This document shows, piece after piece, positions 1 through 64,000 of a stretch of 64,000 nucleotides of DNA. The stretch lies in assembly GCA_963643925.1 (NCBI GenBank), contig CAVINS010000001.1, positions 27,568 to 91,567 on the forward strand, given 5' to 3'. Position 1 is the first letter of the stretch. Each line of letters starts with the position of its first letter. Position numbers and translations under genes: made by a program. Origin of the DNA: Bacteroidaceae bacterium. GTDB taxonomy: Bacteria > Bacteroidota > Bacteroidia > Bacteroidales > Bacteroidaceae. The notes beneath the pieces are model-generated. The model did not search any database, was not told the DNA's origin, and saw only the letters and a list, made by a program, of their open reading frames with translations.

Positions 1-20
1 CAAAAGAAATAATCCGCAAT

Positions 21-57
21 GGGCGTACTGTATCGACGACACTCGATTAGTACGCCC
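21..57. terminator. Stem-loop (GGGCGTACT...AGTACGCCC with a nested ATCGA/TCGAT stem). Probably the terminator of a gene left of the window.
   Basis: 9-bp outer stem at 21-29/49-57 and 5-bp inner stem at 32-36/43-47. No clear U-tract. Owning gene not visible. Confidence 0.3.
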
Positions 58-156
58 TTGCTATATTCTGTCGGTCCTTGACCACTCCTCATTTCAGCTA
101 GAAACCCTTGGCCTTGTGAGGCAAAAGGTAATAGTATGACGGGCGAAATGTATAGG

Positions 157-164
157 TAGGTTTG
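157..164 (+). promoter_or_regulatory. Candidate Bacteroidota -7 box TAGGTTTG directly upstream of repeat array A
   Basis: Exact TAnnTTTG match. Array A begins 9 nt downstream. No convincing -33 TTTG. Confidence 0.3.
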
Positions 165-172
165 TTGAAGGC

Positions 173-326
173 CACGTGTCAACCGATTGTTCGTCACGTG
201 TCAACCGATTGTTTGTCACATGTCAACCAATTGTTCGTCACGTGTCAAACGACCTCACGATAGCTGTCCCACAACCTTATGACACATGACGTAAGACCTC
301 ACGACAGCTGTCGTGAACCTATCATA
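173..326. repeat. Array A: 22-bp phased direct repeats (3 x 22 bp followed by 2 x 44 bp), each unit starting CACRTG
   Basis: Units: 173-194 CACGTGTCAACCGATTGTTCGT; 195-216 CACGTGTCAACCGATTGTTTGT; 217-238 CACATGTCAACCAATTGTTCGT. Segments 239-282 and 283-326 are a diverged 44-bp pair sharing GACCTCACGAYAGCTGTC. There is a perfect 16-bp palindrome CACGACAGCTGTCGTG at 300-315. Confidence 0.9.
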
Positions 327-470
327 CCCTAATTGTGGCGGCATCGCTGTAGGGTGATTGCACAAACGAGGTGTATACTGATGGCTCGTGCATAATAGTG
401 GTGGGGATAGTCAACCGGGTGTCTTCATTGCCAAAGATGTAGGTGTGCGGGAGCGGGATATATACAGTAA

Positions 471-498
471 GAGGGCGGACTTTCGCAAGTCCGCCCTC
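471..498 (-). terminator. Intrinsic-terminator-like hairpin downstream of the susC/susD/lipoprotein operon
   Basis: Perfect 12-bp stem GAGGGCGGACTT / AAGTCCGCCCTC with loop TCGC, 54 nt past the stop at 552. Confidence 0.7.
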
Positions 499-551
499 CC
501 GGTCATTCACTTCTTATGTTTGTATTGTAAGAAAGAAATCTTATTTACTCC

Positions 552-2987
552 TTAGAAGGTGATGTCGCCACTCTTCACGGTGTGGTTCTTGCCACCATCC
601 CAAGAGGCACCGGTACGCCAGCGCGGGTCGCCGATTTGTTTCGTGTAGATGGGGTGAGCCGTCACGCGGGGAGTGTTGTTGTAGTAGAAGCCGCTGATGT
701 CTTTGTGACGATAAGCATCTTTATCAAACGTCTCTTTGGCATTTACCGTACCAATAGGCGACGGATCCTGGAAGAGCTCTTCAGCGGTCAACTGATAGCC
801 TACAGCATCGTCCTCATTGCCGTTGTGGTTGTCACCGAACTTAATCTGCGTTTCACCAAAACCACCGATGTTGTTCTTTCCTTTCGGAGTACCATAGCCG
901 ATACCTGTACTGCTGTTTGAGAAGTTCTGATGTGAGAACATACCATCCAACAGGGTGGACTTTTGTTCTGTTGAACTCTTGTAAGACTGGTATGCCGGAA
1001 CCACGGTAGAATAGTTGTCTGCAAAGTCGTATGTCAGATTCTGTGTTTTGACTTCCATACCTTTCATGTAGTAGTCACGACCTCCATCGTTCTTGTTGCC
1101 TACAAACACGAAGAGGTTCTTCTTGCAGGTTACTGTAGATCCGGAAGGGATGTACCTGATTTCGAAGATTCTACCATGACCCTTGTTCTTGGAGCGTGGT
1201 GAGAAATTCACAAACGTATTGTTGGAGACATTGATGTTCCACGTTGTACCTTTAGGCCAAGACAGGTTATTGTTCTCCGAAACCAAAGCATGACGTGGAG
1301 AGTCAATGATGGTATTGTTGGTGAAGGTCAAGTTCTTGAAGAAGTTGGACTTGCGGTTGCCACCAGGGCCGGCGAACCATGCATAGCCACGTCCGTCGGT
1401 ATCATAACCTCCTTCATCGTAGAATACGCAGTTGTCAACCGTCAGCTTCTCAATAATCTGTCGGTTCGGACCTTGGAAGCGGATAAATCCACGCACGTGT
1501 CCGCAGAAGGTACAGTTGGACACACGCAGTTCAGACAAGATAAAAGACAGACCTTGTGAGTTCATGTTCATGAAATAGTTGCCGGTACCTTTAGCTTTCT
1601 GGTCGAAGTAGTTAAACCATGTCATCGGGTGGAAGTTGATGTTCTCGAATATGATGGACTGGATGGCCAAGGTCACGCCATTCTCTGTACCGGACTGTGC
1701 TCTACGACATAGATTCCAGTTTTGACCATTGGCGGCTGTGTGAGCTTCGTCGTTCCAACCGATGCCCTGCAACACGGTAGCGCGTCCCTTGCCGGCAGCG
1801 ATATCCTCCGGGTTGGTAGCCAAGGTGAAGCCCTTGGTCAGATCGACCGATGTGGAGAGGTAATAGGTCTTGCCACCTTCGAGGTAGAATATCTGTCCCT
1901 CGGCCAATGTATTGTCCGACATATAGTTGGTCAGCACTGTGTCGATGCGTGTAGCTATCAAGTCCTTCACGCCATACATTTTATATTGGTCGCCATTCTG
2001 CAACAGGGTATCCAACAGCACGGATTCCGCCGTAGCTGCCGGGAGGTAGATAGGCTCGCCCGGGTCGCCCTGCATACGCACCATATTGGAGTTGTACTGG
2101 CGGTCGTAGTAGCGGGTCACGTTGTTGTTCTGTCCACTCACGATGTAGGCAGCGTTGGACACCAGGTTGTCGAAGTGTACACGTCCCGCAGCCTTGTCCG
2201 CATCGGTGAGTTTGTACACGTGCTCTTCCAACTGCGCGTTGTCGGCAGATGGGACGACACGGATTTCGTCGAACACCCATTGTCCGTTCTCTACTTCGGC
2301 TCCTGCGTCCAGGAATTGTTTGTAAGTCTTCTCCCAATCATCTTCCGTTTCGGGGAGGAAGCATACGTCCATGGAGGTCTTCGTCACATTCTCCACCCAA
2401 AAGAGGGAGGGTACGTCGTAACGCATACCGGTGGTCAAGGCACCTGTCTGGTTACGGCTGTCGTCACGTGACTGATCTTGTTGGTGTGAGCCGTCGCCAT
2501 ATCCGTACCACTTGGAGTTGCGTGGATTGTTGAGGTCGTTGCGGTCCACCAATGCACGTATGGCATAGAGGTATCCTGTGCCGTACTGCAAGTCCTCGTG
2601 GAGGAACGACAGTTGGTCGGCTGTCAGAATGGTGTCGAGCAGGTTGGGGTTTTCGGCCTTGTCCCAAGAGGTACCCTGTACCTTGGCTTTCAGTTCGTAC
2701 GCGTCCGCACCTTCCACACCATACCAGAAGAGTCGCATGTCGTTGACGTGCGTACTGGTCTTGTACCCGTGCTGCACGAGGTAGGTCTCAATTTGCGGAT
2801 CTACGCGCGATGCGATGTCGCAGTGGTAGTCTGTCGTTGTCGAGTTCATGTTTTGAGTAAGACGGAACATCGGCATGAACAGACGGTCGGCATCCGATCC
2901 GCTAAAGTCTTCGTTGTCGTCCTTACACCCGGTAAAGATGGCAGTCGAAGCGGCTATGAGCATTGAATATAAAAATATCTTTTTCAT
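552..2987 (-). CDS. PUL-encoded surface lipoprotein with parallel beta-helix (pectin-lyase-fold, DUF4957/DUF5123-like) repeats. Candidate surface glycan-binding protein.
   Basis: ORF 552..3014. The second ATG (2987) gives the lipoprotein signal MKKIFLYSMLIAASTAIFTGC. It lies directly downstream of the SusD-like gene. Repeated PbH1-like segments are present (NCTFCGHVRGFIRFQG, LTVDNCVFYD, LTFTNNTIIDS, NVSNNTFVNFS). The family name is from memory. Confidence 0.8.
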   Translation of the reverse strand: MKKIFLYSMLIAASTAIFTGCKDDNEDFSGSDADRLFMPMFRLTQNMNSTTTDYHCDIASRVDPQIETYLVQHGYKTSTHVNDMRLFWYGVEGADAYELKAKVQGTSWDKAENPNLLDTILTADQLSFLHEDLQYGTGYLYAIRALVDRNDLNNPRNSKWYGYGDGSHQQDQSRDDSRNQTGALTTGMRYDVPSLFWVENVTKTSMDVCFLPETEDDWEKTYKQFLDAGAEVENGQWVFDEIRVVPSADNAQLEEHVYKLTDADKAAGRVHFDNLVSNAAYIVSGQNNNVTRYYDRQYNSNMVRMQGDPGEPIYLPAATAESVLLDTLLQNGDQYKMYGVKDLIATRIDTVLTNYMSDNTLAEGQIFYLEGGKTYYLSTSVDLTKGFTLATNPEDIAAGKGRATVLQGIGWNDEAHTAANGQNWNLCRRAQSGTENGVTLAIQSIIFENINFHPMTWFNYFDQKAKGTGNYFMNMNSQGLSFILSELRVSNCTFCGHVRGFIRFQGPNRQIIEKLTVDNCVFYDEGGYDTDGRGYAWFAGPGGNRKSNFFKNLTFTNNTIIDSPRHALVSENNNLSWPKGTTWNINVSNNTFVNFSPRSKNKGHGRIFEIRYIPSGSTVTCKKNLFVFVGNKNDGGRDYYMKGMEVKTQNLTYDFADNYSTVVPAYQSYKSSTEQKSTLLDGMFSHQNFSNSSTGIGYGTPKGKNNIGGFGETQIKFGDNHNGNEDDAVGYQLTAEELFQDPSPIGTVNAKETFDKDAYRHKDISGFYYNNTPRVTAHPIYTKQIGDPRWRTGASWDGGKNHTVKSGDITF

Positions 2988-3003
2988 AAATGTTCTGTTG
3001 AGA

Positions 3004-5082
3004 TTAATAACCATAATAGTTCTTGTACTGTCCTACGCTTCGGCTGACTACATCGCGTGGAATTGGCAGGATGTAGCGCACTGGTGGCAGGTTGTCCAAT
3101 ACGTCCTCCGAATCGTAATCGGGCATTGTGGATGGGAGTAATGTTCCGCCATCGTCGATGTACATGTAGCCACGTATAGAGTAGCGTATAGCTGCTTTGG
3201 CAATACCGGTTTCGTCTTCCAACCAACTGAATAAATCGACCATTGTCCATACATCCTTGTCTGTGCCTGAGGTCTTTATATTATCCTGCCATTCAACATG
3301 TGATCCCCAGTTTTCCCACAGGGTGTTAAGATCTGGTGTGACATCGTCATCACCGTCATTATAATGTCGATAGAACTCAATGACACCTAAGCTGGAGTCT
3401 GTGTTGGGGAAGTCAAATACTTCAGGATAGTTTGTTTCGGTGTACCTGTTCGGATTTCCATTAACCAACTCGTTCCATTCCGAACGCGTATGGATACGGT
3501 AGTATATCTTTTTGGGATATTCGGTCATCTCTCTATCCGAATGGAAGTATGAATCGTCGTCGGAACCCATGGCATAGTAAAGCCAGAAGTTCTTGTAGAT
3601 TACTTTGTTGTAGATGTTCCAGCGAACCAGGTCTTTCCAACGGATACCTTCGCCGCCGAACTCCCAGGCACGCTCGTCCACAATGGCATCGAAGAAAGCC
3701 TCTTTGGTGGTGAGATTATCCACATAGGTCTCCACCATCTCCGGCTTGTTGGTAGCGTTGCGGAACGCACGCTCACGCACCTGCTTGAGCGCAGCTTTAG
3801 CTTCTGCCGTCGGTCCGTTGTTGATCTCGTTCTCAGCCTCGGCATACATCAGCAACACATCGGCATAACGCATGTAGGGGAAGTTGATGCCGGTGTTTCC
3901 CTGTGAGGTGTTGCCCATGGTGTGCGACTTGTCCCACAACTTGGACCACTTCAGGCAGTAGTTGGTGTAGCTGTTCAGCAAGCTCGGGGTGCCGTTGTTG
4001 CTGTATGACCAGTAGCCTGCCACATTGCGGCGCACATCTTGAGAGTCGAAACTGTAGCGATAGAAGGCGTTAAGGCCTACCGAGCCACTGCATCGTCCCC
4101 ACGGATGGTCGGTGTCGCCAGCACTGGAGAGGTCGGCCTTCGGTCCATGTATATAGCCGATGTTACCATTCACGTTGCGCACGAACGGGATCTCGAAGAT
4201 GACATCGTCATCGTTCACTACGGTGTAGTTACACTCGTTGATGAACACGTCGAAATAGCTATTGGTCAGCTTGTGGGTGGCGGCATCGATCACCTTCTTG
4301 CAATATTCGCTGGCAATCTTGTAGTAGTCGGCATAGTCAGCCGAGCGTTCCATGGTACCTACGGCCGTGGCATCCTCGCCGTGGCGCAGAGAGTAGCCTG
4401 CACGGAACATGGCGATGCGGGCGATGAGGGCCCATGCGAACTCTTGTGTACAACGCTCCACGCCTTCGGTCACTTCCTTAGCCTGACGCATTTTCGGTGC
4501 AGCCTCTTTCAGGTCGTTGATGAGGTCGGTGAGGATTTGGTCGCGGTCGCCCATCGGCATGACGAGGGACTCCTGGTCGTACGTACGGGTGAACGAGAAG
4601 GGAATGTCGCCCCACAGGATGACCATATCCAGGTAGTTCATGGCCCGGATACACTTGGCCTCACCAATCATTTGGTCGAGGTCGTCATCGCCATAGAGAG
4701 CGGATTTCTCAGCCGCGTTGATAAAGTTGTTGGCACGCTCTACAGTAGCGTAGGCTGCGTCCCAGATGCTCTTGGCATTGCTTCCGTCGGCCTCGCCGTC
4801 GAAGAGTTTCCATTCGTTGTGCGAAGCACTCTGTTCGCTGGCGGATGAGGTGGACCACTCCACGTCGCTGTTGAAGTTTACGGTGGTGAGGTAGGCGTTT
4901 CCGTAGGTGTTGCTGGAACAGGTGGCCTGGTATACGGAGTTGAGCAGACGGTCAGCCTCTTCGAGACTGCTGAATACTTGCTCGTCCGTCACCTTGGAAG
5001 GCGCTTCCACATCGAGGTAGTCGTTGCAGGCACTGAGTGCTACCAGCGACATACCGCAAATGAGTATATGTTTTATTTTCAT
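3004..5082 (-). CDS. SusD/RagB-family nutrient-binding outer-membrane lipoprotein
   Basis: Lipoprotein signal MKIKHILICGMSLVALSAC followed by NDYLDVEAPSK. 692 aa. Immediately downstream of the SusC-like gene. Confidence 0.95.
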   Translation of the reverse strand: MKIKHILICGMSLVALSACNDYLDVEAPSKVTDEQVFSSLEEADRLLNSVYQATCSSNTYGNAYLTTVNFNSDVEWSTSSASEQSASHNEWKLFDGEADGSNAKSIWDAAYATVERANNFINAAEKSALYGDDDLDQMIGEAKCIRAMNYLDMVILWGDIPFSFTRTYDQESLVMPMGDRDQILTDLINDLKEAAPKMRQAKEVTEGVERCTQEFAWALIARIAMFRAGYSLRHGEDATAVGTMERSADYADYYKIASEYCKKVIDAATHKLTNSYFDVFINECNYTVVNDDDVIFEIPFVRNVNGNIGYIHGPKADLSSAGDTDHPWGRCSGSVGLNAFYRYSFDSQDVRRNVAGYWSYSNNGTPSLLNSYTNYCLKWSKLWDKSHTMGNTSQGNTGINFPYMRYADVLLMYAEAENEINNGPTAEAKAALKQVRERAFRNATNKPEMVETYVDNLTTKEAFFDAIVDERAWEFGGEGIRWKDLVRWNIYNKVIYKNFWLYYAMGSDDDSYFHSDREMTEYPKKIYYRIHTRSEWNELVNGNPNRYTETNYPEVFDFPNTDSSLGVIEFYRHYNDGDDDVTPDLNTLWENWGSHVEWQDNIKTSGTDKDVWTMVDLFSWLEDETGIAKAAIRYSIRGYMYIDDGGTLLPSTMPDYDSEDVLDNLPPVRYILPIPRDVVSRSVGQYKNYYGY

Positions 5083-5116
5083 ATCGTATTTTCTCCTTTA
5101 TTGATTAACAGAAAGT

Positions 5117-8100
5117 TTAGAACGAAAGGTTCATACCGAACAGGTAACTGTGTGTACGCGGGTAGCGATTATAGTCCACGTTCGGGGTCAGACCGTTCTG
5201 GATGTCCACCTCGGGGTCGAAGCCCGAGTAGTTGGTGAGACAGAAGAGGTTCGAACCGGTGAAGTAGAGACGCAGGCGAGAAATGCCCCAACGCTTGGTG
5301 AGGTCGCTTGGCAGGGTGTAACCGATGGTCACGTCGGTCAAGCGGACAAACGAACCGTCCTCCACGAAGTTGGACAGTGTGTACTTGGTGGTCACGTTCT
5401 GCGGGTTCCACAGGGTCTTGCCGGCATTGATGCGCTCGTACTCGTCGAGGTAGTCGGTGTGCTGCGAGTTGGCGAGCAACGGCTCGTTGAGGTTATAGAT
5501 CTCGCGGGTACCGTCGGCATAGGTGTTGTAGATGTCGCCATAGTAAACCCAACGGTTCTCGTAGTCGAACTTGCTCAGTACGTTACGTGGGTCTGTACGG
5601 CTGGAACCTACTGCGGACGAGAGGTTGTAGGCCGTAGCGTTGATCAGGTCGAAGTTGAGCATGTAGGTGAAGTTGGCCGTGAAGTCGAAGTTCTTGTACT
5701 TGCCCGAGATGCCGAAGCCACCTTGTAGTTTCGGGTTGGTGTTACCTACCACGGTACGGTCGTTGATGTCAATCTTGCCGTCACCGTTGAGGTCTTTCAG
5801 TTTGATGCGGCCCGGAGCAGTTCCGTAGAGTCCTTCCACGGTCGGTTTCTCCTGTACGCCTGGGTTCTCTGCCAGATAGTCTGCATCGTTGATGGCGTAG
5901 TTGTAGCCTTCGCGGTGGAACTCGTCGAAGCCATAGATGCCGTCGTAGATGTAACCATAGATGAGTCCTACTTCTTTGCCCTCTACCAGGCGGAAGTTGT
6001 CCTCAGAGTCCCACGACTTGGCGGGGATGTACGCATCCGTACCGTTAATCTTCTCCACCTTAGTCTTGTTCATACCCATGTTGAAGTTGGCAGACAACAC
6101 ATAGTCCTTGCCACGGAGGATGTCACCATTGACGGTCAGCTCGATACCGCGGTTGCGCACCTGGCCTACGTTCTGCCACTGATAGGTGTAACCTGTGGTG
6201 GTAGGAATCTGGCATCGGTAGAGCAAGTCGCGTGTGGTGTTCCAGTAGACCTCGGGAGTGATGGTCAGGCGTCCGTTGAACAGCGAGATGTCGGCTGCCA
6301 AGTTGCGGGTGACGGTGGTCTCCCATTTGATTTTCTCGTTCGGGAAGAGGTTGTCGGCAGCGTAGTACTTGTCGCCGTTCTGTGTAGTGGAGTTCTCGCC
6401 CCAGCTCGGTCCGCCATCGGCGTTGATGGAGTACTGGTAGCGCCAGCGGTCGTCACCGATGTTGTTGTTACCGGAGAGACCGTAAGCTACACGGAGCTTC
6501 AGGTTGTCGATTACGTCCTTGTTCCACCAGTCCTCCTCGGAGAGCACCCATGCACCTGATACTGAGGGGAAGTAGCCCCACTGGTAGCCAGGAGCGAAGC
6601 GTGTGGAACCGTCGGCACGCATTGTGAACGACAACAGGTATTTGTGTTTGTAGTTATAATTGGCCTGTCCGAAGAAGGAGGCTGTGCGGTTAGGAGTGGT
6701 CACACTGGAGGTCGACGCGTAAGCTGTACCCAAGCCCATGTTGTTGAACGCGTATCGGGGAGAGGTTTCCTGCGGGAAGTAGCGCGAAGCCTGGTAGTTA
6801 GTAGTCGTCTGTGTGTGGTAGATTTCCTGACCCAACAGGAAGGCGAAGTTGTGCTTCTCCTTGAGGCTGAACGCATAGTTCAACGTGTTGGTCCATGTGT
6901 AGCGGAACGAGCGGGAGTTGGTAATCTGTGCCACCGGCATGTTCTCGTTGGCGGCTGCCGTGTCGGTGAGGTAGCCATAGAAGCGGTTCTTGTCGGAGAA
7001 CGACCAGAACTGTGCGATGTCCGAGCGGAAGCTCAATCCCTTGATAATCTCCCATGTCAGGCTGGCCTGGTTGGTGAAGCTGTAGGAGTGGGTCAGCTGG
7101 TAGTTTTGGTCGATGTCGTCCAGTGGGCTCTTCACCATCCAGTAACGCTCTACGGAGAAGTCCTGCCACTCTTCGTCGTAGTTGGTCGCCTCGCGCAGGC
7201 CGTTTGTCGGGCGATAGTTGAGCACGCCAATCAAGCCTTCTGTACCGATGCCTGAAGCACCCGTACCGAGGTCGCGACGGTAGGTAAAACGCGGGTTAAT
7301 CAACAGCTTCACGTTCTTGGCCAGCTGCACGTCGATCTTCGTGTTCATGTTGGTACGGCGTACGCCAGAGCCGGCTATGATACCGTCCTGGTTGTGCTGG
7401 GTCAGCGAGGTGTTGAAGCGCAACTTCTCGTTACCGCCGTTTACCGTCACGTTGTACATTTGCGTCAAGGCACCATCGCCCATCAGCTCGTCCTGCCAGT
7501 CGTGGGTAGGCATGCTTTTGTACACGTCCACGTCGTTGGGGTTACCGAAATCGCGGCGGAACATGTAGGTGTTGCTGTTGCTGCCGATGCAGGCGTCCAA
7601 CTGGTATCTTACGAACTCGTAGGAGTTGAGCATGTCCTGCTTGCCTGCCAACCACGAGAGCTGTGCGTAAGCGTTGAAGTCCACCTTCACCTTGCCTTGC
7701 TGAGCCGATTTGGTGGTGACGATGACTACGCCGTTACCGCCTCGCGCACCATAGACAGCGGTCAAGGAAGCGTCCTTCAATACGTCGATGCTCTGGATAT
7801 CCGTCGGCGGGATATCGTTGATGTTGTCTGCCTGGAAACCGTCGACAATGAACAACGGCTTGGAATCCTGAGAGCTGGAGATGGCCGAACCGCCACGGAT
7901 GCGGATGTTTATGTCGGCACCCGGCGCACCATCGACAGTGGTTACCTGCACGCCGGCAATCTTACCTTGCAGGGCCTCTGCGGCAGATGCCACAGGCACG
8001 ATGGCCAGTTTCTGTCCGGACACAGATCCCACGGAACCGGTCAAGTCCTTACGGGCACGGCTCGTGTAACCTACAACGACAACCTCTTCGAGAGCTTGGC

Positions 8101-8407
8101 TGTCGTCTTCCAATACAACATCCACTTGGGGAGCTGCTTTCACTTCTTGCGTTCTCATACCCATGTATGAGACAACCAACGTACGGCCCTTTGCCGTCTT
8201 CAGGGTGAAGTTACCGTCGAAGTCGGTGATGGTACCGTTCTTCGAGTTTCCTTTCTCAACTATGGAGGCTCCGATGATCGGCTCTCCACTGGAATCTTTC
8301 ACATTCCCTTTCACGGTGAGACTTTGTGAATAGACTTCTGGGGGTATACATACCAGAAAAGCCATTAGCCACAGAGCCCACTTCATTTTTCTTTTCAAGT
8401 CCTTCAT
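5117..8407 (-). CDS. SusC/RagA-family TonB-dependent outer-membrane transporter
   Basis: Carboxypeptidase-regulatory-like N-terminal domain (LTVKGNVKDSSGEPIIGASIVEKG...TDFDGNFTL), plug, and a barrel ending YLFGMNLSF. The ORF-track start at 8449 is GTG. In-frame ATGs at 8407 (MKDLKRK) or 8386 (MKWALW) are more likely starts. Confidence 0.95.
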   Translation of the reverse strand: MKDLKRKMKWALWLMAFLVCIPPEVYSQSLTVKGNVKDSSGEPIIGASIVEKGNSKNGTITDFDGNFTLKTAKGRTLVVSYMGMRTQEVKAAPQVDVVLEDDSQALEEVVVVGYTSRARKDLTGSVGSVSGQKLAIVPVASAAEALQGKIAGVQVTTVDGAPGADINIRIRGGSAISSSQDSKPLFIVDGFQADNINDIPPTDIQSIDVLKDASLTAVYGARGGNGVVIVTTKSAQQGKVKVDFNAYAQLSWLAGKQDMLNSYEFVRYQLDACIGSNSNTYMFRRDFGNPNDVDVYKSMPTHDWQDELMGDGALTQMYNVTVNGGNEKLRFNTSLTQHNQDGIIAGSGVRRTNMNTKIDVQLAKNVKLLINPRFTYRRDLGTGASGIGTEGLIGVLNYRPTNGLREATNYDEEWQDFSVERYWMVKSPLDDIDQNYQLTHSYSFTNQASLTWEIIKGLSFRSDIAQFWSFSDKNRFYGYLTDTAAANENMPVAQITNSRSFRYTWTNTLNYAFSLKEKHNFAFLLGQEIYHTQTTTNYQASRYFPQETSPRYAFNNMGLGTAYASTSSVTTPNRTASFFGQANYNYKHKYLLSFTMRADGSTRFAPGYQWGYFPSVSGAWVLSEEDWWNKDVIDNLKLRVAYGLSGNNNIGDDRWRYQYSINADGGPSWGENSTTQNGDKYYAADNLFPNEKIKWETTVTRNLAADISLFNGRLTITPEVYWNTTRDLLYRCQIPTTTGYTYQWQNVGQVRNRGIELTVNGDILRGKDYVLSANFNMGMNKTKVEKINGTDAYIPAKSWDSEDNFRLVEGKEVGLIYGYIYDGIYGFDEFHREGYNYAINDADYLAENPGVQEKPTVEGLYGTAPGRIKLKDLNGDGKIDINDRTVVGNTNPKLQGGFGISGKYKNFDFTANFTYMLNFDLINATAYNLSSAVGSSRTDPRNVLSKFDYENRWVYYGDIYNTYADGTREIYNLNEPLLANSQHTDYLDEYERINAGKTLWNPQNVTTKYTLSNFVEDGSFVRLTDVTIGYTLPSDLTKRWGISRLRLYFTGSNLFCLTNYSGFDPEVDIQNGLTPNVDYNRYPRTHSYLFGMNLSF

Positions 8408-8538
8408 TATTGCTATTACTTGGTTAACAAAAATGTGGGTGGTGCCCACGATTAATAATCACTCTATTTTTACTGTTGACAATTAAATCAAATGAGAAAT
8501 AATGATGCGCTGATTATGCCTGTCATAGTAACTATGGG

Positions 8539-8546
8539 CAAAAGTA
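8539..8546 (-). promoter_or_regulatory. -7 box TACTTTTG (minus strand) for the susC/susD/lipoprotein operon
   Basis: Plus strand reads CAAAAGTA, which is TAnnTTTG on the minus strand, about 130 nt upstream of the ATG at 8407. The -33 element is not clear. Confidence 0.45.
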
Positions 8547-8660
8547 GACGAAAGGAATGAACAAACCTAACAAAAATGCAAAAAAGTTTAATGAAATGTG
8601 TGCTTTTTAAATTGAGCATCTAAGGAACCGTTCCGACTTTTCGTACGTAAAGAGCAGTGG

Positions 8661-9491
8661 TTAGTCGGTGAAATCGCCTGTTTTGTCAGATGCTGAGCTG
8701 CGAGGACTTCTTGTAGCACGCACAATGATGATGCTTACCTCGTAGAGCAGATACATGGGTAAAGAAACCAACGTTAACGTGAAGACATCGGAGGTGGGGG
8801 TGATGATGGCGGCGATGATGAGGATGACGACAATGGCGTGCCGACGGTAATGCCGCATGAAGTCGGCGGTGATGAATCCCAGTTTGGCGAAAAGCCAACA
8901 GAGCATGGGCATCTCGAAGACGATTCCCAGCGAGAGGCTCAGCAGAGTGAAGGTGGAGATGTAGGACTCCAGCGTGATGAGGTTGCCCACGGCAGCGCTC
9001 ACCTGATAGGTGCCCAGGAAACGGAAGGTGAAGGGGAAGATGAGGAAATAGCTCACCAGCACACCGGCGAGGAAAAGCAGATAACCGAAGCCCGCCACGC
9101 GTACTGCATAGCGGCGCTCGTCGGCATAGAGCGCTGGTGACACGAAGCGGAATAGTTGGTAGAGGATGTAGGGCGAGGCGCAGAGGATGCCTGCATAGAT
9201 GGCGACCTTCATGTGGGTGAGGAACTGTCCCGCCAAGGCGGTGTTGATGAGCTCCACATGAAACGCCTCCGTACCCTCCTGCTGCATGAGGGGCGCTATG
9301 AGGTTGAACAGCCGGTAGGTGACGAAGTCGGCATCCTTGGGCGCCAGTATCACCTGGAAGAGGAGGTCCTTGCAACAGAACAACACGACACTGCACACGA
9401 CCACTATTACCGCAATGCGGATAATGGTCGTGCGCAGTGCATCCAGATGCTCCCAGAAGGTGAGTGGCGTCGGTTCCGTCTCCTTACTCAT
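8661..9491 (-). CDS. tatC: Twin-arginine translocase subunit TatC
   Basis: 276 aa polytopic protein. N-terminus [17 protein letters not shown] is typical of TatC. It overlaps the tatA stop by 8 nt. Confidence 0.95.
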
Positions 9492-9681
9492 CCTTCTTTG
9501 CGTCGGTGTCGTCTTTCTTGTCGTTGTCCGTCTTCTCGGGCTCGGGGTTGTTCATGCCATCCTTGAAGGCACGCACGCCCTTGCCAAGGCCCTTCATCAG
9601 TTCGGGTATCTTCTTGCCTCCGAAGAACAGCAGGATGACCAACAGAATGACGATAATCTCTTGTGTACCGATTCCAAACAT
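9484..9681 (-). CDS. tatA: Twin-arginine translocase subunit TatA/E
   Basis: 65 aa. [42 protein letters not shown] gives a single TM helix plus an amphipathic helix, followed by an acidic tail. Confidence 0.93.
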
Positions 9682-9683
9682 AG

Positions 9684-10193
9684 TTATTTACGTATTAGAT
9701 AGTTGATAAACAGATATCCTCCAAAGATTTGCAACAGCATGCCCGGGATGGCTATGCGGAAGTCCTGCAGGGCGGCATAGAGGCTGCCGCACCAAGCCCA
9801 CTCGAAGAGGGTGCCCGTGAGTTGGTAGAAGAGCACCACGCCCAGCAGCAAGGCTACCGTAGCTTTGTGGTAGCGGTGGGCGGCCCAGCCACATCCTGCA
9901 GCCAACAGACCCGACTTCACCGCAATGGCCGGCACCACTGACAGGGCCGGCATGCCGAACAGCAACGAGTTGACGAGGGGAGAAGTCAGGGCGGTGAGCA
10001 GACCCACCTTCCATCCGTACTTGTAGGCACCGATGAGGGTGAAGAAGTAGATGGGCAACCACGTCTTTCCGCCCATAGGGATGAGGTGGAAGAGCTGCGG
10101 CAACGCCACGTTGCCCACGATGAACAGCAGAGCCAGCAGGTAGGTGCGGCTCTCCGTATAGTTATAACTGTAGAGTTTTACTGATGTTTGCAT
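9684..10193 (-). CDS. Small polytopic membrane protein (ECF-transporter S-component-like), function unknown
   Basis: 169 aa with 5-6 hydrophobic segments. Its stop is 2 nt before the tatA start. No EcfA/EcfT genes are nearby. The family call is from memory. Confidence 0.6.
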
Positions 10194-10263
10194 ATTGTTG
10201 TTACTTATTAGTTATTACGTGTTTTTTATTCCGTTCGCCAAGCCTAAGTCTCCTATTAGTCTC

Positions 10264-10689
10264 TTAGACCTTTAGACTTTTAGTCTTTTGCATGAACTCC
10301 TTCACCTGCTGCCGACACTCCTCAGCCGTGCGGCACTCCCGGCAGCGGGTTTCCATAGGGCACCATCCCGTGTGGGCACGGTTGATGATGTGGTCCACCC
10401 GTTGCGTGTAGTGCACCGCCATAGGTGACTGTTGCAACAGTTCCAGTGCCAGGTCGCTGATGACATCGGCATAGAGCTCCGTCACTCCGCCTAGCATCAT
10501 CAGGCTGGCAGCGGCTTTGCCCACTACCTTGTCCGCCACAGTGGCTCCCCGCAGCAGTTGAGGCTCTTCGGCCAACAGACTGTGGAGGTCCGCCACGCCG
10601 CGGTTGTCGAAGCAACGCACGGTCTCCCCTTGGCGCACCACCAATGAGTGGGGCCCTTGGTGCAACAGTTCGGTCAGTTCGCTCGTCAT
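10264..10689 (-). CDS. DUF1893 (TM1506-like) domain protein
   Basis: ATG at 10689 (MTSELTELLHQGPHSLVV...) overlaps the upstream stop as ATGA. The C-terminal cysteine cluster is CPMETRCRECRTAEEC. The upstream part of ORF 10264..10791 lies inside the preceding gene. Confidence 0.8.
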   Translation of the reverse strand: MTSELTELLHQGPHSLVVRQGETVRCFDNRGVADLHSLLAEEPQLLRGATVADKVVGKAAASLMMLGGVTELYADVISDLALELLQQSPMAVHYTQRVDHIINRAHTGWCPMETRCRECRTAEECRQQVKEFMQKTKSLKV

Positions 10690-12104
10690 ACCGTGGGGTC
10701 TTGTTTCAGTTCTTCCACAAAGTCGTTCACGCGCTTCATCTCCTGCGGGATGCGGATGCGCTGTGGGCAATGGCTCACACACTGGCCGCAACCGATGCAG
10801 TGACTGGCCTGGCGCAGACGCGGCACACTGCGGTCGTACCCGATGAGGAACGCCCGGCGTGCCCGGCGGAAGTCAGGATGCTCGTTCCCCTTGTTGGGCA
10901 TGTTTCCCTCCTTGATGCACCGGTTGTAGTGCGCGAAGATGGCGGGTATGTTGATGCCGTAAGGGCAAGGCATGCAGTAGTTGCACTCGTTGCAGGGAAT
11001 GGTCTTCAGGTTGTAGATGTCGTTGGCAATCTCCATCAGGAAGGCGTTCTCCTCGTCGTTGAGCGGTTTCAGTGGCGAATAGGTGCAGAGGTTGTCCTTC
11101 AGGTGCTCCATGTAGGTCATGCCGCTGAGCACTGTCAGCACTCCGTCTGGTGTGCCGGCAAAGCGGAAGGCCCAGCTGGCCACGCTCTGTTCCGGCTCGC
11201 GTTGTTTCATCTTCGCCACGATGGGGTCGGGCACCTTGGAAAGGCGTCCGCCCAACAGCGGCTCCATGATGACGGCAGGGATACCTCTCTTCTTTAGCTC
11301 ACCATAGAGATATACGGCATCCGTGTTGCGGTCGTTTATTTCGTCGGCATAGTTCCAGTCGAGATAGTTGAGCTCTATCTGCACGAAGTCCCAGTGGTAG
11401 CGGCCCTCGTCGTGCCATTGTAGGGCGAGGTCGAATATCTTGATGTCGCCGTGGTACGAGAAGCCGAGGTTGCGGATGCGTCCCTTCTGCTTCTGCTCCA
11501 CCAACCAGTCCAGAATGCCGTTGTCCATATAGCGGGCGTTGAAGTCCTTCAGTGCGTCGTTGCCCATGCCGATGCCGTGGAGCAGTAGGTAGTCCACATA
11601 GTCCACCTGCAGCTCCTTGAGCGAGGTCTCGAACATGTCGATGGATGCCTGCCGGGTCCACGTGGCGGGTGAGAAGTTGGACAACTTGGTGGCCACGTAA
11701 TAGCTCTCCCGCGGGTGACGGCTGAGGGCGATGCCGGTGCTGCGCTCCGACAGTCCGCGGCAGTAGGCGGGGGAGGTGTCGAAGTAGTTCACGCCATGCT
11801 CCAGGGCATAGTCCACCTCTTGGTTCACCATCTCCTGGTCTATCTCGCTACTTTGTTTCTCTCCGTTCACCTCTTCCTCTTTCATGGGCAGTCGCATCAT
11901 GCCGTAGCCGAGTATCGACACACGGTCCTGCGTGTTGGGGTTCACCCGATAGGTCATCTGGCCGACAGGCGGCTCGTGGGGGGTGAAGGTGTCCGTGATG
12001 TTTGTCTTGCCCTTGCAGCCAGGCAACAGGGAGAGCGATGTGGCAGCCACGGCTCCGCTGCCCAGCATCTTCAGAAACTTTCTTCTGTCTATATCTTTCT
12101 TCAT
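10686..12104 (-). CDS. Aldo-keto reductase fused to a C-terminal 4Fe-4S ferredoxin-type domain, with a twin-arginine lipoprotein signal peptide
   Basis: N-terminus MKKDIDRRKFLKMLGSGAVAATSLSLLPGC combines a Tat motif RRKFLK with a lipobox. AKR motifs are present: YFDTSPAYCRG, YVATKLS, LLLHGIG. Cys motifs are CNECNYCMPCP and CIGCGQCVSHCP. Confidence 0.9.
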   Translation of the reverse strand: MKKDIDRRKFLKMLGSGAVAATSLSLLPGCKGKTNITDTFTPHEPPVGQMTYRVNPNTQDRVSILGYGMMRLPMKEEEVNGEKQSSEIDQEMVNQEVDYALEHGVNYFDTSPAYCRGLSERSTGIALSRHPRESYYVATKLSNFSPATWTRQASIDMFETSLKELQVDYVDYLLLHGIGMGNDALKDFNARYMDNGILDWLVEQKQKGRIRNLGFSYHGDIKIFDLALQWHDEGRYHWDFVQIELNYLDWNYADEINDRNTDAVYLYGELKKRGIPAVIMEPLLGGRLSKVPDPIVAKMKQREPEQSVASWAFRFAGTPDGVLTVLSGMTYMEHLKDNLCTYSPLKPLNDEENAFLMEIANDIYNLKTIPCNECNYCMPCPYGINIPAIFAHYNRCIKEGNMPNKGNEHPDFRRARRAFLIGYDRSVPRLRQASHCIGCGQCVSHCPQRIRIPQEMKRVNDFVEELKQDPTV

Positions 12105-12128
12105 AATAGTCGTCTTTAGAGGGGTGGG

Positions 12129-13718
12129 TTATACAATACGGTGCTTCTCGTGACCTTCCACATAGATGGCGCTGAACGGACGGGCGGGGCAGAGGTTCTC
12201 GCATGCTCCGCAACCGATGCAACGCTCGGCGTTGACCACTGGTATCAAGGGCGACTGTTCGTCGTTGGGGTCGGAGTTGACCATGGAGATGGCCATCGTG
12301 GGGCAGTGGCGCGCACAGTTGCCACAGGCCACCCCATCCGTCAGCGGGATGCAGTTCTTGCGCACCCACACGGCGTGGCCAATCTGTATGGCGGTCTTGT
12401 CCGCCCGTGTGATGGGCTTGATGGCTCCGGTGGGGCACACCTCGCCACACTTCGTGCACTCCGGTCGGCAGTAGCCACGCTCGTACGACATGGTGGGTTG
12501 CATCAGTGTCATCAGTCGGGTGGAGGGGCGCAACACATCGTTGGGACACACCGTCACGCAGAGTTGGCAGGCGGTGCAGTGCTGCGTCATGTTGTTGGCA
12601 GAGAGCGATCCAGGTGGGGTAAGCGGTGTTTCCCGATGCGGTGCTATCTTGTCCTCGATGGCTGCCAGTCCGCCGTCCACTTTCTTCTGTTCCTGTGCCA
12701 GTGCGATGGTGGTGGCGGTCATGGCGGTGCCGATGACGAAGGTTCGTCGGCCGGTGTCTATCGTTTCGTTCGTGGTCTTTGGGGGTTCGGTAGCTCCTGC
12801 GTTCTCCTTATTTAGTAGGTTTGCTTTGTTCACGGGCTCTGCCGATGTGGGTTGAGGCTCCGCTTCCGCCATCGCTACCGGTTGCACGCCACCCTTGGGG
12901 TGACCGAAGGAGATGGCTCCCTTGTGGCACACACCGATGCAGTTGCCACAGGTCACGCAACGGGAGTAGTCCACCGCATGGTTCTTGCTGTCGATGCACG
13001 CCGCCTTGCAGCTGCGCTCACATAGTCCGCATTGGTTGCACTTGGTGGTGTCCACATGAATCTTCAACCATGAGAAGTGCGCGAAGAAGCTCAGCACCGT
13101 GCCCACTGGGCAGATGGTGTTGCAGTAGGTGCGGCCGCCTCGCCATGCCAACACGATGAGCACCACGAAGGTGACGGTGGCTATGACGAATGTGGGCAGA
13201 CTGCGCATCCACACCTCCTTCCCGTATAAGTCGTAGCTGTCTGCGCGCTCGGCCAGATAGGCCAATCCGTTGTTGCCCCAGTCGTAGAGCGGAGCGAACA
13301 GGTTCTGCACGATGCGCCCATAGGAACTGTAAGGTGCCAGCAGCGCTACAAACGAGCCGATGCCGGTGATGATGGCAACTACGAACAGTGCCAGCACCGT
13401 GTAGCGCAACCAGCGCTTGGCTGGACTGTAGCCGAAGCGATACTTCTTCTTTTTGCGTCTCCCGCTGATGGCGGAGACCACATCCTGGAATATGCCCAAC
13501 GGGCAGATGACCGAGCAGTAGATGCGTCCGAAGACGAGGGTCAAGGCGAGCAGACACAGTATCACGCCCACGTTTAGTGCCAGCATGGCGGGCAAGAACT
13601 GAATCTTTGCCAACCATCCGAACCACGCATGCAGTGTACCGGTGAAGTCGAGAAACAGTGCCGTGATGAGCAGCAGTGCCACCACGGCCAATGTTAGTCT
13701 GATTTTACGTAACGTCAT
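12129..13718 (-). CDS. Membrane polyferredoxin: a NapH-like 4-TM module fused to a NapG-like four-cluster ferredoxin module
   Basis: Two CxxCP motifs follow TM helices (RIYCSVICPLG, RTYCNTICPVG). Six Cys-cluster motifs are present (CNQCGLCERSC, CVTCGNCIGVC, CTACQLCVTVCP, CRPECTKCGEVCP, CGNCARHCP, CIGCGACENLCP). There is an internal TGRRTFVIGTAMTATTIALA segment. The ORF-track start at 13769 is TTG and lies inside the -7 box, so the ATG at 13718 (MTLRKIRL) is preferred. Confidence 0.9.
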   Translation of the reverse strand: MTLRKIRLTLAVVALLLITALFLDFTGTLHAWFGWLAKIQFLPAMLALNVGVILCLLALTLVFGRIYCSVICPLGIFQDVVSAISGRRKKKKYRFGYSPAKRWLRYTVLALFVVAIITGIGSFVALLAPYSSYGRIVQNLFAPLYDWGNNGLAYLAERADSYDLYGKEVWMRSLPTFVIATVTFVVLIVLAWRGGRTYCNTICPVGTVLSFFAHFSWLKIHVDTTKCNQCGLCERSCKAACIDSKNHAVDYSRCVTCGNCIGVCHKGAISFGHPKGGVQPVAMAEAEPQPTSAEPVNKANLLNKENAGATEPPKTTNETIDTGRRTFVIGTAMTATTIALAQEQKKVDGGLAAIEDKIAPHRETPLTPPGSLSANNMTQHCTACQLCVTVCPNDVLRPSTRLMTLMQPTMSYERGYCRPECTKCGEVCPTGAIKPITRADKTAIQIGHAVWVRKNCIPLTDGVACGNCARHCPTMAISMVNSDPNDEQSPLIPVVNAERCIGCGACENLCPARPFSAIYVEGHEKHRIV

Positions 13719-13766
13719 AAATAATAGGTTTGTCAGTATAATTAAGTATTGTAAGTTAGTCGAAAG

Positions 13767-13774
13767 CAAAGGTA
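13767..13774 (-). promoter_or_regulatory. -7 box TACCTTTG (minus strand) for the polyferredoxin-AKR-tatAC operon
   Basis: Plus strand reads CAAAGGTA, about 50 nt upstream of the ATG at 13718. Confidence 0.5.
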
Positions 13775-13880
13775 CAACAATTTACGGAATCTCCCCTGTA
13801 TCCCGTTTACTGAATTTATTACCCCGATTACCGCCCCGGAGTCCTCATGGCTGTGTGGTGACCGCCATCAAGAGACATCT

Positions 13881-15347
13881 TTACACCTTGCGGCATTGGA
13901 TGAGGGCCTTCTCGCCCGAGGCGAGTGTGGTGGCGAAGAGGTAGGTGTCGCCTCCGTCCGCTAGATGGAGCTTCTTGCGCAGGTCGTTCACCGAGGCGGG
14001 GAAGTTGCGGATGGTCACATTGGCCTGTCTCAATGTCGACAAGGCTTTCAGCTCTTTCTTGCTGAAGCCCCAGGTCTGTTCTATGGTGAAGCAACGACCG
14101 GGAAAATCGGGTAGGAGGGTGTCGCCGGTGTAGAGATGACTGTTGGGGTGCAGCTTCTGCAGCCCGTAGCGCAAGCCTGCGCTGTGGTAAGCCCCGGCCT
14201 TCAACAACGAGGCATTCGGCTCATAGAGGTAATGGCCCACCGTGTCGGCATAAGTGGTAGTGACGGAAGACTCCTCGCGGGGCTTGAAACTGAACGATGA
14301 ACAATAGACTTCTGCCCCGTTCGGTAATATAAATAATGGTACTATGCCGTGGCTGCTCGTCGAATCGTCCTTCGAACAGGCGTCTGCTCCCGTATCAATG
14401 GCCTTTCCCACGGATACTGAGGGATGTCCTTGCCGGGGAGTAAGATTGACGCAGTGTATCTGTGGCTCATCGGTTGAGGCTTTGCCTGAGGAGAGGCGGA
14501 GCAACAGCTCCTTGCACTCATTCTGCACCGATATGACGTAGACATCTGTGATGGCGGTGAGGCTGCGTAGAGCTTGGGTAATGTCCAGCATCGGGGAGAG
14601 TTTGATGAGTATGGTCTCACCTTTCTGCAACAACAGGGACTCCAGTTGGCAGATGTCTGGTTCGCAGTCGGCAATGGCTACAGTCTTCCGTCCATGCACA
14701 TCCCTACGGGCAGGGTCGACGAAGAGGCAGTCCACCTTCTCCATTTGTTGCAGATACTCCGCGCAGTCGGCGTTCACTACCTCGATGGTGGTGGCTCCCA
14801 GTACATCCTTCTTCTCCATTCGCTGTAGATACTTCGTACAGTCAGGATTCACCACCTCGTTGGCTTTCTTTTCGGTTTCCTCCGTCGCCAATTCTTTTGG
14901 ATAGCAAACGGTCTTACCGGAGAGTTCTATCTCTCCCTCTGAGGTGATGCGGTTCAGCAATAAGGGGAAGTTATGACGTGCAATGTCGCAGAGCAGGGAT
15001 TGCCGTTCCACATATGTGGCCTTGCGGAACCGGGTAGAGAGGAAGAAACAGTCTACCCCGAAGCCGGCGGTAAGGTCGGTGAAACTCTCGCCGCTGACGA
15101 GGGTGGCTTTGTAGCGTGCGGTAATCTCCGATGAGCATTGCTCCAGCGGCAAGTGTGGCGCATAGAGGATACCGTCCGTCATGCCCCATGTGGGCAGTTT
15201 ATGGCGTGCCGTCTGTCGCCCCGCTATCTGTGTGAGGGCAAGAGGCAGGTCCACACCCTTCTTCCGCTTTGCCTTCAGGGCCAGCGCCCGTACGTCCGCC
15301 TTTGCGTTACGCTCGATGAAATCGATAGTTTCTGCCGACAGTTCCAT
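13881..15347 (-). CDS. Class I SAM-dependent methyltransferase (THUMP-like/PG_1098-type family) carrying a 25-aa internal duplication
   Basis: N-terminus MELSAETIDFIERNAKADVRALALKAKRKKG and motif LFVDPARR. The ATG at 15347 is preferred because a -7 box lies at 15377-15384, downstream of the first ATG at 15398. Confidence 0.85.
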   Translation of the reverse strand: MELSAETIDFIERNAKADVRALALKAKRKKGVDLPLALTQIAGRQTARHKLPTWGMTDGILYAPHLPLEQCSSEITARYKATLVSGESFTDLTAGFGVDCFFLSTRFRKATYVERQSLLCDIARHNFPLLLNRITSEGEIELSGKTVCYPKELATEETEKKANEVVNPDCTKYLQRMEKKDVLGATTIEVVNADCAEYLQQMEKVDCLFVDPARRDVHGRKTVAIADCEPDICQLESLLLQKGETILIKLSPMLDITQALRSLTAITDVYVISVQNECKELLLRLSSGKASTDEPQIHCVNLTPRQGHPSVSVGKAIDTGADACSKDDSTSSHGIVPLFILPNGAEVYCSSFSFKPREESSVTTTYADTVGHYLYEPNASLLKAGAYHSAGLRYGLQKLHPNSHLYTGDTLLPDFPGRCFTIEQTWGFSKKELKALSTLRQANVTIRNFPASVNDLRKKLHLADGGDTYLFATTLASGEKALIQCRKV

Positions 15348-15376
15348 ATTCCTTGTCAATATGTTGTTTCGGAGAA

Positions 15377-15384
15377 CAAAGGTA
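15377..15384 (-). promoter_or_regulatory. -7 box TACCTTTG (minus strand) for the methyltransferase, just downstream of the ccsBA stop codon (15391-15393)
   Basis: Plus strand reads CAAAGGTA, 30 nt upstream of the ATG at 15347. Confidence 0.4.
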
Positions 15385-15390
15385 ATGCTT

Positions 15391-17862
15391 TTACGCATAA
15401 CTGTGCATACCGCCGAGGAGGAAGTTCACGCCGAAGTAGGTGACGAGTACACTCAGGAAGGCGATTACGGTGAACAGGTGGAAGAACAGAGGACGACGGA
15501 ACCAGCTCAGCGAGGCGGTATGGAGTGCCGAGGCATAGATGAGCAGTGTGATGAGGGCCCACACCTCCTTGGGGTCCCAGCCCCAATAGCGGCCCCACGA
15601 CACGTTGGCCCACACGGCACCGATGAAGATGCCCGTGGCCAAGCAGAAGACAGCCGGATAGAGCAGTATGCGGCTCAGTACCTGCAGACGTTCTATCTCC
15701 TCGCGGTGTGCGCCCTTGGAACCGTAAAGCACCAGGGCAGTCACGCCATTGAACATCATGAAGGCCAGCAGGGCGTAGGCCACCATGATGACCATCACGT
15801 GGAAACTGAGTAGCGGCGACGAGAGTACAGGCATGAGTTGTGTAATCGGTGGATTGGCTTCGCCAAAACGTGCCACCATCAGTGCCAGGCCACAGAGCAG
15901 GAAACCAAATGCCATGGCTGTCCGGAACCGCCTGTACAGCACGTACGACAACAGCAACGCACATACCGCCATGCACTGCATCGTTTCGTAGCCGTCGGAC
16001 ATCGGCAGGTGATGACTGACATAGCCGCGCAGACAGAGCAATAGCAACAGGAATGCGCAGATGATGCCTCCGAGGAATTGCAATGTCAGGGAGATGATGG
16101 TTCCCTGGAGATTATCCCCCTTTTCATCGCTCCGTATGGATGTAGAGGTAGACTTTCCACCCCTGTCTTTTGAACCGGCTATCATCCTCCGGAGGTAGTA
16201 GACGAAGCTGACGATGCCCAGCAGAAGGCAGACGATGGCGATGGGCAGGTTTTGGTTGAGGCGGTTATAGAGCAGTTCGGCTTGGATGTGGCTCTCCGAA
16301 GGGAGCTGATTGCCTCCTTCCGTCTGTTGGAACTTGCGCAGTTTCCTTATCACCTCCAGTGTGCGGTCGGTGTTGTCCATGGCTATCTGCTCCCCGAGGT
16401 AACTCATACTTTTGTGGATGAAAAGGGCCTTTTCTGCTTCCATCGTTACAGGTAGTTGGTCGGCGGTGGAGTACCACCGTAGTGCCTGCGCACTGTCAGC
16501 CGGGCCGGGGAAGAGCTTCAGTAGACTGCCTGTGCAGACCATGCTCACGAGGTTGAACTTTTCGTTGGCCTCCTCCAGTGCCCGTTTGTCCTTCGGGTTG
16601 TCCGTGGTGCGCAGTGCCTGCTCCAGCTTATAGCCGTTGAGGTCTACAAAGTCGCGCAGGGAGGCGTAGCTGCCTTGCAGGCCCAGCAACGTACGCACCC
16701 GTTTGTTCTTGATGCGGATGATGGGTTCCTCCTTCCATTGGTCGTAGTAGAATACCCACCCGCTCAGTACCTGCTCTGCCGTCAGTCCGCGGTACGAACG
16801 CTTGCCGCAGAGTTTCATGGCGAAGTCCTGCGCCAATGTCTGCAGTGGGCAGACCCGCTCGTTGTAGTAGACGTAGAGACGTCCCCATTCCGTTGCCGTC
16901 TCTTTGGGGAGGGTTTTGGGGTGACTCGTCTTTCCTACCTTTATCCCATCCTCTATGGGATAACCGTCTGCACCTTCTTTAGTTTTATTCCCACTTGTTC
17001 CCATATAGGCCAGTAGGCCTCCCGTAGCTTCCGTCAGGTTTTCCATGGACTCCGAAGTGAGAGATGGGACGCTAATGGCGACAGCATGCCTTCTCATTTC
17101 CACAGCATGCCTTGTCGTTGCCGTAGCAAGGCTTGTTGTCAGCAGCAGAAGCAATGTGGCGAGTGAACCTTTACGCAGCAGCGGGTGACGGAGCAGTTGT
17201 CGGAACTGACTGCCTCGTTGGAAGAAGAAGGCCAGCATGCTGAGTAGCAGCAAGGCGTAGCCGGTGTAGGAGAGGAAGATGCCGTAGGGGTCGTGTGCCA
17301 CGGAGAGTGTAGTGCCACGACCGTCGCTGTCGTAGCTCGACTGGTAGAAGCGATAGTGGCGGTAACTGCAGATGTGGTTCATGGCGACCCGCTCCTCATG
17401 CCTCTCTCCGCCGTCGCTGATGATGAGTTCGCTCAAAAAGTCCATAGGTGCTTGCGTGCCTGGGTAGTAGTCGAGATGAAATGCTTTCAGTGTCAGACCG
17501 AAGGGTAGGGCGTGCGTTGCTCCGTCGCCATCGGTAAAGGTGCTGACCGCTTCCTCACCTTGACGCAGGTGGATGCTGCCGTGCTGCCCCGTGCAGTAGG
17601 TGGTGAGTCCGCCTAGCAGGATGACTCCAAAAGAGAGGTGCAAGGCGAAGGTGACGGCTTGCCGTTGTACCCCTCGCCGTAGCAGATAGCAGAGGCTACA
17701 CAGGGCGGCGATGCCCCACAGCACTACGAACAGAGGTGAACTGTAGACATGGTGCGTCACGAAGTCCGTGCCGTAGCATTTCTCCACCACCGTGGCACCT
17801 ATCAGTATCGCCACCAGCAAGGCGGTCAGTCCAAAAGAGAGCGTTTTCATCATTGTTTTCAT
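15391..17862 (-). CDS. ccsBA: System II cytochrome c synthase, fused CcsB(ResB)-CcsA
   Basis: 823 aa polytopic protein. The C-terminal Trp-rich WWD-type motif is WGRYWGWDPKEVWALITLLIY. The N-terminal half is ResB-like. Confidence 0.88.
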   Translation of the reverse strand: MKTMMKTLSFGLTALLVAILIGATVVEKCYGTDFVTHHVYSSPLFVVLWGIAALCSLCYLLRRGVQRQAVTFALHLSFGVILLGGLTTYCTGQHGSIHLRQGEEAVSTFTDGDGATHALPFGLTLKAFHLDYYPGTQAPMDFLSELIISDGGERHEERVAMNHICSYRHYRFYQSSYDSDGRGTTLSVAHDPYGIFLSYTGYALLLLSMLAFFFQRGSQFRQLLRHPLLRKGSLATLLLLLTTSLATATTRHAVEMRRHAVAISVPSLTSESMENLTEATGGLLAYMGTSGNKTKEGADGYPIEDGIKVGKTSHPKTLPKETATEWGRLYVYYNERVCPLQTLAQDFAMKLCGKRSYRGLTAEQVLSGWVFYYDQWKEEPIIRIKNKRVRTLLGLQGSYASLRDFVDLNGYKLEQALRTTDNPKDKRALEEANEKFNLVSMVCTGSLLKLFPGPADSAQALRWYSTADQLPVTMEAEKALFIHKSMSYLGEQIAMDNTDRTLEVIRKLRKFQQTEGGNQLPSESHIQAELLYNRLNQNLPIAIVCLLLGIVSFVYYLRRMIAGSKDRGGKSTSTSIRSDEKGDNLQGTIISLTLQFLGGIICAFLLLLLCLRGYVSHHLPMSDGYETMQCMAVCALLLSYVLYRRFRTAMAFGFLLCGLALMVARFGEANPPITQLMPVLSSPLLSFHVMVIMVAYALLAFMMFNGVTALVLYGSKGAHREEIERLQVLSRILLYPAVFCLATGIFIGAVWANVSWGRYWGWDPKEVWALITLLIYASALHTASLSWFRRPLFFHLFTVIAFLSVLVTYFGVNFLLGGMHSYA

Positions 17863-18005
17863 TGTTACGTTAGCGTCCCCGTGCGAAGAGCGGGGAAGTG
17901 AATAGTGTCGATATATCCTGCAGTATAGTGTTCGGTGTATGTCACCAGGAGTCTGACCTGGGAAGACTCCTTATACCTATATATATAATAAGGTATAGAA
18001 GAAAA

Positions 18006-18054
18006 GAGGTTGGGGACGAGTTCCTCCTTTCGGACGGACACGTTTCCCAACCTC
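18006..18054 (-). terminator. Long stem-loop downstream of the di-haem gene (terminator or attenuator before ccsBA)
   Basis: GAGGTTGGG (18006-18014) pairs with CCCAACCTC (18046-18054), and an inner imperfect stem surrounds TTTCGG. It lies in a 211-bp gap that also holds AGGAGTCT/AGACTCCT and TATACCT/AGGTATA stems. Confidence 0.5.
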
Positions 18055-18073
18055 TCGCATGTATAGATAAGAT

Positions 18074-19741
18074 CTAGATGGCATCGAGGAATTTCACGAT
18101 AGCGTCGCGCTCCTCCTTCTTCAGGTTGCGGAACTTCTCCACCGTGTAGCGAGCGTCGCTCTCGACGTTGCCGTGCCACATGATGGCTTCCATCGTTGTG
18201 CGTGCTCGGCAGTCGTGCAGACGGTCGGCATAGGTGGCTCCCGTACATTTCTGATGCAGTCCGCGCCCCCACAGCGGGGTGGTGCGGCACCATCCGGTGC
18301 GGATGTCGTTCTCCATGCAGAGCTTATGCTGCACCATGTCGGTGTAGGGCCATATCTTCTGGTTGGGGAAGCGAGGTAGACGGTCATCGTCGTACTTGAA
18401 GAAGTTGGCAGGGTCGCGGATGATGTCGCTTCCGGTAGTCCATGTGGGCCGGTGGCAGTAGTCGCAGCCTATCTCCGAGAAGAGCTTCTTGCCCTGCTGC
18501 ACCTCCGCGTCGTCGAGGTCGCGTGCGGCAGGTACGGCCATACCGCGGTGCCACACCATCAAGTCGATAAAGTCCTGGTCGCTCATCTCGGCATCCAGTG
18601 TCGTGGAGGTGAGGTAGTTCTTGATGTTCTCCTCCACATTGTCGGTGTGCCACTCGGGGTGTTTCTTCTCAGGGTCTATCTGAGCGATGTAAGCGGGGAA
18701 TCCTGCCTGTACCTCTGGGTCTTTCGACGAGTAGGTGGCGTAGGTGCCTGCCGCGTCGAGGTAATGGTAGCGGCGGTCGCTACGGGTCACATTGGTGATG
18801 TTCCAGATGGCGTTGGCTCCTGCAGCGTCCTGTAACGGTCCGCGGCTCAGTGCGTAGGTGTAGCGCAGCGGGTAGAGTGTGCCGTCGCCTTGCGTGATGT
18901 TGCTATACTGTTTCACCCACTCGCCGTCTTTGAAGATGGTGGGGTTCAGTCCGTGCTTCAGATAGCCGTCCTGTTCCTCCTTCGCATACTGGGCCTTCAG
19001 GTCGCTGTCCTCGATGGCGTCAATCAGTCCGGTTCCGTAGATGCCGATGGTGCTCTCGAGCAACACCTTGTAGTTGGCGTCCGCTGCCGGTATCTCGTAT
19101 CCTTGGTTCACCACGTAGAGGGCCTCCTTGGGCATTGTCACCTCTGGGTAGCGCAGTTGGTAGCTCTCGCCGTCGGGGAACTTGTTGCCCCACTCGTCAG
19201 TATACTCTTTCCACTCTACATGAATCTTTGATCCGTCCACCGGAGCCTTGAAGGGCTTGGTGGCGTGCATCTGGGGCATACCTGCCAACCAGGTGACGTA
19301 TCCGTTTGTCGTGGGGTTGAACACTACCAGCAGGTATCCGTTGCCAATCTCGTTGGTCTCGAAGGCTCCTGTAGGGATGCTCTTTCCGTGGCCGTAGCCT
19401 GGGTGGCAGTGTTGGCACGATGAGCGTACGTAGGCCGGACCAAGTCCGCTGCGTGTGCCTTCGGTATTGCTAGTGAACGGTTTCTCAAACAGTGCCCCGC
19501 CGTGCTTGAAGGATTGGTACATACCCGAAGTCTCTATCACCGGCGCCGGCTGTTCATAGGCTGAAGACGAGGCGTTGAACGAGGTGCCCAGTTTGCCGCC
19601 CGTGTACCAATCGTCGGCCAGTTCTTCACCTTTGTCGTTGCCACTGTCGCTCTTCCCGTTGTTGTCGTCGTCGCTACATCCCCCGAGGGTGAGCAGACTC
19701 ATGGCTACTACGGGAATCCAAAGTTTGCTTTTCTTCATCAT
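18074..19741 (-). CDS. Di-haem c-type cytochrome lipoprotein (DUF1111 / di-haem oxidoreductase, cytochrome c peroxidase-like)
   Basis: Lipoprotein signal MMKKSKLWIPVVAMSLLTLGGC. Two CxxCH haem-binding motifs (SCQHCH, GCDYCH). Confidence 0.88.
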   Translation of the reverse strand: MMKKSKLWIPVVAMSLLTLGGCSDDDNNGKSDSGNDKGEELADDWYTGGKLGTSFNASSSAYEQPAPVIETSGMYQSFKHGGALFEKPFTSNTEGTRSGLGPAYVRSSCQHCHPGYGHGKSIPTGAFETNEIGNGYLLVVFNPTTNGYVTWLAGMPQMHATKPFKAPVDGSKIHVEWKEYTDEWGNKFPDGESYQLRYPEVTMPKEALYVVNQGYEIPAADANYKVLLESTIGIYGTGLIDAIEDSDLKAQYAKEEQDGYLKHGLNPTIFKDGEWVKQYSNITQGDGTLYPLRYTYALSRGPLQDAAGANAIWNITNVTRSDRRYHYLDAAGTYATYSSKDPEVQAGFPAYIAQIDPEKKHPEWHTDNVEENIKNYLTSTTLDAEMSDQDFIDLMVWHRGMAVPAARDLDDAEVQQGKKLFSEIGCDYCHRPTWTTGSDIIRDPANFFKYDDDRLPRFPNQKIWPYTDMVQHKLCMENDIRTGWCRTTPLWGRGLHQKCTGATYADRLHDCRARTTMEAIMWHGNVESDARYTVEKFRNLKKEERDAIVKFLDAI

Positions 19742-19921
19742 TGTTGTTTTTGTTTTAGTAGGTTTCTTCTTAATACCCTGTTACCACTCCTCCGGAGGAC
19801 TCTCGCCCCCGGTGGAATGGTAAAAAGGAACAATAAACTTTGCCTGAATGATGTCCGATGCTCTCCTCCGGTTTGTCGCATCACCGGTCATCGGTCACCT
19901 TGTGGTCGAACGTAAGAATTA

Positions 19922-21055
19922 TCATTTGTTTACTAAGTCGATGGCCTCGTCCAGCGCATCCTTCAAGTCATTGCAGGCATCTATCGCTGTCTGGTTCTCG
20001 GCGAATGTCAGGTGGTTGCGGAAGGGTGCCGGCATCTCTGTCTCGATGCACTTGATGGCTTTGTCGATGGCGTTGCGCACCTTGGTGTCCATGGCGCTGT
20101 CAAGCCCCTTGATATAGACGCTCACGGAGTGCTTGCTGACGCTGCCGTCCAAGGTACCATAGTAGGCATTGCGCACGCTGCGGATGTTGTCGGCATAGTC
20201 TGCTATGGAGTTCCAGCTGTACCACGACTCCACGTCGAGCACGTTGCCCGAGCTGCAGGGGTCGGTAATCTTTGTGTTGCCCACCTCGTCGGCAATTTCA
20301 CTCGCTCCGGTCAATATCTCCTCTAAGGCAGCCTTCTGGGTCTTGTACTTAGCGTTGCCTGCCAGTCCGGCATTCTCCAGCTGTTCGCCATAGTCCAGTG
20401 TCGGCTCCATCTCGGCATCGGCCAGTATCTGTTGCTTCTCGCTTGTCACGTCGTCCAGTCCGTCCCAAGCGGCCTCCAAACGTATGCAGTGGTTGCGCAT
20501 GTTCTCGGCCACAGCCACGGCGTAGGTCAGCTCCAGGTCAGAGATGTCGCTTATCTGACGCTCACCACCGTCGCGGAAGATGACGTACTCGATGGCATGG
20601 AATCCCTTCAGACCATAGCCCAGGTTGTCCACGTCCAGCTTGTAGTTGGGGTTCTTCATGTTGTCCAGCAAGATGTCCAGCTGCGACTTCTCCAATGGCC
20701 ACGAGTCGATGCTTGGATCGATGTTGTAGTCCGCTGCCGCTCCGTAGAGGAATGCCTCGCTCAGCTCCCAGTAGACACGAGCCTCTTTCCACTTGTCGCA
20801 CGCCTTTTTCACATAGGCTTGATTCTTGTTGGCCTCCAGCTCTTGGCAGACGTCGTAGAGCTCCATCGTGGCATTGGCCAGCGAGCGGTAGGTGCTCACC
20901 ACCACATCCTCCACGTAGGTCTCTATGATTTCTTTGTTCTCATTGTCGATGCTGTCATCTGCGTCGCTGTCATCATCGCTGCTGCATGAGCTCATCGTTG
21001 CGGTCGTAGCCATTGCAGCTGCCACCATCAGTGCATACTTAAAAATCTTTTTCAT
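19922..21055 (-). CDS. Imelysin-like (peptidase M75 / IrpA-type) periplasmic lipoprotein
   Basis: Signal and lipobox MKKIFKYALMVAAAMATTATMSSC. 377 aa helical protein with SWY.WNS- and W.LE-type motifs. It is adjacent to DUF1111, as in known imelysin loci. The call is from memory. Confidence 0.75.
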   Translation of the reverse strand: MKKIFKYALMVAAAMATTATMSSCSSDDDSDADDSIDNENKEIIETYVEDVVVSTYRSLANATMELYDVCQELEANKNQAYVKKACDKWKEARVYWELSEAFLYGAAADYNIDPSIDSWPLEKSQLDILLDNMKNPNYKLDVDNLGYGLKGFHAIEYVIFRDGGERQISDISDLELTYAVAVAENMRNHCIRLEAAWDGLDDVTSEKQQILADAEMEPTLDYGEQLENAGLAGNAKYKTQKAALEEILTGASEIADEVGNTKITDPCSSGNVLDVESWYSWNSIADYADNIRSVRNAYYGTLDGSVSKHSVSVYIKGLDSAMDTKVRNAIDKAIKCIETEMPAPFRNHLTFAENQTAIDACNDLKDALDEAIDLVNK

Positions 21056-21097
21056 TGTCGTTTATGCGTTAGTTATTTATTGTGTTTACCTATTGAC

Positions 21098-22522
21098 TTA
21101 CATGTCGAAGAAGCCCGAGTAGGCCACTCCCACGCTCAGCGTGTTCTCGTTGTTATACTGGCTCTTGAAGATGCGGTGCGAATACTCCGCCTTGATGACG
21201 ATGCCCTTCATCGGTACGAAGTTGATGCCTCCGGCTACACGTTGGCGACCCCAGCACTCATTGTCCACGATGCTGCCTTCGGTCTTGTACATGGAGTCGT
21301 AGTAGTCGTAGCGGCCGAAGATGTAGAATCTCTTATCTGTGCCGCGTGTCTTCTCCATCTGCGAGAAGATGTCGTATCCGGCCTCCACGCCCACGGCTAT
21401 GGCATCCGAGCCGACGTTGGTCTTGGGCGATGGGGAGTCTTTGCGCGAGCTGATGTTCGCTTTCGATATCTTCTCGGAGTCCGTGAGGTGTCCGTAGTCC
21501 ACGTTGCCGCGTACCACCCAGTTGTGCGCATCGTAGTGGAAGTCGAAGGCACCCAGTGTCACGGTACCGTTGATTCCCTTGTAGCTGTCGGGTTTCATGC
21601 TGTTCGATGCCGAGTTTCCTACGTAGCCGCTCAGTCCCAGACGCAGGCCGGGGATGGAGTAGTTGTCGATGCGGAAGGCACCGGCGTATGCGGTGGCTAT
21701 CTTGAACTCGTAGGGACTGCCGGCGCCGCCCTTTATCCAATCCTTTGCACCGAAGCGGTCGGCATCCAGTCCGGCCAGGAACTGTGCCTCGTAGTGCCAT
21801 TTGCCCACGTTACCCCACAGGCTGATGCCAGTCTCGTGCCAGGTGCAGGGCATGATGGAACTCTCCCCTTCGGGGCGGTACACGGTGAAGAACTCCGTCG
21901 GCATGTGGTGCTGATTGGTCAGACCCACCGGCACGATAATCTGTCCCAACCGCAGGTTCAGGGCTGGGCTGAAGGACTTCTGTATCCAGAACTGCTCCAG
22001 GGCCACCTCGCCTCCGCGTTCTATCTCGCTCTCGTACTCGCCGGTTTCCTCTTCCTCCACCTCGATGGCGGATTCCGTACCTCCGTGCTCAAACTCTATC
22101 TCGCTGCCCATGGTCCAACCTTTACCGAAGTCGTAACCTACGAAGAAGACCACGTGCGGCAGGTCGAACTGGCCGTAGCCTTTGTCGTCCTTATACTTCG
22201 CAGCGTCGGTATATCGCTTGTAGTTGTTGCTGTAGAACATGCGGCTCATCACGGCCTCGCCATAGCCGCCTAGTGTCAGGCGCGACTTCTTGCGCGGTGC
22301 TTTCTCGTGCTCGGGAATAGCCTCGCTGGTTGTGCTCCCCACTGCTGAGGCATTATCAACCATGTTGTTCACTGATTTGTCTGTTGCCGTCGCATCCGGT
22401 TCGGCGTTTTCATTCACGCTTCTCACTGTGGTTCCTATGCTCGTGTCACCTTCTTCAGCGTAAGCTGGCATGGCCAACAACGCTGTCAGACACCCTGAAA
22501 CCATCCAAAGTTTTGCTCTCAT
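21098..22522 (-). CDS. Putative outer-membrane beta-barrel (porin-like) protein with an acidic N-terminal linker
   Basis: Signal peptide MRAKLWMVSGCLTALLAMPAYA. Alternating hydrophobic beta-strand pattern and an aromatic-rich C-terminus (VAYSGFFDM). First gene of the imelysin operon. Confidence 0.6.
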   Translation of the reverse strand: MRAKLWMVSGCLTALLAMPAYAEEGDTSIGTTVRSVNENAEPDATATDKSVNNMVDNASAVGSTTSEAIPEHEKAPRKKSRLTLGGYGEAVMSRMFYSNNYKRYTDAAKYKDDKGYGQFDLPHVVFFVGYDFGKGWTMGSEIEFEHGGTESAIEVEEEETGEYESEIERGGEVALEQFWIQKSFSPALNLRLGQIIVPVGLTNQHHMPTEFFTVYRPEGESSIMPCTWHETGISLWGNVGKWHYEAQFLAGLDADRFGAKDWIKGGAGSPYEFKIATAYAGAFRIDNYSIPGLRLGLSGYVGNSASNSMKPDSYKGINGTVTLGAFDFHYDAHNWVVRGNVDYGHLTDSEKISKANISSRKDSPSPKTNVGSDAIAVGVEAGYDIFSQMEKTRGTDKRFYIFGRYDYYDSMYKTEGSIVDNECWGRQRVAGGINFVPMKGIVIKAEYSHRIFKSQYNNENTLSVGVAYSGFFDM

Positions 22523-22559
22523 TTTTGCACTCTTTATTTTTAGTTATTCTAAATTGCTG

Positions 22560-22567
22560 CAAAGGTA
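22560..22567 (-). promoter_or_regulatory. -7 box TACCTTTG (minus strand) for the OM-barrel/imelysin/di-haem operon
   Basis: Plus strand reads CAAAGGTA, 38 nt upstream of the ATG at 22522. A TTG-like -33 element lies about 21 nt further upstream. Confidence 0.55.
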
Positions 22568-22826
22568 AGGCCTTCCTCGCTCTCGCTGCAATACCCCATT
22601 ATCGGTATATTGCTGCTAAACAACATTGTTCTTCAGGACGTTTAGTCGACACTACCGACCTTACTTCCAGCCTTTCCATATCCTGTTAAATAGTTGAAAA
22701 ATAACGAAATACATTTACATTCCAGGATGCTCTTCAGCCATACCTAATAGTGGGTATCGCCCGATGTCGGCTGAGACTTTATGCAGTGAGGGTTGCAGGG
22801 GTGTTGTGGTTTTGTAAGAAAAGGAT

Positions 22827-22834
22827 TATCTTTG
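22827..22834 (+). promoter_or_regulatory. -7 box TATCTTTG (plus strand) upstream of repeat array B and the SGNH hydrolase gene
   Basis: Exact TAnnTTTG match with TTG 20 nt upstream. No other consensus promoter lies between here and 23089. Confidence 0.45.
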
Positions 22835-22897
22835 TGGTATGAAAACAACCTTATTGGCAGTATGTATGGCGGCCGTGTCACTCTTGAGGTGGTTTTA

Positions 22898-22963
22898 TCT
22901 CCCTAGTCAGGAAAATTTATTTCTCCAGTTAGGAAAATATATTTTCCTAGTTAGGGAAAAATA
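22898..22963. repeat. Array B: 3 x 22-bp direct repeats
   Basis: Units: TCTCCCTAGTCAGGAAAATTTA; TTTCTCCAGTTAGGAAAATATA; TTTTCCTAGTTAGGGAAAAATA. AGT cores at 22905, 22927 and 22949 are exactly 22 bp apart. Confidence 0.85.
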
Positions 22964-23088
22964 CAGCACTTGGTAGCGCTACCTTCGCCATCTGTCAGCA
23001 ATGTAGTCAATCTAGTCTTAAAAATCTTATCTCCGTACACCGGTTGAAAGAATAGCTAAAAGTTGAAACTATTATTCATACATATCTC

Positions 23089-23763
23089 ATGAAAAGACAA
23101 CTATTTCTTTTGGTAGCGTTGCTTGCCCTGTGTGTGGGAGGCGCTAACGCTCAAACCCTCGAGGATGCTCCCTTGTGGGGCAAGACCATCAATGTCATCG
23201 GCGACAGCTATGTGAAGAATCACCGCCGTCCTTACCAGGAGGCTTGGCACGCCCTGGTGGCTGAGAAGTACCACATGAACTACCGCAACTATGGTCGCAA
23301 CGGCTGTTGCCTGGTGTTCGACCGCACGGCCGAGAAGTGGGGCATCCCCATGCTCGAGTACTGTGAGGTGATGTCCGACACGGCCGACTACGTCCTCGTG
23401 GTAGGTGGTCACAACGATGCCGAGTACATCCGGGCCGGCAAGGGTACCTACGAACAGTTCGAGAACGGACTGGATAGTCTCTGCCGCAAGCTCATCCACA
23501 AGTATCCGTCTGCCCGTCTGGCCTTTGTCACTCCTTGGCGTGTGCCGCGCGACTGCTTTGCGGAGGTAACGGCCATCATGGCGAAAGTCTGCGCACGCTA
23601 CAGCATTCCCTTGCTCAATGCTGCCGAACGTTCCGGCATCTATGTGTGGGACCCCGAGTTCCGTCGCCGCTACTTCCAAGGTAACAACGACACGGCCCAC
23701 CTCAATGCTGCCGGCCACAAGCTCTTCATGCGCAAGGGCGAGACGTTCCTGCTGGGCCTTTAG
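23089..23763 (+). CDS. Secreted SGNH/GDSL-family hydrolase (esterase)
   Basis: Signal peptide MKRQLFLLVALLALCVGGANA. Block I GDSYV, block III GGHND, block V DTAHLN. Confidence 0.9.
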   Translation: MKRQLFLLVALLALCVGGANAQTLEDAPLWGKTINVIGDSYVKNHRRPYQEAWHALVAEKYHMNYRNYGRNGCCLVFDRTAEKWGIPMLEYCEVMSDTADYVLVVGGHNDAEYIRAGKGTYEQFENGLDSLCRKLIHKYPSARLAFVTPWRVPRDCFAEVTAIMAKVCARYSIPLLNAAERSGIYVWDPEFRRRYFQGNNDTAHLNAAGHKLFMRKGETFLLGL

Positions 23764-23899
23764 ACCAGTGGCGCTTCCCCTTGCAGCAAGCAGCCAATAA
23801 GGAATGTCGCTGTCCAGCGCGCCAAGAGTGAGCAGTGGCGGCTTATTCTGAAGTGCGGCCGTAGCAGGTGAATACTTATTTCGCCCTGGAAGTGCCTGT

Positions 23900-23932
23900 T
23901 TTGTTGCATATCTCGTAAAAGACGTACATTTG
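23900..23932 (+). promoter_or_regulatory. Bacteroidota promoter for the GH31 gene (-33 TTTG, -7 TACATTTG)
   Basis: TTTG at 23900-23903 and TAnnTTTG at 23925-23932, 21 nt apart, 22 nt upstream of the ATG. Confidence 0.6.
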
Positions 23933-23954
23933 TAGCATATTATATATCTAATAC

Positions 23955-26216
23955 ATGTTTATGAAAAAATTAATTGTTCTATGTTTGGCGCTCTTGTCTA
24001 TGACGGCATTGCACGCTATAGAGAAAACAGTGGAGATAACCACAGAGAAAGGCAAACTCTGTCTCACCCCGCTCAACGGCAACACTGTCAGGGTGCAATA
24101 CTCCGAGAGTTACGTCGAGCCGCTCGAAGAACTCTATTATCTGCCTTCCTTGGCCACTCCCGACTACAAGACAAAGACCAGTAGCAAAGGCACGACACTG
24201 AAGATGGACAAGATGAAGGTGGTGTATGACAAAGCCATCGATTGCCTCAAGTTCATCAACGCCAAAGGCAAGGTTGTGCTTCAGGAGGCGGTAGGCGGCC
24301 ACAGGGTCGAACACACGCATGTAGGCACCGACAGTGTGTCTGCCCTCGATGTCACGCAGAGTTTTGTGTCGCCCGAAGACGAGTACTTGTTTGGTACAGG
24401 ACAGTTTCAGGACGGCTATCTCAATGTGCGCGGACTGACACGCCGCCTCACACAGGTGAATACCCAGATAGCCATTCCCTTCATCCTATCGAGCAAGGGC
24501 TATGGACTGCTGTGGAACAACTACGGACTGACGGACTTTAACCCTGCCGAAAACGTTCTGCCCCTACAGCCCAAAGGCGAGATGGGCGAAGCCTACGAGG
24601 TGGATGCCACCAGCGGCAACGGCGGCATTAGGGAACGCCGCATCAATAATGCCTTCTCCGCCACCCTTGAAGTGCAGCAGGCCGGCCGCTACGCCATACT
24701 GCTCGACATGGGACAGCGTATGAGCCGCAAGCAGTATCTTGCCATCGACGGGCGGGTGGTGGTGGACCAGAACAACACATGGCTGCCGCCCACGACATCC
24801 GTCATTGTGGAACTGGCAGAAGGCAAGCATGCCGTTGAGGTGCAGGGCGTAAAGGACGACAACCCCGTCATCTACTGGCGTAGTGTAGACAACACCACGA
24901 CATTCCATTCCCCTGTAGCCCAGACGTTGGACTATACCGTCTTTGTTGGCAATCCCGATGAGGTGGTGGCCGGTTACCGCCAGGCTACGGGTCGGTCGCC
25001 GCTGATGCCCGACTGGATGCTTGGCTATGTGCACTGCCGTGAGCGCTATCGCACACAGGACGGTGTGCTTGCCGACGCACACCGTTTCCGGAATGAGAAC
25101 ATACCGCTTGATGTCATCGTTCAGGACTGGCAATATTGGGGACGTACGGGATGGAACAGCATGGAGTTCGACCGCAACGATTATCCCGACCCAGCTGCCA
25201 TGGTAAGCGAACTGCATGGCATGGACGTGCGCATGATGCTTTCCGTATGGTCGAAGACCGACAAAAAAAGCCTTCTTGGTAAGCGGCTCGCCAGCAAGGG
25301 CTACTATATACCGGGAACCGATTGGTGGGATTTCTTCAACCCCCAAACAGCCAATTACTATTGGGAATGTTTCCGCGACAGCCTGGTGCGCCCCTACAAG
25401 ATTGACGCCTGGTGGCTCGATGCCACCGAACCGGAGAATGACGACCTGGCCGGCCGCCGCATCGCAGGCGGCACCTTGCCTGGCGAACTCTATCGCAACA
25501 TGTTCCCTACTAAAGTTGTAAGCACCATCTATAATGGGTTGGCCAAGGAGCAGCCCGACCGTGTGCCTGTCATTCTCACACGCAGTGCATGCGCCGGCAT
25601 GCAACGCTACAACGCCTTGGTCTGGTCGGGAGACGTGGGCCACGACCTGGAGACTCTGCGCCGCCAGGTCAATGCCGGACTCAACTATGTGTCTTGCGGT
25701 ATGCCCTGGTGGACATACGACGCAGGCGGATTCTTCCGTCCGGAAGACCAGTACACCTCGGCCGCCTATCAGGAGACGATGCTGAGATGGATACAGTGTA
25801 GCGTGTTTCTGCCCGTCATGCGAGTCCACGGTTACCAAAGCGACACGGAGCCCTGGAAATATGATGATGAGACAAAGCGCATATTTGTGCAGTGCATCAA
25901 CGAGCGCAAGTCGATGAAATCCTATTTTGAAGATTTGGCACGTAAGGTATCCGACAGCGACTACACATTGATGCGCCCTCTCGTGTTCGACTTTGTAAGC
26001 GACACCGAGGCATTGAAGCAGGAACTGGAGTTCATGTGCGGTCCCCGTTATCTTGTTTGTCCGGTGGTGAAACTGGGCGTAACAAGCCAGCGCGTGTATC
26101 TTCCCAAGAACAAGAAGGGCTGGACCCATCTCTACAACAATAAGCATTACGAGGGCGGACAATACATCGACATTGAGGTGGACAAGGAACACATACCAGT
26201 CTTTGTTCGCAACTAA
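23955..26216 (+). CDS. Glycoside hydrolase family 31 (alpha-glucosidase/alpha-xylosidase type)
   Basis: Motifs GTGQFQDGYLNVRG, DVIVQDWQYWG, KIDAWWLDATEPE (nucleophile region) and WSGDV (acid/base region). The start may be the second ATG at 23961 (MKKLIVLCLALLSMTALHA). Confidence 0.9.
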   Translation: MFMKKLIVLCLALLSMTALHAIEKTVEITTEKGKLCLTPLNGNTVRVQYSESYVEPLEELYYLPSLATPDYKTKTSSKGTTLKMDKMKVVYDKAIDCLKFINAKGKVVLQEAVGGHRVEHTHVGTDSVSALDVTQSFVSPEDEYLFGTGQFQDGYLNVRGLTRRLTQVNTQIAIPFILSSKGYGLLWNNYGLTDFNPAENVLPLQPKGEMGEAYEVDATSGNGGIRERRINNAFSATLEVQQAGRYAILLDMGQRMSRKQYLAIDGRVVVDQNNTWLPPTTSVIVELAEGKHAVEVQGVKDDNPVIYWRSVDNTTTFHSPVAQTLDYTVFVGNPDEVVAGYRQATGRSPLMPDWMLGYVHCRERYRTQDGVLADAHRFRNENIPLDVIVQDWQYWGRTGWNSMEFDRNDYPDPAAMVSELHGMDVRMMLSVWSKTDKKSLLGKRLASKGYYIPGTDWWDFFNPQTANYYWECFRDSLVRPYKIDAWWLDATEPENDDLAGRRIAGGTLPGELYRNMFPTKVVSTIYNGLAKEQPDRVPVILTRSACAGMQRYNALVWSGDVGHDLETLRRQVNAGLNYVSCGMPWWTYDAGGFFRPEDQYTSAAYQETMLRWIQCSVFLPVMRVHGYQSDTEPWKYDDETKRIFVQCINERKSMKSYFEDLARKVSDSDYTLMRPLVFDFVSDTEALKQELEFMCGPRYLVCPVVKLGVTSQRVYLPKNKKGWTHLYNNKHYEGGQYIDIEVDKEHIPVFVRN

Positions 26217-26233
26217 TTGTCAAAGAGATAAAA

Positions 26234-26271
26234 ACGACTCGGCATCTCACGCTAGTGAGATGCCGAGTCGT
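26234..26271 (+). terminator. Intrinsic-terminator hairpin after the GH31 gene
   Basis: Perfect 17-bp stem ACGACTCGGCATCTCAC / GTGAGATGCCGAGTCGT with loop GCTA, 18 nt after the stop. Confidence 0.75.
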
Positions 26272-26330
26272 CGCCGCCACATGCCGTCCCGTTCCCGCGA
26301 GACGCCTTGCGGCGCATGCCGAGTTTTGTT

Positions 26331-26393
26331 GAGACAATGGCCCGCCGTCAACCCTGTTTGCGCTTGATGGCGGACCATTCGTCTTCTCTCGTC
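26331..26393. repeat. REP-like palindromic element, copy 1. Probably also the terminator of the susD-like gene.
   Basis: Sequence: GAGACAATGGCCCGCCGTCAAC-N11-TTGATGGCGGACCATTCGTCTTCTCTCGTC. It forms a roughly 16-bp stem with one mismatch and is near-identical to 32059-32122. Confidence 0.8.
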
Positions 26394-26429
26394 CTCGAAA
26401 TCCTTCAGCGTTTCAACGGTTCCCCGTCC

Positions 26430-28121
26430 TTACCAGTCGTATTCCGGCGAATCGTCGGATGGACGCGACGGGACGGGATTGTTCACACAGGCCGTGTTGT
26501 AGTTGGTTTCCGTCTGTATGATGCAGAGGTCCATCCAGTTGGGATAGGTGTTGCCGGTGTTGACGCCATAGCCGCCGACATTCCATCGCCGACCTGAGGT
26601 GTGGTTGGTACCGGGGTATCTGCGGATGACTCCTTTGTCCAGGCGCTTGATGTCGAAAGTGGCGAACCCTTCGCCCCACAGCTCCACGCGGCGCTGCCAC
26701 CACACTTCGTTTTGGAACGGTGTGGCATAGCTGCTGCCGTAGCTCTCCGTGGAGTGGGTGCCATACACGTAGTGAGTGTCGCGGCTCTTGGCGAACGCGG
26801 TGAGCAACGCTATGCCCCGCTGCTCGTCCTGCATCCCGGCGGCTTCGGCCTCTATGAGCATCATCTCCTCCACACGCATCATGGGCACGGCCACCGTGAA
26901 GGCGAGGTACTGGTTGTCGTGTATGCCATCCTTGGGGCGGAACTTCATCACCAACCCGCCTACCACGTGGGAGTTTGTGGCCGCGGCTGTTGTGAGCAAC
27001 CCTTCGGGGACATCGGAATACCGGGAAAGGGCCGCGATGACATCCGCTCGACTCATGTCGTCGATGGCGAAGTCTACAAAGCTTTTACGGCGGAAGTCCG
27101 TCTCGGGAATGGTCTCGTACAGATGGCGGTCGATGCGTTTCGGGGCACCGTAGTTGGCAGCGTAGCCGCAGCCCGAGGCACTCACCTCCACAATCATCTC
27201 TGAGCCCCAGCTGCTGTCCGCGTCGTTGTAGAGTATGTTGTCGTCAGTCGACTTGAAGGTCATCCCGAACATCCAGGCGTTGTTGGGGGTGTTGAACCCG
27301 TCGGTCCGTGAGGTGAACTCCGCCTCCGTCATGGCCGTGTAGCCGCTCTGTGCCTTCCGGGCATACGCTTCGGCCTGGCTCCAGTGTTCCATGGTCAGGT
27401 AGGCGCGCGCCTTCAGTCCGTAGACGACAGAGAGGTCGGGTGTGTAGACATCGGTGCGCTCATACCCTTCGAGGCAGATTTCTGCCTTTTCGAGGTCGGA
27501 GAGAATCTGTCGCCACATCCGTCCGTTGGAGAGGCGTGGGTTGTCGGTGAGGTCGGTCAGCGAGGTGGTCTCCAGCACCAGGGGCACCGTCACCGCGGCA
27601 GTGTCCTTGGCATAAGTCCTCGGGGCATACATGCGCGCCAGGTCCATGTAGAACATAGCCCGCATGGCATAGGCTATGCCCATGCCACTCCGCTTCTGTC
27701 CGTCGGGGTTCTCGCCCGCCAGGGAGATGACGGTGTTGCAATTCTTTATCCACGTGTAGTAGCAGGTCCAGGGCACCTGGCAGATGCCGCCCTGGGGACG
27801 AAGGGAGGTACTGAAGGTGTACCATGGGTGATACCAGTCGGCGCTGATGCTTTCCATAGCGATGTCGTGCCCCATCAAGTCGCGCTGTAGGTAGAACGAG
27901 GAGTACCCGAAGTCGTAGGGAGATTTGCTGCTCTCGCTCATAAGGAACGAGCTGGCCAGCCCGTTGGTGATGGCTGCCACGAAGTTGTCGAACGAGCCGG
28001 GGGCGTCGGCGGCCTGCCTGTCTGTGACGGTGGACTCCTGCGGATCAATCTCTTTGATGCAGCCGCCCTCTATGAGGAGGACTGAGAGGGTTATCGCCCA
28101 AAATGTTATCTGGTGTTTCAT
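26430..28121 (-). CDS. SusD/RagB-family nutrient-binding outer-membrane lipoprotein
   Basis: 563 aa. Lipoprotein signal ...LLIEGGC. Immediately downstream of a SusC-like gene (22-nt gap). Typical SusD-like composition. Confidence 0.93.
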   Translation of the reverse strand: MKHQITFWAITLSVLLIEGGCIKEIDPQESTVTDRQAADAPGSFDNFVAAITNGLASSFLMSESSKSPYDFGYSSFYLQRDLMGHDIAMESISADWYHPWYTFSTSLRPQGGICQVPWTCYYTWIKNCNTVISLAGENPDGQKRSGMGIAYAMRAMFYMDLARMYAPRTYAKDTAAVTVPLVLETTSLTDLTDNPRLSNGRMWRQILSDLEKAEICLEGYERTDVYTPDLSVVYGLKARAYLTMEHWSQAEAYARKAQSGYTAMTEAEFTSRTDGFNTPNNAWMFGMTFKSTDDNILYNDADSSWGSEMIVEVSASGCGYAANYGAPKRIDRHLYETIPETDFRRKSFVDFAIDDMSRADVIAALSRYSDVPEGLLTTAAATNSHVVGGLVMKFRPKDGIHDNQYLAFTVAVPMMRVEEMMLIEAEAAGMQDEQRGIALLTAFAKSRDTHYVYGTHSTESYGSSYATPFQNEVWWQRRVELWGEGFATFDIKRLDKGVIRRYPGTNHTSGRRWNVGGYGVNTGNTYPNWMDLCIIQTETNYNTACVNNPVPSRPSDDSPEYDW

Positions 28122-28143
28122 GGCTGTTTCTCCTATAGTTATT

Positions 28144-31100
28144 TTAGAAGGTTAACTGGATGCCGCCCATGATGGTTCGCGACGGGGAATAGACGTTGAC
28201 CGAGGCGACGGATGAGTAGGAATAGCGCGGGTCGAGTCCACGGCGTGCCGACCAGAGGCAGAGGTTCTGCCCCATGGCGTAGAGGCGTAGCTTGCTCAGG
28301 CCGAGTGTGGCGACGAGTGTCTTGGGGAAGGTGTAGCCCACGGTGAACGATTGGAAGTTGAGGTAGCTCGCGTCGGTCAGCCATCGAGTGGATGCCGTCG
28401 CCGTGTAGGGGTCGCCGTACTGGAAGCGGGGGATGTCGCTGGAGGTGTTGTAGGGCGACCACGACTTGAGCACGTCCACATGGAGGACGTGTCCGGCGGT
28501 GGCGCCGTCCTCGCAGTTGGCCATCAGGCGCACGTACTGGGTGTCATAGATGCGTCCGCCTATCTGGTAGTCGAACGAGAGGGAGAGGTCGAACCCGTAT
28601 GCCGAGAGGGAGGTGCCGAAGCCTCCGTAGGCATCGGGCAGGTTGCTGCCCTGCTCATACTTGGAGGCTTTGCTGATGTCGGTGGTTGCGTAGTCGCGCC
28701 GCGTGGCGGGCCGGTCTACCACACCCTCGCCCAGCTGCGAGTCCATCCAATAGGTGGCTTCGCCCTCCTCGTTCACACCGGCATATTCATAGTAGAACGG
28801 GCTGTAGAGCGAGCCGCCAACCCTGTACCACTGGCTGTCTTCCTGGAAACCGCCCAGCTTCTCAGTTTTCGTCATCGGGAGCTTCAGTATCTTGTCCTTG
28901 TTGTGGGCGATGTTGAGCCGCAGGCTCCAGTCGAGGTGTCGCGTACGCACCACGGAGCCCTGCAGGCTCAGCTCCACGCCGATGTTGGTGTAGTAGCCTC
29001 GCGAGCCGGCGGACTCGGGTACAGAGACCCAGAAGATGAGGTCGGTGGTCTTCTTGTTGTAGAAGTCCACGCCACCAGTCAGCCTGTTTCCGAAGAGGCT
29101 GAACTCCACGCCTGCGTTGGCGTTGGTGGTGGTTTCCCACGTGATGTCGGGGTTGCCTATTCTGTCGAACGTGGCGTACATCCGCGTGTCGGAGGCGGCT
29201 TTAAGCGAATAGATGTCGGTGTAGGTCCAGCTGCCGATGTTGTCGTTGCCCTGTTGGCCGACGGAGATTTTCAGCTTCAGCTGGTCCACCCAACCGGCAT
29301 GGAAGAACTCCTCCCTGCTCAGCAGCCACGCGGCTCCTACCGACCAGAAGTTTCCCCACCGGTGAGCCTTGGCGAAGCGCGACGAGGCGTCGCGGCGGAA
29401 CGAGGCCGATGCGAAATAGCGTTCGTCGAGGTCGTACTGCAGGCTGGCGAAGTAGCCCTCCACGTTGTATTCTTTGGTGTAGGAGGAGGCGTTGCCCACC
29501 TTGGCGGCGGCGCTTATCTCCTGTATGTCGGGCGAGAAGAGGCCTTGGGCATAGGCGCTCAGGTATGTAGTCTTGGTGTGGTAATACTCGTGTCCCAACA
29601 GCAGATTCACCTGGTGCTCCCCGAAGCGGTTGTAGCAGGTGAGCGTCTGCACGTGGTTCTGCCGCAGCAGGTCGCGCTGCGACTTGTCCACCTGTCCGTT
29701 CACGGAGACTTTTGCCCCGTAGAGCGCATTCTCGTAGTCCGATCCGTTGGCGTGTGCCCAGTCCACGGAGCTGGTGGCGTTGAGCTTGAGCCAGTCGGTG
29801 AAGTTGACATCAAGTGTAAACGTGGCGTTGAACTTGTTGCTGTCGGTAGAGGTGTCGTTGTAGCGGTTGTTGCCCAGCGGGTTGCCCGTGGATTGGAACG
29901 GACGGGTGAGGCCGGGGTAGTTGGTAGCCGCCACCCCGTAGTCGTACTGTGGATTGCCGTTGGCGTCGGTGCGGATGTGGGGGGTGCCCTCCTCGTCGAG
30001 TACCCTTACGTAGATGGGGTAGATGGGGGCTATGCGCGAGGAGAAGGTCATCAGGTTGCCGGGCAACGAGGAGGTCGACACGTTGGGACAGGTCGTTTGG
30101 TGGGAGTTGTTGTAGCCCACGTTCGCTCCCAACTTGAGCCAGGGCTTTGCCCGGTAGTCGACCTTTAGGCGCGCGGTCAGGCGTTTGAATCCGTAGTACT
30201 CTATCACGCCGTCCTCGTCCAGATAGTTGAGGCTGGCATAGAACGAGCCTTTGTCCGTCGCACCGTTCACATTGATGCTGTACTCCTGCCTGAGTGCTGT
30301 TTTGTAGGGTGCGTCGCGCCAGTTGTCGGCGGTCAGGTAATAGGTCTCGCCATTGGTCCGGTAGCTGCGTCCCAGCGTGGCGTGGGGGTTGAGCTTGCCG
30401 TCGGTGCCGACGAGCTGTTCGCCGTCGGGGATGGTGTAGATGTTGTATGCCAAGTGGCTCAGCATAGTATTGTTGGCATTGGCGTTGGCCTCCTCCACGC
30501 TCTGTCCCTTGCCATAGCGGTAGTAGCTGTAGTATTGTCCGTACACCGTTTCGTAGTACGCGCCGGGGTCGTCGATGGTCTCGTAGGCCGACACTCCTCG
30601 GCTGCTGGCTCCCCATCGGGCGTCCACGTTGATTTGTGCCTTCTTGCCCTGTCCGCTCTTCGTCATCACCAGTATCACGCCAGCGGCGCCGCACGCTCCG
30701 TAGAGGGCTGCCGAGGCGGCATCCTTCAGCACTGTCACGGACTCTATGTCGTCGGAGGCAATCATGTTGAGCGAGCCATCGAAAGGTGAGCCGTCCACGA
30801 TGACCAACGGTTCGGTGTCGGCATAAAGGGAGGCTATGCCGCGTATCTTCACGCTTCCGCTGTCTGATCCCGGTGCGCCGGAGTCGCCGCGCAGCTGCAG
30901 GCCGGGGGTGGTCCCCACCAGCGCGCTCACCACATTGGTGGACACGTGTTTCGACAGCTCGTCGGCATGCACCACCGAGGCCGATCCTGTGAACGACGAT
31001 TTCTTCTGTGTGCCGAAGGCGACCACCATCACTTCGTCCAGCGTCTCCGTACCGGGTTGCAGCACCACGCGAAGCATGCCGTCGCCGATGACGACGTCCT

Positions 31101-31356
31101 GTGTGAGCATCCCCACGAACGACACCTGCAGGGTCTTCGCCGTGGCCGGAAGTTGCTCTATGGCAAACCGCCCGTCCAGGTCGGTGACTGTACCCGTGGC
31201 GGTACCTTTCACCCATACCGACGCACCCATGACGGGCTCGCCGTCCTCTTCTGAAACCACCACACCCCTGACGGCCGTAGTCTGGGAACACACCATCTCC
31301 ACACCAAGGAGAACGCATGCCGCCAACATCAGTAACCTCTCTTTCATAAACGTCAT
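28144..31356 (-). CDS. SusC/RagA-family TonB-dependent outer-membrane transporter (no N-terminal STN signalling domain)
   Basis: N-terminal domain VRGVVVSEEDGEPVMGASVWVKGTATGTVTDLDGRF, plug (VVAFGTQKKSSFTGSASVV), and a barrel ending TIMGGIQLTF. Confidence 0.95.
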   Translation of the reverse strand: MTFMKERLLMLAACVLLGVEMVCSQTTAVRGVVVSEEDGEPVMGASVWVKGTATGTVTDLDGRFAIEQLPATAKTLQVSFVGMLTQDVVIGDGMLRVVLQPGTETLDEVMVVAFGTQKKSSFTGSASVVHADELSKHVSTNVVSALVGTTPGLQLRGDSGAPGSDSGSVKIRGIASLYADTEPLVIVDGSPFDGSLNMIASDDIESVTVLKDAASAALYGACGAAGVILVMTKSGQGKKAQINVDARWGASSRGVSAYETIDDPGAYYETVYGQYYSYYRYGKGQSVEEANANANNTMLSHLAYNIYTIPDGEQLVGTDGKLNPHATLGRSYRTNGETYYLTADNWRDAPYKTALRQEYSINVNGATDKGSFYASLNYLDEDGVIEYYGFKRLTARLKVDYRAKPWLKLGANVGYNNSHQTTCPNVSTSSLPGNLMTFSSRIAPIYPIYVRVLDEEGTPHIRTDANGNPQYDYGVAATNYPGLTRPFQSTGNPLGNNRYNDTSTDSNKFNATFTLDVNFTDWLKLNATSSVDWAHANGSDYENALYGAKVSVNGQVDKSQRDLLRQNHVQTLTCYNRFGEHQVNLLLGHEYYHTKTTYLSAYAQGLFSPDIQEISAAAKVGNASSYTKEYNVEGYFASLQYDLDERYFASASFRRDASSRFAKAHRWGNFWSVGAAWLLSREEFFHAGWVDQLKLKISVGQQGNDNIGSWTYTDIYSLKAASDTRMYATFDRIGNPDITWETTTNANAGVEFSLFGNRLTGGVDFYNKKTTDLIFWVSVPESAGSRGYYTNIGVELSLQGSVVRTRHLDWSLRLNIAHNKDKILKLPMTKTEKLGGFQEDSQWYRVGGSLYSPFYYEYAGVNEEGEATYWMDSQLGEGVVDRPATRRDYATTDISKASKYEQGSNLPDAYGGFGTSLSAYGFDLSLSFDYQIGGRIYDTQYVRLMANCEDGATAGHVLHVDVLKSWSPYNTSSDIPRFQYGDPYTATASTRWLTDASYLNFQSFTVGYTFPKTLVATLGLSKLRLYAMGQNLCLWSARRGLDPRYSYSSVASVNVYSPSRTIMGGIQLTF

Positions 31357-31732
31357 CTTTTTAATGGACTTACCTTTTCGTTACCAAACACACTATAAAG
31401 TACATCTGACATAGGAAAAGTAAAGCATAAAATCCCGAAGAATCAACCTTTTGCCGTAAAATTGTCGGAATTTGGAGTGATAAAGTAGTAAGGTATAAAA
31501 GGAAAACTGCTTAGGAGAGATTTCCCGTTGAAGGTTCTCACGGTCACAACCGGATGAATTTTAGTTCCCATTTGTCGCCTGCGGTGTATGGTTCGCTGAG
31601 GGTTCTACGTTGCCAGTCGTTCTCGCCTGCCCGAAGGCCCCGTGAGTGCCGTCGCGTCCACTTTTACATATATACATCACGATGTGAGGAATTAGTCGTA
31701 ACGGTGCGAAAGCCTAGCTTACTTTATGCTTT

Positions 31733-31838
31733 GGCAATTGTCAAACAGGTGTATGGCAATTGTCAAACAGGTGTACGGCAATTGTCATCCACGTGTACGG
31801 CAGTTGCCATCCACGTGTACGGCAGTTGCCGTACATCC
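31733..31838. repeat. Array C: 4.8 x 22-bp direct repeats with CA(G/C)GTG cores
   Basis: Units: GGCAATTGTCAAACAGGTGTAT; GGCAATTGTCAAACAGGTGTAC; GGCAATTGTCATCCACGTGTAC; GGCAGTTGCCATCCACGTGTAC; GGCAGTTGCCGTACATCC (truncated). The array lies 377-482 bp upstream of the susC-like start at 31356. Confidence 0.92.
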
Positions 31839-32058
31839 TTTGAACCCACGTTCTTGCATCATCACAACGGCATTCTGCAACTGTTACGACGGGGGTCATA
31901 CATTGGGGATATCCAGAGGCAGTCCATTGCGAAGCGGTGTATTCCAGTTCAGACTATCTTCACTCCACGATTGCCGTATCACTCGAAATGTAGGATGAGC
32001 CAAATGTTTATCTTGGTACAAATGGGATAGGCCAGACAAGCATCTTCGGAGACTATAC

Positions 32059-32122
32059 GAGACAATGGCCCGCCATCAACTGAGAATAAAGTTGATGGTG
32101 GGCCAATTGTCTTCTCTTGTCA
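32059..32122. repeat. REP-like palindromic element, copy 2. Probable terminator after the GH78-sialidase-like gene.
   Basis: Sequence: GAGACAATGGCCCGCCATCAAC-TGAGAATAAA-GTTGATGGTGGGCCAATTGTCTTCTCTTGTC. It forms a roughly 20-bp stem with one bulge, 62 nt past the stop at 32184. Confidence 0.8.
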
Positions 32123-32183
32123 CCGAAATCACATTCCCGGGCGTTTGCAGTGACTTACCTCAATGCCCGAGGATAGACTCTTA

Positions 32184-35100
32184 TTATTTCTCTCCCAGAG
32201 CGACAGCTGGGTCGATGCACATGTATTTCACGCGCTGGCGGCGCCAAGTGTAGACCACGTGGAGCTTGCCGTCGCTGCCTTGAATGATGCTGGGGTAGGA
32301 GTATTGGCTGATGGGGCTGTCCTCGAGGGTGAGCAGATGGCGCCAGTGGATGCCGTCGTCGGAAACGGCGAGGCTGAGCGGTGTGCGCGATCCCTTGGGG
32401 GTGCCGGGCAGTGTCTCGAAGTTGTTGTAGACCAACACGTGGCGGCCATCCTTCAGGGTGACGGCGTCGGTGCCGGAGTTGTTGTTCTCTATATCGAGCA
32501 GAGTCACCTTGCTCCATGTCTCGCCGCGGTCGTTGCTCCAGCTGGTGGCCAGCTTGGCGTTGCGCGTGCGGCAGACCACCTGCAGGCGGCCGTCGCTGTG
32601 GCGGAGGATGCTGGGCTGTATGGCATAGATGGGCTGTGCACCCTTGCCCTTGATGGCCTCACCTCCCTCTTGGTCATCCAGGGCCGCGGCTCTGGCCTTA
32701 CGCAGTTGGGTGGGCACACTCAGTTCGGCCTCCACGGGACCCACCTTGCGCCAGGTTTTCCCTTGGTCGTCCGACAGCTCGAAGTGGATGCGCCATCCGT
32801 GTCCCTCGGTACTGCTGGGTGCGATGATGCGTCCGTCCACATACTCGGGCTTGTTCTTCACCGGACCCAGAAATCCTTCGGGCAACGGTTCCTTAGCACT
32901 CCACGTTTTACCGCCATCCTTCGAGCGGACCAACCATCCGCTCCAGTCGCCCACGCTGGTACCTATCTTATAGAAGAGCAACAGCTCCTTCTTGCCGGGC
33001 ACTTGGTAGAGGACGGGGTTCCAGCACGCCTTGCGGTAGGCGTTGTCCTTCTTACCCTTGAAGGTGACGGCCACCGGTCCGGCTGCTGCGGGGGTAGTCT
33101 TCTCCGTGATGCCAGCCCGTGCGGCGTTGGGGTCGCTCAGCGCGAACACTCCGTCGGCAGCAAGGTAGGGGGCGCTCCATTGGGTAGCTCCCTTCGGCTT
33201 GCGGCACACCCAGATGCAGCAGTTGGGGTTGCGTTCCTTGGTGCCTCCGAAGAAGGCAGCGACGAGGTCGCCGTTCTTCAGCTCCACGATGGTGGCGCCG
33301 TGGCACTCGGGGAACGAGGCCTGCTCGTAGAGGAACTGGTCGGTGAGAATGCCCTGACGCTCCTGCTTACCTTGTGTAGGGTCTAGCGGAATGGTCAGGT
33401 GGTATTTGCCCGAGGTCACACGCCACACGGTGGAGTTGCCTTCGGTGCGCAGCAGGGTGATGCCCTCCTGACTGATGGCCTTTGTGTCGGTGGTAGGCAG
33501 ATAGACCTGTGCCGTGGTGTTGCAGGGCACAGTGATGTCCCATTGCAGCGTGACGAGGTCCTTCTTCCAGTGGCTTTCCACGGTACCGTAGAGGGTGTTG
33601 TACGATGCCTTCACGTAGCTTAGCTCCTGGATGGAGAAGTCGGGCTTCAGCATAATCTCCTTGTAGCCCGGCTGTGCGGGGTTGAAGCCCGCCAGGTCGC
33701 GGTAGAACCAGGGTATGAGGTCGCCCAGTATCATCACGTGGTTGCAGCTGTTCATCTTGCGGCTTGCCGTGTCGCCGTTCCACAGTTCCCAGATGGCTGT
33801 GGCTCCCTTCTTTATCATGTAGCCGTAGCTTGGGTAGGTGGTGTTGCTGGCCAACAGGTAGGCGATGTCGCCCCGTCCGATGCGGGTCAGCTCGCGGAAG
33901 AGCCAGTTGACACCTATTACGCCGCAGCTGATGTGTCCGTTGTTGGTGGTGATGATGGCGCGCACCAGGTTGCTACGCACCGCCTCGCGATACTCCTCGG
34001 GTACCATGTCGAATGCCAAGGGGAGGATGTTGGAGGTGACGGTGTTGTTGCCGTAGTAGATGCTGTCCGGGTAGAGGATGTGTGGTGCCTTCACGGGCGA
34101 GGTGCCGGGCTTCACGGTGAGGAAGACGGCATTGAACCGCTCCTTCATAGTGGAAGCCTCCTGCTCGTAGAAGTCGGCATCGGCCTGCAGTCCTTGCAGA
34201 CGGGCAAACTCCGCCATCATCAGGCATACCTTATAATAATAGGCCGAGCTGATGAGCGAGCCGCTGGTGAGGCGGGCAGGGTCGGTGCTGTGAATCAGCT
34301 TCGGTGCTTCGGGCGGCATGCACCAGTCGCCGTATTTGTCGGCATTGATGACTCCGTCATTGGTTGTGTAGCCGTTGCGGATGGCGGCGAGCCACTTCTT
34401 GATGGAAGGGTAGTTCTTGCGGATAGGCTCGATGTTACCCTGCTGGCGGTAGAGCATGTCGCAGATGACGGGGAACGACGAGGCCCACGTCATGGCCGGT
34501 GTGAAGTAGTTGTAGAAGGCGGGGCAGATGTCCGGAATGATGCCGTCCTCGCGCTGTGCCTCGCGCATGTCGTCGGTCCACTTGGCATACATGGTGCCGT
34601 TGTCGAACATGAAGTTCTCGCCCCACGTGCCCACGCAGTGGTCGCCCATCCAGGGTTGGCGCTCATCGCGTTGCGGGCAGTCCAGGGGCACGCCCTTGTA
34701 GTTGCTCGACACGCCCCACCAGGCGTTGCGGTACACTTGGTTCATCACCGTGCTGCTGCACTCGAACGAGCCGTTGTTCTCGAATCCGTCGTACACCACC
34801 TCTGAGGTGAGGTCGTCGGCGGTGAGGCCCTTGCAGCCGGTCACCTCGATGTACTGGAATCCATGGTATGAGAAGCGTGCTGCCCACGTGCTGCCTTGCT
34901 CCTTGCCGTTGCACACGTAGTAGTCGGTGCTGAGGCTGCTGCGAAGGTTCTCCACGTCGAGGTCCGCTCCGTCGTTCTTCACCCGCTCGGCATAGCGTAT
35001 GCGGATGGTGTCGCCTGCCTCTGCCTTGGGCAGACGGATGCGCACGAAGCCGGCGGTATTCTGTCCGAAGTCCACCATGTAGCGGTCGCCGTACTGCTTG

Positions 35101-36161
35101 AAGGTGGCTGGCTTCAGTCGCTGCATCACCTTCATGTTGGGTGCGGAGTTGCCGCGCAGGGTGCCGTAGGGCAGGCTGACGCGTTGCGCCGCCAGCCAAC
35201 GGGAGTCGTCGTAGCCTGGTAGGGTCCAGTCGCCCAATTCCATGCGGGCATCGTAGATCTCGCCGTCGTACTCGTTGTTGCTGCGTATAGGACCTTGTGC
35301 GGTGAGCTTCCAGTCTGTGTCGCTGTTGATGCGTTGCGTGGCTCCGTTCTCATACTCGATGATGAGGTTGAGTCGCATCTTGGGGTAGCCGAAGTTAGCT
35401 ATCTTGTAGGGCTTGTTCTTTTGTCGCATGGTGTAGTAGCGGCCGTTGCCCAGGGTAACACCGATGGCATTGTCGGCGCTAGCACTACGCAGTTGTTGGG
35501 TGACATCGAACGAGTTGTAGATGCAGGTGCGGCGGTAGTCGCTGGTGGCTGGTGCCAACTGTTGGTCGCCGATGCGCTGTCCGTTGACGAAGAGCTCATA
35601 CATGCCCAGTCCGCAGATGTGTAGCGTGGCCCGTTTGATGGCTTGCTTCTGGGTCTTGAACTCCCGGCGCAGGTAGCGTGCGCTGAGCTGACTGTGCATC
35701 ACCTCCTTGTCCCACTCGAAGGCGCCGTCCCAGCCAATCCATTGGCCGCGCCACTGCAGTTCGCCCATCATGCCCATGCCCCACTCGGCGGGTTCGCTCC
35801 AAGGGGATTCGCCTCGGGTGGTGGTCACTTTCACTTTCCAGTAGTAGTGGCCGTTGCTCTTCAGCGCAGGTCCCCCGTAGGGCACCCATGCCGACTGGTC
35901 GGACTCCACTGTGCCTGAGTCCCACACGTCGCCTTCGCCGGCGGCGAGTTTCTCGGGCGTGGTGGCCACCAGTATGTGGTAAGCCGTCTGCATCACCCCG
36001 TTCTCGTCGGAGGTGATGATCCAGCTGAGCCGGGGCTGCGCACGCTCCACGTTGAGCGGAGCCTCGAGACGTTCGGTGAGCAGCTGGCCCACGTTCACCG
36101 CCGCCTGTGTTATTAAGGTGACGAGGAACGTCAGTAGGAATGAACCGATTCGTTTCATCAT
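32184..36161 (-). CDS. Two-module enzyme: N-terminal GH78 alpha-L-rhamnosidase fused to a C-terminal BNR/sialidase-like (GH33-type) beta-propeller
   Basis: 1325 aa with a signal peptide. The GH78-type region covers aa ~20-900. From aa ~905 the motif FPECHGATIVELKNGDLVAAFFGGTKE appears, followed by Asp-box/BNR repeats SKDGGKTW, SDDQGKTW and SNDRGETW. Confidence 0.85.
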   Translation of the reverse strand: MMKRIGSFLLTFLVTLITQAAVNVGQLLTERLEAPLNVERAQPRLSWIITSDENGVMQTAYHILVATTPEKLAAGEGDVWDSGTVESDQSAWVPYGGPALKSNGHYYWKVKVTTTRGESPWSEPAEWGMGMMGELQWRGQWIGWDGAFEWDKEVMHSQLSARYLRREFKTQKQAIKRATLHICGLGMYELFVNGQRIGDQQLAPATSDYRRTCIYNSFDVTQQLRSASADNAIGVTLGNGRYYTMRQKNKPYKIANFGYPKMRLNLIIEYENGATQRINSDTDWKLTAQGPIRSNNEYDGEIYDARMELGDWTLPGYDDSRWLAAQRVSLPYGTLRGNSAPNMKVMQRLKPATFKQYGDRYMVDFGQNTAGFVRIRLPKAEAGDTIRIRYAERVKNDGADLDVENLRSSLSTDYYVCNGKEQGSTWAARFSYHGFQYIEVTGCKGLTADDLTSEVVYDGFENNGSFECSSTVMNQVYRNAWWGVSSNYKGVPLDCPQRDERQPWMGDHCVGTWGENFMFDNGTMYAKWTDDMREAQREDGIIPDICPAFYNYFTPAMTWASSFPVICDMLYRQQGNIEPIRKNYPSIKKWLAAIRNGYTTNDGVINADKYGDWCMPPEAPKLIHSTDPARLTSGSLISSAYYYKVCLMMAEFARLQGLQADADFYEQEASTMKERFNAVFLTVKPGTSPVKAPHILYPDSIYYGNNTVTSNILPLAFDMVPEEYREAVRSNLVRAIITTNNGHISCGVIGVNWLFRELTRIGRGDIAYLLASNTTYPSYGYMIKKGATAIWELWNGDTASRKMNSCNHVMILGDLIPWFYRDLAGFNPAQPGYKEIMLKPDFSIQELSYVKASYNTLYGTVESHWKKDLVTLQWDITVPCNTTAQVYLPTTDTKAISQEGITLLRTEGNSTVWRVTSGKYHLTIPLDPTQGKQERQGILTDQFLYEQASFPECHGATIVELKNGDLVAAFFGGTKERNPNCCIWVCRKPKGATQWSAPYLAADGVFALSDPNAARAGITEKTTPAAAGPVAVTFKGKKDNAYRKACWNPVLYQVPGKKELLLFYKIGTSVGDWSGWLVRSKDGGKTWSAKEPLPEGFLGPVKNKPEYVDGRIIAPSSTEGHGWRIHFELSDDQGKTWRKVGPVEAELSVPTQLRKARAAALDDQEGGEAIKGKGAQPIYAIQPSILRHSDGRLQVVCRTRNAKLATSWSNDRGETWSKVTLLDIENNNSGTDAVTLKDGRHVLVYNNFETLPGTPKGSRTPLSLAVSDDGIHWRHLLTLEDSPISQYSYPSIIQGSDGKLHVVYTWRRQRVKYMCIDPAVALGEK

Positions 36162-36187
36162 AATGTATCTCTTGATTCTTTAATGAA

Positions 36188-36237
36188 AAAAGAGAAGGGA
36201 AAGAGGGAGTGTAGATACTCTCTTTTCCCTTCTCTTG
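36188..36237 (-). other. Strong intra-operon stem-loop between the GH140 gene and the GH78-sialidase-like gene
   Basis: AAGAGAAGGGAAAGAG pairs with CTCTTTTCCCTTCTCTT (about 16 bp, one bulge) inside an 84-nt intercistronic gap. Confidence 0.6.
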
Positions 36238-36245
36238 CTATTTTA

Positions 36246-37673
36246 TTAGTATTTTGTCGGAATGTTGGTCTGTTCCTTGGTGAGGTAGTTCTTGGAGGCA
36301 TCCACAGCGATGAGGACGCGGTCGTTGCCGGCACCGGAGGCACCGTCGAAATGGAACGGCTGCACCTTGCTGTCGAACTCGCCCACGTACTGAAGCGAGC
36401 CGTCGGTAACGCTATACCACCACACGTTCTTCTTCGCACCGGAGATCTTGCTCAGGTCGAGCTTCATGGGGCGGTTGGTGTAGTTGTAGACCAACAGGTA
36501 GTCCGTGCCGCGGGTGGCGATGACACGCTCGTAGCGCGTTCCGTTCTCCTCGGCGATGATGCTCTGGTCGGGCACACGCTCGAAGAAGGGGAACGTGAGG
36601 ATGAGGTTCTTCAAGTACTGCATTTGGCTGTATCCGGGGTCCTTCATACCCTCGTACCAGGTCTTGTTGGCTCCGTAGCCACCGTCGTTGGCCACCTTCA
36701 GCATCTGCATGATGGAGTTGTGACCGTAAGTGTGGCCGAATGAGCCGGCGAAGACTGACCAGTAGGCGTAGCGGCGTACGTCTGGAGCCTGCCAGCGCGG
36801 CTGCTTCGGATCGTGCAGTCCTTGCGGGATGTCCTCGTAGCTAGGCTCGGCATCGAGGATAGGTTTGGCGGGAGTCTTGGCCCAACCAGCCTCCACGTAG
36901 CGCCAGTTGTCCTCGGCCACGGCAGCTTCGGCCTTGTCGTCGCCGTCGCCCTTCACTTGGTCGTAGCGGCGGTGTCCGCTCTGGAACATGTTAAAATCGA
37001 GCCAGTCGGCATCGTGGAACCAGTAGATGGACGACGTACGACCGAAGGGGTGGTAGGTCATCAGGTGGTTTTTGTCGATGCTCTTGATGGTGCGTGCCAA
37101 GGTGTTCCACTGGTCGGGGTTGATGTCGCCGCGCACGTCGCCACCCATAATCCAGATGATGTTGGGTGAGTTCTTGTAGCGATTGGCGAGGAACTTACCA
37201 TATGCCTCGGCATCCTTCACGCTCATGAGGCCCTGTTTCACAAGCCCGCCCCAGATGCACACCATGCCGATGTAGATACCGTTCTGCTCGGCCTTTTGGA
37301 TGATGTAGTCCATGTGGTCCCAGTATCCGTAGACCCCTTTCTTGTTGATGTCCTTGAAGTTGAATCCGTCCGGGTGGGAGAACTGTCCGTATTCGTTGAT
37401 GGCGGGCACGCCGTTGATGACCTGTATTTGCACCACGTTGAAGCCTGCTTGGTGGCAGTGGTTGAGGTAGTAGCTTGCCTCGTTGCGGTCGAGTCGCTCG
37501 GGCAGCAACCAGCCGGTGTCGCCCAGCCAGAAGAACGGTGTGCCGTTCTCGTGTTGCAGGTACCGTCCGTTGTCGGACACTTTCAGTTTACCGTTTTTCC
37601 AGGGCACGCTCTGTGCGCTGAGGGTGCTTGCCAACAGGAGGCAGAGCAATGATAAGAGTGTAATCTTCTTCAT
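36246..37673 (-). CDS. GH140-type (DUF4038) glycoside hydrolase, apiosidase-like
   Basis: Signal peptide, then NGRYLQHENGTPFFWLGDTGWLLPERLDRNEASYYL, typical of DUF4038/GH140. The call is from memory. Confidence 0.8.
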   Translation of the reverse strand: MKKITLLSLLCLLLASTLSAQSVPWKNGKLKVSDNGRYLQHENGTPFFWLGDTGWLLPERLDRNEASYYLNHCHQAGFNVVQIQVINGVPAINEYGQFSHPDGFNFKDINKKGVYGYWDHMDYIIQKAEQNGIYIGMVCIWGGLVKQGLMSVKDAEAYGKFLANRYKNSPNIIWIMGGDVRGDINPDQWNTLARTIKSIDKNHLMTYHPFGRTSSIYWFHDADWLDFNMFQSGHRRYDQVKGDGDDKAEAAVAEDNWRYVEAGWAKTPAKPILDAEPSYEDIPQGLHDPKQPRWQAPDVRRYAYWSVFAGSFGHTYGHNSIMQMLKVANDGGYGANKTWYEGMKDPGYSQMQYLKNLILTFPFFERVPDQSIIAEENGTRYERVIATRGTDYLLVYNYTNRPMKLDLSKISGAKKNVWWYSVTDGSLQYVGEFDSKVQPFHFDGASGAGNDRVLIAVDASKNYLTKEQTNIPTKY

Positions 37674-37805
37674 CTTTCGTATTGGTTTTAGTTTCTAATA
37701 TTCTTGGTTTACACTTACCGACGTGGATAACCCACGTCTGGTATACCTTATATGCATAGGCCCCATCCGTCACACCCGTTTAGGGAGGAGTAGGAATGGA
37801 ACCTT

Positions 37806-40310
37806 TTATTTCCCGATGAGCACATAACTCTTGCCCGCCTCGGTGGGTAGGTCGTAGAGGTAGGTCTTCGGCAGCGTCACCTTACCAAGCTGTGCCTCGC
37901 TGTTGATGAGCGGGTCTGCCACTTGGGTGAGTTGATAGAGCGGGTTGGGGTTATCCCCCTTGGCGCTCTTCAGCCCCTTGCCGCTGAGGCGACAGTGCGA
38001 ACGCAGTCGGCAGTTGCCACCCTTGTGCGAGGTCACCGCGAGGCGGCTCACCTTACCATCCTTCCATGCCAGGTCTATCTCGAAGCCGCCGCGGGCCATG
38101 AGTCCCTTCACCTCACCCTCTTTCCACAGAGTGGGCAGGGAGGGCAGCAGGAAGATGAAGCCGTCGTGACTCTGCATCAGCATCTCGGCGATGCCGGCCG
38201 TGCAGCCGAAGTTGCCGTCGATCTGGAAAGGCGGATGCGCGTCGAAGAGGTTGGGGTAGGTACCGCCGCGCTTCTTCTCGTTGCGTACCAGCGAGAGCTG
38301 GTCGGTGATAAGTTTGTAGGCATGGTCGCCGTCGAGCAGGCGGGCCCACAGGCATACCTTCCATCCCATGCTCCATCCCGTGGAGGGGTCACCCCGGTGG
38401 ATGAGCGAGGTACGTGCTGCGTCGAACAGCTCGGGTGTGCGGTAGGGTGATATCTGGTTGCTCGGATAGAGTGCGTAGAGGTGCGACACGTGGCGATGGG
38501 TATCATCGGGGTTGTCCCAGTCGAACATCCATTCCTGCAGTTGTCCCCAGCGGCCTATCTGCAGCGGAGCCATCTCTTTGAGGCGCTCCTGCAGTCGGGC
38601 AGCGTACTCCTTGTCGGTGCCCAATATCTCTGAGGCGGCAATCACCTCGTTCCAGAGGTCGAACACCAGTTCCGTGTCCATCGAACAGCCGGCTGCCGTG
38701 GAGGCCTTGCCCCCACTGCCCGCATGGGTGTTCTCCGGCGAGTTGCTGGGGCACGCTACTAGCCATCCGTGTGTGGGCTCCTTCACCATCGTCTCGTCGA
38801 AGAAGAGGGCGGCACCGCGCAGAATGGGGTAGACCTGACGCAGGAACTCCACATCGCCCGTGTAGAGGTAGTGCTCCCACAGGTGGCGGCAGAGCCAGGC
38901 ACCACCGGATGCCCACATGCCCGAGGGGGCGTTGTCTATGGCACCGGTGACACGCCAGATGTCCGTGTTGTGGTGGAGCACCCAGCCATTGGAGCCGTAC
39001 ATCGTGCGTGCACTCTCCGCACCCGTCTCGCTCACCTCGCGGATGAGGCGGAACAGGGGCTCATTGAGCCAACTCAGGTTGGTCACCTCCGATGGCCAGT
39101 AGTTCATCTCGAGGTTGATGTTGCAGGTATATTTGCAGTCCCACGAGGGGAAGAGTTTGTCGTTCCAGATGCCCTGCAGGTTGGCTGCCTGTCCGCCCGG
39201 CTGCGAGCACGAGATGAGCAGGTAGCGGCCGAACTTGAAGTAGGTAGCCACCAAGAAGGCGTCGTTGGTCTGCTTGAACCGCTCTATGCGCAGGTCTGTA
39301 GGCACGTCGGCATACTGGTCGTCGCCTAGCCAGAGCGAGGCGGTGCCTATCTGCTGCCGGTAAGCGGCCACGTGTGACTGCTTCGCCTCATCGTACCCCT
39401 TGGTGAGCGCCTTTGTAAGGTACCCTTTGGCACGGGCCACAAAGTCGGCCGTGATGTCCTTATAGTTGACGAAGTTGGTGGCGATGGAGGTGTAGAGAAC
39501 AGCTTCGTCGGCCCCTTCCACGGTGAGCACTCCGTCGCGACAGGTGGTCACACCACCTTTCGTCTTGGCGGTGACACGTCCTTGGAACTCTACCTTTCCC
39601 TTCAGCTTCTCGTGGAGCGAACTGACGCCTTGCAGTGTGATGTCGTCTCCGTCGGAGGCGATGAATACATCCTGGTGAGGCGAGGTGAGGGTGGCGTTGA
39701 AGGTCACCTTAGTGGGTTGGTCTGCCGTGATGCGGGTGATGATGACCTGGTCGGTCAGCGACACGAAGGTCTCCCGTTGGTAGTTGACTCCATCCACCCT
39801 ATAGTGTACCACGGCACGGGCCGAGTCGAGGCTCAGCTCGCGGTAGTAGTGGTCGTAGCGGGAGTGTCCGGGGAATGTGATGCGCAGGTCGCCGAAGCTC
39901 TGGTAGGGCATTCCCGAGTTGGTGCTGGCCTTCACGTGGGCCGTGGCAGCGTTCTGTGCTTCGAGGTATTTGCCCTCGAACACCAGTTGGCGAATCTTCG
40001 GTATCCACTCCAATGCCTCGGGGTTGGCGTTGTTGTTGGGCCGACCAGCCCAGATGGTCTCCTCGTTGAGCTGCATCTGTTCCGCGGCAGGGTTGCCATA
40101 GAGCATCACGCCCAACCGTCCGTTTCCCATCGGCAAGGCCTCGGTCCACACTTGTGCCGGTCTGTCGTACCATAGTTTATACTCTTGTGCCGAATGGTCC
40201 GTCGGCTGCACCTCGGCCATGCCGGGCAGACACGCTATTGTCAGCAAACCCATCACGAAGGAGGACTTCCATCGTCCCCGCAGGGAAACTCTCTGTCTCA
40301 TCATGCGCAT
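37806..40310 (-). CDS. Glycoside hydrolase family 95 (alpha-L-fucosidase/alpha-L-galactosidase type)
   Basis: N-terminal KLWYDRPAQVWTEALPMGNGRLGVMLYG...NEETIWAG and later QPGGQAANLQGIWN are GH95 hallmarks. Confidence 0.9.
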   Translation of the reverse strand: MRMMRQRVSLRGRWKSSFVMGLLTIACLPGMAEVQPTDHSAQEYKLWYDRPAQVWTEALPMGNGRLGVMLYGNPAAEQMQLNEETIWAGRPNNNANPEALEWIPKIRQLVFEGKYLEAQNAATAHVKASTNSGMPYQSFGDLRITFPGHSRYDHYYRELSLDSARAVVHYRVDGVNYQRETFVSLTDQVIITRITADQPTKVTFNATLTSPHQDVFIASDGDDITLQGVSSLHEKLKGKVEFQGRVTAKTKGGVTTCRDGVLTVEGADEAVLYTSIATNFVNYKDITADFVARAKGYLTKALTKGYDEAKQSHVAAYRQQIGTASLWLGDDQYADVPTDLRIERFKQTNDAFLVATYFKFGRYLLISCSQPGGQAANLQGIWNDKLFPSWDCKYTCNINLEMNYWPSEVTNLSWLNEPLFRLIREVSETGAESARTMYGSNGWVLHHNTDIWRVTGAIDNAPSGMWASGGAWLCRHLWEHYLYTGDVEFLRQVYPILRGAALFFDETMVKEPTHGWLVACPSNSPENTHAGSGGKASTAAGCSMDTELVFDLWNEVIAASEILGTDKEYAARLQERLKEMAPLQIGRWGQLQEWMFDWDNPDDTHRHVSHLYALYPSNQISPYRTPELFDAARTSLIHRGDPSTGWSMGWKVCLWARLLDGDHAYKLITDQLSLVRNEKKRGGTYPNLFDAHPPFQIDGNFGCTAGIAEMLMQSHDGFIFLLPSLPTLWKEGEVKGLMARGGFEIDLAWKDGKVSRLAVTSHKGGNCRLRSHCRLSGKGLKSAKGDNPNPLYQLTQVADPLINSEAQLGKVTLPKTYLYDLPTEAGKSYVLIGK

Positions 40311-40335
40311 TCTTATACTATATTATATATGTGTA

Positions 40336-42303
40336 TTATTTCTTCTTTGTATCGGCCTTCGCTTTCTTCTCGGCGTTGCGCTTGTTCACGTAGTCCTTGA
40401 AGAGCTTGCGCCAGTCGCGTCCGTTTTGGTTGAGATACTGCTCGCACTTGGTCTTGTACACCTCGAACACCTGCGAGATGGCCTTCATGCCCTTGCACTC
40501 GAGTGCCTCCTCGCGGGCCTGCTTCAGGTAGCCCTCCAGCACGTTGACCTCCTTGTCGGTGAGGTCGGGAACGATGGCATAGTAGCCCTTCATGGTGAAG
40601 GCCACCTTGCCCACGGTGTAGCCGTCGAACACCTGCTCCACCTGCTCGGGGGTGAGGGAGCGGTTGAGTTCCTTCACCAACCGCTCGTGTACGCTTGCCG
40701 GTATCGTCTTGTCCGCCATCATCTCCCGCTCTATCTTGCTGAGAATCTTGCCTGTGGCAGGGTCTTTTTCGGGGATGATGGTGTAGGGGTGCGAGTTGTG
40801 CCAGTCGCGTACGGCACGTCGGTGGTTGTAGATGGCGGTCACCACTTGGTTCTCCACCTTCTTGTCCGTCAGCTTCAGTGCCTTGACGATGCTCTGCGAC
40901 TTTTTCAGCACCGACTCGTCGGCAGCGGCGTTGCGCACGGTCTGTGCACCGAAGTACTTGCCCAGGTCGTTGATGGACCGGATGGCATCCTTAGGAAGGT
41001 TCTCGCCATCTTTGCCGAAGCTGTAGAGTGCCTCGAAGGGTTCCACGGTCACCTTCGACTCGTCTAGCTTGCTACGGTCGAGCCCAAAGATATTGATGAA
41101 GAAGTCGTACACCGCGTTGCGCTTGTTGGGACCAAAGTCGTGACCCTCCTCGGGCAGATGCACGTTGGTGACGCTCTTTGCACTCAAGTAGTGCTCATAT
41201 ACATGCTTGATGAAGGGATACTCCAGCGTGGGCACGGTGTGGGTCCAGTCCTTGCCGTCGGAGACGATGCATAGCGGGTTGGGAGCGAAGAGTGCTGCCA
41301 GTTCGGCATTGCAGGTGCCACCCCCCGCTTGGGTGATGGGCATGCCGCTCTCGCAGGCACAGCCGCCGTCGAAGTGCGAGGCCAGGCTGACCACCGGACA
41401 GGCTGCCGTGTAGCGGTCGTCGAGTACCGTAAGCAGCACCGTCTGCGTGCCGCCGCCCGAACCGCCGTTCACACCCACACGCATGTAGTCCACATTCTGG
41501 CGGGTCATCATGTAGTCGAGTATGGAGATGCCGTTCATGGCCTGAATGACCTGTGCGATGCTGGTGTTGTGACCTGTGGAGCTCACCTGCAGCACCGACT
41601 CGCCCCAACCGAAGAGGTCGTAGTCCACGCAGATAGCTCCCATGCGGGCCAGTGTGGCCATGCGCAGTTGCTGGTCCTCGCGGTAGCGTCCGTCGCCGAA
41701 GTGTCCGTTGGGACAGATGATGAGCGCATGTTGTCCCTTCGTGCGGGGTGCGTAGATGGAGCCGCATACGTAGAGCCCGGGCAGTGTCTCCAGGGCGAAG
41801 TTCTGCACTGTATAATCCTTGTACTTACGTTCCTTGGAGAGTATAGGATCTGCCTGCACACGCCGCTCCAGTATGGGGTCGATACCCAGCAACTTGCGTA
41901 CCTCCCTCTTAAGCACCGTCTTGCGCTGCTCGAAGGAGGCCCGGTCGCGGTAGAGAGTCTTCAGGTAAGCGATCATCGCCTCCCCGTCCTTATCTGTGCG
42001 GCGGGCATACTCGTATGGCTTTATCTTGTAGAGGTTGCCGTCTTGCTTCACGAACTTGAAGTCGAATGGAGCCAACACGTTGGTGAGCGATTCCTCCACT
42101 GAGTAGGGGCGGATGCGCGAGTCGGCATAGGGGAGCTTCAGCCCTGTGGTGTCGATGTTATATTTCAGCTGTACCTGAAAGCGGTGGCTGATGTCGGTCA
42201 GCACGTCGCCTAGCGGACGGGTGAACTGATTCTCGTAGGTGTTTTGTGCCCCTACGCTTACGGCAGCGGAGAGAAACAATACTGACAATGTGAAATGTTT
42301 CAT
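40336..42303 (-). CDS. Alpha/beta-hydrolase carbohydrate esterase (AXE1/dienelactone-hydrolase-like, GGSGGG serine motif) fused to a C-terminal DUF3826 domain
   Basis: The central region has VGVNGGSGGGTQTVL (GxSxG). The C-terminal ~200 aa align by eye with the stand-alone DUF3826 protein at 49843-50520 (LTxEQ...DG.T.G.V, LTD.E, ARE.A, lysine-rich tail). Confidence 0.8.
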   Translation of the reverse strand: MKHFTLSVLFLSAAVSVGAQNTYENQFTRPLGDVLTDISHRFQVQLKYNIDTTGLKLPYADSRIRPYSVEESLTNVLAPFDFKFVKQDGNLYKIKPYEYARRTDKDGEAMIAYLKTLYRDRASFEQRKTVLKREVRKLLGIDPILERRVQADPILSKERKYKDYTVQNFALETLPGLYVCGSIYAPRTKGQHALIICPNGHFGDGRYREDQQLRMATLARMGAICVDYDLFGWGESVLQVSSTGHNTSIAQVIQAMNGISILDYMMTRQNVDYMRVGVNGGSGGGTQTVLLTVLDDRYTAACPVVSLASHFDGGCACESGMPITQAGGGTCNAELAALFAPNPLCIVSDGKDWTHTVPTLEYPFIKHVYEHYLSAKSVTNVHLPEEGHDFGPNKRNAVYDFFINIFGLDRSKLDESKVTVEPFEALYSFGKDGENLPKDAIRSINDLGKYFGAQTVRNAAADESVLKKSQSIVKALKLTDKKVENQVVTAIYNHRRAVRDWHNSHPYTIIPEKDPATGKILSKIEREMMADKTIPASVHERLVKELNRSLTPEQVEQVFDGYTVGKVAFTMKGYYAIVPDLTDKEVNVLEGYLKQAREEALECKGMKAISQVFEVYKTKCEQYLNQNGRDWRKLFKDYVNKRNAEKKAKADTKKK

Positions 42304-42312
42304 GATTCTTTA

Positions 42313-45114
42313 TTATCTTGGGTTTTTATGATGTTTCATCTTCAGTGGTAGGATGAAGGTATGTGTGCCGCTCTTCACCACGCCGGCGGATTGCTCCTCA
42401 CCGGGTAGATAGACCTCTGCCGTGCAGTTGGCGGGCACGGTCACCTGCAGGGTGAACTCTCCCTCGGTGCGTTGCCAACTGACCCGTATCTCACCGTAGA
42501 GCGTACGGTAGGTGGCATCCAGCGAGGTGAGGTCGCCCGGCGTCTGTGGACGGAGTACAAAGTGCTGAAAGCCTTTCTCAGTGGGGTTGCTCTGTATGCC
42601 GGCCAGCGAATAGAAGAACCACTCGTCAATCTGTCCCATCATGAAGTGGTTCCACGACGAGCCTTGGCGCGGGTCCCACTGCTCGGTGAGCGTGGTGGCG
42701 CCGAACTTCAGCTGAAAGCCATAACCGGGTGCCTCCTCGTGGTTGTGCATGGCATACATCACCTCGTCCAGCCCAGCGCGTGCCAAGGTTTGGAAAAGGT
42801 AGCGGTTGCCCACATCGCCCGTGGTGAGGCGCGTGCCGTGTTGACGGATGTCCGTCACGAGGTTGCGCAGCACGGCAGCCCGGCTCTTTGTGGGCGTTAT
42901 GCCGAGGAACAGCGGCAGGGAGTTGCTGGTTTGGCTGCCCGTGCCGTACTGGCAGGTCTCGGCATTGAAGTACTTGCCGTTGAAGGCTTCCTTCACGTCG
43001 TTGCCCAGGCGGGTATAGTAGTCCGCATCGTAGCTGTTGCCCAGCATACGGGCCGCTTCGGCGATGTAGCGGATGTCCATATAATAATGTGCCGACGCTA
43101 CCAACCCGACGGGAGTGTTGCGTGAGAATCCGGCACGGAAGTCGCCATAGTCGTACCAGTCGCCCAGTCCGAAGTCAATCAAGTTCCCTTCGGCGCGCGA
43201 CGAGAGATAGTCCACGTAGTCCTGCATCTGTCGGTAGTACTGGCGGATGAGTGAGTCGTCGCCGTAGGTGTCGTAGTAGAGGAACGGTATCACCACCATA
43301 GCGCTGCCCCACTCGGGCGAGTCGGCGAAGACATCCAGTCCCGGACCTTCGAAGATGGTGTATTGCGGAGCGGTGGTCGGCACCATGCCGTTGGTCTGCT
43401 GTGCGTCGGCCATGTCGCGCATCAACTTTGGGTAATAGGTGGTAAGGTCGTAGTTGTAGAGCAGACCAGGTCCGTTGAGGTGGTCTTGCTCCAACCATCC
43501 CAACTTCTCGCGGTGCGGACAGTCGGTGAAGACTGCTTGCATGTTGCTGCGCACGGCGTTGTGGATGAGCTGGTGTGCCTGCGTGAAGATTTTATTGGAG
43601 CAGGTGAACGAGCTGACGTCCGCAGCCGCGTTGTGTACGAAACACGACTGGATGTTGTGCACCACGGGCAGTTTGTCGGGATTCTTCTGTCCCTTCAGCA
43701 CCGCTCCCTCCAATTGGATGTAACGGAAGCCGTAGTACGAGAAGCGTGGATGCCACGTCTCCCGTTTGTCGCCCTTCAGCGTGTAGGTATAATAATGTTG
43801 TCGTCCTGTCTGTCGTTGGTTGGTGGCGTGGCAGCTGTCCACCACCGATTCGGCTACTACCAGAGTAATCTTCTGTCCCCGTTTGCCGCTCACCGTTATC
43901 TCGGGGAAGCCTGCGAGGTTTTGTCCCATGTCGAGTAATTGGGCCGATGCGTCCACAGTGCGCTTGGTGGCTTTGGTGGCCTTGCGCACATCCTCTGTCG
44001 TGAGTTTGTAGCTCTCCTGCACACCGTAGCGCTTCATAATCTTCACCGGTGTGGTTTGTTGAGGTGTCAGCATACCCTTTGGAGCCTCCTGCACGACCAC
44101 GGGCTTCCATTCGGTGTCGTCGAAGCCAGGCTTGTCCCACCCTGCCTGTTCCAGGCGGGCGTCGTAGTCCTCACCCCCGTAGATGGAGTGAAACGTCACT
44201 GGACTACGGTCGTAGTGCCACGTGCTATCCGTGGCCACCGTCTGCGAGGTGCCGTCGGTGTAGCGGATGAGCATCTTCAGGAAGAGTGTCTCGGGACCAA
44301 ATCCTATCTGCAGTTTGCGGTAGCGTCCGCCACCCACCACGTTGTAGAATCCGTTGCCTAATATTACACCTAGGGCATTGTCGCCCTGGCGGAGCAGTGA
44401 AGTCACGTCGTAGGTATTGTAGTAGACCGTCTTGTCATAGTCGCTCCAGAGTGGGGTGAACTCCCCGTCGCCCACCTTCGTGCCGTTGATGGTGAGCTCA
44501 TACTGACCCAGTCCGCACACATACACTGTGGCGTCGGCTATTTGTCGCGGGGCGCTGAACTCCTTGCGCAGACAGATGCTACGCCATGCCATGGAGTCCA
44601 CCTGGCTCCATGCCTCCTTGACGGCAGGTTCGTTGAGCTCGCCTCCTGTGAACTGACGACCTTGTGGCAACTTGGCGTCCGCCTTTGTAACGGCTCCTAC
44701 CCATTGTGCGTCGAGGAAACGCTTGTCTGGTGCGATGCGGAACTCTTGCGCGTCGCTCCAGGCCGAGGCGACATTCCCTTCGTCCCACACCCTCACATGC
44801 CACCAGTAGCGTTGCAGCGGCTCGAGTGCCGTGCCACCGTAGGGCACCAACTGACTCTGTGTGGAACATTGCTTGCCGCTCTTCCACAGGTATTGTTTCT
44901 CACCGCCTTGTAGGGTGTAGACTTCTATCTCGTAGGCGGACTGCATGCAACCCTGTTCTCCATCCATCTGCCAGCCGAAGCGGGGTGTGGTGGTGGCCAG
45001 TGCCAAGGGCGATGTGGTCAGTTCGCATGTGACGCGGGTCACCTCTATCGCCTTTGCTGAGGCTGCCAGACAGAACGTCAGCAATCCCAGCAGGAATATC
45101 TTTGTGTTTCTCAT
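42313..45114 (-). CDS. Glycoside hydrolase family 78 alpha-L-rhamnosidase
   Basis: 933 aa with a signal peptide. Motifs PRFGWQM, ICGLGQYELTINGTKVGD and FTDCPHREKLGWLEQ are typical of Bac_rhamnosid domains. Confidence 0.9.
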   Translation of the reverse strand: MRNTKIFLLGLLTFCLAASAKAIEVTRVTCELTTSPLALATTTPRFGWQMDGEQGCMQSAYEIEVYTLQGGEKQYLWKSGKQCSTQSQLVPYGGTALEPLQRYWWHVRVWDEGNVASAWSDAQEFRIAPDKRFLDAQWVGAVTKADAKLPQGRQFTGGELNEPAVKEAWSQVDSMAWRSICLRKEFSAPRQIADATVYVCGLGQYELTINGTKVGDGEFTPLWSDYDKTVYYNTYDVTSLLRQGDNALGVILGNGFYNVVGGGRYRKLQIGFGPETLFLKMLIRYTDGTSQTVATDSTWHYDRSPVTFHSIYGGEDYDARLEQAGWDKPGFDDTEWKPVVVQEAPKGMLTPQQTTPVKIMKRYGVQESYKLTTEDVRKATKATKRTVDASAQLLDMGQNLAGFPEITVSGKRGQKITLVVAESVVDSCHATNQRQTGRQHYYTYTLKGDKRETWHPRFSYYGFRYIQLEGAVLKGQKNPDKLPVVHNIQSCFVHNAAADVSSFTCSNKIFTQAHQLIHNAVRSNMQAVFTDCPHREKLGWLEQDHLNGPGLLYNYDLTTYYPKLMRDMADAQQTNGMVPTTAPQYTIFEGPGLDVFADSPEWGSAMVVIPFLYYDTYGDDSLIRQYYRQMQDYVDYLSSRAEGNLIDFGLGDWYDYGDFRAGFSRNTPVGLVASAHYYMDIRYIAEAARMLGNSYDADYYTRLGNDVKEAFNGKYFNAETCQYGTGSQTSNSLPLFLGITPTKSRAAVLRNLVTDIRQHGTRLTTGDVGNRYLFQTLARAGLDEVMYAMHNHEEAPGYGFQLKFGATTLTEQWDPRQGSSWNHFMMGQIDEWFFYSLAGIQSNPTEKGFQHFVLRPQTPGDLTSLDATYRTLYGEIRVSWQRTEGEFTLQVTVPANCTAEVYLPGEEQSAGVVKSGTHTFILPLKMKHHKNPR

Positions 45115-45164
45115 CGTATTCAGTATCTACATCTGTCAAGTTTTTCCTATAAAGTCGCTTCCAA

Positions 45165-48100
45165 TCAAAGTACGTCCTTACAAATCAGTCGACTGAGCGT
45201 GTCGCTTTGTCCGGCCAGGCGTCCATCCACCAATACACGCAGTCCGCGGCCCTGATGGTAGCGGTCGCCATTGCGGTCCCACAGGATGGTGACGTTGTGG
45301 CCATGGTAGCGCACATTGTCCAGACAGAAGTGGTCCCACTGACCCTCCGGCACCAACGGGTTCACCTCGATACTCTTGTCGGCGCGCGGACGCAGGCCGG
45401 CAATGCCCGTGATGACGAGGTCGTTGAAGGTAGAGTGGTTATAGTAGCGGCTTCGTTCTTGGTCGCCCTTGAGCCAGTAGCCCGTCACCTCGTCGAGATA
45501 CTCGCCGATGTAGGGACGGCCGCGGTGATGCTGCGACTCCACGTAGAGTTGCATCTGGCGGAAGAAGGTGCTGTCCGTCACCACCGGAGCCTCCGAGTGG
45601 TTCAGGTAGTTGGCCAGTGCCGTCAAGGTCTGCGATGTGGCGAAAGGCCAGATGGCACCGTCCCACTCACATTGGCCCACGCCATGCGTGCGGAACTCCG
45701 GGTGACGACGTTCGGCGGTGGTCAGTCCGTAAGGTGCTGAGAATCCATTCTCGTCGTTCAGCTGCTTCCATGCCTTGCTATATTGCTCTGAGGGGAGGTT
45801 GAAGTACCAAGGCATGTAGCCTATTGCCTCGCGTACCTGGGCACAAGTGTCGCCCCGCACGGTCTCGAAGAACTGATGCCGTGCGTTCCACAGGCGTGTC
45901 TCTATCAGTTGTTTCGTCTCCGCTGCCTTTTGGCAGTAGATCTCAGCGTCGGCAGTCTTGCCTATCAACTCGGCAATCTGTGCCAATGCCATGGCGTTGC
46001 CATACATGTAGCTGTTGATGGTGGGGCGGGCGTTTTGTTGCTTGCGTGCACCGCTGATGCTCTCCTCCATGCCGTCGCGCACATCGTATTGCCAGAAGAG
46101 GCCGTTGGCCAGGCGGTGCGTATCCTCCCAGCGCTTGTACTCCTCGCAGAGGTCGGTGTAGAGGTTGGTGATGAAGGTGGTGTCCATCGTCACCAGATAG
46201 CGGTTGTAGATGGCGTCGGGGTTCCACGAGCTGTATTTCATCATGCGGTTCATCGGCTTGCCCTCGTTGCCGCGGTACCATGTGTGTATGATGCCGTCGA
46301 GGTATTTCGGGTCGCGCAGCCAGCGGCTTTCGTAGATGTGGTGGCCGACGGCGCACGAGATGAGGTTATACTTGTCGGCATACGACCGCTTCACCAGGAA
46401 CTCCGTCATGCCGTATCCCACTGGAGTCTCCTCGATGTGTTTGCGCAGCGTCCACCAGCGGTAGTAGAACATCTCTTCGAAGTCCTTCTCGGGACAGTCG
46501 AACAGGGGGATGTTCTCCTTCATCCAGTTCGAAGCCTGCGCGTTGGGGATGGCCTGTGCAATATTCTCGTCCTCCATGGTGTTGAAGTAGTCCACGTAGT
46601 GCTTGTAGTCGGCATACCGCAGCACGGCAGCCGAGCCGTCGGCGTCCATTGATGCGCTCTTCACGTTGGCGATGCGGAACGTAGCCTCCGGGTCCACCCC
46701 GTTGGCGTTGGGAGCGTCTTCATACTGGTCGGCCCATGTGTTCACGGTGGGGTAGTGCCGACGTTCGCCCGTGCGGAACACGATGCGCTCGATGCTGGCA
46801 ACCGGAGCGAAGAGCATGCGGGTAGCCTTCTTCTCGCCGTTCACATAGACCACCGAGTTGCGGTTGGTTACCGACACGTCCACCTTCACATGGTAGCACT
46901 TGCCCGGCTCATACATCAGCACCTTGCCGTAGCGGGCACCGCCTTTGGAGCGGAACTCCCCTTCGGGGGTGAGGTCGAAGCGTGCGCAGGCTGTGCCGTC
47001 CTCATCTACAAACTCTATCTGCATTGTGCCGTGGTCGTTCTGCTCGGCCATCAGGTCGAACTCCACGCTCAGCTCCTTCGTATTGGGTATCTTCCGTTCC
47101 ACCTTGGCGGCGTCGAACGGATCCTTGTCTTTCAGGGTAAGCCATGTGGTGCCATTCTTCTGCTCCAGCGACACGGGAGCCCACACGGGAGAGTAGAGGT
47201 TCCACATGTCCAGGTCCGCCAGCGTCTTGAAGTCTGCGAAATCCTCGTCGGCATGACTGGAGGCGTGTTGCTGCACGGGCACCTTGATGCGGGCCACCCA
47301 CATGTCCTCCTTGTTCACACTGTAGGTCACCCACAGGTTGCCGTCGGCCGGTGTGCCGTTGCCCTCCTGGATGCCTCGCACATACTGCGGGCCGAACGAT
47401 TTGTACTGACCGCAGTAGCGCATCATCGGCACCTCGCCGTGCACCAGGTTTAGCGTGGTGTACTCCAGTCCGTCCTTACTCAGTGAGATGGCCAGTGGCC
47501 AGCGAAACTCCGAGGGGTTGTACACAGTGGCATAGGTGCCGTCGCTCAACCGCTGTCCCCATATCTTGGCGTTGCTGTTGACGAATCCTTTGGCACGGCC
47601 GATGGGTTGCTCCCATGTGTTGCCGCCGTCGCTGCTGATGGAAGTCAGCGCATGCTTCCACAGACAGGCGATGCGTCCGTCTGGCAGTGTGTACCAGCAG
47701 AAAGCCTTATAGATGTCCTTCAAGGGTAGGATAGGGTCTTCTCGGTCGGCCTCCTCCACCCACTGCATGCGGTAGAGCGGGTTGGCGAGAATCTCGTCGC
47801 AAGCCTGTCGGAAGGCTTTGTCCTTTGAGCGTGTATAGTAAGGATAGAGGGTATTCTTCTCGTTGAAGGCGTGGTTGTAATAGATAAAGTAGATGGGGCC
47901 GAAGGTGCCGTCCTCGTGAATCTCGCGCACTACACGTCCCACGCCGTTGCCGTCGTTGGGGTCGTCCTTCGGATGCAGACAGACGCCATAGTGGCCCATG
48001 GCGATGAGCTTGCCCGACTTGGAAACGTAGAATCCCACGCGCTGGTGCATCACGGCATCCAGGTTCTTTGCCACCACCGTGCCGTCCTTTGTGGTGCCGT

Positions 48101-48488
48101 CCGTCAAGTGGTAGACGGGGAATAGCACCTCCGGGGCCGTCCATGTGTAGCCGTCGGCAGAGGTCTGCAGCAGAGTGCACGAGGGCGGCACGTGCTCGTC
48201 CACCACGTCGGAGAGGTAGTGCATATAGAACTTTCCGTTCCAGTAGGCCATCATCGGCTGGTGGTTGTAGGTCCATCCGTTGCCGTTGGTGGAATAGAGG
48301 TCGTAGCGGCGGGTAGCTCGCATCGTCTGTATGTTGTGCACACCCACCACGGGCGAGAGCTGTCCGTCGTGCTCGTTGGGGTTCGATAGTTCAGTACCAG
48401 TATAGTGGATACGGTCTTGCGCATTTACGGGGGCAAGGAACAGGCAACCTGTCGCTACCGTCAACATTTGTTTAGTGAAATGTTTCAT
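45165..48488 (-). CDS. Two-module glycosidase: N-terminal sialidase-like beta-propeller plus C-terminal (alpha/alpha)6-type module, resembling GH143/GH142 RG-II enzymes
   Basis: 1107 aa with a signal peptide. The N-terminal region has NGWTYNHQPMMAYWNGKFYMHY and DGGNTWEQP. The C-terminal region has YYRWWTLRKHIEE...GLFWQYDVRDGMEESISG. The family assignment is from memory of architecture, not a search. Confidence 0.65.
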   Translation of the reverse strand: MKHFTKQMLTVATGCLFLAPVNAQDRIHYTGTELSNPNEHDGQLSPVVGVHNIQTMRATRRYDLYSTNGNGWTYNHQPMMAYWNGKFYMHYLSDVVDEHVPPSCTLLQTSADGYTWTAPEVLFPVYHLTDGTTKDGTVVAKNLDAVMHQRVGFYVSKSGKLIAMGHYGVCLHPKDDPNDGNGVGRVVREIHEDGTFGPIYFIYYNHAFNEKNTLYPYYTRSKDKAFRQACDEILANPLYRMQWVEEADREDPILPLKDIYKAFCWYTLPDGRIACLWKHALTSISSDGGNTWEQPIGRAKGFVNSNAKIWGQRLSDGTYATVYNPSEFRWPLAISLSKDGLEYTTLNLVHGEVPMMRYCGQYKSFGPQYVRGIQEGNGTPADGNLWVTYSVNKEDMWVARIKVPVQQHASSHADEDFADFKTLADLDMWNLYSPVWAPVSLEQKNGTTWLTLKDKDPFDAAKVERKIPNTKELSVEFDLMAEQNDHGTMQIEFVDEDGTACARFDLTPEGEFRSKGGARYGKVLMYEPGKCYHVKVDVSVTNRNSVVYVNGEKKATRMLFAPVASIERIVFRTGERRHYPTVNTWADQYEDAPNANGVDPEATFRIANVKSASMDADGSAAVLRYADYKHYVDYFNTMEDENIAQAIPNAQASNWMKENIPLFDCPEKDFEEMFYYRWWTLRKHIEETPVGYGMTEFLVKRSYADKYNLISCAVGHHIYESRWLRDPKYLDGIIHTWYRGNEGKPMNRMMKYSSWNPDAIYNRYLVTMDTTFITNLYTDLCEEYKRWEDTHRLANGLFWQYDVRDGMEESISGARKQQNARPTINSYMYGNAMALAQIAELIGKTADAEIYCQKAAETKQLIETRLWNARHQFFETVRGDTCAQVREAIGYMPWYFNLPSEQYSKAWKQLNDENGFSAPYGLTTAERRHPEFRTHGVGQCEWDGAIWPFATSQTLTALANYLNHSEAPVVTDSTFFRQMQLYVESQHHRGRPYIGEYLDEVTGYWLKGDQERSRYYNHSTFNDLVITGIAGLRPRADKSIEVNPLVPEGQWDHFCLDNVRYHGHNVTILWDRNGDRYHQGRGLRVLVDGRLAGQSDTLSRLICKDVL

Positions 48489-48551
48489 AAATGTTCGTTC
48501 TTAATGGTATTATATCAATTGGCGGTAGCAAGCGCTACCTCTGTTAGTCTA

Positions 48552-48583
48552 CAAAATTATTGAAAAATCATTGTCGTCTCAAA
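48552..48583 (-). promoter_or_regulatory. Bacteroidota promoter (-7 TAATTTTG, -33 TTTG on the minus strand) for the six-gene CAZyme operon 48488->32184
   Basis: Plus strand has CAAAATTA at 48552-48559 and CAAA at 48580-48583 with 20-nt spacing, 64 nt upstream of the ATG at 48488. Confidence 0.6.
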
Positions 48584-48683
48584 CAACTCACGGCAATCGC
48601 CGTGTTATTTAACGTAAATTGAGAAACTAGTTGTATCGCATCCTTATGACATTTCCGTGTAACAAAGGTTTAATGGCAAAAAG

Positions 48684-48714
48684 TTTGCTACCCCACACAC
48701 ATACACTAAATTTG
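48684..48714 (+). promoter_or_regulatory. Bacteroidota promoter (-33 TTTG, -7 TAAATTTG) for the DMT transporter gene
   Basis: TTTG at 48684-48687 and TAnnTTTG at 48707-48714 with 19-nt spacing. Confidence 0.6.
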
Positions 48715-48746
48715 CAGTCCGAAAGAATCTACACGTCTTGTCTTAT

Positions 48747-49697
48747 ATGATGAACTTGAAAGTTAAAGGCTTCGCACTGGGTGCCATTGCTGCTGCCACA
48801 TACGGCATGAACCCGTTGTTTACCCTGCCGCTCTATAGCAACGGGATGAATCCCGACTCCGTACTCTTCTTCCGTTACCTGTTGGCGTTGCCCATCGTGG
48901 CGGTGATGCTGAAGGCGCGCGGACACTCGCTGAAGCTGCAGCGGCAGGAGGTACTGCCCCTCGTGGTAATGGGTGTGCTGATGGCGGCCTCGTCGCTCTG
49001 CCTCTACTTGAGCTACAACTATATGGCCGCGGGCATTGCCTCCACCATGCTGTTTGTCTACCCCATCATGGTAGCCCTCATCATGGCGTTGGTCTACAAG
49101 GAGCGTCTCTCCCTGATGACCGCTTTTTGTCTGGTGATGGCCTTGGGCGGCATCGGCATGCTCTACAATACCAGCGACGGCGGCACACTGAGTCTGGCCG
49201 GTACCCTGCTGGTGATGCTCTCCTCCCTCTCGTATGCCATCTATCTGGTGGGAGTTAACAAGCCTGTGCTGAAGAATATCCCTACGCTGCGTGTCACCTT
49301 CTACGTGCTGCTGTTCGGAGTATTCCTCTACGTCATCCGCTTGGTGGCCTTCTGTCCGCTCACCGTACCCACGGACTGGTACTTGTGGGGCAACCTCATC
49401 GCATTGGCCATCTTGCCGACCGCCATCTCGTTCTTCTGCACCACCCTTGCCATACAGTACATTGGCTCCACGCCGACGGCCATCTTGGGTGCCTTGGAAC
49501 CTGTCACCGCCATCTTCTTTGGTGTGGTGGTGTTCGATGAAACCCTCACGCCCCGCGACATCGTAGGTCTCGTGATGATTATCACTGCCGTGACGCTGGT
49601 AGTGGCAGGTGGCTCGGTCACCCTCCATTTGCACTTGACCCACTTCCGCAAGCTCTTCCCGAAGATTCCCTTCGGGCACCATCATAAGGCGGAGTGA
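48747..49697 (+). CDS. DMT-superfamily (EamA-like) 10-TM transporter
   Basis: Two EamA-like halves with hydrophobic repeats. The ORF-track start at 48738 is TTG; the first ATGs are at 48747 and 48750 (MMNLKVKG). Confidence 0.85.
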   Translation: MMNLKVKGFALGAIAAATYGMNPLFTLPLYSNGMNPDSVLFFRYLLALPIVAVMLKARGHSLKLQRQEVLPLVVMGVLMAASSLCLYLSYNYMAAGIASTMLFVYPIMVALIMALVYKERLSLMTAFCLVMALGGIGMLYNTSDGGTLSLAGTLLVMLSSLSYAIYLVGVNKPVLKNIPTLRVTFYVLLFGVFLYVIRLVAFCPLTVPTDWYLWGNLIALAILPTAISFFCTTLAIQYIGSTPTAILGALEPVTAIFFGVVVFDETLTPRDIVGLVMIITAVTLVVAGGSVTLHLHLTHFRKLFPKIPFGHHHKAE

Positions 49698-49719
49698 GTG
49701 CACGTCCAGCAAAAACATC

Positions 49720-49759
49720 GGGCGATGAGGCTTGCCGTTGATTGGTAGCTTCATCGCCC
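49720..49759 (+). terminator. Hairpin terminator after the DMT transporter gene
   Basis: GGGCGATGAGGCT pairs with AGCTTCATCGCCC (13 bp, one G-T), 22 nt after the stop. Confidence 0.65.
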
Positions 49760-49798
49760 GTGTTCATTAGACGTAGTTGCAATTATTCCATGTCTCGG

Positions 49799-49824
49799 TT
49801 AGGCTAAAAGTCAGGTTAGCCTAA
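49799..49824 (-). terminator. Hairpin downstream of the DUF3826 gene
   Basis: TTAGGCTA pairs with TAGCCTAA (8-bp stem), 19 nt past the stop at 49843. Confidence 0.45.
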
Positions 49825-49842
49825 GCGGATGGAGAATGAGGG

Positions 49843-50520
49843 CTATTTTTTCTTCTGTGCCTTGCGCTCCTCGATGCGCTTGTACCATTCCTGACGTTCC
49901 TTGTTCAGGTCGTAGCCACGCCCGGCGAGGTAGTTGTTGATGCGGCCCTTGAACTTGCCGAATGTCTCGTGCTTTTTGTTGGAGTTCTCGGCGTCCATGG
50001 CGAACTCACGAGCCTCCACCAGCCAGGCGTAGATTTGTGCCTTCTCCTCGTCGGTGAGCGAAGGAATCATGTCCAAGTGAGCATCGTAAGTCACTTTCAC
50101 CACTCCGTAAGTCATGCCGTCCTTCACGGCGGTTATCTGTGCATCACTGATGTAGAGTGACAAGGCTGCGGGGAAGGCGAAGTGTGAGCGGTACAGGGCG
50201 GCATCCTTTACTGCATTGGCGGCCTTGATGGCATCGTCCTTCTGTGTGCCTGTAATTCCCGATTCCTTTATCTCCTTCAGTTTGGCATCACGGACAGCGT
50301 AGATGTCGTTTAGTTCGAAGTAGCGGTTGGCAATGATGTTGCGTACTTCTTTTGCTGTGACAGTGTCGGCAATGCCGAGCTTGTCTACAATCTTCTGTGA
50401 GCGCTTCACGATGCTCTCTACATACTTCGCATCGCGGTCCTTGCTGTTGAGCTCCACGGCCTGCGTCGCGGTGGCGAAGCAGACAAGGAGCAGACAGAGT
50501 ATAGTGCATCTTATCTTCAT
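49843..50520 (-). CDS. Secreted DUF3826 domain protein
   Basis: The ATG at 50520 gives the signal peptide MKIRCTILCLLLVCFATATQA (the ORF-track start at 50532 is TTG). It is paralogous to the C-terminus of the gene at 40336-42303. Confidence 0.85.
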   Translation of the reverse strand: MKIRCTILCLLLVCFATATQAVELNSKDRDAKYVESIVKRSQKIVDKLGIADTVTAKEVRNIIANRYFELNDIYAVRDAKLKEIKESGITGTQKDDAIKAANAVKDAALYRSHFAFPAALSLYISDAQITAVKDGMTYGVVKVTYDAHLDMIPSLTDEEKAQIYAWLVEAREFAMDAENSNKKHETFGKFKGRINNYLAGRGYDLNKERQEWYKRIEERKAQKKK

Positions 50521-50545
50521 TTCTTGTGTCAATTTCAGTTAGTGA

Positions 50546-52279
50546 TTACATCAGTTTGCCCTTCTCGGCCAGCGTGTCGTAGTTGTTGCGCAGGTCGGTC
50601 CAGTCTATTTTATACTTCGTGCTGATGCCGTTGATGTACTTCTCGATGTTGGTGTATCCATCGCCTGTGCAGTCCTTGTTGGCGTCGCTGGGGTCGTTGG
50701 GGTCCAGTCCGTTGGCCTTCTCCCATTCGTCGGGCATGCCGTCGTTGTCGGAGTCTACGTATGGTGTACCTTTATACTCGGGGTAGCCGCCCATCTGACG
50801 GATGTCGGTGATGATGCCCTGCTTGTATGAGTCCTTGGCACGCGAACGGTACTTGAAGGTACCCTCCTCGTTCTTCGACTTGTCTGCCAGTCCCCAGAGC
50901 GGTCCGTAGTAGTCCTTGGCCATCTTCTTGTCGTAGTAAGCCTCGCCGGTGCGCACCTCGTCGATGATGTGCTCGTCGATGATGTCACGGCAGGGGATGT
51001 TGGCACCCACGTTGCGCAGCACGTAGTTGTATGCTTCGTTGGCGGAGATGATGGTGATGTATGGCATCTCGAACGGTTCGTTCACGCGCATGTATTCGGT
51101 GTGGCCCTCGGTGTTGGGCTCTGTCTCTATCTGGATGCCGCCGGCCCAGTTGTCAGCGGTGATCTCGGGATAGCCCTCCACGATGTTGCCGTTGGCATAG
51201 ACGCGGCCGTACTGCTTGTAGTTGAGCTTGCTGCGGCCCGACTCGGGCTTCAGGATGCGGTGACCCACGTTGCCGGTCTTGGTGGTGGCAGGCCCCGGTT
51301 TGTAGTAGTTGTTGATCATGTTGAACATGGCTGTGTAGTCGCCGCCGTCCGACGAGCGGTGTACCCAGTTGAAGACCACATTGTTGACGAAGTTGAACAC
51401 GCCGTTCCATCCGATGGAGGGGTTACGTCCGGCGTTGCTGGCCCACAGGTTGCGCATGAAGGCACAGTTCTCGCCGCCCAGGGTGCTGCCGAAGGCGTGG
51501 TTGTAGGTGTCGAGCGCCTTGGCAGAGATGGTGTTCTGTATGGTCACGTTCACCGTAGGGAGCTTCTGCTCGGTAACCTGGTACTGTCCCTCGCTGGGGT
51601 CGTACATATGACGATAGAAGGAGATGTTCTCGTCCAGTCCCCACGAGCAGGAGCAGTGGTCTATCATGATGTTGCCCACGGGGTTGCCACCGAAGGCATC
51701 GTCGCGGCTGGTCACGTCGGTGATACCACGGCGGAAGCGCATGTGGCGCACCACCACGTCGTGCGTATCCACACCGAAGGTCTCTCCGGCTACGCAGACA
51801 CCTTCGCCCGGAGCAGTTTGTCCGGCAATGGTGATGTATGGAGCTCTCACACGGATGGGCGATTTCAACTGGATGACACCGGAAACGTTGAACACGACAA
51901 TGCGTGCTCCACCGGATTCACAAGCCTCACGGAACGAGCCGGGACCACTGTCGTTGAGGTTGGTGACGGTGATGACACGACCGCCACGACCACCGAACGA
52001 ATACATACCGCCACCCTCGGCACCGGGGAATGCCGGGATGCGCGCCTGGGGCAGGTCACACGGACGCGCTGCCCAAGGAATGTAGGGACGTCCCTCTTTG
52101 GCTTCTTTCTGTACAATCTTGTAGGCTTCTGCCCACGCTTCTTTCGATGCTTTCGAGGCCTCCGACCGTCTCTTGGCCGACTCCTCACTGGCTTCTTTGG
52201 ATACTGACGGATACTGCGCAAAAGCTGTAGAGCAGAGCAGTCCCGCACAAATAGCGCTTAAAACGTATTTTTTCATCAT
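50546..52279 (-). CDS. Pectate lyase, family PL1, with a C-terminal thrombospondin-type-3-like Ca-binding repeat
   Basis: Motifs PAFPGAEGGGMYSFGGRGGRVITVTNLNDSGPGSFREA, ITIAGQTAPGEG and VVVRHMRFRRG, with the tail DSDNDGMPDEWEKANGLDPNDPSDANKD. Confidence 0.9.
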   Translation of the reverse strand: MMKKYVLSAICAGLLCSTAFAQYPSVSKEASEESAKRRSEASKASKEAWAEAYKIVQKEAKEGRPYIPWAARPCDLPQARIPAFPGAEGGGMYSFGGRGGRVITVTNLNDSGPGSFREACESGGARIVVFNVSGVIQLKSPIRVRAPYITIAGQTAPGEGVCVAGETFGVDTHDVVVRHMRFRRGITDVTSRDDAFGGNPVGNIMIDHCSCSWGLDENISFYRHMYDPSEGQYQVTEQKLPTVNVTIQNTISAKALDTYNHAFGSTLGGENCAFMRNLWASNAGRNPSIGWNGVFNFVNNVVFNWVHRSSDGGDYTAMFNMINNYYKPGPATTKTGNVGHRILKPESGRSKLNYKQYGRVYANGNIVEGYPEITADNWAGGIQIETEPNTEGHTEYMRVNEPFEMPYITIISANEAYNYVLRNVGANIPCRDIIDEHIIDEVRTGEAYYDKKMAKDYYGPLWGLADKSKNEEGTFKYRSRAKDSYKQGIITDIRQMGGYPEYKGTPYVDSDNDGMPDEWEKANGLDPNDPSDANKDCTGDGYTNIEKYINGISTKYKIDWTDLRNNYDTLAEKGKLM

Positions 52280-52572
52280 ATCGGATTAATATTGTTTATA
52301 AGTAGTTCTGTTATCCCTTTGACATAGTGGGGCCCGAAAGGTTGTTTCATGAGAGCTGTATTTTGTACTTTTTAACCAAGATAGACCCTATTGTTACGTT
52401 CGTTCATCACCGGAAAGTGTACGCACGTTGAGCGTTGTCATCGGTACGACTATGGGTCCGTCTTCATGAGTCGGCAGGCATGACTTTACAAATGGACAAA
52501 CATTTGTAACGCAGCTGAAACACGAACACTGGGAAATGAAACTTTTGTGAGCTTGTGGAATTGTGAATTGTC

Positions 52573-52580
52573 TAACTTTG
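52573..52580 (+). promoter_or_regulatory. -7 box TAACTTTG for the GH115/acetylesterase operon
   Basis: Exact TAnnTTTG match, 20 nt upstream of the ATG at 52601. It is preceded by the tandem GGAATTGTGAATTGT. Confidence 0.5.
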
Positions 52581-52600
52581 CATCGTAGGATTTTAATGAC

Positions 52601-55213
52601 ATGAGAACACATACAAGTATGATGAAAGTAAAGGACATGATCGCAGTGTGCTGCGTATTGCTCGGGGTAACTCCATTGCAGGCCATAGACCATAAGGGAA
52701 TCACCTCTTCGGAACTTTCTTCAGCACGTTTCACACTTGTGGAGGCGGGAAAGCCTGTCTCTATCCTGATGGACGAGGCTGATGACATCGGCGTACGGAT
52801 TGCTGCTGCCAATCTGCAGGAGGACTTTGCCAAAGTGACCGGCCGGAAAGCTACGTTGCTCTCCCGACCCGATGATAAACGGCTTGTCATTGTGGGTACG
52901 CTGAACAGCCGCTTCGTCAAAGAAATGGCCAAACGGAAGAAGCTGGATGTCTCCCCACTGAAAGGGAAGTGGGAGAAGTACGTAATGACGGTGATTGCCG
53001 AACCGTTGGAGGGAATAGATGAGGCACTCGTCATTGCCGGCAGCGACAAGCGCGGCACGATTTACGGCATCTATGAATTGTCGGAACAATTGGGCGTCTC
53101 TCCATGGTATGACTGGGCAGACGTGCCGGTCCGTCAACAGCAGAACCTCTCCATGGCCAAAGGCACCTATACGGCAGGTGAACCCGCCGTGAAATACCGC
53201 GGCATCTTTCTCAACGACGAGGCCCCATGCCTTACCGGATGGGTGAACTTCACTTACAAGACCAACTATGGAGACCACCGTTTCTATGCCCGGGCGTTTG
53301 AACTGATTCTGCGCTTGCGCGGCAACATGATGTGGCCGGCCATGTGGTCATGGAGTTTCTATGCCGATGATGTGCAGAATAGTAAAACTGCCGATGAAAT
53401 GGGTATAATTATGGGTACTTCGCACCACGAGCCGATGGCACGCAACCACCAGGAGTGGGCGCGCAACCGCAAACAGTATGGCGTGTGGGACTATGAGAAG
53501 AACCAGACTGTCATTGACAACTTCTTCCGCGAGGGCATCGAACGTGCCAAGAATACGGAAGACCTCATCACCATCGGGATGCGTGGCGACGGCGATGCAC
53601 CCATGGGCGGTAAGGAAGGCAGGGACCATGAGATGACGGCACAGGACGAGAAAAACATACAGTTGCTCAAAAAGATATTCAAGAACCAACGCAAAATCAT
53701 TGAGGAGGTGACCGGCAAGCCTGCCAAGCAACGTCCGCAAGTGTGGGCAGTCTATAAGGAAGTGCAGCGCTACTTCGACCAGGGACTGCGGGCTCCGGAT
53801 GATGTCATCATGCTGCTTACCGACGACAACTGGGGCGACGTGACCCGGCTTCCCAACCTGGAAGGACGCAAGCATCCAGGTGGTTACGGCCTCTATTACC
53901 ATGTGGATTATGTGGGCGCTCCGCGTAATACCAAATGGCTCAATGTGACGCCGGTGCAGAACATGTGGGAACAGTTGCAACTCACTTATGATTATGGAGT
54001 GGACAAACTTTGGATTCTGAACGTGGGCGACCTGAAGCCCATGGAGTACCCCATCTCGCTCTTCCTCGACATGGCATGGAATCCGGTCCGCTACAATGCC
54101 TCCAACCTGCTGGACCACACCCGGGACTTCTGCGCTCAGCAGTTCGGTGCCGACCAGGCTGATGAGGCGGCACGTATCCTGAACCTTTACAGCAAATACG
54201 CCGGCAGAGTGACTCCCGAGATGTTGGATGCCTCGACTTATAATCTGGAAACGGGTGAGTGGCAACAAGTGTGCAGCGAGTTTCTGACACTGGAGGCAGA
54301 GGCCTTGCGTCAATACCTTTCGCTACCCGAAGGCAGTCGTGACGCCTATAAGCAGATTATCCTGTTCCCCGTGCAGGCAATGGCCAATCTGTATGAAATG
54401 TATTACGCCCAAGCCGTCAACCATAAGCTCTACAAAGAGAACAATCCACAAGCCAATGAGTGGGCGGACAAAGTGGAGAGGGCATTCGAGCGTGACTCGC
54501 TGCTGTGCTATGACTACAACAACGTGATGTCTGGAGGCAAGTGGAAGAACATGATGATTCAGAAACATATCGGTTACACGTCGTGGAACGACAATTTCCC
54601 CGCTGACAAACTTCCTCAAGTCTATCGCATAGCGAACCCCGGACCGGGAACCGGCGGTTATGTGTTCAGAGGTGCGGACAACGTGGTGGTGATGGAAGCC
54701 GAACATTTCTACAGGAAAGAAGATGCCGGTGAGGCCAAGTGGACCGTCATCCCTTACATGGGACGTACGCTGAGCGGTGTCTCACTCATGCCTTACTCCA
54801 AGGACGTCAAGGATGCTTCTCTGGCTTATCGGATGGAGATTCCCAAGGAGGTGAAAGAGGTAAGGGTTCACGTCGTGGTAAAGTCGACCCTCGCATTCAG
54901 GAACATAGAAGGACACTGTTACGAAGTGGCCTTCGATGGAGGGGATTCAAGGACGGTCAACTTCAACGGCGATCTGAATGAGAGTCCGGAGAATGTCTAT
55001 TCCAAGTTTTATCCGACCGTGGCGCGCAGAGTAGTGGAGAGCACTGTCAGTCTGAACCTGCCCACCGACAGGGAAGAATCGTGTACGCTGATGCTCAAGC
55101 CTCTCGACCCTGGCATTGTGTTCGAGAAGATTGTCGTAGACTATGGCGGCTACAAGAAGAGCTACCTTTTTATGGATGAATCGCCCGTCCGACGGATGGC
55201 GGAGAATATATAG
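52601..55213 (+). CDS. Glycoside hydrolase family 115-like (alpha-glucuronidase-type)
   Basis: The motif ALVIAGSDKRGTIYGIYELSEQLGVSPWYDWADVPV is characteristic of GH115. 870 aa. The start could also be the ATG at 52619 or 52622. Confidence 0.8.
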   Translation: MRTHTSMMKVKDMIAVCCVLLGVTPLQAIDHKGITSSELSSARFTLVEAGKPVSILMDEADDIGVRIAAANLQEDFAKVTGRKATLLSRPDDKRLVIVGTLNSRFVKEMAKRKKLDVSPLKGKWEKYVMTVIAEPLEGIDEALVIAGSDKRGTIYGIYELSEQLGVSPWYDWADVPVRQQQNLSMAKGTYTAGEPAVKYRGIFLNDEAPCLTGWVNFTYKTNYGDHRFYARAFELILRLRGNMMWPAMWSWSFYADDVQNSKTADEMGIIMGTSHHEPMARNHQEWARNRKQYGVWDYEKNQTVIDNFFREGIERAKNTEDLITIGMRGDGDAPMGGKEGRDHEMTAQDEKNIQLLKKIFKNQRKIIEEVTGKPAKQRPQVWAVYKEVQRYFDQGLRAPDDVIMLLTDDNWGDVTRLPNLEGRKHPGGYGLYYHVDYVGAPRNTKWLNVTPVQNMWEQLQLTYDYGVDKLWILNVGDLKPMEYPISLFLDMAWNPVRYNASNLLDHTRDFCAQQFGADQADEAARILNLYSKYAGRVTPEMLDASTYNLETGEWQQVCSEFLTLEAEALRQYLSLPEGSRDAYKQIILFPVQAMANLYEMYYAQAVNHKLYKENNPQANEWADKVERAFERDSLLCYDYNNVMSGGKWKNMMIQKHIGYTSWNDNFPADKLPQVYRIANPGPGTGGYVFRGADNVVVMEAEHFYRKEDAGEAKWTVIPYMGRTLSGVSLMPYSKDVKDASLAYRMEIPKEVKEVRVHVVVKSTLAFRNIEGHCYEVAFDGGDSRTVNFNGDLNESPENVYSKFYPTVARRVVESTVSLNLPTDREESCTLMLKPLDPGIVFEKIVVDYGGYKKSYLFMDESPVRRMAENI

Positions 55214-55249
55214 TTTGGAATGAATGGAGAATAACAATACTTTTGAATT

Positions 55250-57043
55250 ATGAAAATACAGATGAATCTTTATGTCAGACTGACAATTCTTCTCTTGGCG
55301 GTGTTCACCGCAACACCGGGCATTGCCAAGATACGGTTGCCCAAACTCATCAGTGACCGTATGGTGCTGCAGCGCGACACGGAACTGAAAATCTGGGGAT
55401 GGGCAGACCAGGGCGAGACGGTGACGGTACGTTTCCAAGGCAAACACTACAATGCCGAGGCCGGAACGGACGGCAAGTGGATGGTGACCCTGCCGGCACA
55501 GAAGGCTGGCGGACCTTACATTCTGGAGGTCAACGAAATCGTAGTGCGTGACGTGCTCGTAGGCGACGTGTGGCTCTGCTCAGGTCAGTCGAACATGGAA
55601 ACTCCCGTCACGCGGTTGACGGACATGTTCCCCGAAATCAATGTGTCCAACAACCACATGGTGCGTTGCTACAAAGTCCCCACACAAAACGATGTGTACG
55701 GGGTGAACGATGAAATTGCCGGCGATGCCGTCTGGCACTCGGCCATTGCTTCCGACGTGATGAACTGGACGGCTTTGGCTTACTTCTATGCACAGGAGGC
55801 TTACCGACACACAGGAGTACCTGTTGGCATGCTGGTGTCCAGCTTGGGCGGTTCCAGCATCGAAAGCTGGATAAGCGAGGAACACCTGTGCAAGTTCCCT
55901 GAACCGGCTTTCCTGCGCAATGACAGGTACACCATGAATGTGCCCGGCCGGTGGAAGGACAATGGCATCGACTGCCGGGGAGCCGTATGGCACCAAAAGG
56001 AAATTGACCTGCCGGCTTCCATGCACCACAAACATGCCAAATTGTACTTGGGGACATTGGTGGACAGCGATTCGACCTTCGTGAACGGACACTTCGTTGG
56101 CCGGACAACCTACACTTATCCACCCCGCAAGTATGACATCCCGGCCGGAATCCTGCGGCAGGGACGCAACATCATTGCCGTGCGCATCCAGTCACAGGCA
56201 GGCAATGGTGAGTTCATCGCAGACAAACCCTACAAATTGGTGAGTGACGGTTTTGAGATGGACCTCACCGGCCAGTGGACTTGTCAGATAGAAAAAGGCA
56301 ACGTGCGGGTTGAACAATTGACGGGTGTCAAACGTGTAGGCTCAGGGCTCTACAACGGCATGATTTATCCGCTCCGTGACTATGCTGTGAAAGGTGCCAT
56401 CTGGTATCAGGGCGAATCCAATGCAGGATTTGCAGGTCAATATGCCGGAATGCTCCAGTCGTTGATAGCCAACTGGCGCGACCTTTGGAAGATGCCTCAG
56501 ATGCCGTTCCTATTGGTCCAGTTGCCCAATTTTATGGAAAAGCGTGCCCAACCCTCCAACAGCGGTTGGGCCAACATCCGCGAAGCGCAATTCCAGACAG
56601 CCTTGGCGGTCTCCAATACAGCTTTGGCAGTGACGTATGACATAGGCGAGTGGAACGATATCCATCCGCTGAACAAGAAGGAGATGGCTCACCGCCTCTT
56701 CCTGGGAGCCCGCAAGCTGGTCTATGGTGAAAAGCTGGTCAGCTCAGGACCGCTCTACCGGAGCATGAAGGTGGAGGGGGACAAGATTGTCATTACCTTT
56801 ACCGAGACTGGCAGTGGCCTGGCTTGCAAAGGCAAGAAGTTGAACCACTTTGCCATTGCCGGTGAGGACAAGAAATTCGTGTGGGCGGATGCCGTGATCA
56901 AAGGCAACACCGTTGTGGTCAGCAGTCCCGACGTGAAAGTTCCTGTAGCTGTACGCTATGCATGGGCCGACAATCCGGAGGATGCCAATCTCATCAACAA
57001 AGAGGGACTGTTGGCATCGCCGTTCCGGACGGACAGCTGGTAA
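55250..57043 (+). CDS. Sialate-O-acetylesterase-family (SASA/DUF303) carbohydrate acetylesterase
   Basis: Motifs GDVWLCSGQSNME and GAIWYQGESN, plus an inserted beta-sandwich. It starts 36 nt after the GH115 stop. Confidence 0.88.
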   Translation: MKIQMNLYVRLTILLLAVFTATPGIAKIRLPKLISDRMVLQRDTELKIWGWADQGETVTVRFQGKHYNAEAGTDGKWMVTLPAQKAGGPYILEVNEIVVRDVLVGDVWLCSGQSNMETPVTRLTDMFPEINVSNNHMVRCYKVPTQNDVYGVNDEIAGDAVWHSAIASDVMNWTALAYFYAQEAYRHTGVPVGMLVSSLGGSSIESWISEEHLCKFPEPAFLRNDRYTMNVPGRWKDNGIDCRGAVWHQKEIDLPASMHHKHAKLYLGTLVDSDSTFVNGHFVGRTTYTYPPRKYDIPAGILRQGRNIIAVRIQSQAGNGEFIADKPYKLVSDGFEMDLTGQWTCQIEKGNVRVEQLTGVKRVGSGLYNGMIYPLRDYAVKGAIWYQGESNAGFAGQYAGMLQSLIANWRDLWKMPQMPFLLVQLPNFMEKRAQPSNSGWANIREAQFQTALAVSNTALAVTYDIGEWNDIHPLNKKEMAHRLFLGARKLVYGEKLVSSGPLYRSMKVEGDKIVITFTETGSGLACKGKKLNHFAIAGEDKKFVWADAVIKGNTVVVSSPDVKVPVAVRYAWADNPEDANLINKEGLLASPFRTDSW

Positions 57044-57170
57044 TGGCAATGGTTTCTTGTCACCGTTCTGTCTCAAGGGAGACTTAGCCGGACAATAGTT
57101 GGTGATGGAGAGAAAGGGCTGAAGTATTGCACTTTGGCCTTTTTCTGTTGTTGGGTACATTGTTTTTTCG

Positions 57171-57178
57171 TAGCTTTG
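57171..57178 (+). promoter_or_regulatory. -7 box TAGCTTTG for the GH2 gene
   Basis: Exact TAnnTTTG match with TTG about 20 nt upstream, 16 nt before the ATG at 57195. Confidence 0.5.
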
Positions 57179-57194
57179 CGACGTTTATACCCAA

Positions 57195-60056
57195 ATGAAC
57201 CTTAATATTAAAGACATGAAACAAAGGCACCTCTTTACATTGTTGGCATTGGGACTCTCCATGCAACTGAGCGCACAAACCATCGACCTGTCCGGCGAAT
57301 GGCAATTCGCCCAAGGCGACAAGCCCGAGTACAACGACCGCATCCAATTGCCGGGCTCGATGACCACAAGAGGCAAAGGCGACAAGGTGGACGTGAACAC
57401 CCGGTGGACGGGAAGTACCTACGACTCGTCGTTCTACTTCAACCCCTACATGAAGAAATACCAAGTGGAGGGCAACATCAAGTTCCCCTTCTTCCTGACC
57501 CCCGAGCACCACTACGTGGGCAACGCATGGTACCGCAAGACGGTGGCCGTGCCTCAGGTATGGAACAAACAGCGGGTGATGCTCTACCTGGAGCGCCCCC
57601 ACATAGAGACCACCGTGTGGGTGAACGGACAACTGGCAGGGCGCGATTCGTCCCTCTCGGTGCCTCATGAGTGGGACATCACCCCTTATATTAAATATGG
57701 TGCGGAGAACGCCATAGAGGTGCGCGTCTACAACGGCATAGAGAACGTCTGTGTGGGACAGGACTCCCACAGCGTGACCGACCAGACACAAGGCAACTGG
57801 AACGGCATCGTCGGACGCATGGAACTGCAGGCTCGTCCGCAACAATACCTCCGCAACGTACAGGTGTACCCCGATGTGGAGAACCGGCATATCCGTGTGA
57901 CCATGGATGTGGTGGGCAGTAAGAAAAAGGGCAACTTCGTGTTCCTGGTGGACGGACAGCGCCATCAGTGCAAAGGCGTGAAGGAGGGTGAGGACGGACT
58001 CTTCGCTGTCACACTGCCCATGGGCGCCGATGTGAAGCTGTGGGATGAGTTCACCCCCAACCTCTATACCCTGACCACTATCTTGGGTACCGACACCATG
58101 ACGACTCACTTCGGCATGCGGCGGATTACCGCCGAAGGCCGCCAGTTCTACATGAACGGCCGAAAAACCTGGATGCGCGGCACGGTGGAGAACTGCTGCT
58201 TCCCCGAGACAGGCTATGCACCCACCGACGTGGAGTCGTGGCTCGGCATCTTCCGCAAATGCAAGCAATACGGACTCAACTTCATGCGCTTCCACTCCTT
58301 CTGTCCGCCCGAGGCCGCTTTCGAGGCTGCCGACCAGGTTGGCTTCTATCTGCAACCCGAAGGTCCGTCGTGGCCTAACCATGGCGTACGCTTGGGCAAC
58401 GGCATGTCGATAGACCGCTACTTGATGGAGGAGACCCAGCGTATGGTGGCCCGATATGGCAATCACCCCTCATTCTGCTTCCTGGCCTGCGGCAACGAGC
58501 CGGCAGGCAATTGGGTAGAGTGGGTCGGTGATTTCGTCGACGCCTGGAAAGCTACCGGCGACGACCGCCGCCTCTACACCGGAGCATCCGTAGGCGGCGG
58601 ATGGGCGTGGGACCCCAAGAGCCAGTACCACGTGAAGGGTGGTGCCCGCGGACTCAACTGGGACCGCAAGGCTCCGCAGTCTGAAGACAACTTCAACGAC
58701 AACATGCTCAAGGTTACGCAGAAGGGAAAGACCGTGAAGGAGTTCGACAACAACGAGCCCTTCCTCTCGCACGAGACCGGACAGTGGTGCGCCTTCCCCG
58801 ACCTGAAGGAGACCTCGCAATACACCGGAGCCTACAAGGCACGCAACTTCGAGATATTCGCCGACCTGCTGCGCGACAACGGCATGGCCTCACAAGCCGA
58901 GAAATTCCTCCATGCCAGCGGTAAACTGCAGACGTTGGCCTATAAGTACGACATCGAGCGCAACCTGCGCACACGCGACTTCGCCGGATTCCAGATGCTC
59001 TCGCTCAACGACTACAGCGGTCAGGGCACCGCACTGGTGGGTGTGCTCAATGTACATTGGCGCGAAAAAGGCTACTGCGACAGCACCGACTGGCGCCAGT
59101 TCTGTGCCCCGGTGGTGCCGCTGGCCAAGTTCCCCAAGTTCGTCTACACCGACATGGAGGTGCTGAGTGTGCCCGTGGAACTCTACAACGCCAGCCAGCA
59201 GACACTGAAGGATGCCCATGTGACCTACCGCATCCACGATGAGCAGGGACGTGAGTACGCCAACGGTACCCTCTGCTGCCAGAACCTCCCCGTAGACAAG
59301 AATATCGACTTGCGTAGAGTGGCTTGCCCGTTATCCATGGTACAGGCTCCGGCCAAACTGACCCTTCACGTGCAGGTGGAAGGAACCCAAGCCCACAACC
59401 AATGGGACTTTTGGGTGTATCCCACCCAAGTGGAGATGCCCAAGGCGGATGATGTCCTCATCACAGACACCCTCGATGCCAAGGCATTGCAGACACTGGA
59501 GCAGGGAGGAAAAGTACTGGTGCTGGCTGGCGGTAAGGTGAAGATGGGAGCCGACGTGAAGCAGACCTACCTGCCCGTGTTCTGGAACACCAGCTGGTTT
59601 AAGATGCGTCCGCCTCACACCACGGGAGCCACCATAGACAAGCAACATCCGCTGTTCAAGCACTTCCTGACCGACGACTGGAGCAACCTCAACTGGTGGG
59701 AACTGCTCAACAAGGCACAGGTCATCAACCTGCGCGAGTTCCCCTTCGGCTACCAGCCTGCCATCCAACCCATCGACACGTGGCACGTGAGCCGCAAGCT
59801 GGGCATGATGGTGGAGGCCAACGTGGGCAAGGGCAAACTCCTTCTCACTACGATGGACCTCACGACCGACCTCAACCGCCGCGTGGTGGCCCGCCAGATG
59901 CGCAAGGCCATACTGGAGTACATGACCAGCGCTGACTTCGCTCCCTCCATCACCGTGGAACCGCAGACCATCACCCGTCTCTTCACTCACTCAGCCCCCG
60001 CCGTGAACATGTTCACCAACGAGTCGCCCGATGAACTGAAGCCCAAGATAGAGTGA
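57195..60056 (+). CDS. Glycoside hydrolase family 2 (beta-galactosidase/beta-glucuronidase-type)
   Basis: Sugar-binding N-domain (IDLSGEWQF...VWVNGQLAG), then a TIM-barrel region NFMRFHSFCPPE and ACGNEPAG (acid/base NE). The start may be the ATG at 57216 (MKQRHLFTLLALGLSMQLSAQ). Confidence 0.85.
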   Translation: MNLNIKDMKQRHLFTLLALGLSMQLSAQTIDLSGEWQFAQGDKPEYNDRIQLPGSMTTRGKGDKVDVNTRWTGSTYDSSFYFNPYMKKYQVEGNIKFPFFLTPEHHYVGNAWYRKTVAVPQVWNKQRVMLYLERPHIETTVWVNGQLAGRDSSLSVPHEWDITPYIKYGAENAIEVRVYNGIENVCVGQDSHSVTDQTQGNWNGIVGRMELQARPQQYLRNVQVYPDVENRHIRVTMDVVGSKKKGNFVFLVDGQRHQCKGVKEGEDGLFAVTLPMGADVKLWDEFTPNLYTLTTILGTDTMTTHFGMRRITAEGRQFYMNGRKTWMRGTVENCCFPETGYAPTDVESWLGIFRKCKQYGLNFMRFHSFCPPEAAFEAADQVGFYLQPEGPSWPNHGVRLGNGMSIDRYLMEETQRMVARYGNHPSFCFLACGNEPAGNWVEWVGDFVDAWKATGDDRRLYTGASVGGGWAWDPKSQYHVKGGARGLNWDRKAPQSEDNFNDNMLKVTQKGKTVKEFDNNEPFLSHETGQWCAFPDLKETSQYTGAYKARNFEIFADLLRDNGMASQAEKFLHASGKLQTLAYKYDIERNLRTRDFAGFQMLSLNDYSGQGTALVGVLNVHWREKGYCDSTDWRQFCAPVVPLAKFPKFVYTDMEVLSVPVELYNASQQTLKDAHVTYRIHDEQGREYANGTLCCQNLPVDKNIDLRRVACPLSMVQAPAKLTLHVQVEGTQAHNQWDFWVYPTQVEMPKADDVLITDTLDAKALQTLEQGGKVLVLAGGKVKMGADVKQTYLPVFWNTSWFKMRPPHTTGATIDKQHPLFKHFLTDDWSNLNWWELLNKAQVINLREFPFGYQPAIQPIDTWHVSRKLGMMVEANVGKGKLLLTTMDLTTDLNRRVVARQMRKAILEYMTSADFAPSITVEPQTITRLFTHSAPAVNMFTNESPDELKPKIE

Positions 60057-60169
60057 TGAGCTGACAGACCCTCTATCCGAAGGCCCACGCATACGAGGCC
60101 GAATCGGGGCAATATCAAGGTTTAGCCGCAGAGAGTTCCTCTTCGAAGGCTTATGCGTAAGAAGCATAG

Positions 60170-60217
60170 AACAAAAGAATCCGCAAACAATGCTACTTGC
60201 TTGCGGATTCTTTTGTT
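60170..60217. terminator. Perfect 17-bp hairpin, a bidirectional-type terminator between the convergent GH2 and GH43 genes
   Basis: AACAAAAGAATCCGCAA pairs with TTGCGGATTCTTTTGTT across a 14-nt loop. The arms are A/T-rich on both sides. Confidence 0.75.
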
Positions 60218-60260
60218 GTTGAGCTATACCGAAATTATCCATGAACCTATCCGATATCTC

Positions 60261-60344
60261 TGTTCAAAGTCTTTGAACAGACGTTCAGAGTCTTTAAACA
60301 CATGTTCAAAACCTTTGGACACACGTTTAATGACTTTGTACAGA
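60261..60344. repeat. Array D: 4 x 21-bp direct repeats, each unit itself an inverted repeat
   Basis: Units: TGTTCAAAGTCTTTGAACAGA; CGTTCAGAGTCTTTAAACACA; TGTTCAAAACCTTTGGACACA; CGTTTAATGACTTTGTACAGA. Unit 1 contains the perfect palindrome TGTTCAAAG-T-CTTTGAACA. The array is flanked by the inverted ATATCTCTG (60254-60262) / CAGAGATAT (60341-60349). Confidence 0.9.
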
Positions 60345-60474
60345 GATATTGTCCAATGCCGATGATAATAGCGAATGATGTGGTGGATGAATGCGAGCAA
60401 ACTCTATCCTAAAAAGGTGTGTTTATCGATTAAACATCACTGCAAAGATACACTATTATAATCGGTTTTGCAAA

Positions 60475-61794
60475 TTATTGCTTGTCAGACGTCTCCGTCT
60501 TGCGAGTGAAAGACTTCCACACCTTGTCCCATTTCTTTCGCCATTCCTTGCGTAGAGACTTGGGGACGAAGGGTTGGTCGCGGTCGGGTATCACACGGCC
60601 GGAGGGGCAGAAGCGAACCTTGACGAAACCTACCTTCTCGCGGAAATGGGCTTGCGCATCGTTGCCGAAGACGCTGCACCACCAGTTGCCATCGCGGTCC
60701 TGGAAGAAGCCGGTGCCGCCACCGCAGGGAACTGCCTCGTGACGCATGCGGTAGGGACCATATAGACTGTCGGACACGGCGATGCAGGGTGAGTAACGAT
60801 GCTCGTACGAGTCCGCTCCTCCGATGTAGTATTTGCCATCGTGCTTGAAGAGGGTTGCACCCTCGTGAGCCAAGTCCTTGCAACCGGCGCGCTTGGGACA
60901 ATTGCGTGCGTGATGGGCGGGGTCGAGGTCGTAATCCTCAATGGTAATCTTGCGGAAGGGGGTGGCAAATCCACTCATGTCATCCTTCAGACGGGCAACG
61001 TAGTCGCCACCGGCATAGGTGAAGTAGACGCTGCCGTCGGTGTCCTCGAACAGCGTGCCGTCGATACCGTCAGCGATAGGCCCTTCGTAGCTGAAGGCAT
61101 TCACATACGGACCGTCGGGCCGACCTGTGGAGCTCTTGATGATGCCGATGCCACCAGGACACATGCTGTAGACGATGTAGTAGTTGCCTTTGACGTAGTG
61201 TATCTCGGGAGCCCACACGGCACGTGTGGCCCTGCGGGGATGTTTGCGCCAACGCTTCACCCAGTCGGGTGCCTCGGTGTCTATCTCCCACACCAGTCCG
61301 AGGTAGTTCCACTGATGCAGGTCGGCCGAGCGCCACAGCTCGATGCCTTGCGCCCACGCCCAGATGTTGTCGCCCGACGAACCGGTGAGGTAGTACATGC
61401 CATCGCCACCCAAGGTGACCACGCCGTCGCGCAGATGCACGTCCAGGGCCGGGGTGATGGGTGGAAACAATCCTTTGTCCATAGCCAAATCAGTCGTGGG
61501 GAATGTAATGGGAGTGTATTCGGGCCGTGTGTACTCACCACTGTAGCGTATGCCATTCGAACCGCTTATCCAGCCGCCGCGCCCGTCACCCGTGACCGAA
61601 TGGCCAGCGCCGCTTACGCCCCGGAACTGCTTGGCCCAAGCTATCTCCTCGGCTGGGGCAACGTAGTCGGAGTCGCTCAGTGCCACGGGTTGGTTCAATG
61701 GAGGAAACTGAGGTTCTGTCTGAGCCAGACAGGGTAGTGCGATGAGGGTAAAGGACAGTGCTTTCGCACAAAGCGTAAACAGTGGTTTTATCAT
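60475..61794 (-). CDS. Glycoside hydrolase family 43 (five-bladed beta-propeller)
   Basis: Signal peptide. Motifs MYYLTGSSGD, VWAPEIHYVKGNYYIVYS and HEGATLFKHDGKYYI. Confidence 0.88.
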   Translation of the reverse strand: MIKPLFTLCAKALSFTLIALPCLAQTEPQFPPLNQPVALSDSDYVAPAEEIAWAKQFRGVSGAGHSVTGDGRGGWISGSNGIRYSGEYTRPEYTPITFPTTDLAMDKGLFPPITPALDVHLRDGVVTLGGDGMYYLTGSSGDNIWAWAQGIELWRSADLHQWNYLGLVWEIDTEAPDWVKRWRKHPRRATRAVWAPEIHYVKGNYYIVYSMCPGGIGIIKSSTGRPDGPYVNAFSYEGPIADGIDGTLFEDTDGSVYFTYAGGDYVARLKDDMSGFATPFRKITIEDYDLDPAHHARNCPKRAGCKDLAHEGATLFKHDGKYYIGGADSYEHRYSPCIAVSDSLYGPYRMRHEAVPCGGGTGFFQDRDGNWWCSVFGNDAQAHFREKVGFVKVRFCPSGRVIPDRDQPFVPKSLRKEWRKKWDKVWKSFTRKTETSDKQ

Positions 61795-61853
61795 GGCAGT
61801 GATTGGGTTGGATGGTTGTTATAAGTCTATTGTCCTCCGGTTCGTCGCCATCG

Positions 61854-62531
61854 TTACAGCTCATCGCGTGTGAAGGCGATGGCGCGGTTGACGTAGTCGA
61901 TGAATGGTTGGGTGGTGTGGAAGGCATCGGCCACACGCTGCAGCAGGTCGGGAGCGAGCATGGCTTGGCGGCCCGGTTCCCACACCAGACAGTAGGAGCG
62001 CAAGCGCAGGTACTCGCCATAGGGAGCGTCGGGAGCGAAGCCTTTGGGGTTACGCTTCAGACTGTCCGAAGGGTCGAGCTGGAAGAGCGGGGCGGCCTTG
62101 ACGATGCGGTCGAAATCGCCCTCACCATTGCAGATGTCTTCGCGGATGGTCCTCAGCACCGCGGGCTCGAAGCAGTAGTGACCACTGGCCAACAGGTTGC
62201 CTCCAGGGAAACCGCCCTCTTGCGGACCTACCTGGAAGTAATATCCGGCATAGCCCGACTTCTTTCCACCACGGACGATGAATGCGCCCATGTGCGTCTT
62301 GTACGGAGTCTTGTCCTCCGAGAAGCGTGTGTCGCGATAGATGCGGTAGGTGCAGTCCTTGGCGGTGAGGCCACTGATGGTAGGGTCGAACTTCGCTATC
62401 TCTTTAATCAATAACTCGGTGAAGTCGTCGAAACGGCTCTGAGCCGCTTGATACTCCGTCTTGTGGGCCTGAAACCAAGGTCGGTTGTTGTTGCTCTGCA
62501 ACGCTGCCAGGAAATCAATAATCTGTTTCAT
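61854..62531 (-). CDS. DUF2461 (TIGR02453) family protein
   Basis: N-terminal FLAALQSNNNRPWFQAHKTEYQ and YRIYRDTRFSEDKTPYKTHMGA are hallmarks of the family. Confidence 0.88.
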   Translation of the reverse strand: MKQIIDFLAALQSNNNRPWFQAHKTEYQAAQSRFDDFTELLIKEIAKFDPTISGLTAKDCTYRIYRDTRFSEDKTPYKTHMGAFIVRGGKKSGYAGYYFQVGPQEGGFPGGNLLASGHYCFEPAVLRTIREDICNGEGDFDRIVKAAPLFQLDPSDSLKRNPKGFAPDAPYGEYLRLRSYCLVWEPGRQAMLAPDLLQRVADAFHTTQPFIDYVNRAIAFTRDEL

Positions 62532-62568
62532 ACCTTACCTATATTATATATGGACGAATTCCTCCTGT

Positions 62569-63339
62569 TCATCGAATGATGGTACCCTGTGTGCCGTCGA
62601 TGGCTGTGGCCTGTGTGATGACCACTTTGTCCACCCCTGCCTGCAGGGCATCGAAGGCGTTCTCCAGCTTGGGTATCATGCCGCCTTGGATGACACCCTC
62701 CTTCACGTAGCGGTCGAAGTCGGTGCGACGAATCTCAGGTATCACGCTGTCGTCGTCCTTCTCGTCGCGCAGCACGCCTTTCTTCTCGAAGCAGTAGACC
62801 AACGTCACGTCGAAGAGCTGTGCCAGTGCCTTGGCCGTCTCACCGGCGATGGTATCGGCATTGGTATTGAGGATATGGCCCATTCCATCGTGTGTGAGGG
62901 GAGCCATCACGGGCACGATGCCCTTACGGATGAGCTCGGCCAGGAACTTGCCGTTCACCTTCTCCACATCACCCACGAAACCATAGTCCACCTCCTTGAC
63001 GGGACGCTTCACGGAACGTATCACGTCCATGTCCGCTCCCGTGAGGCCGAGGGCGTTCACTCCTTTGGCTTGCAGTCCGGCCACGATGTTCTTGTTCACC
63101 AGTCCGCCGTAGACCATCGTCACCACCTTCAGCGTCTCCGCGTCGGTGATGCGTCGGCCGTTGACCATCCGGCTCTCGATACCCAGTTGTGCTGCCAGGG
63201 TGGTGGCGGAGCGTCCGCCGCCATGCACCAGCAGCTTATATCCCTTGATGGCGGAGAAGTCGGCGAGGAGTTGCTGCAGTGTGCTGTTCTCCTCCACAAT
63301 CTTTCCGCCCACTTTGATAATCGTCAGTGCTTCTTTCAT
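62569..63339 (-). CDS. argB: Acetylglutamate kinase
   Basis: Motifs IIKVGGKIVEE, LVHGGGRSAT, NGRRITDAETLKVVTMVYGGLVNK and NTNADTIAGE. Confidence 0.95.
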   Translation of the reverse strand: MKEALTIIKVGGKIVEENSTLQQLLADFSAIKGYKLLVHGGGRSATTLAAQLGIESRMVNGRRITDAETLKVVTMVYGGLVNKNIVAGLQAKGVNALGLTGADMDVIRSVKRPVKEVDYGFVGDVEKVNGKFLAELIRKGIVPVMAPLTHDGMGHILNTNADTIAGETAKALAQLFDVTLVYCFEKKGVLRDEKDDDSVIPEIRRTDFDRYVKEGVIQGGMIPKLENAFDALQAGVDKVVITQATAIDGTQGTIIR

Positions 63340-63363
63340 CTCGTTCTTGTATGATGTAACTGT

Positions 63364-64000
63364 TTATTCCAGATAAGTGTATCCATAGAGTCCCGAGCGG
63401 TAGTTGCTGAGGAACTCCTTGCCCTCTTCTACGGAGATGACACCGTCCTTCACCGACTTGCTCACCCAGGTCTCCAGCGTGCGGACCAGCTTCTTGGGGC
63501 TGTACTGCACGTAGTCGAGCACCTCGGCCACGGTTTCTCCGTCTATCAGTTGGTCGATGGTGTAGCCCTTTTCGTTCACCGAGATATGCACGGCGTTGGT
63601 GTCGCCGAAGAGGTTGTGCATGTCGCCCAGAATCTCCTGGTAAGCACCCACCAGGAAGACTCCGATGTAGTAGGGCTCCTTGCTCTTGAGCGAGTGCACA
63701 GGCAGGTAACTGGTGGTTATGCTGCCGGCCGTCACGAAGTTGGCTATCTTGCCGTCGGAGTCGCACGTCATGTCCTGCAGGGTGGCATTGCGGTCGGGCT
63801 TCTCGTCGAGCCGTTGGATGGGCATGATGGGGAATATCTGGTCGATGGCCCACGAGTCAGGCAACGACTGGAACAGCGAGAAGTTGCAGAAGTATTTGTC
63901 CGCCAACAGCTTGCCCAGCTTGCGGAACTCCTCGGGAGCATGCTTCATGCCCGATGCTATCTGGTTTATTTCGCGGGTGACGGACCAGTAGAGCTTCTCT
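63364..64000 (-). CDS. speA: Biosynthetic arginine decarboxylase, C-terminal part (5' end lies beyond the window)
   Basis: Motifs KYFCNFSLFQSLPDSWAIDQIFPIMPIQRL and GDTNAVHISV. The reading frame stays open upstream of the listed Met to position 64000. Confidence 0.9.
   Translation of the reverse strand, partial: EKLYWSVTREINQIASGMKHAPEEFRKLGKLLADKYFCNFSLFQSLPDSWAIDQIFPIMPIQRLDEKPDRNATLQDMTCDSDGKIANFVTAGSITTSYLPVHSLKSKEPYYIGVFLVGAYQEILGDMHNLFGDTNAVHISVNEKGYTIDQLIDGETVAEVLDYVQYSPKKLVRTLETWVSKSVKDGVISVEEGKEFLSNYRSGLYGYTYLE

Follow-up and report, generated by a model that had tools for sequence, protein, structure and literature searches.

The locus described here raises the question of why an Fe-S aldo-keto reductase (AKR) would be encoded between a membrane polyferredoxin and the genes of a twin-arginine (Tat) translocase, and what such a set of proteins could do together. 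The window, that is, the whole 64-kb stretch of DNA that was analysed, carries six minus-strand genes at 8661-13718, downstream of a single TAnnTTTG box. All six ORFs are present at the coordinates listed below, and genes called independently on the source MAG contig were the identical six.

13767..13774, minus strand: predicted Bacteroidetes-type -7 promoter box (TAnnTTTG), TACCTTTG, 48 nt 5' of the polyferredoxin ATG at 13718
12129..13718, minus strand: polytopic polyferredoxin, 529 aa, a NapH-like/NapG-like fusion; Pfam Fer4_5 twice plus many Fer4 matches
10686..12104, minus strand: AKR-FeS lipoprotein precursor, 472 aa, with Tat leader and lipobox, AKR (beta/alpha)8 barrel and C-terminal dicluster ferredoxin-like domain; Pfam Aldo_ket_red 113.9 bits, plus Fer4_9
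10264..10689, minus strand: DUF1893/TM1506 protein, 141 aa, no signal peptide; Pfam TM1506 161.9 bits; its start overlaps the AKR stop (ATGA)
9684..10193, minus strand: 169-aa protein with 5-6 TM helices, resembling an ECF-transporter S component; weak PF12822
9484..9681, minus strand: tatA, 65 aa; TIGR01411 63.5 bits versus a cut-off of 53.9, PF02416 (TatA) 57.1 bits
8661..9491, minus strand: tatC, 276 aa; TIGR00945 164 bits versus a cut-off of 132.7, PF00902 217.3 bits

The spacings given in the original prediction for these co-directional genes were all reproduced from ORF coordinates and sequence: 24 nt between polyferredoxin and AKR (12129 to 12104), -4 nt between AKR and DUF1893 (an ATGA overlap read directly from the sequence), 70 nt between DUF1893 and the 169-aa gene (10264 to 10193), 2 nt between the latter and tatA (9684 to 9681), and -8 nt between tatA and tatC, where the overlap reads ATGAGTAA. 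The translocase genes thought to close the operon were identified as such by Pfam/TIGRFAM scores above cut-off. The single box placed ahead of the cluster was likewise found, TACCTTTG being the sole intergenic minus-strand TAnnTTTG copy 5' of it. The window holds 31 matches to this motif versus 15.9 in shuffles, an approximately twofold enrichment; the motif is short and by itself is weak evidence of a promoter. On the 3' side of tatC lies a 211-nt intergenic region with TAnnTTTG boxes of its own, followed by susC.

If the translocase is to serve its neighbours, then some of them should carry Tat signals. Two substrates had been predicted, and the signals in question lie at:

12015..12104, minus strand: AKR Tat signal and lipobox, predicted, residues 1-30 (DRRKFLK, h-region, LPGC); leader MKKDIDRRKFLKMLGSGAVAATSLSLLPGC
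12693..12749, minus strand: polyferredoxin residues 324-342, RRTFVIGTAMTATTIALAQ, then EQKK; internal twin-arginine motif, with a fifth TM of weak hydrophobicity

In the case of the AKR, the leader MKKDIDRRKFLKMLGSGAVAATSLSLLPGC and the lipobox are present as cited. The RRxFLK motif, the hydrophobic region and the lipobox Cys are kept in 78 of 80 Bacteroidales orthologues, and in 26 leader-bearing homologues R7 and R8 never vary, even at identities as low as 30%. The leader could nevertheless be something other than an export signal, leaving the AKR-FeS protein in the cytoplasm like its leaderless relatives; the TIGR01409 Tat-signal HMM falls just under its cut-off (16.6 versus 16.7 bits), and the DUF1893 protein, whose start codon overlaps the AKR gene, has no signal peptide. 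We regard this as highly improbable: the linker that follows the conserved leader is variable in sequence and modelled as disordered (AF2 pLDDT 91.8, but < 50 at residues 17-34), a leader-type stretch of ~50 residues is missing from the cytoplasmic relatives, and co-occurrence with tatAC and a Tat-dependent partner is limited to leader-bearing proteins. In 31 of the 78 orthologues scored, the window AKR included, the lipid-anchor Cys is followed by Lys. Should lipoprotein sorting take the AKR to the outer membrane, an inner-membrane partner may be out of its reach.

The polyferredoxin is predicted to have a NapH-like half with four hydrophobic TM helices, two CxxxCP motifs and two [4Fe-4S]-type motifs on the cytoplasmic side, and a NapG-like half in which four cluster motifs follow an RR motif and the fifth TM, on the periplasmic side. 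This agrees with the fusion of a 4-TM NapH-like protein to a four-cluster NapG-like one that had been proposed; only the motif spelling needed correction, from CxxCP to CxxxCP (C68SVIC72P and C199NTIC203P). Although the program-listed ORF opens at TTG 13769, the ATG at 13718 is supported as the start. Its fifth TM has a Kyte-Doolittle mean of 1.26 over 17 residues, compared to 2.36-2.65 for TM1-4, and the motif ahead of it is RR in 62 and KR in 9 of 71 orthologues (71/71 in total), with conserved K-rich residues afterwards. Together with the AKR leaders, these data make both proteins look like genuine Tat clients. HMM scores for NapH (78.8 versus an equivalog cut-off of 234) and NapG (74.9 versus 269) fall far short, so that the protein is NapGH-like and not Nap. 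A dual Sec/Tat route has been demonstrated experimentally for a NapH-NapG-fusion polyferredoxin, MLMS-1 PFD (Tooke et al. 2017, eLife; PMC5449189), and the architecture of the window protein matches that of these known dual Sec/Tat polyferredoxins. The original prediction was silent on this described family and on the internal signal.

Gene neighbourhoods indicate that the polyferredoxin and the AKR belong together. The polyferredoxin adjoins the leader-bearing AKR in 74 of 80 Bacteroidales loci, and tatAC lies on the same strand within 7 kb in 39 of the 80, compared to neither beside any leaderless cytoplasmic AKR-FeS gene (0/77 loci). Two polyferredoxin neighbours did turn up in the leaderless comparison set, and both AKRs concerned actually carry a Tat leader; leaderless AKR-FeS genes had no recurrent neighbour of any kind, which fits a dedicated membrane partner on the outside taking the place of a soluble one in the cytoplasm. 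A few Tat-AKR loci have no nearby polyferredoxin (L043, L146 and L172). In divergent lineages (35-42% identity) the set appears to have been rebuilt, as AKR>polyFd, polyFd>AKR>AKR and AKR>polyFd>tatA>tatC, and behind one AKR comes a separately encoded NapG-like protein that itself bears an N-terminal RR signal. The comparison supports the view that the AKR-polyferredoxin pairing and the tatAC link are kept within the exported subfamily and peculiar to it. Neither the orthologue leaders nor the neighbourhoods, two points on which the original prediction had offered itself to refutation, spoke against it.

The tatAC linkage might still be inherited synteny without function, with an incidental operon structure and a Tat system serving many other substrates, as the 41 of 80 loci without tatAC within 7 kb and promoter evidence consisting of one short motif would allow. 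We consider this improbable. Whether the tatAC genes lie upstream or downstream of the pair differs between genomes, they are again adjacent at only 35-36% AKR identity with different gene orders, and in the window overlapping and 2-nt junctions join tatA and tatC to the preceding genes. Moreover, apart from the AKR no ORF in the window has an N-terminal Tat-type leader.

What the exported AKR could catalyse depends on its barrel and on the domain behind it:

10689..11009, minus strand: AKR Fe-S domain, residues ~366-472; Pfam Fer4_9, Fer4_8 and Fer4_17

Fold and catalytic tetrad are intact. Foldseek with the AKR model returned AKR11C1, L-galactose dehydrogenase and AKR14A1 (TM 0.7-0.8 on target, E about 1e-15), D109, Y114, K140 and H176 are near-invariant, and FDTSPAY, ATKLS and LLLHG all occur as originally cited. 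Two CxxCxxCxxxCP motifs had been claimed for the C-terminus; the second has that form (C436xxCxxCxxxC446P), whereas the first is C371xxCxxCxxC380P. All eight cluster cysteines and both prolines are invariant in 75 AKR-FeS members, exported and cytoplasmic. PDB sequence matches to the Fe-S domain were generic ferredoxin-like domains only, and no solved structure covering the fused AKR and Fe-S architecture was found.

According to the original prediction, an exported AKR would have no access to NAD(P)H and its electrons would have to arrive through Fe-S clusters. This is not established, since positions aligned with the nicotinamide pocket (G66/G68, S216, Q242, E/Q244, P282, G285-G286, SGM 327-329 and N338) are strongly conserved, equally in exported and cytoplasmic members, as is the tetrad; the AKR may therefore still use a nicotinamide cofactor. 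Zymomonas mobilis glucose-fructose oxidoreductase (GFOR) and the Bacteroides periplasmic Gfo/Idh/MocA proteins are sugar-type oxidoreductases that are Tat-exported because their cofactor is bound in the cytoplasm; they have a Rossmann fold, lack both Fe-S clusters and a membrane electron-transfer partner, and cycle their bound NADP between two substrates. The AKR might similarly be exported with tightly bound NAD(P) and perform ordinary hydride transfer, its Fe-S domain and the polyferredoxin being structural, regulatory or merely resetting the cofactor. Besides the conserved pocket, the resemblance of SGM...N to the VGM...N of NAD-using L-galactose dehydrogenases and the suitability of Tat export for any cofactor loaded before transport speak for such an enzyme. 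We nevertheless judge it rather unlikely: eight family-wide invariant cluster cysteines, and a dedicated six-cluster membrane partner that appears exactly with export, are not easily accounted for with the clusters off the catalytic electron path, and family-specific invariants at pocket-lining positions (R71, H218, N246 and M280-E281) differ from canonical AKRs. To our knowledge, no enzyme exchanges electrons between NAD(P) and Fe-S clusters unless it has a flavin; none is evident in the AKR-FeS system, and no flavin domain is present to couple one- and two-electron chemistry.

We consider it probable, with some reserve, that the cluster encodes a self-contained redox module that faces the periplasm and is equipped with export machinery of its own; within the module, Fe-S clusters would link the membrane to the AKR. 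What the sequences and their comparison show is how the domains are arranged, that the export signals are conserved, and that the gene pairing is confined to the exported subfamily. From these we infer docking of AKR and polyferredoxin and electron flow through the clusters, along with its direction, donor and substrate. Sec would insert the four hydrophobic helices of the polyferredoxin, leaving its two CxxxCP and two [4Fe-4S] sites in the cytoplasm, and the internal twin-arginine motif and weak fifth helix would pass the folded four-cluster C-terminal domain to Tat for delivery to the periplasm. The AKR-FeS protein would fold and gain its two clusters in the cytoplasm, be exported via its RRKFLK leader and become lipid-anchored at Cys30, after which its Fe-S domain could dock on the NapG-like domain. 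Electrons may then travel a chain of up to eight clusters between the membrane, where the source would be the menaquinone pool or cytoplasmic donors acting through the NapH-like clusters, and the AKR active site (Asp109, Tyr114, Lys140, His176), at which a small periplasmic substrate would be reduced or possibly oxidised.

The direction of flow matters for the putative quinol-fed reductase of carbonyls or sugars in the original prediction, because menaquinol, at about -74 mV, reduces simple carbonyls (about -200 mV) poorly, so that a plain quinol-driven carbonyl reductase is thermodynamically awkward. With the same architecture and location, the AKR-FeS protein could instead be a periplasmic dehydrogenase of a sugar, alcohol or aldehyde, whose electrons would run via the Fe-S chain to the menaquinone pool and there feed fumarate respiration. 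With potentials well below that of menaquinone, alcohol/aldehyde and aldose/lactone couples make oxidation a downhill reaction, which quinol-driven carbonyl reduction is not; the nearest solved folds include L-galactose dehydrogenases that work oxidatively, and this direction is as compatible with all the comparative evidence for the module as the reductive one. On the other hand, characterised NapH-family proteins (NapGH, NosR, RdhC and CcoG; see also PMC5449189) send electrons outward to periplasmic reductions, and beside the module no genes for the catabolism or transport of an oxidised product were seen to recur. Oxidation is quite possible but, on balance, unlikely.

The two remaining genes may assist the AKR in this periplasm-facing module. 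The DUF1893 protein, whose nearest solved relative is PDB 1VK9, is encoded in 25 of 80 loci. In Salinivirgaceae a seven-member cluster from independent assemblies has DUF1893 fused C-terminal to the exported AKR, in a gene between polyferredoxin and tatAC, which indicates that DUF1893 is probably an AKR subunit; fusions joining a signal peptide to DUF1893 also exist. It would be an accessory subunit, probably co-exported with the AKR. The gene for the 169-aa protein occurs in 22 of 80 loci, mostly after DUF1893, with a TonB-dependent receptor inserted between the two in ~5 loci. PF12822 was matched weakly by 17 of 22 orthologues (best E 4.8e-7, none reaching the gathering score), and the protein probably transports a related small molecule. 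An association of TM1506/DUF1893, AKR and 5TM genes in Firmicutes and Bacteroidetes, on which the original prediction was silent, was published by Iyer et al. (2011, NAR; PMC3239186), who called the AKR Fe-S domain a zinc ribbon of rubredoxin-like type and proposed NAD/ADP-ribose sensing or transport regulation; the Tat leader, polyferredoxin and tatAC are absent from that account. We re-found this association with leaderless AKRs (L120 and L094), so that the DUF1893 and 5TM genes are not specific to the periplasmic module.

Judged from the genomes compared, the module is real and widespread, carried by many gut and rumen Bacteroidales. It appears to export an Fe-S AKR to the periplasm, next to a membrane polyferredoxin, and often includes Tat genes of its own. 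No published characterisation of the Tat-AKR-FeS/polyferredoxin module or of any member was found in the literature. The combination suggests a periplasmic redox enzyme of a new kind.

Its parts can be set against known systems. Cytoplasmic AKR-FeS proteins (Aldo_ket_red and Fer4, annotated 'aldo/keto reductase', ~375 aa) share 35-41% identity with the window AKR over the barrel and Fe-S domain, and the tetrad, pocket invariants and eight cluster cysteines are identical; they lack the leader and any polyferredoxin or tat neighbour, and no characterisation of them was found in the literature. Canonical NAD(P)H-dependent AKRs (AKR11C1, PDB 1YNP; L-galactose dehydrogenases, 7SMI and 7EZL; AKR14A1) have the same (beta/alpha)8 fold and D-Y-K-H tetrad, but are soluble, cytoplasmic and free of metal clusters, whereas the window AKR has a 110-residue Fe-S domain after the barrel and family-specific residues at several pocket-aligned positions. 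The polyferredoxins of PMC5449189, listed from other phyla and with no partner enzyme or function named, are likewise NapH-NapG fusions with a twin-arginine motif directly ahead of a low-hydrophobicity fifth TM and positive charges after it (RR near residue 324 here; TMD5 of MLMS-1 PFD at 338-359). The window member differs in its Bacteroidales host and conserved AKR-FeS neighbour, and its Tat dependence is a prediction. Finally, the NapGH quinol dehydrogenase of the E. coli and Wolinella periplasmic nitrate reductase systems has the same 4-TM, two-CxxxCP NapH-like part with two cytoplasmic [4Fe-4S] motifs, and a Tat-dependent four-cluster periplasmic NapG, as predicted here; its role of connecting the membrane and quinone pool to a Tat-exported periplasmic enzyme is the one presumed for the polyferredoxin. 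In the window, by contrast, both halves form one polypeptide, no nap genes lie nearby, and the partner is an AKR-FeS protein instead of a molybdoenzyme or cytochrome.

Six open reading frames lie head to tail on the minus strand at 8661-13718, encoding in order a 529-aa polyferredoxin (12129-13718), a 472-aa aldo-keto reductase with a C-terminal Fe-S domain (AKR-FeS), a DUF1893/TM1506 protein, a 169-aa membrane protein, TatA and TatC. The same six genes were obtained from an independent gene call on the source Bacteroidales MAG contig (GCA_963609245.1). The spacings given in the original prediction hold, with 24 nt between the polyferredoxin and AKR genes, an ATGA overlap between AKR and DUF1893, 70 nt before the 169-aa gene, 2 nt before tatA, and an 8-nt overlap of tatA and tatC. 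The polyferredoxin is likely to start at the ATG at 13718; the TTG at 13769, which is the mechanical ORF start, is not a likely one. HMM searches confirmed the identities of the polyferredoxin, AKR, DUF1893, TatA and TatC proteins, both translocase components passing their family cut-offs (TatA, TIGR01411, 63.5 bits against 53.9; TatC, TIGR00945, 164 bits against 132.7). The promoter box and the neighboring genes are as follows.

Promoter box and flanking genes of the six-gene module
552-8449, minus strand: SusC/SusD pair, then an 820-aa protein with weak DUF4957/DUF5123 matches only; a polysaccharide-utilisation-type locus
13767-13774, minus strand: promoter box TACCTTTG (TAnnTTTG), 48 nt upstream of the polyferredoxin ATG
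13881-15398, minus strand: 505-aa protein with PG_1098 ferredoxin-like and THUMP-like C-terminal domains; 8-nt overlap with the CcsBA stop region
15391-22522, minus strand, directly upstream of the module: 474-aa OMP-like protein, imelysin (Peptidase_M75), di-haem DHOR oxidoreductase and fused ResB-CcsB (823 aa)

The TAnnTTTG sequence is enriched about 2-fold in the window (31 occurrences against 15.9 expected), and the box at 13767-13774 is the only intergenic minus-strand copy upstream of the cluster. Downstream, a 211-nt spacer separates tatC from the SusC/SusD pair and carries TAnnTTTG boxes that belong to that pair's locus (8539-8546 and 8562-8569). With this sole upstream box and the spacer with boxes of its own, the six genes appear to form a single transcription unit. 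Neither a riboswitch nor any other RNA turned up when 8300-14100 was scanned with Rfam, so no ligand clue comes from RNA, and a sigma-70 and terminator scan was uninformative for this Bacteroidetes genome. The genes at 15391-22522 look like a periplasmic iron/haem-type cluster with its own cytochrome c maturation gene. We considered whether the module might be part of this imelysin/DHOR/CcsBA cluster or of the downstream SusCD locus, and rejected both readings, as neither set of genes recurs beside the module in 80 Bacteroidales loci. The 505-aa PG_1098 protein was found near the module in one other locus only (L071; L-numbers denote comparison loci from other genomes or metagenomes), on the opposite strand.

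The AKR begins with MKKDIDRRKFLKMLGSGAVAATSLSLLPGC, in which an n-region containing DRRKFLK precedes an h-region with a hydropathy of 1.5 and a lipobox, LPGC, that ends at residue 30 and matches the [LIV]-x-[GAS]-C pattern. The Tat-signal HMM TIGR01409 gave 16.6 bits against a cut-off of 16.7. A general lack of the twin-arginine leader among orthologues would have counted against the original prediction; instead, RRxF/L and the lipobox Cys were present in 78 of the 80 orthologues from species-level Bacteroidales loci, and both leader arginines were invariant in a set of 26 homologues with a leader, the most distant of which share 30% identity. Orthologue lipoboxes at the same place read LAAC, LSAC, LTGC, LPGC, IVSC or similar, and the linker past the Cys is variable and is disordered in the AF2 model. 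The residue after the lipid-anchor Cys is Lys; were the predicted lipoprotein sorted to the outer membrane, it would have difficulty in making contact with a partner in the inner membrane. Among 1.8 billion cluster representatives searched, the AKR-FeS family fell into two groups, one of about 450-470 aa with a leader and one of about 375 aa starting at the barrel. In a crude neighbor-joining tree, 26 of the 28 leader-bearing sequences clustered at one end of the row of leaves, in a run broken only by one sequence with a variant RR leader that the search pattern had missed; of the remaining two, one adjoins the run and one is nested among leaderless sequences.

Comparison of gene neighborhoods, proposed in the original prediction, showed that the exported AKR is closely paired with the polyferredoxin. 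The module is present in at least 597 species-level genomes with confirmed loci, including Prevotella, Phocaeicola, Parabacteroides, Alistipes, Muribaculaceae and rumen lineages. Among the 80 Bacteroidales loci, the polyferredoxin gene directly adjoins the AKR gene in 74; of the six exceptions, three (L009, L024 and L044) are loci whose sequence stops too soon upstream of the AKR for the neighbor to be judged. A tatA-tatC pair is found on the same strand, no more than 7 kb away, in 39 loci, DUF1893 is present in 25 and the 169-aa gene in 22, and there was no other recurrent neighbor in this set. The commonest arrangement was polyferredoxin-AKR alone (24 loci), followed by tatAC upstream of the pair (16 loci), polyferredoxin-AKR-DUF1893-169-aa gene (9 loci), tatAC directly downstream of the pair (8 loci) and the full six-gene order of the window (8 loci). 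As a control, 80 metagenome loci were fetched with a profile of leaderless members and yielded 77 leaderless AKR-FeS genes, none of which had a polyferredoxin or tat neighbor or any other recurrent neighbor. The only two polyferredoxin neighbors in the control set belong to AKRs that carry Tat leaders. Four loci with a typical Bacteroidales module (63-77% identity) come from contigs whose records bear names of Firmicutes or Actinobacteria (L004, L007, L034 and L049; Vescimonas coprocola, Paratractidigestivibacter sp., Clostridiaceae bacterium and Coprobacillus sp.), and these contigs are probably mislabelled or contaminated bins.

Divergent Tat-AKRs (35-42% identity) keep the partnership in other arrangements. 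These include AKR-polyferredoxin, in which the NapH part is shorter and the RR is internal; polyferredoxin-AKR-AKR; AKR-polyferredoxin-tatA-tatC; an AKR beside a convergent tatC-tatA pair; and an AKR with, after it, a separate NapG-like protein that bears an RR signal at its N terminus. At L088 (1532-1729), such a NapG-like ferredoxin, equivalent to the partner without the fusion, has its start 4 nt ahead of the Tat-AKR stop and carries an N-terminal RR signal together with a lipobox-like GVGC; 66 codons of it are present before the contig ends. At L089, a polyferredoxin-AKR-AKR locus, a 4TM_phosphoesterase/Metallophos (YkuE-like) gene at 1-1074 is located upstream, about 3.3 kb from the polyferredoxin and about 5 kb from the first AKR; this family has been proposed as dual Sec/Tat-targeted (PMC5449189).

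The AKR matches Aldo_ket_red (PF00248) over residues 65-356 with 113.9 bits against a cut-off of 24, and also Fer4_9. Its AF2 model (pLDDT 91.8) is a (beta/alpha)8 barrel whose best PDB matches are all AKRs, including AKR11C1, L-galactose dehydrogenases and AKR14A1, with target TM scores of 0.7-0.83 that cover the barrel only. Sequence and structure comparison with the PDB found no solved AKR with an Fe-S fusion, and the isolated Fe-S domain matched generic ferredoxin-like domains only. The cluster motifs named in the original prediction exist, with two spellings corrected: the first AKR motif is CxxCxxCxxCP (C371-C380), and the NapH-type motif is CxxxCP. The catalytic tetrad D109, Y114, K140 and H176 is conserved at 99-100% across 80 exported and 76 cytoplasmic members, and the eight cluster Cys and both Pro residues are equally conserved in the two subgroups. 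Positions aligned with the cofactor pocket (G66, G68, S216, Q242, E/Q244, P282, G285-G286, S327-G328-M329 and N338) are strongly conserved, to the same degree in each subgroup, and family-specific invariants occupy several pocket-aligned sites (R71, H218, N246 and M280-E281) and are not shared with AKR11C1 or L-galactose dehydrogenase. The exported and cytoplasmic AKR-FeS proteins almost certainly share one chemistry, with or without a bound nicotinamide cofactor.

The polyferredoxin has two Fer4_5 and many Fer4 matches in Pfam. Four TM helices (8-26, 45-63, 108-126 and 173-191; hydropathy 2.4-2.65) are accompanied by two CxxxCP motifs, C68xxxC72P and C199xxxC203P, predicted to face the cytoplasm, with which the positive-inside distribution fits. 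Two ferredoxin-type Cys motifs follow at 227-264, then a Pro/Glu-rich linker, then TGRRTFVIGTAMTATTIALAQEQKK, then four more cluster motifs, the NapG-like Cys motifs at 381-511. An RR pair at 324-325 (RRTFVIG...) precedes TM5, which is weakly hydrophobic (hydropathy 1.26) and is followed by QEQKK. This internal motif is present in 71 of 71 full-length orthologues, as RR in 62 and as KR in 9. The AF2 model of the polyferredoxin, built with 35 homologues, has a low pLDDT (43.5), and a helix at 322-343 is its sole notable feature.

The DUF1893/TM1506 assignment (PF08973) scored 161.9 bits against a cut-off of 27, and PDB 1VK9, the TM1506 structure, matches the window protein at E 6e-8. A second structure, 9e9a, is annotated 'DUF1893 domain-containing protein'; we found no paper for it. 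Linkage of TM1506/DUF1893 to an AKR with what was termed a zinc ribbon, as well as to a 5TM protein, has been described in Firmicutes and Bacteroidetes (Iyer et al. 2011, PMC3239186). We found this association again beside leaderless AKRs (L120 and L094), so it is not confined to the periplasmic module. At L171 8001-9830 (Salinivirgaceae MAG, GCA_017474765.1), a 609-aa protein fuses a Tat leader, AKR, Fe-S domain and DUF1893, and its gene sits between the polyferredoxin and tatA-tatC; its 90% cluster has 7 members from independent assemblies, which makes a sequencing frameshift unlikely. In another protein, a Sec-type signal is fused to DUF1893 and AKR, and at L020 7106-8476 a 457-aa lipoprotein-signal DUF362-DUF1893 fusion lies just upstream of polyferredoxin-AKR-tatAC, which suggests that DUF1893, and also DUF362, can be extracytoplasmic. 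Given these three kinds of fusion, DUF1893 behaves as an enzyme subunit that may be extracytoplasmic. The window DUF1893 has no signal and its start overlaps the AKR stop, which fits co-export with the AKR. 'Hitch-hiking' of signal-less partners is known for other Tat substrates. A role as a Tat proofreading chaperone was considered for DUF1893 and rejected, as the domain also occurs beside leaderless AKRs and fused to the exported enzyme.

The 169-aa protein scored 19.7 bits against the ECF S component family (PF12822), below the gathering score of 30.7; weak matches to this family were found in 17 of 22 orthologues (best E 4.8e-7), and 2 of the 22 weakly touched the FolT family of NCBIfam. 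These scores point to a resemblance to ECF S components only, below threshold, and a profile search found no PDB match for the protein. At L005 (11797-13686) and about four further loci, a small (629-aa) TonB-dependent receptor lies between DUF1893 and the ECF-S-like gene, which hints at small-molecule uptake. Fusions of DUF1893 to TonB-dependent receptors have been reported (Iyer et al. 2011, PMC3239186).

AKRs are classically soluble, NAD(P)H-dependent enzymes. From the gene context, the simplest reading of the Fe-S domain is that it would be the electron port of the AKR-FeS enzyme, with cytoplasmic forms served by a soluble carrier and the exported form by a dedicated membrane polyferredoxin. 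The best-supported model is one in which a periplasm-facing Fe-S wire, assembled by Tat, would run from the membrane to the AKR active site. NapH-family proteins typically send electrons outward, but simple carbonyls are beyond the reducing power of menaquinol. Either the substrate has a higher potential (quinone-like, an activated dicarbonyl or other), or low-potential cytoplasmic electrons pass through the NapH-like clusters, or the enzyme is oxidative. The neighborhoods of the loci compared gave no substrate clue. A broader proposal is that AKR-FeS proteins form an AKR-fold class that draws on ferredoxin or polyferredoxin in place of free NAD(P)H, and that the Bacteroidales exported form, with its NapGH-fusion partner and a Tat-hitch-hiking DUF1893 subunit, acts on a small molecule from the diet or host as a hitherto unrecognised periplasmic reductase or dehydrogenase of respiratory type, and is a main reason these anaerobes keep Tat. 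Taken as a whole, we regard this proposal as rather unlikely.

An exported, lipid-anchored AKR on a membrane Fe-S chain would, if true, widen the catalytic types in periplasmic electron transport. Since the module is not rare, a redox activity of dominant gut and rumen bacteria that has so far escaped notice is at stake. AKR-FeS would be the first candidate physiological partner for the dual Sec/Tat polyferredoxin family, DUF1893 would be placed in a definite setting, that of a subunit in an exported enzyme, and the module suggests which proteins are probably the chief clients of the minimal TatAC system of Bacteroidales. In the literature covered, which includes subscription journals only thinly, we found no description of a Tat-exported AKR-FeS, of its pairing with a polyferredoxin or of recurrent linkage to tatAC, and no experimental work on any AKR-FeS protein.

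The polyferredoxin resembles NapH/MauN in its four TM helices, two CxxxCP motifs and cytoplasmic dicluster domain, and NapG/MauM in its four-cluster ferredoxin behind a twin-arginine signal. The motif design agrees with the NapH-like/NapG-like reading of the original prediction, but the HMM scores fall far under the family cut-offs for both NapH (77.0 against 213 for TIGR02163; 78.8 against 234 for NF007013) and NapG (74.9 against 269 and 62.1 against 178.9 for the TIGR00397/NF007012 pair of models). Given these scores, and a window devoid of napA and of any other nap or mau gene, we rejected a true Nap system; the low HMM matches indicate a protein that is NapGH-like in design and not a Nap component. 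Tooke et al. showed that the MLMS-1 protein, a NapH-NapG fusion, is inserted cooperatively by Sec and Tat, the determinants being low hydrophobicity of the last TM and positive charges after it; they named no partner or function for the polyferredoxin family and did not list Bacteroidetes (PMC5449189). An RR before the TM, a weak last TM, positive charges and a C-terminal polyferredoxin domain are all found in the window protein, which by architecture is a candidate dual Sec/Tat protein. TatAC, dual Sec/Tat polyferredoxins, the AKR plus Fer4 architecture and the DUF1893 linkage are each of a known kind. We rate their combination as a putative Tat-dependent redox enzyme of the periplasm, paired with a membrane partner of NapGH type and built on a catalytic fold that would be unprecedented for such a system.
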